Assembly: GCA_050255815.1 (NCBI GenBank)
Contig: JBLMVJ010000035.1
Location: forward strand, 10,727 to 74,726
Direction of reading: 5' to 3'
Source: Candidatus Levyibacteriota bacterium
GTDB lineage: Bacteria; Patescibacteriota; Microgenomatia; Levybacterales; GWA1-39-11
DNA: 64,000 bases
The notes beneath the pieces are model-generated. The model saw only the letters and a program-made list of their open reading frames with translations. It had not been told where the DNA came from and made no database searches. Position numbers and translations under genes: made by a program. Below are positions 1 to 64,000 of this stretch, one piece after another (the first letter of the stretch is position 1; every line of letters begins with the position of its first letter).

Positions 1-1041
1 TTACCTGAGGCATCTGATTCTGCCTTTTTGATCAAAAATAAAGGTACGGGACAAAATGTTACACAGATAGACACGCATGGAAATATTACTACTCAGGGCA
101 GCCTGCAGGCTGCTGCTGCAAGTTTTAGCGGCCAGCTTACTGCCGGAGACGCCAGCTTTAGCGGAACGTTGCGGGCATCATCTATCCTGGCTGATGATAT
201 AAACGGACTGGACCAGAAAGTGGCTACCGTTGCCGCAGACCTTATTGCCCGGGTAAAACCGGTTCAGAACATCCCCTCTTCTTCTTTTGGTGAGCCCCTT
301 GCTGATGTAAGCCTGCAGGCAAAGTTTGGGACATTTTCTGAAGGCCTGCTTTCCCTGGGGGCTTCTACCTTTGGCAATATTTCCGTTATGGATATGCTTT
401 CCATAGGATCCGGAAGCACATTCACGCTTTCCCAGGGCGCAATCAATACCTTGGGGACAGACTTGCAGATCCAGCCATTACGCCAAGCCGGAGTCAGCTT
501 TATGGCCGGTGCGGTCATCATAACACCTGATGGACAACTGCAGGTAAATGAGGACGCACTGTTTAACAAAAATCTGGCAGTCAAAGGAACGGTATATACT
601 AACTTGGTTTCTCCATTACCCAATTCTGATTTGTCCGTACAACTGGGTTCGGAGTCTACTTCTTCTGCCGGCTTTGCAGTCAGAGGGGCATCATCTTCTG
701 CAGTCCTCCGGGTGAATAACACCGGAGATGTGGTGGCATCCGGATCAGGTACGTTTGCAAAGATTAATATAAGTATGGTAGGACAGGCACTGGCTGCAAA
801 TGAAAATGAAGCGGTTGCCACCGGGTCTGCCGGAACAGCGGTGCTAAAAGCAAACAAAACCCAGCTCACTATTTTAAACCCTTTGATTACTGACCACTCC
901 CTGATTTATATAACCCCTGCCCAAAACACCTATAACCAGGTGCTGTTTTTAATGCGACAGGACCCTAAGAAATCATTTACGGTTGGGGTATCCCAACCCA
1001 TTTCCCAGGATATAGAGTTCAATTGGCTCATCGTGAACTAA
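1..1041 (+). CDS. Hypothetical secreted/surface protein, 5'-partial; reading frame is open to the window start, first in-window ATG at 28
   Basis: Frame 1 has no stop from position 1. Low-complexity Ser/Ala/Gly-rich protein with a repeated ASFSG motif. No recognisable catalytic motif. Confidence 0.5.
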   Translation, partial: LPEASDSAFLIKNKGTGQNVTQIDTHGNITTQGSLQAAAASFSGQLTAGDASFSGTLRASSILADDINGLDQKVATVAADLIARVKPVQNIPSSSFGEPLADVSLQAKFGTFSEGLLSLGASTFGNISVMDMLSIGSGSTFTLSQGAINTLGTDLQIQPLRQAGVSFMAGAVIITPDGQLQVNEDALFNKNLAVKGTVYTNLVSPLPNSDLSVQLGSESTSSAGFAVRGASSSAVLRVNNTGDVVASGSGTFAKINISMVGQALAANENEAVATGSAGTAVLKANKTQLTILNPLITDHSLIYITPAQNTYNQVLFLMRQDPKKSFTVGVSQPISQDIEFNWLIVN

Positions 1042-1090
1042 CGAAGTTAGTGAACGAGAGCGAAGCGACCTTGTGAACTAACGAAGTTAG
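1033..1090. repeat. Two copies of the 18-bp direct repeat GTGAACTAACGAAGTTAG (1033-1050, 1073-1090) separated by a 22-bp spacer; the first copy contains the stop codon of the upstream CDS
   Basis: Exact 18/18 identity read directly from the sequence. Confidence 0.8.
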
Positions 1091-1270
1091 CAGAATTGTT
1101 CCAAAAAAGTGAAAAAAAGAAAAACATTTCTTATAAAAGAATAAAATAATTTGTTAGAAGAGGGATTAAAAAAAGAAATTATGAGGCTAAATTTGACCAA
1201 TTGTTAGAAAAAGCCACAATAGTAGTTTTTATCCTTGACATTATACTTTTACACTGATAAATTTAGACAC

Positions 1271-3373
1271 ATGGGAAATAATTCAACCATTATTCTTCTT
1301 AAGAAAATATCTGTTTGGGTACTTTCTTTTGTACTATTCTTCTTCCCTCTTCTCTTTTTAGTAAACGCAACTGATCCATTCCTTTTGCCAAAACAGGTAT
1401 TCCTGGTTATGGCATCTGTAGTCCTGCTGATCCTTTGGAGCGTTATCATGGTCTTTGAAAAAAAGATTATGATCCGGACCAGTCCGTTTAATCTTCCGGC
1501 AGGACTCTTTACTTTAGCAGTACTTATTTCAGCATTCCTCTCCCGGAATATGTATGATTCACTTGCTCTTGCTATTCCGGTGTTGGCTTCTTTCATACTG
1601 TATTTTGTGGCACAAAACACCATATCAAATAAAAAGGATTTACTGTTTGTCTTATCTGCTCTTCTTTTGGGAGGAGCCGTGTCTTCCCTTATCTCAGTTT
1701 TGTACTACCTGAAGATTTACTTCCTTCCTATTCCGGCAATCCAAAGCCAGTACTTCACTACCTTTGGTTCTCCTATCCAGCACATTATTTATATAGTACC
1801 GCTTTTGATTGTTGCCGCCTACTTCCTGTCTAAAGAAGTGAGAGGGAGAAAACCTGAAGCAAACTACAATACTATATTATTTGGCGGACTTACCGGCACC
1901 CTTCTCATCTCTGCCGTCCTCTTAATAGTACAGGTAGTAACTGCACCACAAAAACCACTCTTACTGCCATACACATTTGGCTTCCAGATTGCTACCGCAG
2001 CTATTTCCCAGGACACCACACGCTTCTTAATTAGCCTGCCGTTTGGGTCCGGATTTGGCACATTCTTATCAGACTTTACCAGGTTTAAACTTCCTGATAT
2101 CAATAATGGCCAGCTTTGGGCTGCATCCTTTAGCACTTCTTCTTCTTTTGTCCTGGAGCTTTTAACCACCGTAGGAGTAGTAGGACTTTTAACCTACTTA
2201 TTTATGATTGCCAAGGTATTAAAGAATAGGACAAAAGACACCACCCCATTATTCTTTGCACTGTTAGTAGTGTTCTTAGTCTCATTCTTCCTGCCGCTTT
2301 CTATCATCTCCCTTACCCTTATCTTTATTTTAATGGCGCTGTTTACCAGCACTTTATTCCTGGACCACAGCAAAAATGTATATGATATAAGCCTTTCTAT
2401 AGTAGCTCTAAAACATGGCCTATTCTCTATAGAGGAAACGTCAGGCGCACCTAAGAAAGCTTCAGAATCTTCAAAGGTGCTTCCGATTATTGTAGCGCTG
2501 GTTATCATTCTGGTTGGCGGGTATACCGGGTATCTCTCATTCAAACTCTTGTCTGCAGACATGAAGATGGCAGACTCTTTGTCACAAAGCAAGAGGAACA
2601 ACGGCCAGGCTATTTATGACCTCCAGAGACAGGCGCTCATAGACTTCCCGTACCGCTCTGATTATTACAGGATCTTCTCCCAGATTAACCTGGCTCTTGC
2701 TAACTCTATAGCCGGTGCTGTCCCACAGGGATCTACCCCTTCCACTACGGCACAGGCAACTATTACGCAATTGCTGCAGCAAAGTATTGCAAACGGCAGG
2801 ACTGCAGTAGCCCTGGCTCCTATGAGCTCAGTAAACTGGGAAAACCTTTCCCAAATCTATAGGAGCTTAATAGGGGTAGGACAAAATGCGGGAGAATTTT
2901 CAGTGGCAACCATGAACCAGGCTATCATTTTAGATCCTTCCAACCCACTCCTGAGGGTAGAATTAGGGGGTATCTACTACCAGCTGCAGCAGTATGACGC
3001 AGCCCAAAACCAATTCCAGATTGCAATTAACCTGAAGCCTGACTTTGCAAATGCATACTACAACCTGGGCCATGCTCTTGAAGCAAAAGGAGATCTGAGA
3101 GGTGCAATAACCGCATACCAGGCAGCACAAAGCCTTACCACCAATGATAATGATAAAAAGAGGTTGGATTCTGAAATGGAAGTTATCCTGAAAAAAATTG
3201 GGACAGAGGTAAAACCGGGCACTCAGCCATCAGCAGCTGCTCCATCTGCAGACCAACCACCACTTGGAATAAGTACACCTTCAGCACAACTGCCTAGCCA
3301 AAAAGACCAGGTAAAATTACCTTCACCACCAACTGAAACTCAACCAACAGCCACACCTAAAACTACGAAATAA
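1271..3373 (+). CDS. Polytopic membrane protein with C-terminal TPR repeats and a Pro-rich tail; O-antigen ligase (Wzy_C)-like, paralog 1
   Basis: ORF 1235..3373; start moved to the ATG at 1271 downstream of a TTGACA(1224)/TAAATT promoter-like pair. About 10-12 hydrophobic helices over the first ~400 aa, then TPR-like 'AYYNLGHALEAKGDL', then a P/T/Q-rich C-terminus. The Wzy_C assignment is inferred from architecture only. Confidence 0.7.
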   Translation: MGNNSTIILLKKISVWVLSFVLFFFPLLFLVNATDPFLLPKQVFLVMASVVLLILWSVIMVFEKKIMIRTSPFNLPAGLFTLAVLISAFLSRNMYDSLALAIPVLASFILYFVAQNTISNKKDLLFVLSALLLGGAVSSLISVLYYLKIYFLPIPAIQSQYFTTFGSPIQHIIYIVPLLIVAAYFLSKEVRGRKPEANYNTILFGGLTGTLLISAVLLIVQVVTAPQKPLLLPYTFGFQIATAAISQDTTRFLISLPFGSGFGTFLSDFTRFKLPDINNGQLWAASFSTSSSFVLELLTTVGVVGLLTYLFMIAKVLKNRTKDTTPLFFALLVVFLVSFFLPLSIISLTLIFILMALFTSTLFLDHSKNVYDISLSIVALKHGLFSIEETSGAPKKASESSKVLPIIVALVIILVGGYTGYLSFKLLSADMKMADSLSQSKRNNGQAIYDLQRQALIDFPYRSDYYRIFSQINLALANSIAGAVPQGSTPSTTAQATITQLLQQSIANGRTAVALAPMSSVNWENLSQIYRSLIGVGQNAGEFSVATMNQAIILDPSNPLLRVELGGIYYQLQQYDAAQNQFQIAINLKPDFANAYYNLGHALEAKGDLRGAITAYQAAQSLTTNDNDKKRLDSEMEVILKKIGTEVKPGTQPSAAAPSADQPPLGISTPSAQLPSQKDQVKLPSPPTETQPTATPKTTK

Positions 3374-3375
3374 GT

Positions 3376-5523
3376 ATGGAAAGTAAAGATGTGCCGTCAA
3401 TAGTATCAAAGCTGCAGATAGGCGTGTTGTGCACCATGCTGGTATTATTCCCCTTAGCATTTATTCCTAACTCCACTGACTCATTTACCATGGGTAAGAG
3501 CCTAATCCTCATACTGGGGACTTCCCTTCTTATCCTGTTGTGGGCAATTGCATCTATATATAAGAAAGGCTTTGTCTATAAATCCAGCCCATTTAACCTT
3601 CCGGTTGCCCTTTTTGGCGTAGTGGTACTTATTTCCTCCCTGCTCTCCCGCAATATGTATGATTCTCTTGTTGCAGCTGTTCCCGTAGTCTTCTCTTGCG
3701 TATTGTACTTTACCATTTCTTATATGATAAGCAGCAGAAAAACACTTATTTTAGCTATTACCAGCCTTATTGCCGGCGGCGCACTGACTGCCCTTTTAAG
3801 TACCGCTTACTATCTGAAACTTTATTTCCTGCCTATTCCGGGTATTAATAACCAGTACTTTTCCCCGTTTGGGTCAGGCGTACAGGAAGCAATTTACCTG
3901 ATTGCCCTTCTCATGTTCCCGCTTTTCTCCCTATTAAGACAAACAAAGACCAGAAAGCTTACGGTTACGCAGGATTTCCTCATTGAAGCAGGTTTGGGAG
4001 GCGCACTTTTGATAGGGGTAATCTTTATTACCCTTTCCATCATTACTTCCCCAACCAAACCTATTATATTGCCATACACATATGGCTTGCAGATTGCAGC
4101 CGCTACTATTAGCCAGGATATCTCGCGCCTCTTTATCTCATTCCCATTTGGATCCGGCTTTGGCACGTTCTTAAATGACTTTGCCCGCTTCAGACTGCAG
4201 GAGCTGAACGCAAACACTACGTTTGCTACCGCCTACCCATCCTATTCATCATCTTTTGCCCTGGAGCTGATGACTACCACCGGCATCTTAGGCATCCTTT
4301 CTTACCTCTTTATAGTGTTTAAGGCCTTAAAAACCCGCATGAAAGACAGCAATCCATCTTACTTTGGCCTGGTTATCTTATTTATTGTCTCATTCTTCTT
4401 ACCGTTTGGCCTTCCAACTATTGCACTGGTCTTTATTCTTTTGGGAGTCTATTCATCATCCTTATTCCTGGCAAATGACAGGCGGGTACATAATACCAGC
4501 CTCTCACTGGTTGCCTTTGACCAGGGAATTATTTCTACAGAGGATGTGTTGAGGAATGAGCGGGTTAAGTCTGAGAGTATTATCCTGCCGGTTCTTATCA
4601 CTATCTTAGTGGTACTAATAGGAGGATTTGCTTCATTTATGATGGTACGCCTGGTAGATGCAGACACCAAAATGGTTTCCTCTTTGGTTGTACCTGCCGG
4701 TAAGAAGCTCACCATCCAGCAGCAATATGACTTGCAAAGAAATGCGGTAAATGAATTCCCTTATAAATCAGACTACCAGAGGACATTCTCCCAGCTTAAT
4801 ATGAACCTGGCTAACTCTATTGCTGCCAGCCTGCCAAAAGGCGCTACCCCATCAGCAGTTGTACAGCAAAGCGTCAACCAGCTCTTACAGCAATCAGTAA
4901 ATTCAGCCAGAAGCGCTGCTGATATAGCACCGCTTACTTCAACCAACTGGTCCAATCTGGCACAAATTTACCGGAACCTGATAGGCGTGGGCCAGGGAGC
5001 TGACCAGTTTGCCATTGCAGCCATGAACCAGGCAACACTGTTAGACCCAACCAATCCATTCTTAAGGCTGGACTACGGTGGTATTTATTACCAGTTAAGC
5101 CAGCTGGATGCAGCCCAAAACCAATTCCAGATTGCCATTAACCTGAAGCCTGACTTTGCTAATGCCTATTACAATCTGGGCCATGTGATAGAGTCCAAAG
5201 GAGACCTTTCTACCGCACTTTCTCTCTACCAGACTACCCTTTCCCTGGCCGGAAACAATCCAACAGATAAAAAGAAACTCAGTGATGAAATAGAAGCATT
5301 GAAGAAAAAGATTAATGAAACAGCAGCTACTCAACAGCAGCAGACACCGGTAAACCTGCAGACCAGCGCAGGCCAGCAGCAACCTATTGGCATTAACGCT
5401 CCTTCAGCTCAATTTCCAGCACCTAGCAGGCCGGTAAAACTTCCTCCACCTCCTGGTGCCAGCGCTTCTCCGGAACCGTCTCCTTCGGCTGCTCCCAGGC
5501 CTACGGCCACCCCCACACAATAA
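3376..5523 (+). CDS. Polytopic membrane protein with C-terminal TPR repeats; O-antigen ligase (Wzy_C)-like, paralog 2
   Basis: Starts 2 nt after the stop of the preceding gene. Collinear similarity to paralog 1 (e.g. 'NMYDSL', 'FGSGFGTFL', 'QNQFQIAINLKPDFANAYYNLGH'). Confidence 0.8.
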   Translation: MESKDVPSIVSKLQIGVLCTMLVLFPLAFIPNSTDSFTMGKSLILILGTSLLILLWAIASIYKKGFVYKSSPFNLPVALFGVVVLISSLLSRNMYDSLVAAVPVVFSCVLYFTISYMISSRKTLILAITSLIAGGALTALLSTAYYLKLYFLPIPGINNQYFSPFGSGVQEAIYLIALLMFPLFSLLRQTKTRKLTVTQDFLIEAGLGGALLIGVIFITLSIITSPTKPIILPYTYGLQIAAATISQDISRLFISFPFGSGFGTFLNDFARFRLQELNANTTFATAYPSYSSSFALELMTTTGILGILSYLFIVFKALKTRMKDSNPSYFGLVILFIVSFFLPFGLPTIALVFILLGVYSSSLFLANDRRVHNTSLSLVAFDQGIISTEDVLRNERVKSESIILPVLITILVVLIGGFASFMMVRLVDADTKMVSSLVVPAGKKLTIQQQYDLQRNAVNEFPYKSDYQRTFSQLNMNLANSIAASLPKGATPSAVVQQSVNQLLQQSVNSARSAADIAPLTSTNWSNLAQIYRNLIGVGQGADQFAIAAMNQATLLDPTNPFLRLDYGGIYYQLSQLDAAQNQFQIAINLKPDFANAYYNLGHVIESKGDLSTALSLYQTTLSLAGNNPTDKKKLSDEIEALKKKINETAATQQQQTPVNLQTSAGQQQPIGINAPSAQFPAPSRPVKLPPPPGASASPEPSPSAAPRPTATPTQ

Positions 5524-5575
5524 GGGTTTAGGGTTTAGTTCACACAAAGAATCGAGCAATCAAAATAAACTCCCA

Positions 5576-5626
5576 CCTTAATTTCATCTCTTGAATATGA
5601 AACCATGGAGAAACGAATGAGTGAAC
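5576..5626 (+). repeat. Dispersed ~55-bp repeat element, copy A (CCTTAATTTCATCTCTTGAATATGAAACCATGGAGAAACGAATGAGTGAAC)
   Basis: Similar to copies at 22700-22752 and 44778-44834. Lies ~50 nt after the stop of 3376..5523. Confidence 0.6.
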
Positions 5627-5827
5627 CACAGGACCCCAAATCAGACAGCTTCAAGCTTTTAGATTCATCCCAAGGGTAATAATTTTTAACTATACCCTAT
5701 ACCCTAAACGCTATTTCTCGAGCTCCTTTGAAATAAAAATATCAATCAAGTCCTTGAGCGAGAAAAATACCGGGAGTCTTTGGCAAGCAAGCAGGTCTAC
5801 GAGTGCGCCAAGAGTTAACGGTACACC

Positions 5828-6952
5828 CTATTGGAGGAAGGACAGAGGATTCTGGTTGCCGGAGGCTGAACGTACTTCAAAGTGTAAATGCGGTCCCGTA
5901 GTCCTACCGGTCACCCCTACCCATCCTACCACCGTCTTTCCGGCGGTTACCCTATCCCCTGCAGAAACACCCAAACCACTCATATGGGCATATAGCGTAG
6001 AATACCCATTATCACCGTGAATCACCACGTGGGTTCCATAGCCGTAATTCCAACCGCTGGGGTACGCAGCAGACACTACGCCGTTCTGTGCGGCTATAAT
6101 AGGCGTCCCAATAGGCGCGCCTAAGTCAACTCCCGGGTGGTACCAGTAGAATCCCTGGTTCAGGGTTCCTCTGATAGGCCAGGTAAACCCGGCGTCTGTT
6201 ACGGTAACCGGACCGCTTGCTATATACGTCTGCCTCACATACTGCGGACTTACCTGCTCTTCAGGCTTCACCCCATCAGGAACTATAATAATCTGACCGG
6301 TAACCAGTGAGAATGTCTGGGGATTTGCAAAATCGTTAAACGGAAAATCTACTATAGCCTGCGCGTTTACATTGTATTTTTTAGCTATGGAATAAATAGT
6401 ATCACCCTCTGCAACTTTATGGGAAATTCCGGTGACCGGCAGGATCTTGAGGTTATCGCCTATAGAAATGTCATCCCCGGAGAGGTCATTTGCCCACTTG
6501 ATAGTGTCTGAAGAAATTCCAAATTTAGAAGCTATAGTAGAAATGGTATCTCCTTTCTGCACGGTGTAGGTAATAACTTTGTCACGGACTCCTACCGTAT
6601 TTTGGGTTTGGAAGACGTTATCCTGGGAAAGCGTGAGGGAATCAGCCTGGGGGGACTGGGCAAAGGAAAGCATGCTTTTCTGGGTAGGCAGCAGCTGGGA
6701 ATCAGTAATAAACGGGGAAATCATAACCCCTACCGTCAAAATAACCATAATGCTGACATGCAGGAACATACGGTTTCTCCTGCCGCGCCTTATTAAAACG
6801 CCCTTTACTATATTGTTTTTCTGTTTTTCAAACTCATTGGAGATAAAAATAAACTTGTCCTGTATGTAAATTTTGAAGAAGATGGAGAAAGCTTTTGCTT
6901 CAGAAAGGATAAAACCAATACTTTTTCTAACCGTTTTCAACGTATTTCTCAT
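5828..6952 (-). CDS. LysM-domain peptidoglycan-binding M23 family metallopeptidase
   Basis: N-terminal TM segment. Two LysM motifs ('YTVQKGDTISTIASKFGIS', 'HKVAEGDTIYSIAKKYNVN'). M23 signature 'HxxxD ... GPHLHFEVR' at the C-terminus. Confidence 0.9.
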   Translation of the reverse strand: MRNTLKTVRKSIGFILSEAKAFSIFFKIYIQDKFIFISNEFEKQKNNIVKGVLIRRGRRNRMFLHVSIMVILTVGVMISPFITDSQLLPTQKSMLSFAQSPQADSLTLSQDNVFQTQNTVGVRDKVITYTVQKGDTISTIASKFGISSDTIKWANDLSGDDISIGDNLKILPVTGISHKVAEGDTIYSIAKKYNVNAQAIVDFPFNDFANPQTFSLVTGQIIIVPDGVKPEEQVSPQYVRQTYIASGPVTVTDAGFTWPIRGTLNQGFYWYHPGVDLGAPIGTPIIAAQNGVVSAAYPSGWNYGYGTHVVIHGDNGYSTLYAHMSGLGVSAGDRVTAGKTVVGWVGVTGRTTGPHLHFEVRSASGNQNPLSFLQ

Positions 6953-7008
6953 AAGGGGAATGAAAGATACTGTACCAAAAAAGGGTTAACAAAACAAGGG
7001 TGCGGAGG

Positions 7009-8271
7009 CTAGTCCTTGCCTAAATTCATTAAGAATTCGTCATTAGTGTCTGTTTTGGCAAGCTTTTCAAGCAAAACCTCTGCCCGCTCATCCGGATTCA
7101 GGATGTCAATCATGCGGCGCATCATAACTACTTTCCTATACTTATCTTCAGGCATCAGAAGCTCTTCCTGACGTGTACCTGATTTTTCTACGTTTATAGC
7201 CGGGAAGATCCTGCGTTCAGCCAGCCTGCGGTCCAAATGCAGCTCCATATTACCGGTTCCTTTAAACTCTTCAAAAACCAGGTCATCCAGCCTGGATCCG
7301 GTCTCTACTAATGCGGTACCTATAATAGTAAGCGATCCTCCATCTTCACAGTTACGTGCGGCCCCAAAGAAACGCTTGGTTGGGTATAAAGCTGCCGGAT
7401 CATATCCTCCGGAAAGGGTACGACCTGAAGGCTCTATAGACAAGTTATAGGCACGGGCCAGCCTGGTAATAGAATCCAGAAGAATTACTACGTGTTTGCC
7501 GTTTTCTACTAAGCGTTTTGCTCTATCTAGGGCTATCTCAGCCACCCTGGTCTGGATCTCAGGAGACTCATCAAAATTGGAAGCTACCACGTCACCCTTC
7601 ACGGAACGCGCTATATCCGTCACCTCTTCAGGACGTTCTCCTATAAGAACCGCCATAAGATGAACATCCGGGAAGTTAGTGGTAATACCGGTGGCAACAT
7701 CCTTCAGGATAGTGGTTTTACCTGCTTTTGGCGGGGAAACTATCATACCGCGCTGTCCAAAACCAATAGGCGCCACCAGGTCAACTACACGGGTAGAAAG
7801 CGGATGTTTTTTAGTAGCCAAAGTAATTTGTGTATTAGGATAGATAGGAGTTAAGTCATCAAAGTAAGGGCGCTTGGTGGACTTTTCAGCCTCAATCCCG
7901 TTTACCTTGCTTATTTTAAGTAAACCATAATAGCGCTCATTATCCTTTGGCGGACGTCCCAGCCCCTCCACCAGGTCTCCCGGACGCAGCCAGAAGCGTC
8001 TGATCTGGGAAGCTGAGATGTAGATATCACGGTCTGATGGCCTGAATTTTGGCCTCAGGAAACCATGGCCTTCATGCTGGATATCTAAAATGCCGGAAAC
8101 TACCTCTCCGGACTCTTCACGCTCATAATCTGAACTGCCGTAGCCGCGCCTATCCTCAATAACCGGTTCTTCCCGGGCTGATACAGGCTCCCCTACCGGC
8201 TCTGAAGCTACAGGCTCTGCCTGACCCTCTTCAACAGGCTCCTTAATAGTTGTTTTACGTGCGACTGGCAT
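7009..8271 (-). CDS. rho: Transcription termination factor Rho
   Basis: Rho RNA-binding region 'RFWLRPGD', Walker A 'PPKAGKTT', and a RecA-like core collinear with Rho throughout. Confidence 0.95.
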   Translation of the reverse strand: MPVARKTTIKEPVEEGQAEPVASEPVGEPVSAREEPVIEDRRGYGSSDYEREESGEVVSGILDIQHEGHGFLRPKFRPSDRDIYISASQIRRFWLRPGDLVEGLGRPPKDNERYYGLLKISKVNGIEAEKSTKRPYFDDLTPIYPNTQITLATKKHPLSTRVVDLVAPIGFGQRGMIVSPPKAGKTTILKDVATGITTNFPDVHLMAVLIGERPEEVTDIARSVKGDVVASNFDESPEIQTRVAEIALDRAKRLVENGKHVVILLDSITRLARAYNLSIEPSGRTLSGGYDPAALYPTKRFFGAARNCEDGGSLTIIGTALVETGSRLDDLVFEEFKGTGNMELHLDRRLAERRIFPAINVEKSGTRQEELLMPEDKYRKVVMMRRMIDILNPDERAEVLLEKLAKTDTNDEFLMNLGKD

Positions 8272-8392
8272 AGTTAAATTGAAAAGATAGAGATATAGCT
8301 GTTACCCAAGATTCCGGAATGAAATGAACTAAATTTGTGTCTGTGTCATCTTGGAAAAAGAATTACGCGGTAATTTCTGAAGCTATGGTTGT

Positions 8393-8422
8393 ATTAAAAC
8401 ATGAGACCCGCCATCTTGTCAA
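8393..8422 (-). promoter_or_regulatory. Putative sigma70-type promoter of rho on the minus strand (TTGACA-N17/18-TTTAAT), giving a ~115-nt leader
   Basis: Reverse complement of 8393-8422 reads TTGACAAGATGGCGGGTCTCATGTTTTAAT. Confidence 0.3.
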
Positions 8423-8698
8423 GAGACAAGACTCAAGCTACAAGCTAATAATTATCCTCTTCTCTTACCCTTTTACTGCCCAGCTCTTACATTATTATGG
8501 GAAAGCCACTCCAAAATGATTTATAGCGTTCGAGAAAACGAAGTGACTCGAGTTAATGCTATGAACTATAGACCATTAACCATGAACGTATCCCACTTTT
8601 TTACGAAGGAAAAAAGCAAGACCGGAGTGCCAACGAGGATCTTTACTTTTCGAAAGAAGTGAGAAAAACAAGGTCTAAAGATTAGACCCTATAGTATC

Positions 8699-8727
8699 TT
8701 GACAAAGCTCAGCTATTATGATATACT
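8699..8727 (+). promoter_or_regulatory. Near-consensus sigma70 promoter TTGACA-N17-TATACT upstream of the sortase-substrate gene
   Basis: TTGACA at 8699-8704, a 17-nt spacer, TATACT at 8722-8727; read directly. Confidence 0.55.
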
Positions 8728-8778
8728 CCCTGGCGAGCCTGATTTTACAGGCAAATTTACATTTTCCGAAGAAAAAAT

Positions 8779-9450
8779 ATGAACTTTACTAAACTTTCTA
8801 AAATCGCTCTTACCGCCTCAGCTATCCTCATGGGATCCGCAAACCTTGCCTTTGCAGCAGGGTCTACTAATTGTGAAATAGTATACGGTGGCGGACAAGT
8901 TTGTACTCCTCAGATTAAATTTACTATAGATAAAAAGATCCAGAAGCCTACAAAAGGTGGAGGGTTTGTAGACAACCTGGGGGCAAATGATGACAAATTT
9001 AATCCCGGCCAAGACGTAGTCTTTCAAATCACTGTTCAAAATACCGGAGACCAGGCAGTAACATTAAACGTTGTTGACGTGCTTCCTTCTTATATAACTT
9101 TTGTTTCAGGCGGAAACTTTGATTCAGGATCTAATAAGGTTACCAACCAGGTCTCACTCAACCCGAATGATTCAAAAACCTTTACTATTGCAACCAGGGT
9201 GGTAAATGCCGGAGGTCTTCCTGCAAACCAATCAGTTACGTGTGTTACTAACGTTGCAAACGCTATGACCACTGACAACAACAACAGCGCGCAGGATACC
9301 GCACAATTCTGTATCCAGAATAATGTAACCGTACAGCCTCAGATTCCATCAAAATCTATCCCAAATACCGGTCCTGAAGCTTTAGCCTTACTTATTCTCC
9401 CTCCAGTAGGCGCAGCAGGTTTTTACTTAAGACGTAAAGCTGTCCTCTAA
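8779..9450 (+). CDS. Secreted surface protein with a C-terminal sortase sorting signal (IPNTG + hydrophobic segment + basic tail)
   Basis: N-terminal signal peptide 'MNFTKLSKIALTASAILMGSANLAFA'. C-terminus 'SIPNTGPEALALLILPPVGAAGFYLRRKAVL' is a classical LPXTG-type anchor. Confidence 0.8.
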   Translation: MNFTKLSKIALTASAILMGSANLAFAAGSTNCEIVYGGGQVCTPQIKFTIDKKIQKPTKGGGFVDNLGANDDKFNPGQDVVFQITVQNTGDQAVTLNVVDVLPSYITFVSGGNFDSGSNKVTNQVSLNPNDSKTFTIATRVVNAGGLPANQSVTCVTNVANAMTTDNNNSAQDTAQFCIQNNVTVQPQIPSKSIPNTGPEALALLILPPVGAAGFYLRRKAVL

Positions 9451-9745
9451 TAAATCTAGAACCAAAAGGTCGGAGAGAGCGGTTTTGTCTCTTCAAACAA
9501 AGCTATCCACCACTCCCAAACTTTCTAGACAATCCCAACGACCAAAAAAATAGAACCTCTCTCCCCTACCTTTTAAGGCTTTGCCTTGCGAAAGGCATTT
9601 GCTTGCCTGAAAAAGACGGGGTTAGGGCGTGTATTTTTTACACTCCCGAATGTGCGTTTAGCTCAACTGATGTATTAGCTTATGTCAGAAAGGCAAAAAC
9701 GTGTTCTTTAACAAAAGGCATGTAGAAAAATGAAGTTTCCATTGC

Positions 9746-9842
9746 ATCCACTTATGTGGATTTAATGGATGCTCCGATAATATCGGAGCAAGGTACTGTA
9801 AGTACCGGGTTTTGCGCGCTATGAGGAGAGACATGGCGCGCG
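9746..9842 (+). other. Four consecutive hairpins: ATCCAC-tta-GTGGAT, GCTCCGAT-aat-ATCGGAGC, GGTAC-tgta-GTACC, and GCGCGC...GCGCGC enclosing a GAGGAG RBS
   Basis: Inverted repeats read directly. Located at the left edge of the high-GC island. Confidence 0.5.
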
Positions 9843-9881
9843 ACATCCGGTACTTACCGAGAAAAAACGGAGAAGCAGAAC

Positions 9882-10040
9882 ATGACACAGCCCTCTACAC
9901 CCGAGACCAACACCCTCGCCCATGCGCTTGCGCAAGCTTTGGCTAACCGCCAAGGTAAAAATCCACGCAAGCTGCGGACAGCAAAGGACTTTGAGTTTCT
10001 GGGCCGCGAGGTACTGAAGGTCATAGGACAACAGGCATAG
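9882..10040 (+). CDS. Hypothetical small protein (52 aa) within the high-GC island
   Basis: ATG at 9882, stop at 10038-10040. An alternative overlapping 37-aa ORF starts at 9833, directly after a GAGGAG RBS. Which is real is unresolved. Confidence 0.25.
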   Translation: MTQPSTPETNTLAHALAQALANRQGKNPRKLRTAKDFEFLGREVLKVIGQQA

Positions 10041-10048
10041 GAGAACTC

Positions 10049-10333
10049 ATGAACCTACTTCTGGGATACGGATCACTTGCATTCACCTCTTGGTGGATCG
10101 CAGGTACTATCGTCTTTCTTCTGATGCGCAAGCACCGGAAGACCGTCCTCTGGAGAGTGGTTTACGGACCGCTCGTGTTTATCCTCGCGGACTTTATACC
10201 TGCCCTGGCGCAAGCTATGGGTATGCGTATTTGGTACGCTGAAGGAAACGTCAACATCGCCTTCTGCCGGCATGACCCGTCAGAATTCAAGGCGATCTGC
10301 AGAGACTGCGGACAAGAGGTTCACAAATCCTAG
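10049..10333 (+). CDS. Hypothetical small membrane protein (94 aa, two TM helices, C-terminal C-x10-C-x2-C)
   Basis: AGGAGA RBS 4 nt upstream of the ATG. Hydrophobic segments 'SLAFTSWWIAGTIVFLLM' and 'VVYGPLVFILADFIPAL'. Confidence 0.45.
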   Translation: MNLLLGYGSLAFTSWWIAGTIVFLLMRKHRKTVLWRVVYGPLVFILADFIPALAQAMGMRIWYAEGNVNIAFCRHDPSEFKAICRDCGQEVHKS

Positions 10334-10344
10334 GAGGACAGCGA

Positions 10345-10557
10345 TTGAAGACTAGACCGCCGCCGAAGGCACTTTCCTTGGGAAGCCCCAAAAAGGCAAG
10401 CCCAAAAAGCAAGGTAGTATCCCGCAAACGCGTAAGCGTGTTCGGAACTTGCTTTCTAATGCAGAAATGCACGGGAAGAAATTCCTGGATCCTTACCGGC
10501 CCTAGTTCATCCGAATTCTGGCTTTGCAAGCCAACAGCTCATGGAGAGATGCCATGA
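10345..10557 (+). CDS. Possible small, highly basic protein (70 aa, TTG start) in the island
   Basis: AGGAGG at 10333-10338, 6 nt before the TTG. Low-complexity, K/R/S/P-rich product; may be non-coding. Confidence 0.2.
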   Translation: MKTRPPPKALSLGSPKKASPKSKVVSRKRVSVFGTCFLMQKCTGRNSWILTGPSSSEFWLCKPTAHGEMP

Positions 10558-11990
10558 ATTGGACTGCGCTACTAGCGTGGGTGATGGACCCAGTCCGCAC
10601 CCTTGACGAACTTCGGCAGGCGCACCTTGCCCTGATCGGCCATCCCAACATGGGGAACCGCGTTCAGGTGCGTGCGCGCGTGAGGAACTACATCAATCTG
10701 ATGATCGCCACCCAAGGTGGAGGAGCTCCTGCTCCTTGGCACCCTGGCATGGGCGCTCCTGTGGTTCCTCCAACGCCAACACCTGGCCCTGCGCCCGTTC
10801 CTGGTCCTGGCCCTGCGCCCGTTCCTGGTCCTGGCCCTGCGCCCATCGTCCCGCTCGTTCCGGTTGTCGGCTATCGCCCACGCATGTGGACGTACCGCCG
10901 AATGATACGGAGAGCGCTAAACGAGGGCAACACCGCCTGGATGGATACCGAACTCACGGCATGGGGAGACCCTCCGGGAGTCGGCACTCCAGCACAGCGT
11001 GCGTACCGGCTCGAGAACTTCTCGAGGTCACGGCACGGGTGGAACCGCATCGGGCATGATATCCCGGAGCTTGTTCCGCCTGGCGCACCGGCACCGGCAC
11101 CCCGCCGACAGGTGGACTACGGTCCCCTTGGGTGGATCGCAGGTGCTCTGCTGATCGCAGCCGGCGCAGCCGTACTGTTCTTCGCCTTGATTCTGCCTCT
11201 CTCCAAGTGGGGATGGGACCAGAGCTTCGGCGACGACACGGCAGTGCAGCAGCCCGGCAACCAGCCTGGTAACCAGCCCGGCGGCAACAACGGCAACGGT
11301 AGCGGCAACGCGAACCAGCCTGGCAACAACGGCAACGGTAGCGGCAACGCGAACCAGCCCGGCAACCAGCCCGGCAATAGCGGCGTCATCAAGAACTTGG
11401 CCGACGGCCAGTTCCCCTGGACACCGCCCACACCGGGTACCGACCTTGGGAACGACAAGCAGTTCACCAGCACCATCATCGAGCAGGCCAAGCAGGGAGA
11501 CTGGATTCACAGGCTCTTCAACCCTGGCTTGTTCAACGCAGCCAATAACTACGGCGGAGCCGATTCTTGGGCTATTAGCCTGAACGTCGGTCCGAACGCT
11601 GGTGGCAGCTGGAAGGGCGAGGGAGTCTCGGGACGCTTCGTCTACCGTGCTGTGCAGAATCAGGTGGGTTGGTGCCTTGGCATCCTCACCTCGAAGACGT
11701 GGAACAACATCGACCTGAAGAGTCAACTCCTCAGCGGTTCAGACCCCAGTTTGCCGATCGGATTCAACGTCCGCATCGAACCAGGGTCTACCGTGATGGT
11801 GAAGACGAACTCAGGCGAGATCAAGTCCGGCGTCACAAGCGACATGGGTGATATCCAAGTCGTTCTGCCAGACAGCGGGCTGACCACCATCTGCACTGCG
11901 TTCAGCACTGCAGCACCTACGGGTGAAAGCCAGCTTTGGGTGGGACCTCGGGACCGCTCCAAGGACATCAACACGATCGACGCGCGGTAA
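10554..11990 (+). CDS. Hypothetical single-pass membrane protein (478 aa) with Pro-rich and QPGN/NGNGSGNA repeat linkers; high-GC
   Basis: ORF 10524..11990; likely start is the ATG at 10554, preceded by GGAGAG. Central TM helix 'GPLGWIAGALLIAAGAAVLFFALILPL'. Tandem DNA repeats at 10786-10857 and 11281-11358. Confidence 0.6.
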   Translation: MNWTALLAWVMDPVRTLDELRQAHLALIGHPNMGNRVQVRARVRNYINLMIATQGGGAPAPWHPGMGAPVVPPTPTPGPAPVPGPGPAPVPGPGPAPIVPLVPVVGYRPRMWTYRRMIRRALNEGNTAWMDTELTAWGDPPGVGTPAQRAYRLENFSRSRHGWNRIGHDIPELVPPGAPAPAPRRQVDYGPLGWIAGALLIAAGAAVLFFALILPLSKWGWDQSFGDDTAVQQPGNQPGNQPGGNNGNGSGNANQPGNNGNGSGNANQPGNQPGNSGVIKNLADGQFPWTPPTPGTDLGNDKQFTSTIIEQAKQGDWIHRLFNPGLFNAANNYGGADSWAISLNVGPNAGGSWKGEGVSGRFVYRAVQNQVGWCLGILTSKTWNNIDLKSQLLSGSDPSLPIGFNVRIEPGSTVMVKTNSGEIKSGVTSDMGDIQVVLPDSGLTTICTAFSTAAPTGESQLWVGPRDRSKDINTIDAR

Positions 11991-12345
11991 CGCACGGCGA
12001 TCCCAGACTCCTCGGAGTTGCCGATGGAGAGTACCTTAACGTCACGAGCACCGCCTAACCGCTGTGATGATCGTGGTCCGCCTGGAAAAGGAGGTTGACG
12101 ATAACCCTCTGGGTTGTCAGGATCCTGAGCGCAAGCTTGAGGATCTCCTCCACTACGGCGGACAGACTGGACAGTTTATGTGTTTCACGCTCCTTTGAGT
12201 TTTGCATTCAAAGAAAGTCGTGTCACGGCAAAAACTGGTTCCAGTCAGGGTGAGAGACTCATTTATTGAGAATTGATTGGATTTTTTCCATCAAGTCTCT
12301 TTTGAGACTTTCTCCCACCTACATGCCTTTGCGTCTCCCTCACCA

Positions 12346-12368
12346 TTATGGTGAGGGACTGATGAGTA
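12346..12368. other. Perfect hairpin TCCCTCACC-atta-GGTGAGGGA, a member of the CCCTCACC/GGTGAGGG hairpin family also found inside the 23S insertions
   Basis: 9-bp stem read directly. About 45 nt upstream of the 12411 start codon. Confidence 0.6.
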
Positions 12369-12410
12369 TTCTTTCGGAGAAATCTGAGGGAAACGAAACG
12401 CAAAAAAAAC

Positions 12411-13211
12411 ATGAGCATATTAAAATCTGTCCTTTTCTTTATCTTATTTTTGGCTGTTGCAGCCGGGGCTTTCTATGGGGTAGCTGAGCCCCAAAACACC
12501 CTTATTTCTTCCGTAGGCCCTATGCAGCTGACTGCCGGAGGTGCAGGACTCAGCCTGTTCCAGGGAAGCACCGGGCAGTATTATGATTTCTCACCATTTA
12601 AAGATACGGTAACCTTCCAGAACACTACCACTAACGCGCTGGTTACTGCCCAGGATATCCAGTCAACCGGTTATAAAACTTCCCTAAAAGTACCGTTCAT
12701 ACAGAATCTATGGGAAACCTTTCTCTTTTACACAGGAGCAGACACCCCTTCCATGAGGTTTCTGACCGGCAAAAACATCACCTACTCCTCTACCATTAAA
12801 GCCAACAAATTAATAGTCACCAGGACTATTCAGGGGGAGAAAAATCCTATTACAAAAACTGATATGACCATTACCTTTCATGCTATGGATTTTGTGTTTG
12901 ACCGGACAGGAAATTTATATAATTATGTAGACCCTGGAACACAGTCATTCTTTGAGCAGACTTATAACAAAACCTTGACACCTCAGCTGAATGACACTTC
13001 TATCACTGTTATGGGAAATATTGTTTTTATTTATAACCCTAAAATTGCCGCCGTTATGGCTATCCAAACCGTAGGGAACCAGACTATTACGGTGGACCGG
13101 AATGAGAAAGTAATCAGGATTTCTGAAACACCAAAGGTAAAAAACAATATCTACCAGGATTCTCTGCAGGTAACCGTTTTAAACACGCCAAAGGAGGCTT
13201 TTAACCTATGA
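12411..13211 (+). CDS. Hypothetical secreted or membrane-anchored protein
   Basis: N-terminal hydrophobic signal/anchor 'VLFFILFLAVAAGAFYG'. No known motif. Confidence 0.6.
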   Translation: MSILKSVLFFILFLAVAAGAFYGVAEPQNTLISSVGPMQLTAGGAGLSLFQGSTGQYYDFSPFKDTVTFQNTTTNALVTAQDIQSTGYKTSLKVPFIQNLWETFLFYTGADTPSMRFLTGKNITYSSTIKANKLIVTRTIQGEKNPITKTDMTITFHAMDFVFDRTGNLYNYVDPGTQSFFEQTYNKTLTPQLNDTSITVMGNIVFIYNPKIAAVMAIQTVGNQTITVDRNEKVIRISETPKVKNNIYQDSLQVTVLNTPKEAFNL

Positions 13212-15049
13212 TAAACGCTATTTTAGCCGCTTTAGCCCTCTACTTGTTGCCTATTATCTTAGGCCGCCCATTGGTAAGGTTTTTCTATAAAAAAGAACTA
13301 GCCTATCCGTTTATTAGCTATTTTACGGCTGGATCTATGCTTTTATATGCCGGGATGCTTCTTTCCTATGCATTAAAACCTTACATCCCTCTGTTCTCAA
13401 GCTTTACTTTGCTGCAGGAAACTATCCTGGCGCTCTCATTTATCATGCTCCCGTTAAACCTGCTGGTAAAAAGGGATGATATTGACCTGGAACCGTTTAC
13501 ATTTCCTGCACTTCTTTCAGCAGGAATTGGCCTTATTTCCTATCTCATATGGCAATATAAATCCCCGTACTCATTTAACTGGGATATGTTTGAGCACCAA
13601 ACACTGGTAAACCAGATTTTGGGTGGACACCTGAGCGTTATTCCATCTCAGCTTACCGATACCTTTGGGTTTAACGGTTACTCTACCCTGTTCCATAGCC
13701 TGGTTGCAGCTTCCCAAACGTTTTTTAGCCCCCAAATACTGCAATACTGGACGGTTATCTCAGGTTTCCATTTAGTAATTGCTGCATTTGCATCATACCT
13801 GTTAACCCGTGAGATCACTGACAATAAACTTGCCGCATCTCTTGCTGCTCTGGTAACCGGTATGGTTTTTGATTCCAGCATTTCATTTACCACCATGTTT
13901 TTTATCCCGCAAACATTTACGGCAGTCCTGTTTGCTTTCCTGTTTACCCAGCTATTATCAGAGGCTAAATCCGGCCGTATTACCAGCCTGCCATTGGCAA
14001 TTTTCCAAGGCCTATTTCTGCTTATCAACCATTATATTGTAGGCCTGGCAGCGGCTGTTTTTTACCTGGGTTCTTATGTCTATATTAAGTTTTCAGCGCT
14101 ACTGGAACGTAGGTTTGGCGCGCGCCATATGGTAATGGCAGTCCTGTTTTTGGCTTTGTTAGGGATCATCTTCTCTCCCGCCCTGCCGTTAGGATTTATT
14201 AACAGCGGAGAGGCTCAGGACTATACCTTAACTATGGTAGATAAATTCAATATTATGAAACAGACATACGGTTACCTGATGCTGCTTTTATTACCGTTAG
14301 GGATCTGGTCAGCAGTAGGAAGTAAAAAACGCATACCACTCTTTTCCTTAATTATTACGGTACTGTTACTTTCTATTGTAATTGCACAACTTCCTTATAC
14401 GGTAAAATTCTTTACCCTGGCCCGCTTTTTTATTGATGCATTTATTGCCATAGGAATTTATTATGTTCTAAAGCCTATGAACACGTTTTTTAAAGGCTTA
14501 TCCTTGGGGGTCTTGGTGCTTGCACTAGGCGGACTTCTGGTAATAAATGCGGCTAACTGGAAAGGGATCTTGCGCTACCAGAACAGCTATACACAAATAT
14601 CCCCGTTTGAGCTGCAGGCAGCAAGCTTTTTGAAAAACGCTTATGGAGGATCTTCCGTCCTTATGGTTTCTGATCCGGCAACCCAGAACATGATGGAGCC
14701 TATTTCAGGCGTAAATTCCCAGGGAGGGGCTTATATGAGCACGTATTCCCGGGAAACTCTGGCTGAGGCAGGTACCACAGATAATCCAGTGCGGGCAGCC
14801 ACAGACCTCTACAAGATTCAGGATAAAATTATACCTGAAGATAAAAGGATTTTAGTCCTTTCAGGGCGCTACTTTGCCTGGCAGAGCGCTTCTATTGGCC
14901 TCAAGAAGGCATTTTCTTACAACGTTTGGAACCCTTCAGGACTTACTCTGGAAGATATAGGGAAAATTGACCACATGCTCTCTGATACAACCCATTTTAA
15001 GTTGGTTTACCAAAACCCTGAAGTGGCTATTCTAGAGGTAACAAAGTAG
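13208..15049 (+). CDS. Large polytopic membrane protein; candidate GT-C-fold, polyprenyl-phosphate-sugar-dependent glycosyltransferase
   Basis: ATGA start/stop overlap with the upstream gene. More than 10 predicted TM helices followed by a soluble C-terminal domain. Genomic context is GT2 (DPM-synthase-like), GT4 and galE. Confidence 0.7.
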   Translation: MINAILAALALYLLPIILGRPLVRFFYKKELAYPFISYFTAGSMLLYAGMLLSYALKPYIPLFSSFTLLQETILALSFIMLPLNLLVKRDDIDLEPFTFPALLSAGIGLISYLIWQYKSPYSFNWDMFEHQTLVNQILGGHLSVIPSQLTDTFGFNGYSTLFHSLVAASQTFFSPQILQYWTVISGFHLVIAAFASYLLTREITDNKLAASLAALVTGMVFDSSISFTTMFFIPQTFTAVLFAFLFTQLLSEAKSGRITSLPLAIFQGLFLLINHYIVGLAAAVFYLGSYVYIKFSALLERRFGARHMVMAVLFLALLGIIFSPALPLGFINSGEAQDYTLTMVDKFNIMKQTYGYLMLLLLPLGIWSAVGSKKRIPLFSLIITVLLLSIVIAQLPYTVKFFTLARFFIDAFIAIGIYYVLKPMNTFFKGLSLGVLVLALGGLLVINAANWKGILRYQNSYTQISPFELQAASFLKNAYGGSSVLMVSDPATQNMMEPISGVNSQGGAYMSTYSRETLAEAGTTDNPVRAATDLYKIQDKIIPEDKRILVLSGRYFAWQSASIGLKKAFSYNVWNPSGLTLEDIGKIDHMLSDTTHFKLVYQNPEVAILEVTK

Positions 15050-15194
15050 TTTTAATGAAAGCTGGGCAGTTTGACTTAGCCCTATAGTTTTTGATACAAT
15101 ACACATATGTTTCAGAGTGAACTGTTCCACTTAGATAGTGGAGCATCCCTTCGGGCAAGTTCTTCTGAACCAATTTTAGTTTAAAAATTAAAGT

Positions 15195-15956
15195 ATGTTT
15201 CAGAATAAAAAAGTTTCAGTCATTATTCCATGCAGAAATGAGGAGGCTGCGCTCTATTCCATGCTGCAAAATATCCCCTCTATAGTAGATGAAGTTATTG
15301 TGGTTGATAACGGATCTACTGATAATACGGCCTTTATTGCTACCACCTTAGGGGCAAAAGTCATCAAAGAAAAAAAACAAGTTGACGGTGTAGGTTATGG
15401 ATTTGCCCACCAGACCGGAATGAAACATGCAAAAGGTGATTTCATAGTTGCCCTAGATGGGGATAATACTTACCCTATAGAAAAGATCCCGGAAATCCTG
15501 GCTTATATGGAAAAAGCGCGGGTGGATTTTGTGTCCTGCGCTCGCTTCCCGCTTTCTAACACTGCTGCCATTTCCAAACTACGGCAGTTGGGTGTTAAAA
15601 TTTTAAATTTAGAGGCTTCCCTTTTGTTTGGGTACCATATGAAAGACGTGTTAAGCGGCATGTGGGTTATGAGAAAAGAATGTGTAAGAAAATTGAACGC
15701 AAAATCAGGAGAATGGAATTTCTCCCCTGAAATCAAACTTACCGCATTAATGCATCCTGAGATCAGGTTCTCTGAATACCATATTTCCCACTCTATCCGT
15801 TATAACGGCGTCTCAAAACAGCAGATCTGGAAAACAGGATTAAACCACATGTTTTATATTCTGGAGCTCCGGACAAAATACGCTAAGATGCACCTGCCCA
15901 GACTTAACGTACAGTTTAGCTTTTATAAAGCTGCCTGGGCAAAACTGACTGCCTAA
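15195..15956 (+). CDS. Glycosyltransferase family 2 (dolichyl/polyprenyl-phosphate sugar synthase-like)
   Basis: 'VSVIIPCRNEE', 'VVDNGSTDNT' and 'ALDGDNTYP' motifs typical of GT2 DPM1-like enzymes. Confidence 0.9.
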   Translation: MFQNKKVSVIIPCRNEEAALYSMLQNIPSIVDEVIVVDNGSTDNTAFIATTLGAKVIKEKKQVDGVGYGFAHQTGMKHAKGDFIVALDGDNTYPIEKIPEILAYMEKARVDFVSCARFPLSNTAAISKLRQLGVKILNLEASLLFGYHMKDVLSGMWVMRKECVRKLNAKSGEWNFSPEIKLTALMHPEIRFSEYHISHSIRYNGVSKQQIWKTGLNHMFYILELRTKYAKMHLPRLNVQFSFYKAAWAKLTA

Positions 15957-15961
15957 TATCC

Positions 15962-17170
15962 ATGAGAATTCTTTTAATCACCCCATATTTCTATCCCCAT
16001 AAAGGGGGAAGCCAGCAGTATGCGCTGGAGCTCTATAAAACCATCATGAAGCAGAATAAAGATATTCAAGTTGATGTCCTCACCTATAACACAGACCAGT
16101 CAAAAAGTGTGGAAGAATATGAAGGGTTTACCATCTACCGTGTGCCTTGTGTCCAACTCCTGAAGGGACAATTTGCTATTCCTCATTATTGGGAGCTGAG
16201 AAAAACACTGAATAAACTATTCAGGGAAAACCGCTATACGTTTGTGAATAGCCATACGCGGTTTTTTGAAAGTTCCTGGTGGGCGCCGTATGTTGCTTCA
16301 CATTTCCATACCAAATCTATCCTGACTGACCATTGCGCAGCACATCCCACCCATAAAACTAAACTGGTTACCGGCGTGTCATACGTAATAGATAAATTCA
16401 TAGCGCCCCTGTTTTTGCAAAAATATGACTATATTACCGTGACTAATAAAGCCACCCAGGATTTCTTAAGCTCACTTATTTCAAAAGAGTCAGAGGTTAT
16501 TTATGGCGGCGTAGATACAAAACTCTTTAAACCCAGGACAAACAGGAGCAAAGAAAGAAAAATTTTAGGGATCAAAAAAAGATTTTCAAAGAATGATGTG
16601 GTGGTAGCATTTGTAGGCCGCATGATCTATTCCAAGGGTCCGCAAATACTTTTGGAAGCAGCCAAAAAAATTACAAAAAAATACCCGCGGGCATACTTTA
16701 TTTTTGGAGGAAACGGTAGCCTGTACCCTGAGCTTTCTGCCTTCCAAAATGACCATATTTTCTTTACCGGAGAGCTCACAAAAGAAGAAATATCTGACCT
16801 GTTAGCCAAGTCCGATGTCCTGGTTCATCCTTCTTTACACCATGAAGGCTTTCCAAATGTTATTTTAGAAGCAGGAGCAGCAGGCTGTGCAGTTATTGCA
16901 ACAAATATGGGCGGAACGTATGAAATTATTACCCCCAGAACCGGGATCATGGTAAAACCAACAGTTTCAGCAGTAAGCTCAAAACTGGAGCTCCTAATAA
17001 AAAATGGCTTGCAAAGACGTAAATTGGGAAACAGCCTGCATAAATGGGTAGCTGATAATTACGACTGGAAAAGGATTGCGAAGGTATACCAAAAATCCAT
17101 GCAGGAAAAGATCCGGGAAAATACGTTACTGTTCCCAACCATGCGGATGCGCTCTATACCACGTCACTAA
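15962..17170 (+). CDS. Glycosyltransferase family 1 (GT4-like)
   Basis: C-terminal 'EGFPNVILEAGAAGCAVIATNMGG' sugar-nucleotide binding motif. Confidence 0.9.
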   Translation: MRILLITPYFYPHKGGSQQYALELYKTIMKQNKDIQVDVLTYNTDQSKSVEEYEGFTIYRVPCVQLLKGQFAIPHYWELRKTLNKLFRENRYTFVNSHTRFFESSWWAPYVASHFHTKSILTDHCAAHPTHKTKLVTGVSYVIDKFIAPLFLQKYDYITVTNKATQDFLSSLISKESEVIYGGVDTKLFKPRTNRSKERKILGIKKRFSKNDVVVAFVGRMIYSKGPQILLEAAKKITKKYPRAYFIFGGNGSLYPELSAFQNDHIFFTGELTKEEISDLLAKSDVLVHPSLHHEGFPNVILEAGAAGCAVIATNMGGTYEIITPRTGIMVKPTVSAVSSKLELLIKNGLQRRKLGNSLHKWVADNYDWKRIAKVYQKSMQEKIRENTLLFPTMRMRSIPRH

Positions 17171-18133
17171 CGAGTCAATACTCTGCTCCAGCGTATGTTC
17201 CGGGCTCCATTTTAAAAGCTCTTTTGCACGCGTTATATCTGCAACCATTTTGGCATATTCACCCTGGCGCGTTTGTGATTTTTCCAAAGGCAACTGAGCA
17301 CCTGTTTTTTGCTCTACAGCTTTTATAATTTCTAGAACCGAGTTTCCGGATTCTGTCCCTATGTTCATAATTTCACTATTGCCACCATTTAAAAGATACT
17401 CAAGAGCGAGAATATGGGCATTGTTTAGGTCTACTACGTTCACATAATCCCGGATAGGTGTCTTGTCCGGTGTGTCTACCTCAGGACAGGTCAGATAGAA
17501 CGGCTCTATCCCTAAAGCACCGCGTACGGCATTCTGCATGAGGTGTACAGAAGGTTTTTTGCTGTCACCTATCATTCCGTCATCTGTTGCCCCGCAGACG
17601 TTAAAATACCGCAAAATAACGTAATTTAGGCCCTTTAATTTTCCGTACCACTCAATCATTTTCTCTGTCATACGTTTTGACTCCCCATACGGATTACTGG
17701 GGTTGGTGGGATGTTTCTCATCTATGGGAACGTACTGGGCTTCCCCATACACGGCGCAGGTGGAGGAAAAAATAATGTTTTTAATGTTACGGGAAAGCAT
17801 GGCTGCCAGAAGGACCTGGGCGGACGTAGTGTTGTTCCCAAAATATTTCTCCGGGCTTTGCATAGATTCATTTACTGAGCAATTGGCTGCATAATGGATA
17901 ACTGCCTCTATGTCCGGATTTGAATCAAGCACGTGTTCTATGTCTTTTTTGATTTCACCTTCATAGATATTCAGGTTATCGCCAAATTTTTCTTGTAATG
18001 CCTGCATTGCACCATGGAATCCCGTGGAAAAGTTATCCAGGGCCACCACCTGGTAGCCTTTTTGGAGGAATAAGTAGGCGGCTACTGACCCTATATACCC
18101 TGCTGCACCGGTAATTAATATTTTCTTTGCCAT
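17126..18133 (-). CDS. galE: UDP-glucose 4-epimerase
   Basis: N-terminal Rossmann motif 'ILITGAAGYIGS', SDR catalytic YxxxK, and a length typical of GalE. Confidence 0.85.
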   Translation of the reverse strand: MAKKILITGAAGYIGSVAAYLFLQKGYQVVALDNFSTGFHGAMQALQEKFGDNLNIYEGEIKKDIEHVLDSNPDIEAVIHYAANCSVNESMQSPEKYFGNNTTSAQVLLAAMLSRNIKNIIFSSTCAVYGEAQYVPIDEKHPTNPSNPYGESKRMTEKMIEWYGKLKGLNYVILRYFNVCGATDDGMIGDSKKPSVHLMQNAVRGALGIEPFYLTCPEVDTPDKTPIRDYVNVVDLNNAHILALEYLLNGGNSEIMNIGTESGNSVLEIIKAVEQKTGAQLPLEKSQTRQGEYAKMVADITRAKELLKWSPEHTLEQSIDSLVTWYRAHPHGWEQ

Positions 18134-18216
18134 TTGGGGTTAATTGTAGCAAATTACCACAAAAAAAGCTTCCGGGTTTAACGGAGAGGGATGTTCTCCG
18201 TAAAGCCATAAAAAAA

Positions 18217-18330
18217 CTCCTGACCCTTACGGAGAATAAGAATCCCTGCCCAAGACTCCTACTCTCCGTAACGATCAGGAGCAATGGGACATGCCCAAGA
18301 CTCCTGCTCCGATTTATCGGAGTGACTTTC
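18217..18330. repeat. Imperfect ~37-bp tandem repeats (TGCCCAAGACTCCT...CTCCG...) in the galE upstream region, including the hairpin GCTCCGATTTATCGGAG
   Basis: 'cccaagactcct' occurs twice 37 nt apart. 'ctccgtaa' recurs. Confidence 0.5.
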
Positions 18331-18447
18331 TCCCTTTAAACCGGAAGCTTCAAAAAGCCCAGTATATTGGGAAAAACGGAAATATATTTTCGTGAAAATA
18401 GTTGTAAAAACAATCTATTTTCATCAAAATAGCTTCATCAATTTTCC

Positions 18448-18476
18448 TTGACAGGAAAATATATTTTTGCTAATTT
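18448..18476 (+). promoter_or_regulatory. Sigma70-like promoter TTGACA-N17-TAATTT in a 700-bp AT-rich intergenic region
   Basis: TTGACA at 18448-18453, a 17-nt spacer, TAATTT at 18471-18476. Confidence 0.4.
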
Positions 18477-18482
18477 TATCTC

Positions 18483-18598
18483 AAAGTACTAGTCTCACCC
18501 TGCCTAGAGACTATGTACTTATAAATTTTCTAAAAGAGCATTGCTTTTCGTACTTAAGAATTTATACAACTAGTAGCGAAAGCGATGCTCTTTTTTTT
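18483..18598 (+). ncRNA. Candidate small RNA (~116 nt) with two hairpins; the second is followed by T8 (intrinsic terminator)
   Basis: Hairpin 1 at 18486-18519 (GTACTAGTCTC...GAGACTATGTAC). Hairpin 2 arms at 18535-18553 and 18574-18590 (AGAGCATTGCTTTTCG / CGAAAGCGATGCTCT), followed by TTTTTTTT at 18591-18598. No ORF. Confidence 0.35.
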
Positions 18599-19054
18599 GG
18601 TAAAGTACTGCTCTCAGAGCAAGACTACCGGAATATGTAACCCTTTTTTCAAAAGCTCCTTCAATTGCTCTTTTCCCACCTTGTCCACGGTTATCTGATA
18701 TAAATCCGTCTCAAAATTCTGCTTCTTTTTTTCTTTGGTAAACAATTTAAAGAGCTTCATAACAGATAAAGTATACCACTTCTTGTCAACTCTTTCAACC
18801 TATAGATAAACAGTCTACACCCTAGAGTTTTTAGGCATACAAAAAGGATTGTTAAATCAATGAAAAAAAATCACAGAAAAAAATGTGGATAACTTTAGGG
18901 AAAATATTTTACCTCTTGACAGAGAATGTTAACGGGTTAAAAGGTTAAGAAAATTAAAGGGTTTTAAAAAAAACGGAAAGAGTTTGGGGATAAGAAAAAT
19001 TTGAGCAAACATCCAACTCGTTAACACGTGAACACGTTAACCGGTTAATAGTTT

Positions 19055-19885
19055 TTACTCTACCATGCGGCCAAAGAAGATGCGGCCGGCATCAGTGGCT
19101 ATGACGCGGGAAACTACTACCTTTATAGTCTTATCTATGAGGTTTTCACCGTTTTCTACTACTATCATGGTACCATCAGGCAAGTACCCTACCCCCTGGT
19201 TAGGGCCTTTTCCACGTTGCACTATCTTCACAAAAAACTCTTCACCCGGAACCGCCGTAGTCTTTAAGATATTTGCCATTTCAAACAAATCTATAGACGT
19301 GGCACCGGTTATCCGGGCTTTTTTAGAGAGGTTGTAGTCACATGTAATAATCCGTCCACGGGTCTTTCTGGCATAGCCAATAATCCGTTCATCTACCGGC
19401 TTTTTTCCGTCCTCATCATCTACGTTTAGCATCTTTACCCCGCGCATCTTCCGGAAATCCTCCAGGCTCTTTAAAGCGTTCCTGCCACGTTCTTTTTTAA
19501 CGTCATCTTTAGAATCCGCAATGTTCTTTAATTCATCTAAAACACCGGAAAGGATGACGAAATTACCAATAAATACGCCAATTTTTACCAGGTCAAACAC
19601 GCGGCCGTCTATAATAGCGGATGTATCCAGAATAAAACCGGGATCTTCTTTTTCTTTACTTGACCGTTTTCTGGAAGCAGGCCTGGGGACACTCTGGACT
19701 ACCCGCTTTGCTACTTCTTCAGCAATCTGGGCAACTACTTTAGGCGGAAGTAAAATGCCCTGCACTGCCTGGCGCGCTATCCCACGCGCATTTTTATTAG
19801 ACACTATCACTTCTGGGATCTCCTCCGTGCTTTTACGAGGTTTTTTTACTGCTGTTTTTTTTGTGGATGATTTCTTAACTGCCAT
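19055..19885 (-). CDS. PIN and TRAM domain protein (YacL-like)
   Basis: PIN start 'ILDTSAIIDGR'. C-terminal TRAM-like 'VKIVQRGKGPNQGVGYLPDGTMIVVENG...VVVSRVIATDAGRIFFG'. Adjacent to radA as in Firmicutes. Confidence 0.7.
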   Translation of the reverse strand: MAVKKSSTKKTAVKKPRKSTEEIPEVIVSNKNARGIARQAVQGILLPPKVVAQIAEEVAKRVVQSVPRPASRKRSSKEKEDPGFILDTSAIIDGRVFDLVKIGVFIGNFVILSGVLDELKNIADSKDDVKKERGRNALKSLEDFRKMRGVKMLNVDDEDGKKPVDERIIGYARKTRGRIITCDYNLSKKARITGATSIDLFEMANILKTTAVPGEEFFVKIVQRGKGPNQGVGYLPDGTMIVVENGENLIDKTIKVVVSRVIATDAGRIFFGRMVE

Positions 19886-20039
19886 ATGTAATTCAGCTTC
19901 AATTATAACACGTAACGTGATATATCGGAATTCAGAATTGAATCCCGTTATACCACGTAGTGGTACAGAAGCAATGCGATTCTATCATAGCTCAAACAAC
20001 GTTAGATTACGTTCTAGTCCTGAGAAGATTCTGAGAATA

Positions 20040-21434
20040 TTAGGAAAGTTTGCTAACCAGAGGTAATAATCCCTTTGCAGTTTCCATGGTCACGGCTTTA
20101 AACCCAAACTTCTTTGCCTCCTTGATACGTTTTTCCAGGTTCATAACCTTCTTAATCTCTCCCAACAGGCCTACCTCTGCTATGGCAGCAGTTTTAGCAA
20201 GCGATTTTCCTTTCAGGGAGCTTATGATAGACAGGCACACTGCCAGGTCTGAAGCCGGCTCTGATATCTTAAAGCCACCTACTACATTTACGTACACATC
20301 ATACTTATCCAGCGGCAGCTTTCCATGTTTCTGCAGGATAGCCAGCAAGAGTTCCAGGCGTTTCTCTGAAACACCGTTTGCAACGCGGCGGGGAAAAGCC
20401 AGGCTGGAATGGATTACTAATGCTTGTATCTCTACTAAAATAGGTCTGCTCCCCTCCATGATAACTGCTACACAAGAACCGGGGGAAGCAACAGAGTCAC
20501 CCATGAACAATTCAGACAAGTCTGTAATTTGTTTAAGGCCATATTCTTCCATACCAAATATTCCCACCTCTGAGGTATCCCCAAACCTGTTTTTAAATGC
20601 CCGTAGAATACGCACTCCGGTCATTTTCTCTCCTTCCAGGTATAACACGGTATCAACCATATGGGACAACATCATAGGGCCTGCCACCATCCCTTCCTTA
20701 GTCACATGGCCTATGAGAAAAACCGGGGTGTGAGTAGTCTTTGCAAAAGCTACAAGCCTACCCGTAGCATGGCGCACCTGGGGAATAGAACCTGCATAAC
20801 CGGGGACGTCCCCACTCTCCATAGTCTGGATTGAGTCAATGATCAGCAGGTCAAAGTGTTCTTGCTGTGCCTGCTCCAGGGCTAAATCTATGTCTGAGGT
20901 AGCTAAGATAAATAAATTTTCCGAGTTAGTTTTCCTGTCTTTTTGCAGCCTTTGTGCCCGGAGAGTAACTTGCGCTTCAGATTCTTCACCGGTAACATAC
21001 AGTATCTTGCGGGTGGCGGGTAGCGAGTGGCTTGTAGTTTTCTCACCACCTGCTACGTGCCCTTTGCTATCTGCCAGGTTAAGCGCCGTCTGTAAAAGTA
21101 TTGTTGACTTACCAACCCCCGGATCTCCTGAAAGTAAGACTACGGAACCGGGGACAATCCCGGCTCTGGCCTCCTCCCCCAAAACTCTATCAAACTCTGA
21201 GAACCCCGTAGAAAACCGCTCTACCAAATTTACTTTCACATCACTTATCCTGGTCGGCTTTGCTGAGGAAACGAATTTGGAACTGTGACTCTTTGCCCCT
21301 CTGCCCCTCTGACTCTCAGAAGTCTTAAACTCTTTCATGGTATTCCATTCCCCACACTCCGGGCATTTTCCGTACCATTTTTGCGAGTCGTATCCGCAAC
21401 TACTGCAGACGAATGAAATATTAGTTTTAGACAT
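20040..21434 (-). CDS. radA: DNA repair protein RadA (Sms)
   Basis: N-terminal zinc finger 'CSSCGYDSQKWYGKCPECGEW', Walker A 'GDPGVGKST', 'KNRFG' motif, and a Lon-like C-terminal domain. Confidence 0.95.
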   Translation of the reverse strand: MSKTNISFVCSSCGYDSQKWYGKCPECGEWNTMKEFKTSESQRGRGAKSHSSKFVSSAKPTRISDVKVNLVERFSTGFSEFDRVLGEEARAGIVPGSVVLLSGDPGVGKSTILLQTALNLADSKGHVAGGEKTTSHSLPATRKILYVTGEESEAQVTLRAQRLQKDRKTNSENLFILATSDIDLALEQAQQEHFDLLIIDSIQTMESGDVPGYAGSIPQVRHATGRLVAFAKTTHTPVFLIGHVTKEGMVAGPMMLSHMVDTVLYLEGEKMTGVRILRAFKNRFGDTSEVGIFGMEEYGLKQITDLSELFMGDSVASPGSCVAVIMEGSRPILVEIQALVIHSSLAFPRRVANGVSEKRLELLLAILQKHGKLPLDKYDVYVNVVGGFKISEPASDLAVCLSIISSLKGKSLAKTAAIAEVGLLGEIKKVMNLEKRIKEAKKFGFKAVTMETAKGLLPLVSKLS

Positions 21435-21449
21435 ATTTCCGAGGGAATT

Positions 21450-21505
21450 TAGAGTCTAGAATTCAGATTTCAGAATTAAATTTTGAATTCTAAATTTTGA
21501 ATTCT
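21450..21505. repeat. AT-rich palindromic repeats of the TTCAGAATT / GAATTCTAAATT family in the radA-rpsA intergenic region
   Basis: 'aattttgaattctaa' occurs twice in tandem. Related motifs at 34487-34555 and 42783-42845. Confidence 0.6.
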
Positions 21506-21510
21506 AAATT

Positions 21511-22596
21511 CTACCGGTATCCTACGAAGGTCTTCGTAACAATAGGAGATAATACAACTACTCTCTTTTTGGTATCAACTTCTACCACTTCTGCACTTAC
21601 AGACTGTCCTGGTTCATAGGTGGTACCTGCAGGAATCTTGCTGGAAGAAATAAATCCATTTACACCGTCTCCCAGTTTAACAGTCACACCCTTTGACCTT
21701 ACATCTGAAACGGTCCCGGTTACTTTCTCTTCCGGCTTAAACTTCTCTGCTGCTTTAGCAAATGAGTCGTTGAGCAGAGATTTTACTGAAAGGTTTACCC
21801 TCCTGTTCTCTGCGTCTACGCTTAACACTACCGCCTCAAATGCATCACCTTTTTTATATAAATCATTTAAGTTCTCTACCCTCTCATGGGAAATCTCAGA
21901 AATATGGATAAAACCTTCGGTAAGTTTTCCTTCTGTTGCCTGCGTAGTCACATACACACCATATGATGCAACCTGGGAAACAGTTACCGGCACTTTTTTA
22001 TCTTTGGGGAAAAGTTTGCGCAAAATCTCTGCATCAGTTACATATGAAACAGCTTTCTGGGAAAAAATAGCCCTCTTTTTTGTTTTGTCAGACTCAATAA
22101 TTTTTACTTCTATAGTTTTGCCGCTTAGGTTCTCTCCGTCAAGCACCTGTGAGTTAGGAAGAAAACCGCGGATGCCATTTTCTGCTTCAACAAAAAATCC
22201 GCCGCGGGTAGGTTCTAAAACTTTCACGCTTACGGTCAGGTTATCTGCCAGTGCCTTGTCTAAATTAGAGAAAATGAGGTTGCCCAGCGTACGGCGCAGA
22301 GAAACAACAGGAAAACCCTCTTCTGCTTCAGGAGAAATAACAACAGCTTTTACTTTTTCTCCTACTTTCAGCATGGAAAGCAGGTGGTTGAGGTTATTTT
22401 TATCAACTTCCAGAACTAATGCATCTGATTTTGCACCAATATCTAAAAGGATTTCTTGGGGAGTGAGTTTTTTAACGGTTCCTTCTACTTCCTCACCTTT
22501 TTTAAACACCTTAAAACTTGAGGATGACCTGGCCATGAGCTCAGCCATGGAAGAAGCATGTCCTGGATTAGATGCGTTTTTGCTTGAAGTTGGCAC
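21511..22596 (-). CDS. rpsA: 30S ribosomal protein S1 (short, four S1 domains)
   Basis: Repeated S1-domain pattern ('GEEVEGTVKKL...', 'GTVSDVRSKGVTVKLGDGVNGFI'). Confidence 0.85.
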   Translation of the reverse strand: MPTSSKNASNPGHASSMAELMARSSSSFKVFKKGEEVEGTVKKLTPQEILLDIGAKSDALVLEVDKNNLNHLLSMLKVGEKVKAVVISPEAEEGFPVVSLRRTLGNLIFSNLDKALADNLTVSVKVLEPTRGGFFVEAENGIRGFLPNSQVLDGENLSGKTIEVKIIESDKTKKRAIFSQKAVSYVTDAEILRKLFPKDKKVPVTVSQVASYGVYVTTQATEGKLTEGFIHISEISHERVENLNDLYKKGDAFEAVVLSVDAENRRVNLSVKSLLNDSFAKAAEKFKPEEKVTGTVSDVRSKGVTVKLGDGVNGFISSSKIPAGTTYEPGQSVSAEVVEVDTKKRVVVLSPIVTKTFVGYR

Positions 22597-22699
22597 TTAG
22601 TAATTCCCCTTTCATAATTAGAATGATACATTCTACCACAGGAAGAACCTATCCGCAAGGAAATTCCAAAGCTCTTATTTCCCTTCTGATCGATCCCTT

Positions 22700-22752
22700 C
22701 CAATTCCATCACTTGAAACAGAACCCATGAGAAACGAGTGAACGAGCGCCCG
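22700..22752 (+). repeat. Dispersed ~55-bp repeat element, copy B
   Basis: CCAATTCCATCACTTGAAACAGAACCCATGAGAAACGAGTGAACGAGCGCCCG aligns with copies A and C. Confidence 0.55.
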
Positions 22753-22881
22753 GAAAGAACACACATGAGGGACTGTTGCGAAGCGGTTCTTTCAGTGAGT
22801 GAACGAGTTTTGAATGGATGAATGGTTCATCGTGATGGCAGTTTTTGCTCAACTTTTTGCTGCCAAAAAGTTGAAAGAAAC

Positions 22882-23343
22882 CTAAATGAACCTAAAAAGA
22901 ATCACGTAGAGGATAAAAACTGTGGCCACTTGTGTCACTATGCCCCACGGCTGGTCCAGGCGGGAATTAATAAGATGCTGCACTTTATACATCCATTTGG
23001 ACCATTGGGAGAATACATTATTAGTCCGCAAAATAAGGTACGGTGCCGTAATCCAGTCAGGCAGCTGGGCGGCAATAACAGAAGCAAACAAAAGTATACT
23101 GTCTGTCCCCCCTAAAACCCCATGGTACAGTACATAAGCTGACAGAAAGCTAATCCCCACGTCTATACCGGATTCTATGACAAGCGCCTGCTTAGTCTTA
23201 TCCCGGTGGTGGAGTCCGGTATCCCAGTGGGGAATTAAATCTAGCGCAAAATGGGAAACAAAAGAGGCTGGGATTGCTACATATGGGTTGTGGAATTTTG
23301 CGGCAATAAGTGCTGCAACTAACGCGTGTCCGGTGGCTGTCAT
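22882..23343 (-). CDS. DUF457/YdjM-like membrane-bound metal-dependent hydrolase family protein
   Basis: Multiple TM segments and conserved His residues ('HFALDLIPHWD'). Weak, family-level call only. Confidence 0.45.
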   Translation of the reverse strand: MTATGHALVAALIAAKFHNPYVAIPASFVSHFALDLIPHWDTGLHHRDKTKQALVIESGIDVGISFLSAYVLYHGVLGGTDSILLFASVIAAQLPDWITAPYLILRTNNVFSQWSKWMYKVQHLINSRLDQPWGIVTQVATVFILYVILFRFI

Positions 23344-23641
23344 GCGATCAATTATATCAGATTTCAGATAACACTGGTCTTCTTCCCGTCATAATTCTGT
23401 CAAGATTTAATAACTTCAATAAGGCAAAATAATCTTCTATGAACAGCTATGAATTAGGGAAAAACATTGGACAAGCACAGGATAAAGGTATTGAACATAG
23501 GCTTTCTCCACCCAGGCCAGGCATAGAAACAAGAAGAATGACGACAAGGGCTGTAATAGATGTACTATTACTCAGAGAAAGAGGGATTACTCTTGGGAAA
23601 CCTTCTGCCAAGAGGGTTAAATAATCTGCTAAAATATCCTC

Positions 23642-24241
23642 ATGGATCTTTTGATAGGGGTTGTCATCCTCATTTTCTCTGCTATTTTACATGAGGTTAT
23701 GCACGGATGGGTAGCTGATAAGTTAGGCGACCCTACGGCCCGGCTCATGGGGCGCTTGACCCTCAATCCCATCCCCCACATAGACCCGCTCATGAGCGTT
23801 GTCATTCCCATTATTCTGATTCTGGCACACTCCCCTATTATTTTTGGGGCTGCAAAACCGGTCCCGGTAAATCCTATGCATTTGCATGACGGGAAAAAAG
23901 ATTTTGCACTGGTAGGACTAGCGGGTCCGTTAACTAATGCAGTTATTGCAATTATTGCAGCCGGCCTTTTACACATAGTTCCTGCTGATAACTTCATTGC
24001 CTATATATTATCCCTGGTAGTCCTCTATAACCTCATCCTGGCTTTTATCAACCTAATCCCTATCCCGCCACTAGATGGATCACGGGTCATCACATTCTTG
24101 CTCCCTGACGATCTGGCACGCAAGTACCTTTCTATAGAGTCTTTTGGTATTGTCATCTTATTCCTTCTTCTGTCGTTTACTAATCTGGGAGCTGTCCTTT
24201 TCAACCTCATCACCTTCTCCATGCACTTATTAGGTTTGTAG
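23642..24241 (+). CDS. Peptidase M50 (site-2 protease) family membrane metalloprotease
   Basis: HExxH 'LHEVMHGWVA' in a TM helix and the downstream 'PLDGSRV' motif. Confidence 0.8.
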   Translation: MDLLIGVVILIFSAILHEVMHGWVADKLGDPTARLMGRLTLNPIPHIDPLMSVVIPIILILAHSPIIFGAAKPVPVNPMHLHDGKKDFALVGLAGPLTNAVIAIIAAGLLHIVPADNFIAYILSLVVLYNLILAFINLIPIPPLDGSRVITFLLPDDLARKYLSIESFGIVILFLLLSFTNLGAVLFNLITFSMHLLGL

Positions 24242-24278
24242 TTGCAAGAAAATACACAGTCTTGTACCATTAGTTCAG

Positions 24279-25529
24279 ATGAAAATTACTGATATCAAAG
24301 CGCTTGAAATCCTTGACTCCCGCGGCAACCCCACCGTACGCACTTTTTTGCAAACTGAGGATAACTCCTGGCATGTTGGATCTGTCCCTTCCGGCGCCTC
24401 TACCGGATCTAATGAAGTCTTGGAGCTGCGTGACAATGATGAGAAGCGGTATGGCGGGAAAGGTGTCCAGAAAGCCGTAGAGAACGTAAATACAAAGATC
24501 AAAGACCTGGTCAAAGACCAGGAAACAGACCCTAAAGAGATAGACAAAAAAATGCTGGAGCTCGATGGTACCGGGGATAAATCAAACCTGGGTGCAAATG
24601 CAATACTGTCAGTTTCCATGGCAGTGACCCACGCTGCCGCACACTCTTCCCACCTGCCTCTTTGGCAATATGTAAGGCAATACTTCTTCCCCAACCTGAA
24701 TAACCTGGAAGCAAATAAATTTCCCCAGCTTATGGTGAACATAGTAAACGGTGGCAAGCATGCAGGCTGGAACTTTGACCTGCAGGAATTTATGGTAGTA
24801 CCGGTCTCCGCTACTCCCTCTGAGAGTATCAGGGTTGCCTCTGAAGTCTTCCATTCACTTGGGAAATTACTGAAGGAGAAAAATCTTTCCACTTTAGTGG
24901 GTGATGAAGGCGGCTATTCCCCTGCTTTAGGTTCTAATGAAGAAGTATTGGATACCATAACAGAAGCAGCAAAACGCGCTGGATATGAAAGAGGAAAAGA
25001 CTACCGCCTTTCTCTAGACTGTGCTGCATCCGAGTTTTTTGAGGACGGCAAATATATATTTAAGAAGGCAAATAAAACGTTAAACGGGGAAGAACTCAGG
25101 AATTATTATAAGGAGCTGGGGCAAAAATATGGAATACTTTCTTTTGAAGACCCCTTTGATGAAGATGACTGGGATTCTTGGAAGGCATTCCAGGAAACTT
25201 CTGGCTCGGAATTCACCTTAATAGGAGATGACCTGTTTACTACAAATCCTGAGCGAATTAAACACGGAATAGAAATGAAAGCCGCAAACGGGGTTTTAAT
25301 CAAGTTAAACCAGATAGGCACGGTGTCTGAAACCGCAGAAGCAATACGGCTAGGAAAAGATGCGGGCTGGAAGATAGCCGTCTCCCACCGGTCAGGAGAA
25401 ACAGAAGATAATTTTATTGCAGATTTAGCTTATGCCAGCAACGCTGACTTTATCAAATCCGGCTCCATGAGCAGATCTGAAAGACTTTCCAAATACAACC
25501 GCCTCCTGGAAATAGAAAAAGGTATCTAG
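24279..25529 (+). CDS. eno: Enolase
   Basis: 'ILDSRGNPTV' N-terminus and 'SHRSGETED' signature. Confidence 0.97.
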   Translation: MKITDIKALEILDSRGNPTVRTFLQTEDNSWHVGSVPSGASTGSNEVLELRDNDEKRYGGKGVQKAVENVNTKIKDLVKDQETDPKEIDKKMLELDGTGDKSNLGANAILSVSMAVTHAAAHSSHLPLWQYVRQYFFPNLNNLEANKFPQLMVNIVNGGKHAGWNFDLQEFMVVPVSATPSESIRVASEVFHSLGKLLKEKNLSTLVGDEGGYSPALGSNEEVLDTITEAAKRAGYERGKDYRLSLDCAASEFFEDGKYIFKKANKTLNGEELRNYYKELGQKYGILSFEDPFDEDDWDSWKAFQETSGSEFTLIGDDLFTTNPERIKHGIEMKAANGVLIKLNQIGTVSETAEAIRLGKDAGWKIAVSHRSGETEDNFIADLAYASNADFIKSGSMSRSERLSKYNRLLEIEKGI

Positions 25530-25573
25530 ATCCCTTGCTTTATACTTAATACATACTACATAATACTTAATAC

Positions 25574-26203
25574 ATGTCTTACCTGGTTTTAGTCCGTCAT
25601 GGATTATCTGAGTACAATAAAAAGGGCTTATGGACCGGATGGACTGATGTATCACTGGCGCCGGAAGGGATTGAACAGGCTAAAAAAACCGGCGAAGAAT
25701 TAAAAGACATCCGCATAGATTACGCTTACACCTCTGATTTAAAAAGGACCCAGGAAACGTTACACGAAATTCTACAGGTTATCGGCCAGTTTCCGGAAAT
25801 AACTTCAGATAAAGCCTTTAATGAGCGTAATTACGGAATCTACACTGGACGCAACAAATGGGATGTAAAAAAAGAGGTTGGGGAGGAAAAGTTTTTAGAT
25901 ATCAGAAGAGTTTATGATTACTCCATTCCTGAAGGGGAATCTTTAAAGCAGGTTTATGAACGCGAAGTGCCATATTATAAAGCGGAGATTGAACCAAAAC
26001 TCATGGCAGGTAAAAATGTTGTGATTGCATCCTCCGGAAATCCATTGCGGGCGTTGGTTAAATACCTGGAAAATATTTCAGACGAGGACATAGACAAGCT
26101 TGAAATAGGAACAGGCGAAGCATATGTTTACCAGATAGATTCCAATGGCAAAGTAATTAATAAGGAAATCAGAGGTAAAAATCCCATGGCAGGAAAGGTA
26201 TAG
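25574..26203 (+). CDS. gpmA: 2,3-bisphosphoglycerate-dependent phosphoglycerate mutase (histidine phosphatase family)
   Basis: 'LVRHGLSEYN' RHG motif. Adjacent to eno. Confidence 0.8.
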   Translation: MSYLVLVRHGLSEYNKKGLWTGWTDVSLAPEGIEQAKKTGEELKDIRIDYAYTSDLKRTQETLHEILQVIGQFPEITSDKAFNERNYGIYTGRNKWDVKKEVGEEKFLDIRRVYDYSIPEGESLKQVYEREVPYYKAEIEPKLMAGKNVVIASSGNPLRALVKYLENISDEDIDKLEIGTGEAYVYQIDSNGKVINKEIRGKNPMAGKV

Positions 26204-26944
26204 TTACTTCTGAGGTACTGCGGCTTGAATCTCCGGCTTCACCATAGTGTATGGAAGCGTTATGAGTTTATTGTCTGCCTTAATCCGCAGCTCATCCTGC
26301 TTATTAAACTTCACAAATTTCTCAGCAACAAAAACGTTCACATCCCTACCCTCCTTATTAGTACCGGTAACTTTTACCCACTCCTTCTTTCCGTCCTGAT
26401 CATATAATCCTCCATAAACCTCTACCATTTTTAAATCATCAAGCTTAATACCCAGCTTCTCAACATCCTGTTGGGACATAACTGAACCATCCACTCTTGG
26501 CTCTAAATGGAATATAGGAGCTTGGTACTCTGCTTTCGTAGTAATATTTCCGCTAATAGGAATCTCTCCTATGGATCCTCCTCTATAAACTATTCCATCT
26601 CTTCCTGTATTTGGATCCGTAGCTATGGCTTCCGGCCTAGGATCCCCAAATTTATGGCCTTCTGACGCTAGGCTTTCTGCAAGGGCATTAGTATCTGCTT
26701 CCTGCTGTGTAGTGAGTCCTATTTGGGTAATATGGGAGGCTGCAGAATCTATGGTGCCCGCAGCGTCCCCTATAGGTCCTGAGGCAACCTTTACCCCGCC
26801 TATTCCGAGCGCTGCAATAAAAGCTGCTACGGTTAACTTTGCTTTTTCTGAAAAACGAGGTTTCCGGGGGCTTGAAATGTCCCGGGCATTCTCCATTTTA
26901 AAGCTGGGGCGCCTATCCCCTACTGTGTCTACCATACCTACCAT
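26204..26944 (-). CDS. Hypothetical membrane-anchored protein
   Basis: Single TM 'LTVAAFIAALGIGGV'. No motif. The start may be the internal Met (MENARD...). Confidence 0.5.
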   Translation of the reverse strand: MVGMVDTVGDRRPSFKMENARDISSPRKPRFSEKAKLTVAAFIAALGIGGVKVASGPIGDAAGTIDSAASHITQIGLTTQQEADTNALAESLASEGHKFGDPRPEAIATDPNTGRDGIVYRGGSIGEIPISGNITTKAEYQAPIFHLEPRVDGSVMSQQDVEKLGIKLDDLKMVEVYGGLYDQDGKKEWVKVTGTNKEGRDVNVFVAEKFVKFNKQDELRIKADNKLITLPYTMVKPEIQAAVPQK

Positions 26945-26984
26945 CCTACCTTTTTAGCTCTTCCGGTGTCAAGCTGGTAGATAA

Positions 26985-27983
26985 ATGCAGTATAATATTC
27001 CCATGTCTCCCATCATTTCAGTTGACCATCTAGTAAAAACATATAAAGTCCACAAGAAAGACCCGGGGTTTATGGGATCCGTAAAGTCTTTAGTAAACAG
27101 AAAATATGAACAGGTCCATGCGGTAAAAGATATTTCTTTTGAGATAAATCCCGGAGAGCTGGTAGGCTTTATAGGGCCTAATGGTGCAGGAAAAACTACC
27201 ACGCTGAAATGTCTGTCCGGTTTGCTTTTTCCCAGTGCCGGAAAGGTTGAAGTATTAGGATATGAACCTTTCCAAAGAAAAACCCCTTTTCTGAAGCAGA
27301 TTGCCCTGGTCATGGGACAGAAAAACCAGCTCTGGTGGGACCTTCCCCCTACAGAAACTTTTATCTTAAATAAGGAAATATATGAGGTGCCGGAGAAGCG
27401 GTTCAAAGAAACACTGAATGATTTAGTGGAACTCTTAGATGTAAAGGACGTGTTGAATATTCAGGTCCGGAAGTTATCTCTAGGGCAACGCATGAAATGT
27501 GAGCTAATTGCTGCCCTTCTCCACTCCCCTAAGGTTTTATTTTTAGACGAGCCAACCATAGGACTGGATGTAGTAATGCAGAAAAAACTCCGCGACTTTA
27601 TTAAACAATACAATGAAAAATACAACGCCACTATTATTTTGACCAGTCATTATATGGAGGATGTGCGGCAGCTATGTGAGCGAGTCATAGTCATAGACCA
27701 TGGAATGCTGCTGTTTGACGGAAGATTAGACGCGCTGGTGAAAGAATACACCCAGCACAAACTGATCTCTATAGTGTTTGAGAAAAAAGTGGAACGAAAG
27801 GATCTGGAAAAGTTAGGAACAGTACTGGAATATGACTTTCCAAAGGTTATCCTTTCCGTAAACCGCAAAGATTCCAACCAGGCTACTTCAAAACTCCTGA
27901 AAGACTTCCCCGTTGCGGATTTAAATATCCAGGAACCGGATATAGAAGACATCATTAGAGAGGTCTTTTCAAGAAAGAAATAA
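26985..27983 (+). CDS. ABC transporter ATP-binding protein
   Basis: Walker A 'GPNGAGKTT', ABC signature 'LSLGQRMK', Walker B 'LFLDEPTIGLD'. Confidence 0.9.
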   Translation: MQYNIPMSPIISVDHLVKTYKVHKKDPGFMGSVKSLVNRKYEQVHAVKDISFEINPGELVGFIGPNGAGKTTTLKCLSGLLFPSAGKVEVLGYEPFQRKTPFLKQIALVMGQKNQLWWDLPPTETFILNKEIYEVPEKRFKETLNDLVELLDVKDVLNIQVRKLSLGQRMKCELIAALLHSPKVLFLDEPTIGLDVVMQKKLRDFIKQYNEKYNATIILTSHYMEDVRQLCERVIVIDHGMLLFDGRLDALVKEYTQHKLISIVFEKKVERKDLEKLGTVLEYDFPKVILSVNRKDSNQATSKLLKDFPVADLNIQEPDIEDIIREVFSRKK

Positions 27984-28093
27984 ACCAAGAAATTCAGTAG
28001 AAATAGATAGAAATTCATAGAAACTAAATTGTATTTATTGCTGCACTTCAGTTTCTACCAATTTCAACTAATAGCTACCATTTTCTATGCCTT

Positions 28094-28894
28094 ATGTTGC
28101 GCAGTCTGAAATTATTTTTAGTAGAATGCCAGCTGGTGATTGAGGTAAAAAGCCTCTCCGTAGTGTGGTTTTTAGCCTCCATTTCAGGATCTATCCTTAT
28201 GATTATCTTCTGGACCGGTGTTACCAGCGCAAACGGCGGCTCCATTTCCGGCTGGAACACGGGAAGTTTTGCCACGTACTACCTCCTGGTTGCTCTGGCG
28301 GGGTCTCTCTTTATAGCCCATATAGAAGAAAATGTTTCCTTTCAAGATATCCAAAGAGGTGAGCTCTCTATGTATCTTTTGAAACCCTTCCCTTATTTTA
28401 GGTTTAAGCTGCTGATTGAGCTCCCCTGGCGCTTCATGCAAGGTGCTTTTGCCATTATAAGCATGATTTTAGTATTTCTGCTGGTTCCTCACCTGATCCA
28501 GATCACCCTTTCCCCGGTCCTGCTTCCTATGGCAATTTTATTAGTTTTCAGCGCCTTTTTATTGTCATTTACTTTCAAAATGTGCCTGGGGCTTCTGGCT
28601 TTCTGGTTTACAGAAATCAACTCACTCCTGCAGCTGACTGAAATTATTCTTACCCTCTGCGCAGGCTTCATAGTGCCATTGGTGTTCCTCCCAAATTATT
28701 TGCAAACCCTTTTTAATATCCTTCCGTTCTCTTACATGGTCTACTACCCTATCCTGGCACTTTTAGGAAAACTTAACCCAGACCAAGAAATACGAGTGTT
28801 TGGTATACAAATGTTGTGGACCTTTTTATTCTATCTACTCTATAAATTTCTCTGGAGGAAAGGAAGGCTGAAATTTACTGCCGTAGGACACTAA
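28094..28894 (+). CDS. ABC-2 family transporter permease, paralog 1
   Basis: Six TM helices. Shares the 'G.LS.YLLKP' motif with the next three genes. Confidence 0.7.
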   Translation: MLRSLKLFLVECQLVIEVKSLSVVWFLASISGSILMIIFWTGVTSANGGSISGWNTGSFATYYLLVALAGSLFIAHIEENVSFQDIQRGELSMYLLKPFPYFRFKLLIELPWRFMQGAFAIISMILVFLLVPHLIQITLSPVLLPMAILLVFSAFLLSFTFKMCLGLLAFWFTEINSLLQLTEIILTLCAGFIVPLVFLPNYLQTLFNILPFSYMVYYPILALLGKLNPDQEIRVFGIQMLWTFLFYLLYKFLWRKGRLKFTAVGH

Positions 28895-28895
28895 T

Positions 28896-29681
28896 ATGCA
28901 TTACCTAAAGATCTTAAAAGCGCTGATAGTCATTAACACCGCATACGCGTTAGAGTACAAGGCGCATTTTGTGGCCCAGGTTTTTGCAAGCCTGGCCTGG
29001 GGCGTATTTTCCGTGGTCAACATGATCCTTTTGACGTACCGCGTCCACTCTGCTTTTGGCTGGAGCAGGAATGAGCTCATCCTTCTTTCCGTTATGGTTA
29101 ATGTAGTCTATGGCATCCACCGTATGTTGTTTGATGTAAACTTCTGGAGATTCTCCCGGATTATCCATTATGGAGAAATGGACATGGTGCTGTTAAAGCC
29201 CGTGGACTCCCAGTTCCAAATGAGCATGTGGATCATAGATATTAGCGGTATCTTCAGATTTTTAGTTGCCCTAGCGCTCACCTTTATCCTGGTTTTTGCC
29301 ATGCACTTTCCTATTTCTCTGACAAGTGTGTTGATTGCCACTATTTTAAGCCTGGCCGGTGTGGTCCTTCTCTATGCTTTCACCTATATCTTCCTAACCC
29401 TCACCATCTGGTTCTCTAACCTCTCTAACCTGATGGGACTGGTGAATAATATCCTTTCTATGTCCCGGTATCCAAAAGAAATGTATGAAGGATTAGGCAC
29501 CTACTTTTTCTTTTTTCTCTTGCCTTTAATTGTTATAATAAGCACTCCTACAAAAGCTCTCATCCAAAAGGGGAACCTGTTAGATAGTCTGCTTTTAGTA
29601 CTCTTTACTATCCTATTTTTTGCAATCTCAAGGGTGTTCTGGAAATTCGCCCTGCGGTTCTATGTCAGTGCTTCAGGATAA
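28896..29681 (+). CDS. ABC-2 family transporter permease, paralog 2
   Basis: 'YGEMDMVLLKPVDSQF' motif. Polytopic. Confidence 0.7.
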   Translation: MHYLKILKALIVINTAYALEYKAHFVAQVFASLAWGVFSVVNMILLTYRVHSAFGWSRNELILLSVMVNVVYGIHRMLFDVNFWRFSRIIHYGEMDMVLLKPVDSQFQMSMWIIDISGIFRFLVALALTFILVFAMHFPISLTSVLIATILSLAGVVLLYAFTYIFLTLTIWFSNLSNLMGLVNNILSMSRYPKEMYEGLGTYFFFFLLPLIVIISTPTKALIQKGNLLDSLLLVLFTILFFAISRVFWKFALRFYVSASG

Positions 29682-29684
29682 ACA

Positions 29685-29758
29685 GGAAATTAATAGATAT
29701 TCATAGAAATTAAGAAATTGATTGTAATTACACAATTTAGTTTCCATGAATTTCGCGA
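29685..29758. repeat. 74-bp palindromic intergenic element, copy 1 (GGAAATTAATAGATATTCATAGAAATTAAGAAATTGATTGTAATTACACAATTTAGTTTCCATGAATTTCGCGA)
   Basis: About 95% identical to 48527-48599. Terminal inverted repeat GGAAATTAA...TTAATTTCC. Confidence 0.85.
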
Positions 29759-29792
29759 CCGTAGGGAGCTTATTTCCAAAAATTTCTTTCTT

Positions 29793-30587
29793 ATGTATAA
29801 ATATTTCCGTATCTTCACCAATGTCTGGGGCAAAGCCCTTTCTTACCGGGTCAACTTTATCATGTGGCGTGTCCGTGTGGTGCTCCAACTTCTAACGTTA
29901 TTCTTTTTGTGGTCTACTATTCTCACCAACAGGACTGCTATCTTTGGCTACTCTACTTCCCAAATGCTCACGTACATTTTAGGCACTTCGCTCATTTCTT
30001 CTGTAGTTTTGTCCAGCCGCACTTTTGAAGTAGGAGACCAGATAAATGACGGTACGCTTTCTAATTTTCTGATCAAACCCATGTCCTACATAAAATACTG
30101 GTTCTTTTATGACCTGGGGGATAAAGCCAGCAACATATTTTTCTCTATAATCGAATTAACGATAATCATCTTTCTGTTCCGTCCGCCCCTTTATGTCCAA
30201 ACCAATCCCACCTATCTCATGTTTACCCTGGTTTCCGCGTTTTTAGCATTACTTTTATACTTTTACTTTGGCTTTTTACTGGGGCTTTTAGGATTCTGGA
30301 GCAATGAAGTGTGGGGACCACGCTTTATTTTCTTTATCATCATTAACTTTTTTGCCGGCGCTATGTTCCCGCTGGATGCGCTGCCAAAACAAGTGGTAAG
30401 CGTTCTCCAGCTTTTCCCATTCCCGTACCTTCTATACTTTCCGCTGAAGATTTATTTAGGAAAGATTTCTTTCCCGTTGATTATTCAAGGGCTCTTCATC
30501 TGTTCCGTGTGGATGGTAGGATTGTATTTTATTTGTAAATTTATCTGGTTAAAAGGATTGAAATTGTATGGGGCGCAAGGGAGATGA
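29793..30587 (+). CDS. ABC-2 family transporter permease, paralog 3
   Basis: ORF 29718..30587. Start moved to the ATG at 29793 because the 5' part overlaps the repeat element. 'DGTLSNFLIKPMSY' motif. Confidence 0.65.
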   Translation: MYKYFRIFTNVWGKALSYRVNFIMWRVRVVLQLLTLFFLWSTILTNRTAIFGYSTSQMLTYILGTSLISSVVLSSRTFEVGDQINDGTLSNFLIKPMSYIKYWFFYDLGDKASNIFFSIIELTIIIFLFRPPLYVQTNPTYLMFTLVSAFLALLLYFYFGFLLGLLGFWSNEVWGPRFIFFIIINFFAGAMFPLDALPKQVVSVLQLFPFPYLLYFPLKIYLGKISFPLIIQGLFICSVWMVGLYFICKFIWLKGLKLYGAQGR

Positions 30588-30655
30588 GAATGTATCAAGT
30601 GTTAAGTAGCAAGTAGTATGTATTTTCTTGTGTCTCTTTGACTCTTTTGTAACCT

Positions 30656-31453
30656 TTGACTCTCATAATTATGTCTAAATATTTTAAAATCTGGTTCACT
30701 TCTATGCTGCACCAGGCGCAGACTGCGTTTGCGTCCCGCCTGGGGGTGGTAGTGTTTTTAGTGGGAAAGCTCTTGCGCTTCTACTTTTTCCTCCTCTTCC
30801 TCTTTTTAATAGTCCATCAAACAAAAAGCATAGCGGGATATTCTCTATGGGAAGTAATTTTTTTCTATGCAACGTTTAATTTAATAGATTCTTTTCCCCA
30901 AATGGTCCTCCGATCTGTCTATGGATTTAGGAATTATGTAGTGTCAGGATTTTTTGATTTTTATATGGTCCAACCAGTCTCCCCCCTATTTAGGTCACTT
31001 TTTGGCGGTTCTGATATTCTTGATATCCCAATGCTATTTTTATCTATTGGATATATTATTTATTCTTCATTTATGCTACCCCATTTTTCAATCACCGGCG
31101 TCTTTTTATACATCTTACTGATCTTAAATGCCTTTATTATCTCTTTAGCATTCCATATTCTGGTCTTATCTATTGGGGTTATAAGCACGGAGGTGGATAA
31201 TACGGTAATGCTCTACCGGGACCTGACACAAATGGGAAGGCTGCCTATAGATATTTATAAACAAGCAGTAAGTTTTATCCTGACGTTTGTAATTCCCGTG
31301 GGAGTTATGATCACGTTTCCCGTAAAAGCGCTTCTGGGCGCACTTTCTCTCCAATTCATAGGATACTCTGTGGTATTTTCCGTGGTATTTCTTACGCTCT
31401 CACTCTTTCTCTGGACAAAGTCATTGAAAAATTACACCAGTGCCAGCAGCTAA
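30656..31453 (+). CDS. ABC-2 family transporter permease, paralog 4
   Basis: 'SGFFDFYMVQPVSPLF' motif. Polytopic. Confidence 0.7.
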   Translation: MTLIIMSKYFKIWFTSMLHQAQTAFASRLGVVVFLVGKLLRFYFFLLFLFLIVHQTKSIAGYSLWEVIFFYATFNLIDSFPQMVLRSVYGFRNYVVSGFFDFYMVQPVSPLFRSLFGGSDILDIPMLFLSIGYIIYSSFMLPHFSITGVFLYILLILNAFIISLAFHILVLSIGVISTEVDNTVMLYRDLTQMGRLPIDIYKQAVSFILTFVIPVGVMITFPVKALLGALSLQFIGYSVVFSVVFLTLSLFLWTKSLKNYTSASS

Positions 31454-31456
31454 TGA

Positions 31457-32062
31457 CTATTTGTTGTACTTGCTCATATAGAGGTCTATGCCGTGTTTTA
31501 CAATAAGCGCTACATCTTTCACCGTCTGGTTCACCATAGTCCTGGTTTTACTCTTATCTGCTGCGGTAAATGCTGCCAGAACATAGCCGCCAACCACCTC
31601 TGAAGTTTGGTTTTTTCCGCGTACTTGGCCTGTTCTACCCGGATGGCCAATACCCAACCGGATCCTGAGGAATTTATCCGTACCCAAGCGTTCTAAAATA
31701 GACTCTACTCCATTATGGCCACCTGATGCCCCGCCAAACCTAATCCTGATTTTCCCCAGGGGTAAATCCAGGTCATCATGGACTATGCAAATATCTTCAG
31801 GTTTTATTTTAAAATAAGAAGAATATAATTGGATTGCTTCACCGGAATTATTCATGAAAGTGGTAGGCTTGAGAAGCACTATTTTCTCCCCTTCTATTTC
31901 TACTTCTGCGGTTAGTGATTTAAACTTTTTCTCTTCACTCCATTCCGTCTTTTTCAATTTTGTATACTTCTTGAGGATAGTGTCCAACGCAATAAATCCC
32001 ACATTATGGCGGGTATTTTCATACTTCTCACCGGGATTTCCAAGACCTACTATTAGCTTCAC
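31457..32062 (-). CDS. pth: Peptidyl-tRNA hydrolase
   Basis: 'KLIVGLGNPGEKYENTRHNVGF' Pth signature. Confidence 0.95.
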   Translation of the reverse strand: MKLIVGLGNPGEKYENTRHNVGFIALDTILKKYTKLKKTEWSEEKKFKSLTAEVEIEGEKIVLLKPTTFMNNSGEAIQLYSSYFKIKPEDICIVHDDLDLPLGKIRIRFGGASGGHNGVESILERLGTDKFLRIRLGIGHPGRTGQVRGKNQTSEVVGGYVLAAFTAADKSKTRTMVNQTVKDVALIVKHGIDLYMSKYNK

Positions 32063-32195
32063 GAATCAATTATATCACGCAAAATTAAGAAAAATGTGAT
32101 GTTTGTCACAGAAAACTAACAGGGAATGAAATATTCGAGTTAATAAGACCTTTCCGCGCTAAAACGTGGACTTCGCCTGCTTTTTGAAAAAAGTT

Positions 32196-33350
32196 TTAAT
32201 AATTTTTGCCGGGGTTGGTGATGAGGACTTCATGGGGGTGGGATTCCGTAAGGGAGGCCTGGGTAATCTGGATGAAACGGACCTTTTTCTGCAATTCAGG
32301 AATAGTCTTTGCTCCTACATAAAACATGCCGGACTTCATACCACCTATTGCCTGGCTCAGAATGTCTTGTAGGTTTCCTTTTACCGGTACCAGTCCCTCT
32401 ACCCCTTCAGCAACTAGTACTTTATCTTTATAAGATTTACCGTGGTACTCATCCTCACTCTTTATTTTTGCCCCGTGCTGCATAGCGCCAACAGACCCCA
32501 TTCCCCGGTAAGATTTAAAGCGGTAAACTTTCTGATCTTTCTTCCAGATACTCTTAAAACGGGTCGGGACATTTTCCGCAGTTAATTCTATTACCTCTCC
32601 CGGCGCTTCTTCTGTGGAAGCAAAAAAGGAACCCATCATAACCGTTTCAGCGCCTGCTGCAAGGGCTTTCACCATGTCACCTGAGTACTTGATACCCCCG
32701 TCTGCAATAACCGGCACCCCATGCTTTTTAGCGGCCCTTACGGTTTCCATAATGGCAGTTATCTGAGGAACTCCCATCCCTGAGATAATCCGGGTAGTAC
32801 AAATGGCACCAGGACCCATCCCTACTCTCAATGAATCTGCTCCTGCTTTACATAAATCTTCTGCTGCGTCATATGTAGCAATATTTCCTATAATAAGCTC
32901 TACTTTTGGATAATTCTTTTTGATAAATTTGGTGGCTTCTATGAATTTATTAGTCCACCCGTGTGCTGAGTCTAGCACTATAACATCTGCGCCTGCTTTC
33001 AGAAGTGCTTCCAAACGTTCTTTGTAACCGTCCGAAACACCAATAGCAGCACCTACTAAAAGCTTCTCTTTCTTTACCTGATAAACTTCTTCTGCTTGTC
33101 TTATAGGAGTGAGATTTCTATGGATAATTCCTATACCACCTAATTTTGCCAGCCCTATGGCCAGCTCAGATTCAGTTACGGTATCCATGGGAGCGGAAAC
33201 AAAGGGAGATTGTAAAGAGATTTTTTTAGTTAAACGGGTGGAAAGGTCTATATCAGAACGGGAAAAATCAGAATAACCGGGGGTAAGCAAAACATCATCA
33301 AAGGTGAGACCTACGGGAAGTTGATTTAGGGTACCAGAAGTAGCTGCCAT
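32196..33350 (-). CDS. IMP dehydrogenase/GMP reductase family protein (no CBS insert)
   Basis: TIM-barrel IMPDH core with catalytic-loop '[11 protein letters not shown]' and 'GGIKYSGD'. Confidence 0.8.
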
Positions 33351-33460
33351 GATTAATGATACAGCACGCTCCCTGTATTGTCAATAATAGTAGATGAAAG
33401 GGAAATCGCAGGGAAAGTGGAGGTAAAACACTTCACTCGCTAATAATTGGAAGAATAACT

Positions 33461-33615
33461 AAACCGATTTTGCTCCTCAGTCCTGGCCTTGACCTTAGGC
33501 GCGCAGTCCCAAAGGGGGACGAGCACCGCAAGTCAAGCAACTGGAATGGAAACAAAACAGTACAAATGTAGTAGATGATAAACCGGCTTTGCCCTTCAGT
33601 CCTGGCCTTGACCTA
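33461..33615. repeat. 35-bp imperfect direct repeats (AAACCGrtTTTGCyCyTCAGTCCTGGCCTTGACCT) at 33461-33495 and 33581-33615 flanking an 85-bp segment; the second copy is the 3' end of 5S rRNA
   Basis: Read directly. The enclosed segment begins TTAGGCGCGCAGT-hairpin-CGAGCACCGCAA, also seen at 44883-44922. Confidence 0.6.
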
Positions 33616-33719
33616 TCTTCCCATGTTGTGTAACAACAAAGTATTGTGAGCGCTGACGTGTTTCACTTCTCTGTTCGGAATGGGAAGAGGTGGGACCACA
33701 TCGCTCTAAAGACCAAGAC
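33599..33719 (-). rRNA. rrf: 5S ribosomal RNA
   Basis: Reverse complement contains GGTCCCACCTCTTCCCATTCCGAACAGAGAAGTGAAAC...CATGGGAAGATAGG. Helix I pairing GTCTTGGTC/GGCCAGGAC. Confidence 0.8.
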
Positions 33720-34000
33720 TCAAGAGCAAAACCGGTAAGATCCGAATCTACTCGAATAGTTTGGGGTAACTTCTAGGCTACCCCATTCTTCTCGAATATT
33801 TCGAATTAACATTAACAAACACTAGCGCATTCGAATTGATTCGATTTAAATTCGAACCATTCGAGAATGATTTCTTAGAATCCACGCTATTTGGATCGAC
33901 CTATTAGTACAACTTCGCTGAAACAGTTACCTGTCTTACACGTGTTGCCTATCAACCTGATGGTCTCTCAGGGGTCTAAAAGAGATCTTATCTTAGGGTG

Positions 34001-34033
<33 letters not shown>

Positions 34034-34268
34034 CATGGAAATCTAGCTACCCAGCAGTGCACTTGTAAGTACAACTGGCACACCAGGGATTTCCTCACCC
34101 CAGTCCTCTCGTACTAGGGGCGACTCCCTTCAAATCTCAAACGGTTGTCCTGGATAGAGTCCGAACTGTCTTACGACGTTCTTAACCCAGCTCGCGTACC
34201 TTTTTAACTGGCGAACAGCCAGACGCTTGGGAGCTTCTCCACCCCCGCGCTAAGATGAGCCGACATCG

Positions 34269-34699
34269 CTGTCAATCCAATCAGTAATTAAGAAAGACTT
34301 AAAAACTTAAAACTGATGGTGATACTCTTGTTACCAAGAGCCTCTGACTATACCTTCATCCGCCAACTGGCGGAGCTAGTCGTATGATACAGATTATAAA
34401 TTTCTCTTTATGAGATGAATCCATATCTCACCCTCTCACCTATGCTGGTGAGGGGTTCAGTCGATAGGGTCCAAAAGAAATTTAAAATTCAGAAGTTAAA
34501 ATTCAGAATTAAATTCTTAATTCTGAAATCTGAATTCTTAACTCTATTTGAACCTCGGTATTACCCTCTTGTGTTCAGAAAGTAGGGTTTCACCGATTTG
34601 GACTAGTTATTTAAATTATTAGTACCTTGTTTTTTGACTCAAATACTAATAAATACAGGCAAGAGTATTACTACTCAGGCGCCCCGATATTTTCATATA
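34269..34699 (-). other. Putative group I intron (~431 nt, no ORF) in 23S domain V at the GGCACCU|CGAUGUCGGCUC junction (E. coli ~2500 region)
   Basis: Exon sequences that are contiguous in E. coli are separated here. The 5' exon ends in U and the insertion ends in G. Confidence 0.6.
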
Positions 34700-34742
34700 A
34701 GGTGCCAAACCGCATCGTCGCTGTGGACGCTTGGATGCGATC

Positions 34743-34775
<33 letters not shown>

Positions 34776-35229
34776 AAGCTACGTCCCAACCACTAAGGAA
34801 CGCAGGATCACTAACACCTGCTTTCGCACCTGCTCGACTTGTAGGTCTCGCAGTCAAGCTGGCTTGTGCGTTTGCACAATACGCTCCGATTTCCGTCCGG
34901 AGTTAGCCAACCTTTGTACGCCTCCGTTGCACTTTAGGAGGCAACCTCCCCAGTTAAACTGCCCACCAGACACTGTCTTTTAGCCGTATTTTTATGCGGC
35001 ATTAAAGTAATGCTCACTCATCTTAAAGAGAGGTATTTCATTGATGACCGAAGTCTCCCTCCTATACTAAACAGTTAAAATAAGCTTGCAAATGTCAAGC
35101 TACAGTAAAGCTCCCGGGGTCTTTTTGTCCTAGGACAACCAGGCCGCGTCTTCACAGCCATCTCAATTTCGCCGTGTAAATGTTCAAGACAGTTACTCAG
35201 TCGTTCTACCTTTCGTGCGGGTCGGAACT

Positions 35230-35548
35230 CCATTGTTTTAATGTTCCAACATGGAACCTCACAGTCGCCTGTGAGATCGGACTATATCTTTCCCTTACCA
35301 AATTGGTGAGGGATCTAGCGTCTAGTCTCTGAGGGTTTTCCGATAAATCGGAATCTTCCCTGCTGATTGGCTCCACCAAGCAGATTTTTACTCTTACGAG
35401 TACTGTTGGATACTGAGCTGTTCCAGCAAATAGCTAGATTTTACACTCATTTAGGTTAACGATTGTGTTCTTACGTGACTGTTTTGCTTGTTCCTGATGT
35501 GTATCCCGATTAGATCGGGACTCGGGCAAGTTGATTTGACCCAAACCA
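35230..35548 (-). other. Putative group I intron (~319 nt, no ORF) in 23S at GUCGGGU|AGUUCCGACC (E. coli ~1951 site)
   Basis: Exons flanking the insertion are contiguous in E. coli. The 5' exon ends in U and the insertion ends in G. Confidence 0.6.
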
Positions 35549-37359
35549 ACCCGACAAGGAACTTCGCTACCATAGAACAGTTATAGTTACTGCTGCCGTT
35601 CACCGGAGCTTTAGAAAGCGGCTCCACCTTGCGGTTTCACCACCCACTATTGACTTACCGGCACTGGGCAGGTGTCAGCCCCTATACGTTACCTTTCGGT
35701 TTTGCAGGGACCTGTGTTTTAGATAAACAGTCGCTAAGTAATCTTTTGCTTAACCTGGATGTTACTCCAGGCAGGGCATCTCCCATAGGTTACGCCCAGC
35801 TTTTGTTGCCGAGTTCCTTGAACATTTGTCTCACGGTCGCCTTAGTCTACTCGACCAATCCACCTGTGTCGGTTATGCGGTACGGCAAAATATAGCACTC
35901 CTCACGAATCTTTTCCTGAAGACTGAAACTTACGATCCTCACCCTACTTTCTTGCGATTTCAGATTTGCATTCGCCACTTAATTAAACACTTTGACGGAT
36001 TTGCCCATCAAAACTATCTTATGGCTTGGACCCTGTTTACAGGGCGATCCTTTCCACTCTTGTCCATCCTTGAGTAATAACGCACTATACTCTGTAGCAG
36101 AATATTAACTGCTTGTCCATCCGGCTACCCCGCGCTTTATGACGGGCCACCGTTAGGAGCCGACTAACGCTGCGCTGACTTACATTGCGCAGCAAACCTT
36201 GGATTTTCGGCGGACGCCGTTCTCAGGCGTCATTCGCTACTCATGCCGGCATTCTCACTTGTAAACGCTCCACCATACCTTACAGTACAGCTTCGCTGCA
36301 TTTACGACGCTCCCCTACCACTTGCTCCGATAAATCGGAGTCAAATCTCCATCGTCGGTATTAAGCTTAATCCTCGATCATTTCCGGCGCCATTCTCCAA
36401 TGTCGACTAGTGAGCTGTTACGCTTTCTTTAAAGGATGGCTGCTTCTGAGCCAACCTCCTAGCTGTCTATGGAAAATGACTTCCTTATCAACTTAGCTTA
36501 AATTTAGAGACCTTAGATGGGAGTCTGGGCTGTTTCCCTTTAGACCCACGAGCTTAGCCCCGCAAGTCTGACTCTCTATTAAGTTTTTACGGTATTCGGA
36601 GTTTGATTGATCCTGAAAAGTTGCCTCTCCAGAGACCATTCAGTGCTCTACCCCCGTAAAAACATACAAAAGGCTATACCAAAATATATTTCGGGGAGAA
36701 CCAGCTATCTCCAGGTTCGTTTAGTATGTCACCCCTTACCACAAGTCGTCTCAGATCATTGCTGCGATCACGAGTTCGGGCCTTCCTCATCCTTTCGAAC
36801 AAGTTCACCCTGCTCATGGTAAGCTCACCTGGTTTCGGGTCTTTTGCAATGCGCATTTAGGTATCCCAGTTAGAGATCGCTTTCACTATGCCTCCCCCCT
36901 CACCTTTCCAACGAAAATTCCAACCTTTGTTTTAAATCGAGCTTGTTTCGATAATATTTCAAAGTGGTAATCCTCATTAGAATGGTGAGGGGTTAGACTG
37001 CGCAATACAAAAACTCACCGGCTCATTCTTCAATAGGCACGACGTTATACCCTTGCGGGCACTTCGTCTGCTTGTTAGCTAATAGTTTCAGTAACTCTTT
37101 CATTCCCCTCCCGGGGTGCTTTTCACCTTTCCCTCGCGGTACTAGTTCACTATCGGTAGATGTTGATATTTAGCTTTGGAGCGTGGTCGCCCCGGCTTCC
37201 CACAGGGTTTAATCGTACCCCATGGTACTCAGGAACAGGCAAGAAGTGAAAATCATTTCAAATACGGGACTATCACCCTCTTTGGTCTCTTTTTCCAAAA
37301 CGTTCTTCTATGATTTCCATTTGTGACTTCTTTTGCATTTAAGCAAGCCGTCCTACAAC

Positions 37360-37660
37360 CCCCCTCACCTTTTTATCACTAACCTTTTTAAAAGTTCTTG
37401 CCAAGCTTTTGCGCGCTTCTTAAGCGCCTGCTCTCTTCTAAAAGCTAATTTATAAGAAGTATATGCTTCATAATAAATAAGCTCCCATGGCAAAAACTTT
37501 TTAGTATATATAGACTTTCCTTTATTATGGTCCGTAAATCGAGTTTTAAGATCTTTTGTTGAACCAATATAAAACTGGTCGAACTTTACACTCTTAAGAA
37601 TATACGTGTAGAACATAAGTCTATTATAGTTATTTAAGTTAGGAACAAAAAGGTGAGGGG
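37360..37660 (-). mobile_element. Hairpin-bounded intervening sequence in 23S domain I carrying a GIY-YIG nuclease ORF; ~15-bp terminal inverted repeats CCCCCTCACCTTTTT / AAAAAGGTGAGGGG
   Basis: Replaces the variable region after AGCGAACG (E. coli ~270-350). Flanking rRNA blocks identified on both sides. Confidence 0.6.
37365..37616 (-). CDS. Small GIY-YIG nuclease superfamily protein (COG2827-like, 83 aa) encoded inside the 23S rRNA gene
   Basis: 'YTYILKS...FYIGSTKDLKTRFTDHNKGK...PWELIYYEAY...RREQALKK' matches the small URI-domain endonuclease family. Same strand as the rRNA. Confidence 0.75.
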   Translation of the reverse strand: MFYTYILKSVKFDQFYIGSTKDLKTRFTDHNKGKSIYTKKFLPWELIYYEAYTSYKLAFRREQALKKRAKAWQELLKRLVIKR

Positions 37661-38222
37661 TTTGAGCTGTTCCGCGTTCGCTCGCCGCTACTGACGGAAT
37701 CTCTGTGATTTCTTTTCCTCGGACTACTTAGATGTTTCAGTTGGTCCGGTATCCCGCCGACTACTAATATATTAATCTTGCGACTAATAACTTCATAGCA
37801 GGCTCCCAGTTAAACTGGGGGGTTTCCCCATTCGGACACCACCGGATCATAATGTCTTCGGCCATTCCCCGGTGATTTTCGCGAGCCAGATGCGTCCTTC
37901 TTCGGTCAACACCTCCTAGGCATCCACTATTAGCATGAATCAAATAGCGTAGATTCTAAAAAACCAATTCATTAAAAACCATGCCTCGGCTTGAAACATG
38001 GAAAATCCGCCACCCGGCGGATTTTTTTAATCCTCCGTCCCGATTAGATCGGGACTTCGGCCTAGTTGTTTGTTTGTAATTCTTCCAATTATTAATGAGC
38101 AAAACGCTTTTTGCGTTGCCCTCGGATGTAATCCGAGGCCATATCTCTCCTGTACTCGTTTCTCGCCGGGAAGTATATTGCCCTTCCACCAGCGAGGAAC
38201 CAATACAAGAAAACTAAAAAAG

Positions 38223-38295
38223 TGGACCCAAGGAGATTTGAACTCCTGACCTCGTCATTGCAAATGACGCGCTCTACCAGCTAAGCTATGGGCCC
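38223..38295 (-). tRNA. tRNA-Ala (anticodon TGC)
   Basis: Reverse complement reads GGGCCCATAGCTTAGCTGGTAGAGCGCGTCATTTGCAATGACGAGGTCAGGAGTTCAAATCTCCTTGGGTCCA. Anticodon loop TTTGCAA. No encoded CCA. Confidence 0.9.
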
Positions 38296-38560
38296 CGAGT
38301 GTAACGAGGGGCACACAAGGTTCTGATTTCGCAGAAATCAGGTTCTTATGGGCCCTTGAGATATATTGCAATCACTCAAACCTGCTTACCTAAGCATGAA
38401 GCTTGGCAAAGCGGTCCACAAAAAAGACATTTTCAAACCAAAACAGGGAATCAAAAAAAATAGAAACGCGAGCAACAGGGATCGAGATTACTCGATGTAT
38501 TGAGGTTAAATTACGTTTTTCGTCATAAAATAGGCTTGATTTCCCGTAAAGGTAAAGACT

Positions 38561-38589
38561 ATTCTAGCTTTATTTGAGGCTCTTGTCAA
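38561..38589 (-). promoter_or_regulatory. Near-consensus sigma70 promoter TTGACA-N17-TAGAAT driving tRNA-Ala-23S-5S
   Basis: Reverse complement of 38561-38589 reads TTGACAAGAGCCTCAAATAAAGCTAGAAT. Confidence 0.5.
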
Positions 38590-38604
38590 GAGTCAAGAAA
38601 ATAC

Positions 38605-40068
38605 TCAGGATGCAATCTTTTCTTCACTTTCCGGAGCAGCAAAAACAGTACTGGGTTTTAAAAGCATGCTGGTAGCATAATACACCATGCCTGCAGTCCA
38701 AGCTTGATCCAAAGCGCTTGTCTGTCCTGAAAACCTGTCCCGCCAGCGCACATAGGCTCCGGTTTCATCCCGTTTAAACATCTCTATATTAGAACCAAAC
38801 TCACGGATCCGCTCCAGTGATGCTTCTAAAACTTCTTCTGCTTCCCGCCGGTATCCCCTTTTATCCAGTCCTATCGCGGCAAGACCGGACATAAATGGCC
38901 AGTATGTCTCCGGACCATTATGATACCCGTCAGGGTCATGCACTTTTGTATATTTCCCATATGTCCTAAAGCCAGCCTCAGGGTTAAACAGGTCTTCCAT
39001 AAACCCCCGCTTTACCAGATCATGGATATATTGCTCTTCTACTACACTCTCCCCTTTGTGGGTTGCCCACAGGGCAAGTATTGGATCAACCGTAATATTG
39101 GTCACTCTTCTATTGTCTTCATCCAGCGCTTCCGCAAAATACCAAAGATCGGCTTTTTGATCCCGCATAAGAAATCCCCCTTCCGCAGAGTTGAACCGGG
39201 CCTTTAGCTCTGCAGCTTCTTGCCGCAATGTTTCAGCGTAGGCAGGATCTACTCCTTCAAAAAAATCAGCTCCATACCTAAGCGCTCCCCACACAAAAAT
39301 ATTTACCTCAACCGGCTTCCTCCCGAATGGCTTACGGGGATCCCTTCCCTTTTCTTCTGTCACATCATTCTCATGAAGCATGCTGTATGCACTATCTTTC
39401 CAGTTTTGGTTTAAAAGGCCGCCAAATTTCCGGTTAGGATTATAGGAAAAGCCCGCAAATCCGTTGTATTCCCGGATATTTCTCCTGCACCATTCCAGCT
39501 CTTGCTTCATAACCGCCCGCTGCTCAGGGGTAGGATCAAATATCTTCTCCTGGTATAGTTCTCCTTTCAGGATGACGTCTAAAGGAGTTGCATCAGCGCT
39601 GTCCCAGTTTTTCATAATCCCGTCTTTATCTACAAACCATGGACGCTCTCCCCGCGCCAACTGTTCATCAGTCCTGGTTATTAAATGCTCATACCCGGTT
39701 TTTCTGGCTTCATGGATGCTCTGTCCTGCCCAAACACCCAGCTCAGGGTCATCTGCAGGTGCAATATAATAATCCATAGCAAAAAATCCGTTAATAGCAC
39801 GGTTAAACAAAGATCTTTCTGCGGGACTCAGGGTTGTTTTATCCTTAAACGTTTCCAGAAGATAACTAAACGTAATGTAGGTATCGCGCCCAAAATGGGC
39901 ATGATACATTCCTTCAGACCCTTTTGAAGATGAGGCAAAATAGCCTTCATCTGTAATAAGTTCATCTAAATTCTCAAGGGCACGCGCCTGAAGCTTTACG
40001 AGGTCTCTTGTGCTCAACCTATGTTCTGAAGGAATGGATCTTGTCCTACTCTCTAAGTAGTTGTTCAT
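38605..40068 (-). CDS. Putative six-hairpin glycoside hydrolase (GH63 / amylo-alpha-1,6-glucosidase GDE_C-like) family protein
   Basis: 487-aa soluble protein. W/Y/D-rich segments reminiscent of (alpha/alpha)6 glycosidases. The family assignment is tentative. Confidence 0.4.
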   Translation of the reverse strand: MNNYLESRTRSIPSEHRLSTRDLVKLQARALENLDELITDEGYFASSSKGSEGMYHAHFGRDTYITFSYLLETFKDKTTLSPAERSLFNRAINGFFAMDYYIAPADDPELGVWAGQSIHEARKTGYEHLITRTDEQLARGERPWFVDKDGIMKNWDSADATPLDVILKGELYQEKIFDPTPEQRAVMKQELEWCRRNIREYNGFAGFSYNPNRKFGGLLNQNWKDSAYSMLHENDVTEEKGRDPRKPFGRKPVEVNIFVWGALRYGADFFEGVDPAYAETLRQEAAELKARFNSAEGGFLMRDQKADLWYFAEALDEDNRRVTNITVDPILALWATHKGESVVEEQYIHDLVKRGFMEDLFNPEAGFRTYGKYTKVHDPDGYHNGPETYWPFMSGLAAIGLDKRGYRREAEEVLEASLERIREFGSNIEMFKRDETGAYVRWRDRFSGQTSALDQAWTAGMVYYATSMLLKPSTVFAAPESEEKIAS

Positions 40069-40139
40069 AACGCCGAGAATAGGATATACCTACGGGAAAA
40101 AATCTGCAAGCTGGGCAAAAGATTAAAGTAATCTATTGT

Positions 40140-41138
40140 TTAGAAAACAAGCGCCAGTAACCGGTAGGCTATGAATGCTAGCCCGGCACATATGGGAATG
40201 GTAAATATCCACGCCCTCACTATACTTCCGGCCACGTTCCAACGGACGGCTGAAGCACGCTTGCTTGCCCCTACTCCTAAAATAGTGGAAGAAATAACGT
40301 GTGTAGTAGACAGGGGAAACCCAAACCGGGAGGCTACTTCTATGATAACCCCTGCAGACGTTTCTGCCCCAAAACCATAGACCGGAGTAAGTCTTACCAG
40401 TTTAGAACCCATGGTGTTGATAATCCGCCACCCTCCTCCGGCAGTCCCTAAAGCCATGGCAATGGCTGACATGATAATAACCCAGAGCGGCACCCTAAAC
40501 GGTTCGGCAGGAATCAAATGGGAAGAAATAAGAGATAAGGTAATAATACCCATGGTCTTTTGGGCATCATTGCTGCCATGGGAAAAGGCCATAAATGCTG
40601 AGGACAGGATTTGTGCCCGCCGGAAAAATCCGTTCACTAACCCCAGCCTTACATTAGCAAATAAAACAAAGATGATTTTCATAAAAATGAATCCGGCAAA
40701 TAGTCCCGCCACCGGAGAAGCCAGGAATGGCACCACTACTTTTTGAAGGAGAGCCTGCCATTGGACCTGGTTCACTCCCGCAAATGCAATGCCCGCCCCC
40801 ACCAACCCTCCTATTAAGGCATGTGAGGAACTGGAAGGAATACCTTTCCGCCACGTAATTAAATTCCAAATGATTGCCGCGATAAGCGCTGCAATAATTA
40901 CCTGCTCGGGTACGTTTGTCCCTACAATCCCACTCCCAATAGTTTTAGCAACCGCTGTTCCGGAAATAGCCCCTAAGAAATTGAGCCCGGCTGCCATAAT
41001 TATGGCCCAAAAGGGAGATAAAACCCTGGTTGAGACTACTGTTGCTATAGCATTTGCCGTATCATGGAAGCCGTTTATAAAGTCAAAAATAACTGATAAA
41101 AGCAGTATTATGATGAGGATGAGGTGTAGGTCACTCAT
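40140..41138 (-). CDS. pit: Inorganic phosphate transporter, PiT family
   Basis: 'GFHDTANAIATVVSTRVLSP' PHO4 signature, repeated in the second half ('HGSNDAQKTMGII'). Confidence 0.9.
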   Translation of the reverse strand: MSDLHLILIIILLLSVIFDFINGFHDTANAIATVVSTRVLSPFWAIIMAAGLNFLGAISGTAVAKTIGSGIVGTNVPEQVIIAALIAAIIWNLITWRKGIPSSSSHALIGGLVGAGIAFAGVNQVQWQALLQKVVVPFLASPVAGLFAGFIFMKIIFVLFANVRLGLVNGFFRRAQILSSAFMAFSHGSNDAQKTMGIITLSLISSHLIPAEPFRVPLWVIIMSAIAMALGTAGGGWRIINTMGSKLVRLTPVYGFGAETSAGVIIEVASRFGFPLSTTHVISSTILGVGASKRASAVRWNVAGSIVRAWIFTIPICAGLAFIAYRLLALVF

Positions 41139-41760
41139 ACTTAGTTATGAGGCTGGAGAGAATATCTGCAATATCCTCTAAAGAATCCGTTGCTTGCTCC
41201 ATGGTTTCGTAGATGTCTTTCAGGATGATTATTTTTTTTATGTCCCGGCTCTTAAAAAGCGACCGAAGTCCTTCTTTTAAGAGGACGTCTGCTTCATTTT
41301 CTTTATTATTAATTTCTACCACCAATTTGTGTACTTTAGAGAAATTCTTGCGTGAGCGAATAAGCGGCAAAGCTTTTGAAACAAGTTGGCTGGCCTCTAA
41401 AATAATTTGGGCAAAATGAATGATAGTTTCATCTTTTTTCTTAAGGGGATATACTTCCAGCCTGTTTCCTGAAAGATGAATCAGATCAATGACATCATCC
41501 AGTGCCCGGGTGAGGAACATGATATCTTCCCTATCCATGGGAGGCACAAAGGCTTTGCTGACTTCTTCATAGAGCTGGTGTGCTATTTCATCCCCTGCCT
41601 GCTCCAGATTATGAATTTTCTTGGCAATTTTTGCTGAATTCCGGGGATTTTTTGCAAGAGAAAGAAGTTCCAAAGCAGCTTTCACATTGTTCTCTGCTGC
41701 TTCCTCAAATGATTGATAAAAAATACCTGATCTGGTTTGGAAAACCGATAATAATTTCAC
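41131..41760 (-). CDS. DUF47 (PhoU-like) PiT-associated regulator
   Basis: Overlaps the pit start. About 205-aa helical protein, as found in conserved pit operons. Confidence 0.75.
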   Translation of the reverse strand: MKLLSVFQTRSGIFYQSFEEAAENNVKAALELLSLAKNPRNSAKIAKKIHNLEQAGDEIAHQLYEEVSKAFVPPMDREDIMFLTRALDDVIDLIHLSGNRLEVYPLKKKDETIIHFAQIILEASQLVSKALPLIRSRKNFSKVHKLVVEINNKENEADVLLKEGLRSLFKSRDIKKIIILKDIYETMEQATDSLEDIADILSSLITKYE

Positions 41761-41853
41761 TGAATATACTTAAAGATCCTACAATATTATACTATCCGGG
41801 GCAAGGGGAGAAATTTATTGGGTAGCTTTGAAAAGAGTTGATGCAACAGGAAT

Positions 41854-42789
41854 TTATGCTTTTTGCATGGTGAGCCAGCGCTCTATATCTAGTGCTGCCA
41901 TGCAGCCAAATCCTGCGGCAGTTACTGCCTGGCGGTACCTATCATCCTGGACATCCCCGGAAACAAAAACACCTTCTATATTAGTCCTCACCCGTTCTTT
42001 TGCGCTTACATACCCGCTTTGCGTCAAATCTACCCCTTTAAAGATAGATGAATTTGGCGTATGGCCAATAGCCACAAATATACCGTCTATAGGCATTTCT
42101 GTTACTTCCTGGGAGACGGTATTCTGGATTTTAACCTTCTCTACTTTGTTCCCCCCCAGTACTTCAACAATTTGAGAGTTAAGCATAACTTTAATTTTTG
42201 GGTTATTTTTTACTTTATCCTGCATAATCTGGGATGCCCTAAAGCTGTCCCTTCTATGGAGCAAGGTAACTTCTGCAAAATTGGTGAGGAAGTTTGCTTC
42301 CTCCATAGCAGAATCCCCTCCGCCTACAACTATGATCTTTTTTCCCCTAAAAAATGCCCCGTCACAGGTTGCACAGTATGAAATACCGCGCCCGGTCAGC
42401 TCTTTTTCACCCGGTACGCCCAGTGTTTTTGAATTCTCACCGGTAGCCAGGAGAAGGGCTTTGCCTTTATAGGTCTTCCCGTCCGCTGTTATAGAAAACG
42501 GAGAGGATGCCCCTGTCAAATCTGTAGGATCAGCATCCGCATTCACGAACGTTACTCCAAAACGCTCTGCCTGGCTTCTCATTTCCATCATAAGCTGGGG
42601 TCCCTGTATTCCTTTGGGAAAGCCCGGGAAGTTTTCAACCTCCGTAGTAAGCATGAGCTGGCCACCCCAAGTCTTCCCTGCAATGATAAGAGTTTTAAGT
42701 CCGGCTCTGGAGGTATAAATTCCTGCAGTGAGGCCGGAAGGACCGGATCCTATGATGATTACATCAAAAATGGGTAATTCAGAATTCAT
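41854..42789 (-). CDS. trxB: Thioredoxin-disulfide reductase
   Basis: FAD motif 'IIGSGPSGLTAGIY', redox-active 'CATCDG', NADPH motif 'VVGGGDSAMEEA'. Confidence 0.95.
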   Translation of the reverse strand: MNSELPIFDVIIIGSGPSGLTAGIYTSRAGLKTLIIAGKTWGGQLMLTTEVENFPGFPKGIQGPQLMMEMRSQAERFGVTFVNADADPTDLTGASSPFSITADGKTYKGKALLLATGENSKTLGVPGEKELTGRGISYCATCDGAFFRGKKIIVVGGGDSAMEEANFLTNFAEVTLLHRRDSFRASQIMQDKVKNNPKIKVMLNSQIVEVLGGNKVEKVKIQNTVSQEVTEMPIDGIFVAIGHTPNSSIFKGVDLTQSGYVSAKERVRTNIEGVFVSGDVQDDRYRQAVTAAGFGCMAALDIERWLTMQKA

Positions 42790-42845
42790 AATTCAGAGTT
42801 AATAATTAAATTTAGAGTTTAGAATTTTATATTCTAAATTCTTAC
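42783..42845. repeat. AT-rich palindromic TTCAGAATT / TCTAAATT repeats between trxB and trxA
   Basis: 'gaattcataattcagagttaataattaaatttagagtttagaattttatattctaaattc'. Same family as 21450-21505 and 34487-34555. Confidence 0.55.
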
Positions 42846-43168
42846 GAGGAGAGGGCTTCGTCCAGTGCTTTCTTAAATACGTCTTTTGGCTGGACTCCCA
42901 CGGTAGTTGCTACCGGCTTTCCCTTCTGGAAAATAATAACCGTGGGGATAGACATGATCCCAAAACTGGAAGGGGTTTTTACGTTCTCATCTACGTTCAT
43001 CTTCCCTACCTTTACCTTCCCCTCATACTCTTTCTCCAATTCTTCAATAATAGGAGTGAGCATATGGCAGGGAGTGCACCACTCTGCCCAAAAATCCACC
43101 ACAAAAGGAACGTCTGACTTTAAAACGTCTTGCTCAAATGTATCATCAGAAAGTTTTACAACTGACAT
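42842..43168 (-). CDS. trxA: Thioredoxin
   Basis: 'WAEWCTPCHM' active site. 108 aa. Confidence 0.9.
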   Translation of the reverse strand: MSVVKLSDDTFEQDVLKSDVPFVVDFWAEWCTPCHMLTPIIEELEKEYEGKVKVGKMNVDENVKTPSSFGIMSIPTVIIFQKGKPVATTVGVQPKDVFKKALDEALSS

Positions 43169-43305
43169 ATTTGTATACCGGGAATCCTTAAAAGAAGAAT
43201 GCAGAACTAACGGTACGGAAACCAGTATAATCTCCCGACCGGCTTAAAGTCAAGAAAGAGTTTTCACAGCCTCGGAATTTGAAAATAGACCCCTAAAAGC
43301 ATATA

Positions 43306-44736
43306 ATGAGTGTCCCAGAGAGATTATTATTATTAGGGGAGGGTTGCTTTATGAAAGTAAGTTCTGCCCGAGAGGACATATTTATTGTTTTTTTGTCCTT
43401 CTGGAGCACAATTTTATTAACGCGTTATCTAACGTTTGAATTTATTAAGGTGTTCCACCAGTATCCTGTCCTGTACCTTTCAGGTGTGCCTATCCATCAC
43501 TTTTTAGTTGGCCTCATTCTAGTTTCTTTTGTCCTGGTAGTACGCATATTCAGGAATAGTTTTTCCCTGATTAATTTGATTCTCTTAGGCATGGGGTTGG
43601 GCTTTATTACTGATGAATTCTGGCTCATAACCACCGGGGATTTCACTACAAATAATATCTACTGGGCAGGGGAAAATCTCACGGCTATCGTTGTTTTGGG
43701 CCTCCTCTCTTTTTTGTTTGTGAAGTTTCTGGAAAGGCGGTCCAGTATGAAGCTGGATAAAGGAAACCGTCCGCTGCATGTAAACCCAAAAAATCCGCTG
43801 GTCTCCGTGGTTATCCCCGCTTTAAATGAAGAGAAGTTCCTGGAAAATAACCTATATAGCATCATCCAGCAAAAATTTAAGGATTTTGAGCTGATTGTAG
43901 TAGACAACAATTCTACTGACAGGACTGCTGAAATAGCCCGGTCTTTTGGTGCAAAAGTCATTTTCAACGCAGTAAAAGGCGTGGGCGCAGCGCGCCAGGC
44001 CGGATTCATGGCGGCAAAAGGCAAAATTATAGCTACCACAGACGCTGACAATATTTTACCCAGGGATTGGTTGGAAACCATAGTGAAACGGTTTGAAAAA
44101 GACCCTGAACTGGTAGCTTTTGGGGGCCTTTTCCGCCTCTACTCCGGACCGCTTTCAGCACGTATTGCCGTAAAGTACCTTTCCTATCATATGTTCAAGC
44201 TGGATAAGCTGTTTGCGCATAACTGGAGTTTAATTGCCCAGAACATGGCGGTGAAGAAAAGCGCATTCCTGAAAGTAGGTGGCTTTAAGCATGTCCAAAT
44301 GGGAGAAGACGCGGACCTGGCACAACGGCTGGGCAATATTGGAAAGGTTGAACTGGACCCCAACTTTTTAGTATATGCATCCGGAAGGCGCGTGCGGCAC
44401 GGCCTGTGGTATGGCATCTGGTCTTATGGCCCCAATGCGTTTAGCCGAATGTTTTTTAAAAAGCATAAATTTGACCGCCTACCCACGGTGAGGAAAGAAA
44501 AATCTATCATCAACAACTTCTCTTTTATTCCGCTTTTAGCTTCAGTTATTTACCTTATTATCCTGTTTACCTCTATGAATGCGTCTTTAAACCATGCAAA
44601 ACAGGATTTGTTGCATAAAACGTCTATCAGCATCTCTAAGATGAAGCTTAAAAAGATTGCGTCAGAACTGGGCCCAACCCTCCCCTGGAGTGAACTGATT
44701 AAGAAAACTCGCGACCTCCACTTCCTGGAGAATTAG
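43306..44736 (+). CDS. Membrane-anchored glycosyltransferase family 2
   Basis: N-terminal ~150-aa TM region, then 'VSVVIPALNEE', 'IVVDNNSTDRT', 'TDADN'. A C-terminal TM follows. An alternative start is the ATG at 43351. Confidence 0.85.
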   Translation: MSVPERLLLLGEGCFMKVSSAREDIFIVFLSFWSTILLTRYLTFEFIKVFHQYPVLYLSGVPIHHFLVGLILVSFVLVVRIFRNSFSLINLILLGMGLGFITDEFWLITTGDFTTNNIYWAGENLTAIVVLGLLSFLFVKFLERRSSMKLDKGNRPLHVNPKNPLVSVVIPALNEEKFLENNLYSIIQQKFKDFELIVVDNNSTDRTAEIARSFGAKVIFNAVKGVGAARQAGFMAAKGKIIATTDADNILPRDWLETIVKRFEKDPELVAFGGLFRLYSGPLSARIAVKYLSYHMFKLDKLFAHNWSLIAQNMAVKKSAFLKVGGFKHVQMGEDADLAQRLGNIGKVELDPNFLVYASGRRVRHGLWYGIWSYGPNAFSRMFFKKHKFDRLPTVRKEKSIINNFSFIPLLASVIYLIILFTSMNASLNHAKQDLLHKTSISISKMKLKKIASELGPTLPWSELIKKTRDLHFLEN

Positions 44737-44777
44737 GTGCTATTCTCTTCAACTCTGCGAAATCATATAAACAACTT

Positions 44778-44834
44778 CCTTAATTTCATCACTTGGAATA
44801 TAAAACCATGGAGGAATGAATGAGTGAGCGCCCG
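44778..44834 (+). repeat. Dispersed ~55-bp repeat element, copy C
   Basis: CCTTAATTTCATCACTTGGAATATAAAACCATGGAGGAATGAATGAGTGAGCGCCCG. ~90% identical to copy A over the first 45 nt. Confidence 0.6.
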
Positions 44835-44841
44835 AAAAAAA

Positions 44842-44884
44842 TCACAGACCCGCACGTGCGATTGGGTCTGTGACTTCTTATTTT
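44842..44884. terminator. Bidirectional intrinsic terminator: TCACAGACCC-gcacgtgcgatt-GGGTCTGTGA with T-rich tracts on both strands
   Basis: 10-bp perfect stem, followed by CTTCTTATTTT on the plus strand and preceded by AAAAAAA (T7 on the minus strand). Sits between convergent genes. Confidence 0.65.
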
Positions 44885-44922
44885 AGGCGCGCAGTTCCGA
44901 TTTATCGGAACGAGCACCGCAA
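44883..44922. repeat. TTAGGCGCGCAGT - GTTCCGATTTATCGGAAC hairpin - CGAGCACCGCAA framework, second copy of the motif at 33495-33531
   Basis: Arms identical. The central hairpin differs (GTCCCAAAGGGGGAC at 33507). Confidence 0.6.
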
Positions 44923-44951
44923 AGCTTAATACATTTTGAATATAATCAAAA

Positions 44952-45401
44952 TTAAGCTTTATAATACCGTTTGATTTGGAATAATAGGTAAAAACCTACT
45001 AAATCAAACACAACTCCGGAGATAGAAATAGCAAGAACAGATGAAACAAGTGTTACTACTTCTGACCAGAACATCATGTTCCACCCATTCATCTTGCCGC
45101 TTTTAAGTCCGGGGAAGGCTGCAAGCATTAATCCTGAAGAAGCAATTAACAAAACTGCTGCTAATATGCCGCTTCCGGCTGCTCTTACGCCTCCTACTCC
45201 TCCTAAGGCAGCAAGCGGAGAAAGTGTTGCCATGATTCCCAAACCTGCAATTCCTGCAAGCAATCCTAATATTCCAAAGATTAAAGCAACCCATGGAGCA
45301 AGTTTAACTAATACTTCCTGGAAGTTTTTAGGCAGGGAAGGAACTGCGGAATACCACTTCTCTACTGTCTCTATGATTGAATCAGTTGATGATTTTGCCA
45401 T
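44952..45401 (-). CDS. Hypothetical Gly-zipper-rich small membrane protein (149 aa)
   Basis: ORF 44952..45596 trimmed to the Met at 45401, which is preceded 9 nt upstream by AGGAGGTGAC. Three hydrophobic Gly/Ala-rich helices. Confidence 0.5.
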   Translation of the reverse strand: MAKSSTDSIIETVEKWYSAVPSLPKNFQEVLVKLAPWVALIFGILGLLAGIAGLGIMATLSPLAALGGVGGVRAAGSGILAAVLLIASSGLMLAAFPGLKSGKMNGWNMMFWSEVVTLVSSVLAISISGVVFDLVGFYLLFQIKRYYKA

Positions 45402-45613
45402 ATATACAAAGTCACCTCCTTTAGAAGCTCTTGCTTGTTGAGAAGCAAAAAGCTTAGAGATTCTTAAGCCCCTCGGAAAACGCTCCGTGAGGCGTGAACG
45501 AATAGTTCTGAAAAGCCGAACGGTAAGTTCAGTGGGGCTAAACAGACTATCTATAATTATTGTGTATGAAAATTTCCTTTGATGCAAGAGGACCAATACT
45601 ATATGATAGGATG

Positions 45614-47032
45614 CTAGAGCTCCAGACCCATCTGCGGGCTTGTCTTCTTCTTATCTATATGCAATATTCCATCTTCTGCATTCCATATTGCTACTTTTCC
45701 GTATTCTCCGTCAAATCCCGGGATTATTGAAATATTCCTGGACCTTACCTTCTCTACTCCTTCCGCTACGTCATTTCCCACCAGTTTTCTTATTTCATCA
45801 AGAGAGGTCCTTAAAAGGATTTCATGTTCTGTGCTAAACTTCTGCACTAAAGAGTCAAATACGGCCAAGACCTTTTGGGATGATGGCATGGAATGTATAG
45901 CCTCTGCAATGACCTCCAATAATGGGACCAGATTTACAGATGGAGGCCTGATTGCTTTAACGTCCTGTATCCATACCACCCCATTTCCGTCTTGTTTCAG
46001 GGTAAAATTCTGGGAAGGGTTTGAAGCCAGGTCCTCTACCCTATGCATTACTCCTACCGTTAAAGGCCTGCGGCATACCGGACATAATTTATCTTTTGGT
46101 GTTTCATCAGGTGAATAGGAGACTTTACAATTCCGGTGGCCGGTATAATGGTACTTACCCTCTTCAGGATAGAACTCTATGGTATAGCCCAGCTCAAACA
46201 CCTTTTCTTTTCCCCGTACCAGCCCATTCATGATGTTGCTATACGTAATATCCTCATCTTTAATTCTTGATTCCTGATTCTTGCTTCTTAACACTGTTGC
46301 TTCCCGGCCCATTTTCTCCAAAGAATGCGCATCAGAAAAAGAAACAATAGAGCGGGTGTCCAGTTCTTTAATCCGCCAATTCATAGATGGATCTGAAGAA
46401 AGCCCGGTCTCTATGGCAAAAATGTATTTAGCATACTCTCCAAAACAGTCTGTAATATGGTCATACCCTGATTTAGACCCATATAAAGAAAACCATGGTG
46501 TCCAGACATGGCATGGGATCAAAACTATACGGGGATTAATTTCAAAAAGCATTTCAGCCAGGTTTCTGGAACTGATCCCTAAAATTGGCCTACCATCAGA
46601 GGACAAGTTTATTCCCCGGCTTACCAGGCCTTTATTAACCTTCTCTGCCGTCTCAAAATCAGGAGACAGGATAAGGTTATGGATACGGTGGACTTTTCCG
46701 TTTTCTGAATAGATAGCTGCCACCTCTACTGAAAGCATAAAATAAGGACCTAAGAAAGGCTGGGGAGGCAATGCATTTGCAGGAATAAACCGGTCTTTTA
46801 ACTTGAATATACCCGGCTGGAATTCCTCAAGCTGGGAAAAGACTTCCTTAAACCAGACAGGATGGGTAAAGTCAGCCACTGAAAGGATATTAATCCCCTT
46901 CTTTCTGCCCCACAAATACATATTGGGGAGGTTCATGCGGGGAGAAACTGCACGTGAGAATCTGGAATGAAGATGTAGGTCTAAGACTAGTTCCATGCAC
47001 CTCATTAAAGCATGGAAAATTCTAAGATTCAA
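45614..47032 (-). CDS. PHP-domain protein, endonuclease Q-like (TIGR00375-like) with zinc ribbon
   Basis: N-terminal 'LDLHLHSRFSRA' PHP metal-binding motif. Internal 'CPVCRRPLTVGVMHRVEDL' C-x2-C. The size is compatible with the EndoQ family. Assignment tentative. Confidence 0.4.
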   Translation of the reverse strand: MNLRIFHALMRCMELVLDLHLHSRFSRAVSPRMNLPNMYLWGRKKGINILSVADFTHPVWFKEVFSQLEEFQPGIFKLKDRFIPANALPPQPFLGPYFMLSVEVAAIYSENGKVHRIHNLILSPDFETAEKVNKGLVSRGINLSSDGRPILGISSRNLAEMLFEINPRIVLIPCHVWTPWFSLYGSKSGYDHITDCFGEYAKYIFAIETGLSSDPSMNWRIKELDTRSIVSFSDAHSLEKMGREATVLRSKNQESRIKDEDITYSNIMNGLVRGKEKVFELGYTIEFYPEEGKYHYTGHRNCKVSYSPDETPKDKLCPVCRRPLTVGVMHRVEDLASNPSQNFTLKQDGNGVVWIQDVKAIRPPSVNLVPLLEVIAEAIHSMPSSQKVLAVFDSLVQKFSTEHEILLRTSLDEIRKLVGNDVAEGVEKVRSRNISIIPGFDGEYGKVAIWNAEDGILHIDKKKTSPQMGLEL

Positions 47033-47040
47033 TCTGCTAT

Positions 47041-47235
47041 TTATGCTGCCGGTTGGAATGAGGGACGGATTTTGCGCGGTTTTCTTGGTCTTCCCGGCTG
47101 GGGAGGAACCTCTCCGGCTGTCGCTTTTAATACCGGCCTATTTACCGGCTGCAACACCCGTTCTATCCCCTGACCTTCTCTATGAAAGGGTTCAGGAAGA
47201 GGCGCAAAACTTCTGCGTTCAATAGAGTCTGCCAT
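47041..47235 (-). CDS. Possible small basic Pro/Arg-rich protein (64 aa) immediately upstream of the PHP-domain gene
   Basis: ATG at 47235 (reverse complement) within ORF 47041..47322. Locally higher GC. No motif. Confidence 0.25.
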   Translation of the reverse strand: MADSIERRSFAPLPEPFHREGQGIERVLQPVNRPVLKATAGEVPPQPGRPRKPRKIRPSFQPAA

Positions 47236-47307
47236 ATGAAAAAGATAATACTGCGAAATTAAAAAGAATGCAAGCTGAGCTTGTAAGGATTTGGGGGGTA
47301 CTATATA

Positions 47308-47604
47308 ATGGGTTACATGCAAAAGGTAGGTACTATTTTAGATAAATTTAACCCCGTAGCTGATAAATATATCTCACGCGAGTTTCAATCTTTTGGTATC
47401 TACATGTCAGAAGAATTAAACGATTATAAGCACAAATCCCTCTATATAAAGTTGGCAAAAACTACCAATAGGGCACTTTTAGAGAAGGCGCTCTCCTTTG
47501 TTAAAGACGCAAAAACCACTACCCCTAATAAAGGCGCCCTGTTTATGTGGAAGCTAAAACAACTCCGGGATGCAGCTGAGGGGAAAGAAGAGAAAAGCAC
47601 GTAG
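47308..47604 (+). CDS. Hypothetical protein (98 aa)
   Basis: ORF only; Lys-rich. Confidence 0.4.
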   Translation: MGYMQKVGTILDKFNPVADKYISREFQSFGIYMSEELNDYKHKSLYIKLAKTTNRALLEKALSFVKDAKTTTPNKGALFMWKLKQLRDAAEGKEEKST

Positions 47605-47630
47605 CACGTAGTTTCTAGCAAAAAAAGACT

Positions 47631-47924
47631 ATGAATTCTTCTTATGAAAAAGTTTACATGGCAACAAGGCAAATCCCAAAAGGGAAAGTTACTACCTATG
47701 GAGCCATAGGCAAGAAGCTTAATATGTCTCCCCGGGTAGTAGGACATGCGCTTCACGCCAATCCTTATGAAGGTGACGTTCCCTGCCACCGGGTGGTAAA
47801 CCGTGACGGACGAGTAGCGCCTAACTTTGCCTTTGGAGGGAAAGATATCCAAAAAAAACTACTTGAAGCGGAAGGAGTTATTTTTCAAGACCAACTTCAC
47901 GTGAAGCCGGAATTCATTATCTGA
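47631..47924 (+). CDS. Methylated-DNA-[protein]-cysteine S-methyltransferase DNA-binding/active-site domain protein (Ogt C-terminal-like, 97 aa)
   Basis: 'PCHRVV' active-site motif and a helix-turn-helix 'TTYGAIGKKL'. Confidence 0.8.
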   Translation: MNSSYEKVYMATRQIPKGKVTTYGAIGKKLNMSPRVVGHALHANPYEGDVPCHRVVNRDGRVAPNFAFGGKDIQKKLLEAEGVIFQDQLHVKPEFII

Positions 47925-48485
47925 CTACCACGTCTGGCACGCAGCGTCTCCCATACAGACTTTCCATGATATGCTGTTTCTAGGCCCATACTGGTCAAAC
48001 ATGCTATCCTTTGGATTATTAAGGTACTGGGTTACCTCTACTCCGCAGGCAATAAGCGCATATTGGATTCCGTCAGACCGGTAAAGAAAAGCTTTCTTTG
48101 TCCCGTTCCCGGCAGGAGTAGGACAAGAAGTATCCCCACCGGTAGGGTCTGCCGGCAGCGCTTGTATGTACTTAGGGGCCAGGTTGGGTATCCATCCCCC
48201 TGCTCCACCATTATTACTAAACGTATCCCCTCCGTCAGAGGAATAATAAGCGTCACCTGTTGAAGGATAATTTCCGTTATCGTTGTAATATTGTTCCAGC
48301 GCTCCCTGCAGCTGCTTCAGGATGGTACGCCTCTGGGAATCCCGTGCTTTTGCAAATTGGGTAAGGGGGTTTAGAACAGAGAGGAGGACTACAGCAAGAA
48401 CTCCTAAAATTCCTATAACGGTAATCAGCTCAATGAGAGTGAATCCGGCACGAGTTTCTATAAGCTTTGGGGCAGAAAACCTCAT
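47925..48485 (-). CDS. Type IV pilin / pseudopilin with prepilin N-terminal cleavage-methylation domain
   Basis: 'AGFTLIELITVIGILGVLAVV' class III signal. The C-terminal region is Gly-rich with Cys pairs. Confidence 0.85.
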   Translation of the reverse strand: MRFSAPKLIETRAGFTLIELITVIGILGVLAVVLLSVLNPLTQFAKARDSQRRTILKQLQGALEQYYNDNGNYPSTGDAYYSSDGGDTFSNNGGAGGWIPNLAPKYIQALPADPTGGDTSCPTPAGNGTKKAFLYRSDGIQYALIACGVEVTQYLNNPKDSMFDQYGPRNSISWKVCMGDAACQTW

Positions 48486-48526
48486 ATCTTAAGTTAACCA
48501 CAGGAAAATTGACTAGTCAATGAAAA

Positions 48527-48599
48527 GGAAATTAATAGATATTAATAGAAATTAAGAAATTGATTGTAATTGCACAATTAATTTCCATGAATTTCGCGA
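48527..48599. repeat. 74-bp palindromic intergenic element, copy 2
   Basis: GGAAATTAATAGATATTAATAGAAATTAAGAAATTGATTGTAATTGCACAATTAATTTCCATGAATTTCGCGA. 42 nt upstream of the pilin start on the opposite strand. Confidence 0.85.
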
Positions 48600-48626
48600 A
48601 GCAAGTTTCTATCAGTTTCTAAGGTG

Positions 48627-50399
48627 TTATTTCTTTTGCGCTTTGAAGATTTCTTCTACTTCTTGCAGGGTGGTTGCGTCTTCCGGCTTTTTGTCATCCC
48701 TAAATTTTTCTAACCTGGGAAACCGCAAAGCATAGCCCGGCACATCTACGTCAAATGCTGACCCTGATTTGGAAGGCTTCATACTGCGTCCTGCGGTATG
48801 CACGGGGGATCGGGTCAACTCATCAGCCTTAATTTCTACCACTATTTCCGGGTTTACCCACACATCCGGCTCCAGCCATTTATCTACTTCAAACAGTACT
48901 GGCTTGTGGCTTGCCTTAATCCTCTCTGCCCTCCTGTGCAGCTCTTTCCATTCTTCATCAGTCAGTCCGGTTCCCACCTTTGCTATAGTTTCAAATTTAT
49001 CCTGTTTCTCATTGTAAATCCCTATCAAAAACGCTCCTATCCCAAAAGACGTCCGCTTTCCCCGTCCTGAATAATACCCCATGACTACACAGTCCACCGT
49101 GTCTTCCAGTTTTGACTGGTATGACCGTTTCAGCTTTATCCAATTCCAGCCCCTGGCGCCCGCCTGATACGTACCGTCTAGTTTTTTAGCCAGGATTCCC
49201 TCCAACCCCCGGGAAATGGCATCATCAAAAAAGTTTTCTATTTCTTTTGCATCCCCCAGAACCTGCTCTTCTGCCTGATAGATAGTCTTTCCTTCTTTAA
49301 TGATTCTAGAAACTGCCTTCCTGCGGTCTTTATATGCTTCAGGGATATAATTTTTTCCATTCAGGTACAGCAGGTCAAAAACCATCAGCTTCAGGGGAAT
49401 CTTTTTTGCCATTTCTTCTATGTCATACTTCCGCTTTCTTTGGGCGGTCAGCTGGAACGGAAGATATTCATTTGTTTCCGGATTGTAGGCAATTGCTTCC
49501 CCCTCCAGAATCACTTCATCCGCATCTATTTGGGAGACCAGCCCTTCCTCTACATCCGGGTACATAAAGGTAACCTCTTCAAGATTTCGCGTGAATAGCT
49601 TTACTCTAAACCCTTTCCCCTTTTCCCTCTTCAGGTGCGCCTGTAGCCTAAATCCGTCAAATTTTGGCTCTATAGCGCATTCCCCTATCTTATCTACAAT
49701 TTCCTGCCCTGAAGAAAGACGCTCTGCGCGGGCCATAAGGATGGGGGTAAAAACTGATGGCTTTATATGTGATAAGCCCTTCAAGCCATCCTCTTTTATA
49801 GTTTTTCCTATTATTCCCAAATCAGGCCGGATGTTATATGCCCGCTCAATTTCCGGTCTGGCTTTCTTATCTTTCCCCAGCATCCAGGATAAAGAATCCA
49901 GAACGGTCATATCAGAAAAGCCCAGGCGGAGCTTTGCCACCGGAATCCTGGAAACAAATCTGCGGGATAACGGATCTAAATCCTGCAAAAGCTCTGCCAT
50001 AAGACCTATTTTTTTCTCTACAGAACCCGCTCCTCCACTTTCTGCAACCTGCCTCAACACTTCAAACACCTGGGAAACCGTACCATCTCTTCCCATTTTT
50101 GTTCCCCCCAGGCTTTGGGCTATCTCACCCAAATCCCCAACTTTTTTATATTCTGCTGCAGCTTTTTCATCTGAAACAGCAAAAGCCTGGGCTATAGCTC
50201 TTACCATCATCTTGTCAGCCATCCCAAACTCTAACGGTTCAAAAAGCGGCGCTACCCTTCCCTGCAAAAGATACATTACTTTATCAAAAACGTCCGCCGG
50301 CACTTTTTCAAAAAGTTCTGAGAGAATGAGAATCATGTCATTGCGGGAAGCAGTGTTTTCCAGTTTTTCTAAATGGATTGATAGCTCTGAGAATTTCAT
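48627..50399 (-). CDS. lig: ATP-dependent DNA ligase
   Basis: Motif I 'EPKFDGFRLQ', adenylation and OB domains, 590 aa. Confidence 0.95.
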   Translation of the reverse strand: MKFSELSIHLEKLENTASRNDMILILSELFEKVPADVFDKVMYLLQGRVAPLFEPLEFGMADKMMVRAIAQAFAVSDEKAAAEYKKVGDLGEIAQSLGGTKMGRDGTVSQVFEVLRQVAESGGAGSVEKKIGLMAELLQDLDPLSRRFVSRIPVAKLRLGFSDMTVLDSLSWMLGKDKKARPEIERAYNIRPDLGIIGKTIKEDGLKGLSHIKPSVFTPILMARAERLSSGQEIVDKIGECAIEPKFDGFRLQAHLKREKGKGFRVKLFTRNLEEVTFMYPDVEEGLVSQIDADEVILEGEAIAYNPETNEYLPFQLTAQRKRKYDIEEMAKKIPLKLMVFDLLYLNGKNYIPEAYKDRRKAVSRIIKEGKTIYQAEEQVLGDAKEIENFFDDAISRGLEGILAKKLDGTYQAGARGWNWIKLKRSYQSKLEDTVDCVVMGYYSGRGKRTSFGIGAFLIGIYNEKQDKFETIAKVGTGLTDEEWKELHRRAERIKASHKPVLFEVDKWLEPDVWVNPEIVVEIKADELTRSPVHTAGRSMKPSKSGSAFDVDVPGYALRFPRLEKFRDDKKPEDATTLQEVEEIFKAQKK

Positions 50400-50968
50400 T
50401 TTTTAACGGGAGGTTTTACTCTAAATACCATGGTTCCACTTTTTTCTAACCTTAATGGTTCGAGAATTGTTGACCATGTGGGAGTTAATTTCCATTTATC
50501 TGCACCAATCTCTTCAGGTCTTATTTGTCTACCTTTTATAGAAAAAAATACATTCAGTACTTCCGCACGTGATCTATTATTTGTGTTTGCTAATATTATC
50601 CCTGTTTCTGTACCTTGCATACTTGCAAGTGCTCCTTCAATGCCAAAAATGCCGATTGTGCCTCTCACCTTTTTTCCAGCCCTAATACCGGTTAATAGTT
50701 TTGCTTCTCCTGGGGTTGGGTTTAAAATAAAACCTTTAGAGGTAAGCATCATGTCAGGATCGATATTATAAGCATCTTTTACGTCCATAGAATTTCCTTC
50801 AAGCTCAGTTGCACCATCTACAATATTTACCTCGCGGTCTTTAATAAGAATCTTTACCCCACTCCCAATAGCGGCATGCTCGATTGCATTGAGTGCAGTT
50901 TCCCTATCTCTCCAATCAAGTTCCTGCAAATGTGCAAAGTCTAATTCTTCTTGTAATACATCTACCAT
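50396..50968 (-). CDS. Hypothetical protein translationally coupled to the DNA ligase gene (190 aa)
   Basis: 4-nt overlap with the lig start. Gly-rich 'GTIGIFGIEGALASMQGTETGIILANTNN'. No confident family. Confidence 0.6.
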   Translation of the reverse strand: MVDVLQEELDFAHLQELDWRDRETALNAIEHAAIGSGVKILIKDREVNIVDGATELEGNSMDVKDAYNIDPDMMLTSKGFILNPTPGEAKLLTGIRAGKKVRGTIGIFGIEGALASMQGTETGIILANTNNRSRAEVLNVFFSIKGRQIRPEEIGADKWKLTPTWSTILEPLRLEKSGTMVFRVKPPVKK

Positions 50969-51013
50969 ACTGTGTTTGTATTGTACACTTTTTTGTGGCT
51001 ATACACCTCTGGA

Positions 51014-52045
51014 TTAAGCCATGACGTATTTCACGCCTTTTGTCACGCCTTTCTTCTTCAGTATCCCTTTTTTCACCAAATCCTGCACTTCCCTTAACAC
51101 CGTATCCTCAGATACCATAGGAAACAAAGAACTGTATGCCTTATTCTCTATATAGCCGTTTTGTTTTATATACTCTATAACTTTTAATTGCCTATCAGAA
51201 AGCATAATAGGCCCGCCCAGCTTTTTGCGCAATCCTAAATCTGCAGAAATAGACTCAATTTTTGCTTTTATTTTAGACAGTTCTGAAGACAAGCATTCGG
51301 TGAAATATGCAAGCCATACCGTCTGGTCTCCCTTAAACTTCTCCACACTCTGGAGCGCGTCATAATATTCTTTGGGATTATTATCAAAGTGTTCTTCCAG
51401 GGAGAAAAACTGGCGGATGTCATACCCTTCTTTAAACAAAACCAGGGTAGAGAGCGCGCGCCCTACCCTGCCATTCCCGTCTAAAAATGGATGGATCCGG
51501 ACAAATTCATAATGCACTACACCGGCCTTTAATACCGGATGCATATCTGATTCTTCCTGAATAAAGGACACCAGTTCTTTTACCTGCCAGGGAACCTCTA
51601 TCACTTTTGGCGGGCGGAAAGAAACCTCTCCGGTTATAGAATTTTTAATGACTACATCTTTATCCCGGTAGTCCCCTGATTTATCCAGAGGTAAAATGTT
51701 TGCCACCACTATCTTATGCAGCTGGCGAATTGTGTCCTCATCTATGCGCTTGCCCATAGTCCGCCCCATATATTCCATGACCTTCCGGTAGTTAATGACT
51801 TCCTGTACGTCCCTATTCCGCGCCGCAATAGTTTCACCGTCTAAGATTTTTTGGACCTGGATAAGGGACAATTCATTCCCTTCTATATGGGTACCAAAAT
51901 GGACTGAGCGGACCACTGCCTCTTCCTGGAACTTTTTCTCCCAATAGGGAAGCAATGGGGCATTTTCTATAACTTCCTTTGCCGCCTCTGTACTACCAAT
52001 ATTTTTAAGGATTGCGTTGGTGATAGAAAACGTGGGTGCGTACAT
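51014..52045 (-). CDS. Fic family protein (AMPylase/phosphocholine transferase family) with C-terminal winged-helix domain
   Basis: Fic motif 'HPFLDGNGRVGRAL'. Confidence 0.9.
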   Translation of the reverse strand: MYAPTFSITNAILKNIGSTEAAKEVIENAPLLPYWEKKFQEEAVVRSVHFGTHIEGNELSLIQVQKILDGETIAARNRDVQEVINYRKVMEYMGRTMGKRIDEDTIRQLHKIVVANILPLDKSGDYRDKDVVIKNSITGEVSFRPPKVIEVPWQVKELVSFIQEESDMHPVLKAGVVHYEFVRIHPFLDGNGRVGRALSTLVLFKEGYDIRQFFSLEEHFDNNPKEYYDALQSVEKFKGDQTVWLAYFTECLSSELSKIKAKIESISADLGLRKKLGGPIMLSDRQLKVIEYIKQNGYIENKAYSSLFPMVSEDTVLREVQDLVKKGILKKKGVTKGVKYVMA

Positions 52046-52075
52046 GCTAAAAACGAATGGTATTAGTGTGAATAT

Positions 52076-52342
52076 TTACGAACGCTTTTCTTCAAGTCGT
52101 CTGAGAAGACCTGAGAGCTGGTAGGTCACAAAGACCGCAATAATAGTAACAATAATGGCATAGAGAAGTAGCGAGATGAGTCCTGCATTTCCGGGAAGAT
52201 ATTTCTTCACATAACTATTTACAACTTCCTGAATAAGACTATTCCAGGCAAGAGCTGAAACCAGCCCAAAACCTGCAGTTGCCAGAGTCAGCATCTGGCG
52301 GACAATCTCTATGTGAAGCTTTTGCTTTTTTTCACTTGCCAT
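52076..52342 (-). CDS. Hypothetical small membrane protein (88 aa, two TM helices)
   Basis: Hydrophobic segments 'LTLATAGFGLVSALAW' and 'LISLLLYAIIVTIIAVFVTY'. Confidence 0.5.
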   Translation of the reverse strand: MASEKKQKLHIEIVRQMLTLATAGFGLVSALAWNSLIQEVVNSYVKKYLPGNAGLISLLLYAIIVTIIAVFVTYQLSGLLRRLEEKRS

Positions 52343-52486
52343 AGGACTATGCTCAAGAATACTCTCTTTTGCAATTTGCTTTTGAGCACATACTCAGAAA
52401 GTGAGGATTGCAAATTCGAGCTTGATGAGTATATTCTAACACACTTGTAAATTTACGGAGGGTTAAAGTACAATACAGGCAACTCC

Positions 52487-53533
52487 ATGACGGTTACACA
52501 TCTCACTCTTCAACACCTGAGGAATCATCTGAAACGCTCATTTGAATTCAAAGATATCACTATTATCATAGGCCGGAACACTGCGGGCAAAACAAATATC
52601 CTGGAGGCGCTCTCTATCCTCTCCCATGGTACTTCCTTCCGGGCAGTACGGGATGCAGATGTAATCCAGGAGGGACGTGATTTTGCAAAAATAGAAGCAG
52701 ATGTTTCAACTACTGATGACAAAGCCAGGCTACATGCTATTTTTGCATTACACGGAACTTATTTATCTAAAAAGTACCAGGTGAACGGCGTTGCCCGGTC
52801 TCTACGTACATTTTCCGAATATTTCTACACAGTCCTTTTTACCCCCCAGGATATAGAAATAGTTACTGATACGCCTTCCCTGCGCCGCCGCTACATAGAT
52901 TCTATCCTAACCAAATCCCACAAAGAATACCGTTCTGCCCTCTCTAAATATGAAAAAGCGCTGCGCCAAAGAAACCGCATGCTGCATGATGCAAAGATAG
53001 GCCGGAAAGAATACAGACGTGCGGATTATGAATTCTGGGAGAACCTACTCATAGAACATGGAACAATAATTCATCGGTTCCGAGAGGTATTTGTAGACTA
53101 TGTTAATAATTTCAAAAAGGAAGTTTTCCAATTTGAAATGTTTTATGACCACAGTATCATATCTACTGAGCGCCTGTTTAAGTATCATTTTGAAGAAGCT
53201 GCTGCAGGTGTGACGTTAGTGGGACCACAGAGGGATGACTTTAAATTCTTCTTCCCGGGTACCAAGAAGGAAATCAAGGAGTTCGGTTCCCGCGGTGAAC
53301 AGCGGCTCACCATCCTTCAGCTCAAACTAATAGAAATTAGCTACTTGCTACACGCTACCGGCCAAAGGCCTATCTTACTTTTAGATGACATATTCTCAGA
53401 GTTGGATGCGGAGAACATAGATATGATTTACCATTTTATTGAGGACCAGCAAACCATTATCACTACCACGCACCGGGAATTTGTCCCCAAAAAAATCCTC
53501 AAGCAAGAGAATTTAGCGATAATTGAACTTTAG
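52487..53533 (+). CDS. recF: DNA replication and repair protein RecF
   Basis: Walker A 'GRNTAGKTNILEAL', signature 'GEQRL', Walker B 'LLLDDIFSELD'. Confidence 0.9.
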   Translation: MTVTHLTLQHLRNHLKRSFEFKDITIIIGRNTAGKTNILEALSILSHGTSFRAVRDADVIQEGRDFAKIEADVSTTDDKARLHAIFALHGTYLSKKYQVNGVARSLRTFSEYFYTVLFTPQDIEIVTDTPSLRRRYIDSILTKSHKEYRSALSKYEKALRQRNRMLHDAKIGRKEYRRADYEFWENLLIEHGTIIHRFREVFVDYVNNFKKEVFQFEMFYDHSIISTERLFKYHFEEAAAGVTLVGPQRDDFKFFFPGTKKEIKEFGSRGEQRLTILQLKLIEISYLLHATGQRPILLLDDIFSELDAENIDMIYHFIEDQQTIITTTHREFVPKKILKQENLAIIEL

Positions 53534-54056
53534 AAAGTTCGCCTTTTGAAATATAGAAAAATGTATTGTGGGGAGCGGAAACCAGATAGAATCCCGCCAA
53601 AGGCAACAGTACTTTCATAACAGCCGAATGGGAAACAATAAGAATATTGGCACCATTTTCTTTTGCCTTGATTTCACTATACGCAGCAGCAACCCTGGCC
53701 CTCAGTTCTGTCTTTGGCTCACCATAATCTTCATGCCCCAATGCCCTCACCTCAGAGAATGTCCTTCCTTCCATATCCCCTGCGCTCCGCTCATTAAACC
53801 CTGCTACTTTAACCAGATCAGCTATTCCCAACTCTTCCTGCAGAATTTCCCCGGTCTCTATGGTCCTGAGGTATTCAGAAGTATACACCGTTGAAAAAAC
53901 AAAACCTCTTTGTTTAAGTTTTCTTCCTAATGCCCTCGTCTCATCTTTGGAAGATTCCAGGAGGGGAATATGAGGAGTGCTTCCCTGGATCCGGTATTCC
54001 AGATTCCACTGGGTTTTCCCATGCCTTACAAAACCCTCAATCTGCTCTTTTCCCAT
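53499..54056 (-). CDS. Histidine phosphatase family protein (phosphoglycerate mutase-like)
   Basis: 'VRHGKTQWN' RHG motif and C-terminal 'SHSAVM'. Confidence 0.8.
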   Translation of the reverse strand: MGKEQIEGFVRHGKTQWNLEYRIQGSTPHIPLLESSKDETRALGRKLKQRGFVFSTVYTSEYLRTIETGEILQEELGIADLVKVAGFNERSAGDMEGRTFSEVRALGHEDYGEPKTELRARVAAAYSEIKAKENGANILIVSHSAVMKVLLPLAGFYLVSAPHNTFFYISKGELSKVQLSLNSLA

Positions 54057-54096
54057 GAAGGGAATGTATCAAGAAAAGCTAGAAAAATCAATCCGT

Positions 54097-54972
54097 TTAT
54101 GTGGTTTTGACAAAGTTAGTAAAAAGCTCTTTAATGTCTTTTGATTCCGAAGTATGGGTAATCTCATAAACAAAATGCGCAAGAGGAAGTTTTACTCCGG
54201 TTTCTTTCTCAAAATACGGGATAGACTCCACCGTGTAATACCCTTCTACAGTTCCCCTGGTTAATTCCAGACTTTTTTCCGGTGAGTGAAAGGCCAGATG
54301 CTTCCCAAAAGTAAAATTTCTGGATTCTTCACTGCTGCAGGTTAAAATAAGATCCCCTACGGTTGCCGGCATAGCCTTCTCATCTATAGGGTAATCAAGT
54401 TTTTTACGCAGGTTATTAAATTCTTCCATAGCCAAAAGCATGATTTTTACACGGGTATTCATCTCATACCCCAATCCGTCAGTAACCCCGCATGCTATGG
54501 CATAGATATTTTTAAACGCTGCTGCTAACTCCAATGACCGCACTCCGCGGGTTACTTTTACCCTAAAAAAGTCTGTCTGGAATAGTTTTTTTACCTCTTC
54601 CGCTTTTTCCTCATTGTCTTTGAATCCCAGGTTAACCAGCGTTGGCATTTTTTTCACTACTTCTTCAGCAAAACTGGGACCCATGAGGGTGAAATATGAA
54701 GGATCATCCAATGTCTTTGAAACTATTTGGAAAGGCAGGTCATGAGTATGCCGCTCTATTCCTTTTGCGCAGTTAATGTAGGTTATACCTTTTACACCCC
54801 GGCTGGGCTCCAATACTTCCCGGATTGCCTGGGTAGGAATGGCACCCACTACCGTAGACCCTTCTCCCAAAACCTCCCCATCCTGCCATATAGAAACCTG
54901 GTGGCTATTTGCATCCAAAACTGACTTCATGGCGGTTCCAAAAGCACCCGCTCCCATGAGTGTAATGTTCAT
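54097..54972 (-). CDS. gpsA: NAD(P)H-dependent glycerol-3-phosphate dehydrogenase
   Basis: 'ITLMGAGAFGTAM' Rossmann motif, 'GPSFAEEV', 'KNIYAIACGVTDGLG', 'LTCSSEESRNFTFG'. Confidence 0.7.
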   Translation of the reverse strand: MNITLMGAGAFGTAMKSVLDANSHQVSIWQDGEVLGEGSTVVGAIPTQAIREVLEPSRGVKGITYINCAKGIERHTHDLPFQIVSKTLDDPSYFTLMGPSFAEEVVKKMPTLVNLGFKDNEEKAEEVKKLFQTDFFRVKVTRGVRSLELAAAFKNIYAIACGVTDGLGYEMNTRVKIMLLAMEEFNNLRKKLDYPIDEKAMPATVGDLILTCSSEESRNFTFGKHLAFHSPEKSLELTRGTVEGYYTVESIPYFEKETGVKLPLAHFVYEITHTSESKDIKELFTNFVKTT

Positions 54973-55032
54973 ATTTATTTGAGATATTCGAGAAATAAAA
55001 TAATCTTCATTGATATTTGAGTTGATTCGAGC

Positions 55033-55845
55033 TTATTGTAGTCCTTTCATCACATAAGGGATTTCATTTGCCAGGTCTGAAGCATTGAAGGCAAGCCCTA
55101 CCTTCTTTTCCAGTGACTCCCCTGCTTTTTTATTAATGTATGAAGCTGCACAAGCTGCCAAAAATGCCTCATTTTTGCAGTATAATGATGCTGCCAGCCC
55201 TGCCAGCACATCCCCGGTCCCGCCTTTTGTCATGCCGGCATTTCCTCCTGAAACAGTAACGGTTTGGTCAGGTGATGCTATCACGTCCTCTACCCCCTTT
55301 TTCAAGATCACACAATGGTATGTATTTGCTGCTTCTGAAATATCCCTACCGTCCAGCAGGGTTTCATATTCTTTTTGATGGGGAGTAAGAATTGGCATCT
55401 GGTTCAAACCCAGTAGTATTTCCGGTTCTATAGTCTGCAGGCTACCGCCATCCAAAACCCAGCGCTTATCAGGATACGAAATCAAAAGTCGTTCAGTAAG
55501 AAGTTTTGTATCCTCTTCTCCCGGCTCCTGCCCTTCGGGACGGGGCAAACCGGGACCAATGAGAATAACATCTGCTTCTCTTATGTAGTCATCCAGTTTT
55601 TCCCTGGGTACCACAATGCCATTTTTAAAATCTTCTTTTGCTTTTTGGATAAGTTCATTGTTTTGGGGGACTGAGGAATAAAAAACCATGTCTACTATCC
55701 GTGATGCAACAGTTAGCGGCCAGATAGAGGCGGCGTGGAAAAGTGTAGAACCCGCAATGATAAGGATTTTTCCATTCTGCCCTTTGTGGGAATCAGCCGG
55801 CGGCACATAGAGACTCTTCAGAACTGATGGATCAAACTCATGCAT
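55033..55845 (-). CDS. nnrD: ADP-dependent NAD(P)H-hydrate dehydratase (YjeF C-terminal domain)
   Basis: 'GKILIIAGS', 'GGNAGMTKGGTGDVLAGLAASL'. Confidence 0.85.
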   Translation of the reverse strand: MHEFDPSVLKSLYVPPADSHKGQNGKILIIAGSTLFHAASIWPLTVASRIVDMVFYSSVPQNNELIQKAKEDFKNGIVVPREKLDDYIREADVILIGPGLPRPEGQEPGEEDTKLLTERLLISYPDKRWVLDGGSLQTIEPEILLGLNQMPILTPHQKEYETLLDGRDISEAANTYHCVILKKGVEDVIASPDQTVTVSGGNAGMTKGGTGDVLAGLAASLYCKNEAFLAACAASYINKKAGESLEKKVGLAFNASDLANEIPYVMKGLQ

Positions 55846-55964
55846 GGGGATATTGTATCATCTTAAGAGTATCAGGAGCATCATGGGTATCACGTGTATC
55901 AAGGGGAATTTGGAAAAAGCTCTTGGTACCCTTGGTACTTTTGGTACGCTTGCTACCCTTTTCT

Positions 55965-56675
55965 CTATTCACCTTCTATGGTTGTGCCATGAAAATCGCG
56001 CCCTTCCAGCGCGTTTTTAATGTTGTCAAAGTCATCACCCTTAAGGATAATAACCTTAAGCCCTAGCTCCTGTGCCTTTTGTGAGGCAATAGGATCAAAG
56101 GGCAAATTCATACCCGGAACCCATTCATCTCCGGTTAATTTCCGGAAGCCGCTCCAGGTGATTTTCTCTAACGGTTTTGCTTTGGGGTCTATTCGGGGGT
56201 CTGCGGTGTATACCTGGGGAATGTTAGTAAGGTTGAGGACTGTCTTTACGTTGTAGTCTTCACAGATCATGGTGGCGCAAAAATCCGTGCTCCAGCCCGG
56301 CTTCCACCCTGCAGCAATCACTACCGGCTCCTCTACCTTACGGATAATTTCATAATGCTTAATCACATAGGGGTGCGCAATGTCCCGGAAAATAGTCCTG
56401 ACCAAATGGGCATTTAATTTAGTTGCATGGATCCCAAGCCAATCCAAATCATCAGAAGTAAGCTCATGACCTACTACATTACGTCCGGCATCCCGGTATT
56501 TGCGTGCAATAGTACCTCCTCCAACCACTAAAAAAAATTGAAGGTTTGGGTCTGCCTTCAATTCTTTTCTGATAAATGCATTGAGGTTAGAGAGGAATTC
56601 CGTAGATACTCCACCATCAGGGACAAGAAGTGATCCTCCCACAGAGAGTACAATTTTGTGTTTACCGTTTGCCAT
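55965..56675 (-). CDS. pyrH: Amino-acid-kinase-fold protein, probable UMP kinase (archaeal-type)
   Basis: 'KIVLSVGGSLL' and 'FLVVGGGTIARKY' motifs. 236 aa. Confidence 0.55.
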   Translation of the reverse strand: MANGKHKIVLSVGGSLLVPDGGVSTEFLSNLNAFIRKELKADPNLQFFLVVGGGTIARKYRDAGRNVVGHELTSDDLDWLGIHATKLNAHLVRTIFRDIAHPYVIKHYEIIRKVEEPVVIAAGWKPGWSTDFCATMICEDYNVKTVLNLTNIPQVYTADPRIDPKAKPLEKITWSGFRKLTGDEWVPGMNLPFDPIASQKAQELGLKVIILKGDDFDNIKNALEGRDFHGTTIEGE

Positions 56676-56774
56676 ACCAAAAAGAGCGAATCAGGTATCA
56701 TGTAGGATAACAAATACGCCTGTGGAAATCAAGGCTGATTGAATATAACCGGCATTAAGCTTATTATGTAAAAG

Positions 56775-56909
56775 ATGCCTGAAAATACTTTTCCTGAAAA
56801 AATTCCTGTCCAGTCCTGCCCCCAATGTGGTGAAACCATAGGGGCTATACCCGGTGGACGGGATGCTACCTGCCATAATTGTGGATTCAAAGATCCCTGT
56901 TGTGAGTAA
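56775..56909 (+). CDS. Possible small zinc-ribbon protein (44 aa; CPQCG...CHNCG)
   Basis: Hand-translated ORF below the 60-aa track cutoff. Two CxxC pairs. Weak RBS. Confidence 0.3.
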   Translation: MPENTFPEKIPVQSCPQCGETIGAIPGGRDATCHNCGFKDPCCE

Positions 56910-56947
56910 AAGTTCCGCCTTGTTGACATGAGGAGTATACTAGAAGT

Positions 56948-57529
56948 ATGAGTTGGATTTTCAGGCTGTACATTTTCTTTGTTGCCATTATACTCACTAC
57001 AACCACCGGTTTTGGCATAGCTGCTTTTTATCCCCAACCCATCTCTCCCAGGTACCCTATCTCCAACCCTACGGTTATAGTTCCAAAAAGCTGCTACGCT
57101 ACTCCGCAGGAAGCTGCTACTCCTGAGTGCCAAAAAATTTATGCACAGTTAGAATCAGGACAAACGCAAAACATACAAGCCCAACAGGATTTTGAAAATA
57201 AAATGGAAGCTTACAATAATATAAATGCCGGATACACCAGGACCGCAATCTTTTTAGGCATTTCAGTAGGTGCTTTATTTGCCATTTTAGGGATTGGGAT
57301 TATCAGGTTTTCTCCGCTGGTTGCAAACGGGGTTATCCTGGCCGGAGTTTTGACTGCTATCTTAACGCGCTTTCTGATCATGCTGGCCTCATTGGGCTCA
57401 TCCGCTACCGGAAGTTCCAGTGCTGACGCCCTTTCCTATGTTGAGTTCACTATTCTCCTGATGCTGTCAGCAGCTGTCCTTTTTGTAGGCTTTACCACGC
57501 TGCGCTCACTGCAGGTAAAAACAAAATAA
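56948..57529 (+). CDS. Hypothetical membrane protein (193 aa)
   Basis: Four hydrophobic helices. GAGGAG upstream. Confidence 0.55.
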   Translation: MSWIFRLYIFFVAIILTTTTGFGIAAFYPQPISPRYPISNPTVIVPKSCYATPQEAATPECQKIYAQLESGQTQNIQAQQDFENKMEAYNNINAGYTRTAIFLGISVGALFAILGIGIIRFSPLVANGVILAGVLTAILTRFLIMLASLGSSATGSSSADALSYVEFTILLMLSAAVLFVGFTTLRSLQVKTK

Positions 57530-58387
57530 CTACCGGAGTTTAAAGTATTTAAGGATTTCTAAAAAGCCGTTTTCATCTACTGAGGGTGCCAGGAAATAGT
57601 TGCCATCCCCTTTTGTTTTCGCCTCTTCCTGTAATGCAAGGCTGGTATTTCCTACTACCGCTACGTTTCCGCATTCCTTCATAAAAACCCAATCTCCTGT
57701 AGTGTCCCCTACCCCCAAAATTTCAGGAAATGAAAGCCCCATGGAATCAACTACTTCCCGGACAGCGGAAAGTTTTGTAATTCCTTTCAGGGTAACCAGG
57801 GCATACCGCCAATCCCCGGTCATGGGATGGGACGTCCATAACAAGTTTATCCGGTCTAGGTAAGGCCCTATGATTTTTTTAATTTCCTCTATTTCCTCTG
57901 CTGTCCTGACGGTTGCCAGCATTTTTATCACCTCTAATTCTTCCACATGTTTTTCTAAAGATGGTGAAACCAGGATTTGTTTTTCCATAACGCCTGACCT
58001 TTTCTCCGTGATTTCCGGATTATGTGATGCATCCACAAATGTGTCAGTAAGCGTGTTTACACTAATATGGATCTTTTTTTCAACACAAGCCTTAATTATT
58101 TCTTGTACCAGTTTAGTTTCCAGGGTATGCTTCCTGATAATTTCTTTTTTTATAGGGTTAAAGATGAGGGTACCGCCGTCACCTATATGGGGGTTATCCA
58201 GGTGAGCTTCCCAAATGATATTTTCTATAACGTAAGATGCTTTACCGGTACACAATATAACAGGAATTCCCTTCTGATTGAGGGTTTTGAGGGCATGCAT
58301 CACCTCAGGGTTAGGTTTAGGAAAATTAAACCCTTTCTTATTTCCTATAATAACCCCATCAATATCTGAAATTATTGCGCGAATCAT
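57530..58387 (-). CDS. HAD superfamily hydrolase (Cof-like)
   Basis: 'IISDIDGVII' DxD motif I and C-terminal 'GVGDTTGD' motif IV. Confidence 0.8.
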   Translation of the reverse strand: MIRAIISDIDGVIIGNKKGFNFPKPNPEVMHALKTLNQKGIPVILCTGKASYVIENIIWEAHLDNPHIGDGGTLIFNPIKKEIIRKHTLETKLVQEIIKACVEKKIHISVNTLTDTFVDASHNPEITEKRSGVMEKQILVSPSLEKHVEELEVIKMLATVRTAEEIEEIKKIIGPYLDRINLLWTSHPMTGDWRYALVTLKGITKLSAVREVVDSMGLSFPEILGVGDTTGDWVFMKECGNVAVVGNTSLALQEEAKTKGDGNYFLAPSVDENGFLEILKYFKLR

Positions 58388-58424
58388 TACGTAATTCTAA
58401 CATTTCCAATGATAGACTTATACT

Positions 58425-58979
58425 ATGGATCAAAAACTGGAGGCGGCAACACTTGCCGGGGGGTGTTTTTGGTGTACGGAGGCTATCTTTAAACGGCTAA
58501 AAGGCGTTGAAAAAGTAACCTCAGGTTACTCCGGCGGCAAACAGGAAAACCCGAGTTACGAGGAAGTGTCCTCCGGTGACACTGGCCACGCGGAAAGCAT
58601 CCAAATAGAATTTGACCCTAGCATAATTCCTTATGAGAAAATTCTGGAGATTTTCTTCCATTTACATGACCCTACCACAAAAAACCGGCAGGGAAATGAC
58701 GTGGGAGAACAATATAGATCTATGATCTTCTATCACTCTCTATATCAAAAGTCAGCTGCAGAAAAGGTAAAACAGGAAGTAGAAAAAGAAGGAAAATACA
58801 AAGACCCAATAGTAACTGAGATAATCCCCTATGACGCCTTCTACTCTGCTGAAGGCTACCACCAGAATTATTATGAGAATAACCAGAACCAGGGATACTG
58901 CAGTTTTATCATTACCCCAAAAATCCAGAAACTCCTACGGGAATATACAAAAGAAGTGAAAGAGGAATACCTTTCTTAA
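58425..58979 (+). CDS. msrA: Peptide methionine sulfoxide reductase MsrA
   Basis: 'ATLAGGCFWCTEAIF' active-site motif. Confidence 0.9.
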   Translation: MDQKLEAATLAGGCFWCTEAIFKRLKGVEKVTSGYSGGKQENPSYEEVSSGDTGHAESIQIEFDPSIIPYEKILEIFFHLHDPTTKNRQGNDVGEQYRSMIFYHSLYQKSAAEKVKQEVEKEGKYKDPIVTEIIPYDAFYSAEGYHQNYYENNQNQGYCSFIITPKIQKLLREYTKEVKEEYLS

Positions 58980-59518
58980 GCCCTTTTCTTAGAAGTTCTT
59001 AACACAAAGAGTTTTGCAATAAAAACTACCACCATAGTTGCTGCCCAGCCAAAGAAGACCTGCCAGAGAAGTTTATTTTCCCGTATCTCCACCTCTTTTA
59101 AGGAACGCCCTACCAGCACGTATCCATTCTTATACTTTTCTACCACTGCTGCGGAACGCACACCTGCCTGGGGCTGCCAGGTAAAGCGTACTTCTTGTTT
59201 TTGGGAGACGGTATCAAAAACTCCGACAGGAAGTTCCGGAACCTTACCGCCAATTTCCCCCGTTGAAATAGTCAATTTCTTATTTGCGTCAAAAATCATG
59301 ATAAAAACCGCCAGGCTTTTACCCATATCTATGCGGGAAGGCGGGATAATGGTGTCAGCAGGAGTGCCCTGGGCCAGGCTGTTTGCTATGTCCTGGGCAA
59401 ACTGGATCTGGGGGTCATTTGCGTTCATACGCAAATTCTGCTGTTCTACAAAATACATAAGTCCGCACAAAAGTGTAACCGCGAGCCCCAGAGGAATAAA
59501 TTTTCTCAAGCCTCCCAT
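58976..59518 (-). CDS. Hypothetical membrane-anchored protein
   Basis: N-terminal and C-terminal TM segments. No motif. Confidence 0.5.
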   Translation of the reverse strand: MGGLRKFIPLGLAVTLLCGLMYFVEQQNLRMNANDPQIQFAQDIANSLAQGTPADTIIPPSRIDMGKSLAVFIMIFDANKKLTISTGEIGGKVPELPVGVFDTVSQKQEVRFTWQPQAGVRSAAVVEKYKNGYVLVGRSLKEVEIRENKLLWQVFFGWAATMVVVFIAKLFVLRTSKKRA

Positions 59519-59591
59519 ACCTCCATTATAACGTCAGAATTTTAAAAAAAACAAGTTCCCTTTAAAATTTAGCTTTCTTCCTTTATAATCA

Positions 59592-60194
59592 ATGTTTATG
59601 GCCACCCTCCCAACTAACTACCAAAAACATATGTCCGCTGACCCATCCCGCAAATTCTTCCTGCGCCGTTTTAACAAGACATTGGTTAAAAACATAAAAA
59701 ACCTGAATGTTTCCTCTATTCTAGACGCGGGGTGCGGGGAAGGATTTACCCTTAACCAGCTATATGAGGCAAAAGCGGCAAAACACCTGGAAGGGGTGGA
59801 TTTTTCAAAACAGGCAGTAAGCCTGGGAAATAAACAGTTTCCCAAGCTGAAACTAAAACAGGGTGACATTTACAAACTACCCTACAAAAAAGATGAATTT
59901 GAGCTGGTTATATGTTCTGAGGTTTTAGAGCATTTGGAACACCCGGAAAAGGCTGTTAGAGAAGTACTTCGCGTTTCCAAAAAGTATGTGCTCTTCAGCG
60001 TACCCAATGAGCCCTTTTTTATGGGATCCAGACTTTTAAAAGGCATGAATATCAAACAGCTGGGCAACCACCCGGAACACATTAACCATTGGAACGTTTT
60101 TTCCTTCCCGCAAATGCTACAGAAAAACGGGGTAAAAGTGAAAAAAGTCCTCTACCCATTCCCGTGGATTTTAGTATTAGGGAAAAAAGAATAA
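59592..60194 (+). CDS. Class I SAM-dependent methyltransferase
   Basis: Motif I 'ILDAGCGEGF' and motif II 'FELVICSEVLEHL'. Confidence 0.8.
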   Translation: MFMATLPTNYQKHMSADPSRKFFLRRFNKTLVKNIKNLNVSSILDAGCGEGFTLNQLYEAKAAKHLEGVDFSKQAVSLGNKQFPKLKLKQGDIYKLPYKKDEFELVICSEVLEHLEHPEKAVREVLRVSKKYVLFSVPNEPFFMGSRLLKGMNIKQLGNHPEHINHWNVFSFPQMLQKNGVKVKKVLYPFPWILVLGKKE

Positions 60195-60197
60195 CTT

Positions 60198-61142
60198 CTA
60201 TTCTTCAGAGGAATATTTGAGACGGCCCAGAAATTTCTCCCCATTCTCCTGGCGGTCATTTAAGTGGACCAGAAGGTCTGCAAGAAAACCGGTGAAAAAT
60301 GCCTGGATACCGGACAGGACCAACATCACCCCTAAGAATAATAACGGACGAGTCCCTATAGTCTCTCCTGCAAAATGGAGAAATGACAAATATCCAAGCA
60401 CAAGTATACCCAAAAGAAATAGGATCTCTCCAACTATTCCAAAGAAATGCAAGGGCCGTTCTTTGTATCTGCTTAAAAAGATCATGGTTAACATATCCGG
60501 CATGTCTTTCCAGAGTTTTGAAAACCCGTACTTGGAAACGCCAAATTTCCGCTTAGCATGTTCTACCGGCACTTCCATGACGGTAAATCCATGCTGATAC
60601 GCCAAAAGGGGGATAAACCGGTGGAATCCTCCATACAGCTTTAAGGACTTTGCTGCCTGCGCGGTATATCCTTTTAAACCGCAGTTATAATCATGCAGTT
60701 TTAGTCCCCAAAAACGGTTTGCCAAAGAATTAAAGAACTTGGAAGATAATTTTTTCTTGAAAGAATCCTGCCTGTTTTTCCTCCATCCGCACACTACCTC
60801 TGCCCCGTTTGGGTCTTCCAGTGCGTCCAATATTTTTTTTATCTCAGACGGCTTATCCTGTAAATCTGCGTCTAACGTAACAATATATTCACCTTTTGCC
60901 TGGGAAAACCCTACGCTCAGCGCCTCAGATTTCCCCACATTTTTGCGGAAAGAAAAGATCTTCACATCCTTATCCTTTTTATGGAAAGCTTTCAGTAAAC
61001 GGAGGGTTGCATCTGTGGACCCGTCATCAATGAACAAAATCTCATAAGGCTTTTTTAGCTTGGATAGCTCTTTTACCAGCACTTCATAGAACGCTTCCAG
61101 AGACTCCTCTTCATTGTAAACCGGAACTACAATACTAATCAT
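60198..61142 (-). CDS. Glycosyltransferase family 2, GtrB-like polyprenyl-phosphate sugar synthase with C-terminal TM helices
   Basis: 'MISIVVPVYNEE', 'IDDGSTD', 'LDADLQD', then two C-terminal TM helices as in GtrB/ArnC. Confidence 0.9.
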   Translation of the reverse strand: MISIVVPVYNEEESLEAFYEVLVKELSKLKKPYEILFIDDGSTDATLRLLKAFHKKDKDVKIFSFRKNVGKSEALSVGFSQAKGEYIVTLDADLQDKPSEIKKILDALEDPNGAEVVCGWRKNRQDSFKKKLSSKFFNSLANRFWGLKLHDYNCGLKGYTAQAAKSLKLYGGFHRFIPLLAYQHGFTVMEVPVEHAKRKFGVSKYGFSKLWKDMPDMLTMIFLSRYKERPLHFFGIVGEILFLLGILVLGYLSFLHFAGETIGTRPLLFLGVMLVLSGIQAFFTGFLADLLVHLNDRQENGEKFLGRLKYSSEE

Positions 61143-61267
61143 TTTGGATATTATAGCATCTTCCAGGATGGAAGATGATATATCGAAAGATTCATTAGTT
61201 ATAAATCTCCCAAAGGGATATGGTATATGAGGGTTCTTTTTAGTTATACCAAAACTGAGGCTAATTA

Positions 61268-63682
61268 CTAAATTTTAGAGAATGCTATGAAGTCTCCGGT
61301 CTCATATAAAATTTTGTAGGAAGGGTTTTTTCTGAGGTTTTCAACCATTTGTTTCTGCGCAGGAAGAGACGGCTGTGCATAGGTATCATTAAGAAGAAAA
61401 ACAATTACATCAGCCTCATCTAATCCATTGGGAATGGTGTAAATCTTCTCCCTCTGGGATAGATGAGAACCAACATTATTACTGGCTGCTACACTATATT
61501 TTTCATCTATGGTCATAAGAAACTGTGAAATTTCCTTACGGTTTGAAAGCTGCCTGGTAAACATATCTATGTTAGGATGCAGGCTTCCCGGAAGAGGCCC
61601 TAAAACATATGCGGAGAACAGGGAGGATCCCAGCAGGACTGCTATTAAAACAGTGTCATTTAAAAGCCTTATCCTTTTTTGTGCAATCTTTATTCCATAC
61701 ACTGCTGAAGTAAAGATAAACGGGGTGATAGTTGCCGTGTACTGGTAATAAATTTCATGCAGCTGCCCGTTATTGCTTAAGACATTAATAGCTAAATCAG
61801 GAATGGCAAAGATAAGTGACGGGATTGCAAAGAGCGGTAAAAAAGCAACCGGAGACATAATCTCAAGAATATAATTAATCCGTGCGGGGGATGCTAACAA
61901 CTGGACCCATTTCTGGGGGGCAATAAACAGGGACAGGAAAATTTCCCCGGGAGAAGACCCCAAATGGGAAAAGTAAGAAAGTGCAAAATGGACATCTCCT
62001 CTTTGTCCCGGTATCACATGGGAAACCAAAACGTAAAACATGCCTAAAGAGATAAAAAAGGTAAGAATACCCGTTACTGCAACGCCTAGCCGGGTTATGT
62101 GCAGGCTTTTCTTCTTCCACTCTATGCCATCCATGGCAAGGCGTATCCCTAAAAACGCTGCAACAATCCACACTTCTTCTTTCGTCAATGCTGACAATAC
62201 GATAAACAGGAAAAACAAAAACCTCTTTTTTTTCAAAAGAAAATAATAAGCGGCCAGCAAAAATCCGGTGGCTAAAACAACCGGATGGAAATCATATAAA
62301 ACTGAGTACGAAAGGCCGGGATTTAAAAGATAGGCGCAGGAAACTGCAAGGGCAAGAAGCGGTTTTTTTAAAACGGATTTTGCAATAAGAAAGATAAAAA
62401 CAGCGCCCATTGCAACGGTAAATGCCTGTAAAAAGATAAGGACCCGGGGGTCAGACCAAAAAGCATACAGCGGCGCAAAAAAGACCAGGATCACATCAGC
62501 GTGAAAGGCAAGACGGGAAATAACCTTAGTCCCATTAGGGTCAGTAAATTGGAAAACGTTCCCGTGCAAGGTATTCCATACCGTCTGGTCCATATTTCCC
62601 AGGTCAAATCTGCCGGTAAAAAAATTGTCATAACGCAAAAATCCTGCAATGGTGTAATACAGGGTAAATAAGGAAACCATAACCCCCAGGAAAAGTTCTG
62701 TACCATACTCTTGCACCATGAATATAACCCTTTGGATAGTTTTGCTTCTATACCAAAGCACTACAAAACATACAAAAAGAACTTCCCCTGCAACTTGTAA
62801 GATGCGTGCTAAAATAGATGCAAAAACTGCCACTCCCACACCCAAAAACGGGGCCAGTCCTACAGACATCATCCCTTCCCTCACACCCAAACCCATAGGG
62901 GTTAAAATAGTAATATATCCAAAAAAGAGGCTGAATATAAAAAATGAGATAAATGCCAGGAGCATAAAAGGGGTCAAAAACGTCACGGATAAAACAGCAA
63001 AAAATGTCCCCAAACCAAATAGGGAAAGGTAACAGATGGTAAGAAACAGCAACTGAAGTGTCTGCACAGCGGTAAAACCGGGCAGCAAAGGCCGTAAGCG
63101 CTTTGCAAACGGAGCGGGTACCTTAGTCAAAAACCAGGAATGAAATAAGAAAATGCTTCCCATTAAAACTCCTCCTGCCTCTAAAAGGAACATGAGAATT
63201 GAAGAAAGTGGATTGTTGTAGAACACGTATTGGTTAAGAAGCGGCAAGGCAGGTATGCTAGCCAGAACACACCCGGCAGCAAAAAATTCAGCTTCTATAA
63301 GCAGGAGGTGGAAGATTTCTTTCTTTTTTGCCCCATGTGCAGAAAGCAGTATTCCCTTGCCTAAAAAAGACCAAAAGTTGCCCGGAATATAACGCTTCAA
63401 TTCTGAAATTGACCATATATATGTTGCGCGCTCACGGGGAATTGTAATATTTTTATTGCACAGCAGGATGTACCAGATGATGCTTCTAATTAAAAAGTAG
63501 AAAAAGTAACATGCTACGGAAAAGAATAAAAATGAAAAAGAAACGTGGGAAAAAACCCGGGAGAAAGAAATGTTTTGCTTTGATAAGGTGTACAGGAGAA
63601 AGACAAAAGCAAGTGCGGCCAGCGGCCAGCTGAACAGAAATTTCAGCGTGTTGTAATACCGTGAGAACGGTGATAATTTCAT
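61268..63682 (-). CDS. Large membrane protein: N-terminal UPF0104/MprF-like flippase-type TM domain fused to a DUF2079-like (GT-C-like) polytopic domain
   Basis: 'ILTPMGLGVREGMMSVGLAPFLG' motif of the LPG-synthase TM/flippase family in the first ~320 aa, then >12 further TM helices and a C-terminal soluble domain. Domain calls are from motif recall only. Confidence 0.75.
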   Translation of the reverse strand: MKLSPFSRYYNTLKFLFSWPLAALAFVFLLYTLSKQNISFSRVFSHVSFSFLFFSVACYFFYFLIRSIIWYILLCNKNITIPRERATYIWSISELKRYIPGNFWSFLGKGILLSAHGAKKKEIFHLLLIEAEFFAAGCVLASIPALPLLNQYVFYNNPLSSILMFLLEAGGVLMGSIFLFHSWFLTKVPAPFAKRLRPLLPGFTAVQTLQLLFLTICYLSLFGLGTFFAVLSVTFLTPFMLLAFISFFIFSLFFGYITILTPMGLGVREGMMSVGLAPFLGVGVAVFASILARILQVAGEVLFVCFVVLWYRSKTIQRVIFMVQEYGTELFLGVMVSLFTLYYTIAGFLRYDNFFTGRFDLGNMDQTVWNTLHGNVFQFTDPNGTKVISRLAFHADVILVFFAPLYAFWSDPRVLIFLQAFTVAMGAVFIFLIAKSVLKKPLLALAVSCAYLLNPGLSYSVLYDFHPVVLATGFLLAAYYFLLKKKRFLFFLFIVLSALTKEEVWIVAAFLGIRLAMDGIEWKKKSLHITRLGVAVTGILTFFISLGMFYVLVSHVIPGQRGDVHFALSYFSHLGSSPGEIFLSLFIAPQKWVQLLASPARINYILEIMSPVAFLPLFAIPSLIFAIPDLAINVLSNNGQLHEIYYQYTATITPFIFTSAVYGIKIAQKRIRLLNDTVLIAVLLGSSLFSAYVLGPLPGSLHPNIDMFTRQLSNRKEISQFLMTIDEKYSVAASNNVGSHLSQREKIYTIPNGLDEADVIVFLLNDTYAQPSLPAQKQMVENLRKNPSYKILYETGDFIAFSKI

Positions 63683-63782
63683 GCTTCATATTGTAGCACG
63701 GAACACGTTTACTCCATCTGAGAAAAATCTTAAGGATTAGGCTGTCTTGCAAAGGAAGCAGGAACGAGTATATATTAATAAT

Positions 63783-64000
63783 ATGTTTCCCAGGCTTTTT
63801 AGGATCCTCTTGTTGCTTTTGGTGCTCTACACTCTTCTCCCTTCTGTGGCATTAGGGCAACAAACCTCTACCGGAAGCGTCCAGGGAGCTGCAACACTGG
63901 GCGTGGCCCGGATAGTAGAAACGGCTGAGAAAAACCCGCAGGATGGCAGCATACTGACTGACACCCCCAAAGGTGCAGCACTTTCAAGCCTGGCCTATGA
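63783..64000 (+). CDS. Hypothetical secreted protein, 3'-partial (runs off the window)
   Basis: ATG at 63783 followed by the signal-peptide-like 'MFPRLFRILLLLLVLYTLLPSVALG'. No stop before the window end. Confidence 0.45.
   Translation, partial: MFPRLFRILLLLLVLYTLLPSVALGQQTSTGSVQGAATLGVARIVETAEKNPQDGSILTDTPKGAALSSLAY

Follow-up and report, generated by a model that had tools for sequence, protein, structure and literature searches.

The locus described here, in a window of 64,000 nucleotides from a Candidatus Levyibacteriota contig, raises the question of whether the two last steps of a surface glycosylation pathway can be carried by one polypeptide. In Gtr-type serotype conversion, GtrB, a small flippase and a polytopic GT-C are separate proteins. 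The original prediction was that a single 804 aa protein, with an MprF/UPF0104-type N-terminus and a DUF2079 remainder, could serve as a fused flip-and-transfer partner for a neighbouring GtrB-like GT2. The three ORFs on which this was based, with predicted products of 200, 314 and 804 aa, were recovered with exactly the same coordinates and lengths, and their features are as follows.

59592-60194, plus strand: ORF for a SAM methyltransferase (200 aa, class I, soluble)
60198-61142, minus strand: GT2 ORF (314 aa, ArnC/GtrB/DPMS type, C-terminal TM pair)
61268-63682, minus strand: fusion ORF (804 aa, UPF0104/PplT module followed by DUF2079 GT-C module)
62708-63682, minus strand: N-terminal module (residues 1-325), MprF TMD1-type (UPF0104/PplT/PF03706) lipid flippase or scramblase fold
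63371-63403, minus strand: first hairpin tip, ELKRYIPGNFW (residues 94-104)
62873-62899, minus strand: second hairpin tip, PMGLGVREG (residues 262-270)
61589-62707, minus strand: GT-C transmembrane module, DUF2079 (residues 326-698)
62573-62614, minus strand: first extracytoplasmic loop, GRFDLGNMDQTVWN (residues 357-370), predicted to lie outside, after GT-C TM1 (H327-352)
62285-62293, minus strand: second invariant motif, D464-F465-H466, in an outer loop and found family-wide
61271-61588, minus strand: C-terminal soluble alpha/beta domain (residues 699-804), predicted extracytoplasmic, with R744 invariant across the family

On the minus strand the fusion gene precedes the GT2 gene, from which it is separated by a 125 nt gap. 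The methyltransferase gene had been placed immediately upstream. It does adjoin the GT2 gene, with a gap of 3 nt, but it is on the opposite strand with the 3' ends facing, and is therefore convergent with GT2 and transcriptionally downstream of it despite its lower window coordinates. The remaining neighbours encode MsrA, a HAD hydrolase and a 180 aa protein that has two TM helices but does not match GtrA in Pfam. Pfam searches found no GtrA-family small flippase gene at the locus, which also includes no phage genes or other serotype-conversion context, and neither Arn-like sugar genes nor an EamA gene were found within the 64 kb window.

The fusion protein is 100% identical to a Candidatus Levyibacteriota MAG protein at NCBI, where it is annotated only as a DUF2079 domain-containing protein. 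Domain searches, which could have contradicted the predicted architecture, instead matched both Pfam families above cutoff: PF03706 (LPG_synthase_TM) at residues 23-297 (40.3 bits against a gathering cutoff of 33.4, E 3.5e-10, profile 9-295 of 302) and PF09852 (DUF2079) at residues 350-795 (227.7 bits, E 3.9e-67, profile 1-454 of 459). The AlphaFold2 model of the 804 aa protein (mean pLDDT 90.4, pTM 0.86) agrees with both assignments. The predicted topology has the N-terminus inside, eight helices, a return to the inside and then GT-C TM1, so that the DLG loop lies outside.

The N-terminal module has the MprF TMD1 fold, in which two of the 8 helices, TM3 and TM7, form re-entrant hairpins. At the tip of the first hairpin R97, P100, G101 and W104 are invariant in 70/70 family members. 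The second tip is the PMGLGVREG motif noted originally, and its residues P262, G264, G266, R268 and E269 are likewise invariant (70/70). In a profile alignment that is a weak match (E about 9), PMGLGVRE pairs with PGGVGVFE of PaMprF, placing E269 opposite E295 and R293 opposite R319, the residues that form a TM7-TM8 salt bridge in PaMprF (PMC11980842). Both E269 and R293 are invariant in all 70 members, and on this weak alignment the conserved Glu-Arg pair appears to be retained. The TM8 proline hinge (PaMprF P326) was not matched, the aligned position being E300, a Glu in 69/70; the hinge may have been replaced by Glu in the fusion family, a difference that is only tentative because the alignment is weak. 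PaMprF scrambles phospholipids promiscuously, and its fused enzyme has been proposed to determine which substrate is moved; the substrates demonstrated for UPF0104/MprF domains are glycerophospholipids, with polyprenyl-linked sugars demonstrated for no member (PMC11980842).

The DUF2079 module has a GT-C membrane fold, and its structural neighbours include ArnT and PimE. Searches of all PDB sequences with phmmer and profiles returned no true GT-C match, and no characterised DUF2079 member was found. D360, L361, G362 and Q366 of the first outer loop are invariant family-wide, these four residues being unchanged between the CPR fused forms and unfused Streptomyces DUF2079 proteins that share ∼21% identity. 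D360, within GRFDLGNMDQ directly after H327-352, is the acidic residue of the first extracytoplasmic loop, as in GT-C enzymes, and by analogy with the GT-C paradigm is a candidate catalytic Asp. CPR and Streptomyces forms alike retain D360, Q366, H394, D464 and H466 without exception, and R744 is likewise common to the unfused Streptomyces members. In relatives the C-terminal end is lengthened with ricin-type lectin domains (P0316) or a serine hydrolase, consistent with a C-terminal domain located outside. Given the fold, the module would be expected to act as a GT-C glycosyltransferase; that it is instead a catalytically inactive subunit of GT-C fold, as PIG-U is, or another polytopic enzyme (a polymerase, ligase or phosphotransferase, for example) is very improbable.

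The GT2 protein belongs to PF00535 and, as predicted, ends in two hydrophobic helices (about 229-260 and 261-292). It aligns over its full length with ArnC (9hwj, E 9e-44) and with GtrB sll0501 (5ekp, E about 3e-31 to 5e-31), and also matches DPMS in the PDB (E 1e-15). The DXD motif, read from the sequence, is D91-A-D93. NCBIfam scores (ArnC 172 bits, PgfS 139, AglJ 94) are all under the equivalog cutoffs, and an assignment as ArnC ortholog was rejected (NF007986, 172.4 bits against a cutoff of 529), the protein being related to ArnC only. These comparisons support a polyprenyl-phosphate-sugar synthase type. The methyltransferase (Pfam Methyltransf_11/23/31) consistently accompanies the GT2 rather than the fusion, its orthologs (52-54% identity) being convergent with or near GT2 orthologs at three loci (L092, L095, L096) from which the fusion is absent. 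Elsewhere GT2 orthologs are found in other glycan clusters. One has an AftD-like GT-C as its neighbour, the fusion gene of that genome being on another contig, and some lie beside an EamA/DMT transporter, which may itself be the flippase.

The same two-domain protein, at 38-59% identity, is present in hundreds of genomes, and the fusion is therefore neither a chance event nor a gene-calling artefact. Among species-representative genomes there were at least 580 matches, and in the best 80 loci, which were examined, the two domains were fused in every case. Metagenomes provided 64 distinct relatives, of which 34 are fused and 5 consist of neighbouring genes that overlap by 4 nt, the break falling precisely at the domain boundary, while in a further one (L097) PF03706 is encoded by its own gene within the DUF2079 operon. 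The fusion predicted from one sequence is thus conserved in relatives, with a minority split in two. In 18/64 metagenomic relatives there is no UPF0104 module in the DUF2079 flank, suggesting that the module is dispensable or supplied in trans, and one such module-less gene (L140) occupies the syntenic slot of the fused genes. Alternative lipid transporters are encoded at L097 too, in the form of an MFS transporter and a DedA protein, and a gene for an Acyl_transf_3 glycan O-acyltransferase adjoins the L097 and L099 operons.

The link between DUF2079 and a synthase-type GT2 is more scattered. The order seen in the window, fusion then GT2, occurs in 4/84 de-duplicated relatives' loci (the window, L006, L007 and L009), all in the window's own small clade. 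The methyltransferase, the 180 aa protein, MsrA and HAD form a syntenic block common to this clade, and the GT2 adjacency within it is for that reason not independent evidence. Across the family, GT2 genes overlap or adjoin DUF2079 in four different gene orders, the others being GT2 then fusion (the L143, L146 and L171 groups), DUF2079 then GT2 (L097-L100) and GT2 then DUF2079 (L109, where a PEMT/ICMT-type membrane methyltransferase gene also adjoins DUF2079). In the metagenome set, wherever a synthase-type GT2 lies within about 8 kb, it adjoins directly. Most fused genes have no GT2 nearby (about 78/84 genome loci and 31/34 metagenome loci). Covalent GT2-DUF2079 fusions were found in two other lineages, one represented by P0506, with a GT2 part that matches Pyrococcus Dol-P-Man synthase (E 9e-33), and the other by Streptomyces P0261 and P0266, for which the best PDB matches are ArnC, DPMS and GtrB. 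Together with AglD, a GT2-UPF0104 fusion, and the UPF0104-DUF2079 form, all three pairwise fusions exist. That DUF2079 so often adjoins or is fused to GT2 of the Dol-P/Und-P-sugar synthase type is indirect support for a sugar linked to polyprenyl phosphate or diphosphate as its donor.

On balance, the fusion probably combines flipping and transfer in one polypeptide, as part of an extracytoplasmic glycosylation pathway with three components. Judging from homology, the neighbouring ArnC/GtrB-type GT2 would load the sugar of a nucleotide-sugar onto polyprenyl phosphate at the cytoplasmic face. In the second and weakest step, the N-terminal module may lower the barrier for the lipid-linked sugar to reach the outer leaflet beside the fused enzyme, and a scramblase-type fold might also help to return spent polyprenyl phosphate. 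Through its outer-loop invariants (D360, Q366, H394 and D464/H466), DUF2079 would then pass the sugar to an external acceptor, for which a cell-envelope glycan is the likeliest candidate, with help from the small C-terminal domain on the outside. The Pfam matches and model, the invariant residues, the UPF0104-DUF2079 and DUF2079-GT2 links, the AglD and PaMprF precedents and the outside-facing domains argue for this reading. Against it stand the restriction of demonstrated substrates to glycerophospholipids, the module-less relatives, the many fused genes distant from any GT2, the GT2 orthologs that accompany other glycan genes, AftD-like GT-C or EamA/DMT, the MFS and DedA genes of L097, the alignment of the TM8 hinge proline with E300, and a DUF2079 family that has neither a characterised member nor a sequence link to solved GT-C enzymes. 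Scrambling by PaMprF may also need a groove between TMD1 and TMD2, and the fusion has no TMD2.

Part of this evidence could be read differently if the UPF0104 module handled the acceptor or product, with DUF2079 glycosylating a membrane lipid (a phospholipid, glycolipid or lipid-anchored polymer) that the module brings to the outer leaflet or redistributes once modified, as with Lys-PG for MprF and, as proposed, GlcN-PG for GpgF. In all experimentally grounded UPF0104 cases (MprF; GpgF, PMC12713373) the partner enzyme makes or modifies a diacyl lipid. Some GT-C enzymes also have lipid acceptors, including the structural neighbours ArnT (lipid A) and PimE (PIMs), and the L109 membrane methyltransferase would fit. 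However, the polyprenyl-phosphate-sugar donor of a GT-C would still have to be flipped, and it is this donor side that the repeated links to, and fusions with, GT2 synthases favour, while the ricin-lectin extensions and adjoining Acyl_transf_3 genes suggest a glycan acceptor; none of the data gathered identify a lipid acceptor, and this reading is fairly unlikely. It is quite unlikely that the module is a general phospholipid scramblase or a mere scaffold or oligomerisation module, so that channelling is absent and the GT2 adjacency is a by-product of synteny. The link has been kept across deep divergence as a fusion, as exact-boundary splits and as operon membership, GT2 became a neighbour in no fewer than four gene orders, quite apart from the covalent fusions, and the pTM indicates defined packing between the modules. 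These observations have to be set against a single PplT gene in most prokaryotes, proposed to act in general membrane homeostasis (bioRxiv 10.1101/2022.03.11.483950), a search of the 64 kb window that found no second PF03706 gene, the existence of module-less orthologs such as L140, and the syntenic block common to the window clade.

Extending the flip-and-transfer reading, UPF0104/PplT modules may be devoted to flipping or scrambling polyprenyl-phosphate-sugars in a large class of three-component glycosylation systems that has gone unrecognised, with DUF2079 a new GT-C family at the CAZy level, a possibility that falls somewhat short of an even chance. If so, the Levyibacteriota protein would be a minimal one-polypeptide machine for donor delivery, sugar transfer and possibly carrier return, and the three pairwise fusions (AglD, UPF0104-DUF2079, and GT2-DUF2079 in P0506 and Streptomyces) would amount to a Rosetta-stone proof.

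Among known systems, MprF TMD1, UPF0104 and E. coli YbhN share the fold of the N-terminal module, though its fusion partner here is an outside-acting polytopic GT-C rather than the cytoplasmic aminoacyl-PG synthase of MprF. TMD2 (TM9-14) and the synthase domain are missing, and solved MprFs are only marginally similar in sequence (E about 9). The Arn pathway (ArnC, ArnE/F, ArnT) is more distant, as the GT2 scores far under the ArnC cutoff and the host lacks a lipid A context. The GT2-DUF2079 fusions P0506, P0261 and P0266 carry full-length PF09852 (E below 1e-70); the DUF2079 module of P0506, named 'dolichol-phosphate mannosyltransferase' at JGI, is 34% identical to that of the window, and the synthase domains of these fusions are related to the window's GT2 (29% identity). 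In these proteins, however, the synthase and not a flippase-like module is the fused partner, and the PF03706 domain is absent.

Archaeal AglD is a GT2-UPF0104 fusion, and conserved archaeal neighbourhoods combine UPF0104 with AglD-like GT2 and PMT/STT3-like GT-C genes (arCOG00899/arCOG00897/arCOG00563; Makarova et al. 2015, PMC5898192). The same three parts, a Dol-P-sugar-synthase-type GT2, UPF0104 and a GT-C, are present here, and UPF0104 is the predicted glycosylation flippase in both. In AglD it is the synthase that carries the flippase-like domain, here it is the transferase; the archaeal GT-C is of PMT/STT3 type and not DUF2079, and the present fusion is bacterial (CPR).

The Gtr-type (GtrA/GtrB/GtrC) and CsbB/GtcA/YfhO systems, and Citrobacter GT136 with a MATE flippase (PMC11127046), follow the same logic of synthase, flippase and outside GT-C. 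The GtrB side of the Gtr analogy drawn originally is borne out, as the GT2 is a full-length GtrB homolog, and the Acyl_transf_3 genes by L097 and L099 recall Gtr/Oac glycan-modification modules. GtrA/SMR/MATE proteins are absent, the candidate flippase being the UPF0104 module fused to the GT-C, which is of the DUF2079 family. One conserved cluster is also lacking, operon linkage being variable (the fusion-GT2 pair in 4/84 loci), and 'Gtr-type' is an analogy only, since GtrA and a phage, O-antigen or serotype-conversion context are absent. Taken together, these sequence comparisons point to a putative compact variant of the known three-step surface-glycosylation systems.

Three open reading frames make up the locus, exactly as listed in the original prediction:

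59592-60194, + strand, SAM methyltransferase, 200 aa
60198-61142, - strand, GT2 glycosyltransferase, 314 aa
61268-63682, - strand, UPF0104-DUF2079 fusion protein, 804 aa

On the minus strand, the 804-aa gene is followed after a 125-nt gap by the GT2 gene. The methyltransferase gene, which had been placed immediately upstream, is not upstream in the transcriptional sense because it is encoded on the opposite strand, with its 3′-end facing that of the GT2 gene across a gap of 3 nt. Promoter and terminator scans around the locus gave signals at the level of shuffled sequence. Proteins with 100% identity to the fusion and to GT2 are present in a Candidatus Levyibacteriota (CPR/Patescibacteria) MAG, where they are labelled 'DUF2079 domain-containing protein' and 'glycosyltransferase family 2 protein' with nothing further.

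Both parts proposed for the 804-aa protein, a flippase-type N-terminus and a DUF2079 remainder, were recovered in Pfam searches, in which residues 23-297 match PF03706 (LPG_synthase_TM / UPF0104; 40.3 bits, cutoff 33.4) and residues 350-795 match PF09852 (DUF2079; E 3.9e-67). No NCBIfam model matches the protein, and a direct sequence search against all PDB chains returned nothing at E<=10. Using a profile of the N-terminal UPF0104 module (N-module), the sole PDB match was PaMprF, an MprF whose TMD1 has the UPF0104 fold, and this marginal match (E ~9) served for residue mapping and not as proof. The structure model predicts N-module helices at residues 5-35, 49-76, 120-153, 160-187, 205-231 and 282-312, with a first hairpin at 83-98/102-114 and a second at 238-257/267-280. 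Family invariants are located at the hairpin tips (ELKRYIPGNFW and PMGLGVREG) and at R66, E130 and R293.

A profile of the DUF2079 module found a spurious chromodomain match alone in the PDB. Because sequence searches of the PDB give no true GT-C match, assignment of this module as a GT-C enzyme rests on its fold. In the structure model, GT-C TM1 (327-352) is preceded by a short linker helix (314-325). From hydropathy and charge bias, the N-terminus and linker are predicted to be inside and the loop after TM1 outside. This loop, GRFDLGNMDQTVWN, bears D360, L361, G362 and Q366, which together with H394, D464-F-H466, Y648 and R744 are invariant between the CPR proteins and unfused Streptomyces DUF2079 proteins that share ∼21% identity. 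K501 and E502 are likewise invariant in that alignment, with K501 replaced by Gln in the more distant protein P0506. The pattern matches that expected for an outward-facing GT-C active site, and these residues may be catalytic. A small alpha/beta domain at residues 699-804 is predicted to be extracytoplasmic, and the ricin-lectin extensions found at the DUF2079 C-terminus in Streptomyces relatives fit an outside, glycan-facing C-terminus. Literature searches on DUF2079 or PF09852 found no description of the family, and PF03706 as a search term found nothing relevant.

The DUF2079 family is large. An exhaustive representative search identified 757 clusters at E<=1e-30, rising to 5,084 at E<=1e-10. 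One contig (L133 / L134) carries a second, divergent stand-alone DUF2079 gene (15017-16447, 476 aa, profile score 143) ∼5.6 kb downstream of a fused gene, so one genome can contain paralogous DUF2079 enzymes.

The fusion is conserved in relatives. A protein search gave 864 matches, the best 120 of which cover >=89% of the query, and among at least 580 relatives (one genome per species) the best 80 are all fused and of the Levyibacteriota type. From a metagenome scan whose seed was an unfused relative, 64 distinct loci were obtained, and the genes are fused in 34 of these. Natural splits were found in 5 loci (L118, L129, L135, L149 and L169), where the break falls exactly at the module boundary between adjoining genes that usually overlap by 4 nt. 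A stand-alone PF03706 gene (71 bits) shares an operon with the DUF2079 gene in one locus, L097, no UPF0104 module was found in the available flank of 18, and the remaining 6 were not placed. In L140, an unfused DUF2079 gene occupies the syntenic slot of the fused genes. PF03706 was found in none of 120 DUF2079 proteins from Streptomycetaceae, and three contexts of unfused DUF2079 genes on Streptomyces plasmids, which have neither a GT2 nor a UPF0104 neighbour, are uninformative. P0498, considered as a stand-alone 285-aa N-module, was rejected as it is a fragment of a fused protein.

In approximately one sixth of family members, a serine-hydrolase domain with a GHSMGG elbow is added at the C-terminus as a third domain. 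This alpha/beta domain is predicted to be outside the membrane, and its nearest structures are of the S9 peptidase/esterase type. The hydrolase-bearing forms mostly group together. They occur in L004, L015, L016, L018, L021, L022, L024, L025, L027, L029, L044, L046, L077 and L085, and P0070 (1114 aa) is an example. In L129, L135 and L149, the split separates a PplT (UPF0104) gene from a DUF2079-hydrolase gene.

The GT2 gene had been described as GtrB-like with a C-terminal TM pair. Its product matches ArnC (E 9e-44) and GtrB (E 3e-31) in alignments that run from end to end and take in both C-terminal helices; the alignment to Pyrococcus Dol-P-Man synthase (DPMS; E 1e-15) spans the catalytic part. 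The score is far under the ArnC equivalog cutoff. On these alignments and the sub-cutoff ArnC score, the protein is assigned to the polyprenyl-phosphate-sugar synthase type and not to ArnC, and its product would be a polyprenyl-phosphate sugar. Orthologs with 60-67% identity are widespread in Patescibacteria and are located in other glycan clusters. In L094, the ortholog adjoins an AftD-like GT-C gene, and the same assembly carries the fusion on another contig (L022). On these grounds, the reading of the window GT2 as serving the fusion exclusively was rejected. In L095 (1082-10563) and L096 (8175-9050), the gene after an out-group ortholog encodes an EamA/DMT transporter of the ArnE/F superfamily. 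An Arn-like cassette precedes the GT2 gene in L095, encoding an FdtA-like protein, a C-methyltransferase, an epimerase/dehydratase, a formyltransferase and a DegT aminotransferase, and hints that the lipid-linked sugar in some lineages may be an N-formylated amino sugar. Both L095 and L096 retain the convergent methyltransferase gene. The GT2 and this soluble SAM methyltransferase (∼199 aa) form a conserved Patescibacteria pair that is independent of the fusion, with identities among the window, L092, L095 and L096 of 52-54% for the methyltransferase and 64-67% for GT2. The methyltransferase travels with GT2 and was rejected as part of the fusion system.

Among genome loci, the order fusion, GT2 and convergent methyltransferase seen in the window is shared only with L006, L007 (one contig with L010) and L009, at 56-59% identity, and in these three the fusion and GT2 genes overlap by 4 nt. 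No synthase-type GT2 gene was found within 8 kb in the ∼78 other genome loci. The usual conserved neighbours elsewhere are an ATP-cone/Mrr_cat gene, DinB, a polysaccharide deacetylase and a MacB-type ABC system. The ATP-cone/Mrr_cat gene (restriction-endonuclease-like, ∼270 aa) is on the same strand ∼39 nt downstream in 71 of 84 loci, for example at 8415-9224 in L002 (among L001-L088), and is also downstream of the unfused gene in L140 (9417-10223). In the clade of the window, GT2 takes its position.

From the genome loci and GT2 orthologs alone, the adjacency of fusion and GT2 would be weak, and the broader sample alters this. Synthase-type GT2 and DUF2079 genes are found overlapping or directly side by side in three orders beyond that of the window, namely GT2 before the fusion (L143, L146/148 and L171/172/174), DUF2079 before GT2 (L097-L100), and GT2 before DUF2079 (L109). 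In the metagenome set, every synthase-type GT2 gene detected within ∼8 kb is immediately adjacent to the DUF2079 gene; as a rough estimate assuming random placement in a ∼16-gene window, the chance of this in five independent lineages is ∼(1/8)^5. Covalent GT2-DUF2079 fusions were also found, in P0506 and in Streptomyces P0261 and P0266. The GT2 part of P0506, named 'dolichol-phosphate mannosyltransferase' by JGI, matches Pyrococcus DPMS (E 9e-33), the top PDB matches for those of P0261 and P0266 are ArnC, DPMS and GtrB, and the GT2 parts of these fusion proteins share 29% identity with the window GT2.

In L097, GT2, PF03706 and DUF2079 are separate genes of one operon flanked by Acyl_transf_3 and DedA proteins. 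The unfused DUF2079-GT2 operons in L097 (915-7358) and L099 (7884-11335) are both flanked by Acyl_transf_3 (OafA/Oac-type glycan O-acyltransferase), with L097 also including the stand-alone PF03706 gene, an MFS transporter and a DedA/VTT protein, and they look like a compact envelope-glycan modification island.

Elsewhere in the window, tandem paralogs on the + strand (1235-3373 and 3376-5523; 712 and 715 aa, 47% identical) each have ∼10 TM helices and C-terminal TPR repeats. They may represent additional polytopic enzymes of the envelope, for which lipid-linked sugars could likewise be substrates. A second glycan cluster (13208-18133) includes a 613-aa polytopic protein with no Pfam match. 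Its other genes, and one further GT2 gene, are:

15195-15956, GT2 of the second cluster
15962-17170, GT4 of the second cluster
17126-18133, - strand, epimerase/dehydratase of the second cluster
43306-44736, another GT2-domain protein

A ∼60% GC segment at ∼10000-12000, in a genome of ∼43% GC, may represent inserted foreign DNA or a non-coding feature, and its ORF at 10524-11990 (+, 488 aa) is Pro/Ala/Gly-rich and of low complexity, with PAPVPGPGP repeats and no Pfam match. Four tandem ABC-2 family membrane-protein genes (PF06182) at 28094-31453 (+) account for a strong negative AT skew there. The 23S rRNA gene (33883-37949, -) extends over 4,067 nt, compared with 2,925 nt for the model, and a group I intron lies within it. 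A 5S rRNA gene and a tRNA gene adjoin it (further coordinates in this region are 35258-35526, 33600-33717 and 38223-38295). No 16S rRNA gene was found across the 64-kb window.

The observations are most economically read as a three-component system for extracytoplasmic glycosylation. GT2 would make a polyprenyl-phosphate sugar, the N-module would translocate it and supply the flipped donor to the fused GT-C, and DUF2079 would move the sugar from the lipid-linked donor to a putative acceptor outside. Translocation is the weakest step. Many orthologs are without a UPF0104 module, other candidate transporters (EamA, MFS and DedA) are found near relatives, and there is no demonstrated case of UPF0104 proteins acting on polyprenyl-linked sugars. 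Donor supply by the UPF0104 module accords with the proposal that MprF-type domains are promiscuous scramblases with the substrate set by the attached enzyme (PMC11980842). Should the flippase reading prove wrong, a correct annotation upgrade remains, with DUF2079 as a GT-C enzyme partnering a polyprenyl-phosphate-sugar synthase.

DUF2079 gains a concrete, testable function from the finding, which also points to a conserved envelope-glycosylation activity in Levyibacteriota, the surfaces of which are, to our knowledge, essentially unstudied. A candidate flippase joined covalently to the GT-C that would consume its product is a one-protein system for testing the flipping step, and its fold already has an established in-vitro scramblase assay. 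Direct evidence for a flipper of polyprenyl-phosphate sugars to GT-C enzymes is still missing, including for GtrA, SMR-family and MATE proteins (PMC11127046). The fusion is unsurprising in principle, yet it offers a tractable handle on this unproven step.

The locus had been likened to Gtr-type serotype-conversion systems, and this identity was rejected as no GtrA and no phage genes are present. UPF0104-enzyme fusions as such are already known, with 148 UPF0104 architectures, including GT-A, GT-B and O-antigen ligase domains, described in the PplT preprint (bioRxiv 10.1101/2022.03.11.483950). The UPF0104-DUF2079 architecture was seen in precomputed annotations and no literature description of it was found. 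For archaea, UPF0104 had already been predicted in 2015 to act as a flippase in glycosylation, and archaeal AglD is a GT2-UPF0104 fusion (PMC5898192). All three pairwise fusions of the three functions therefore exist, GT2-UPF0104 in AglD, UPF0104-DUF2079 here, and GT2-DUF2079 in P0506 and Streptomyces. Like TMD1 of PaMprF, a phospholipid scramblase (PMC11980842), the N-module is predicted to have eight helices with TM3 and TM7 re-entrant. In the weak profile alignment (E ~9), E269 and R293 pair with PaMprF E295 and R319, which form a conserved TM7-TM8 salt bridge (PMC11980842), whereas the TM8 proline hinge of MprF (P326) is replaced by an invariant Glu (E300). Unlike MprF, the fusion has neither TMD2 nor a synthase domain.
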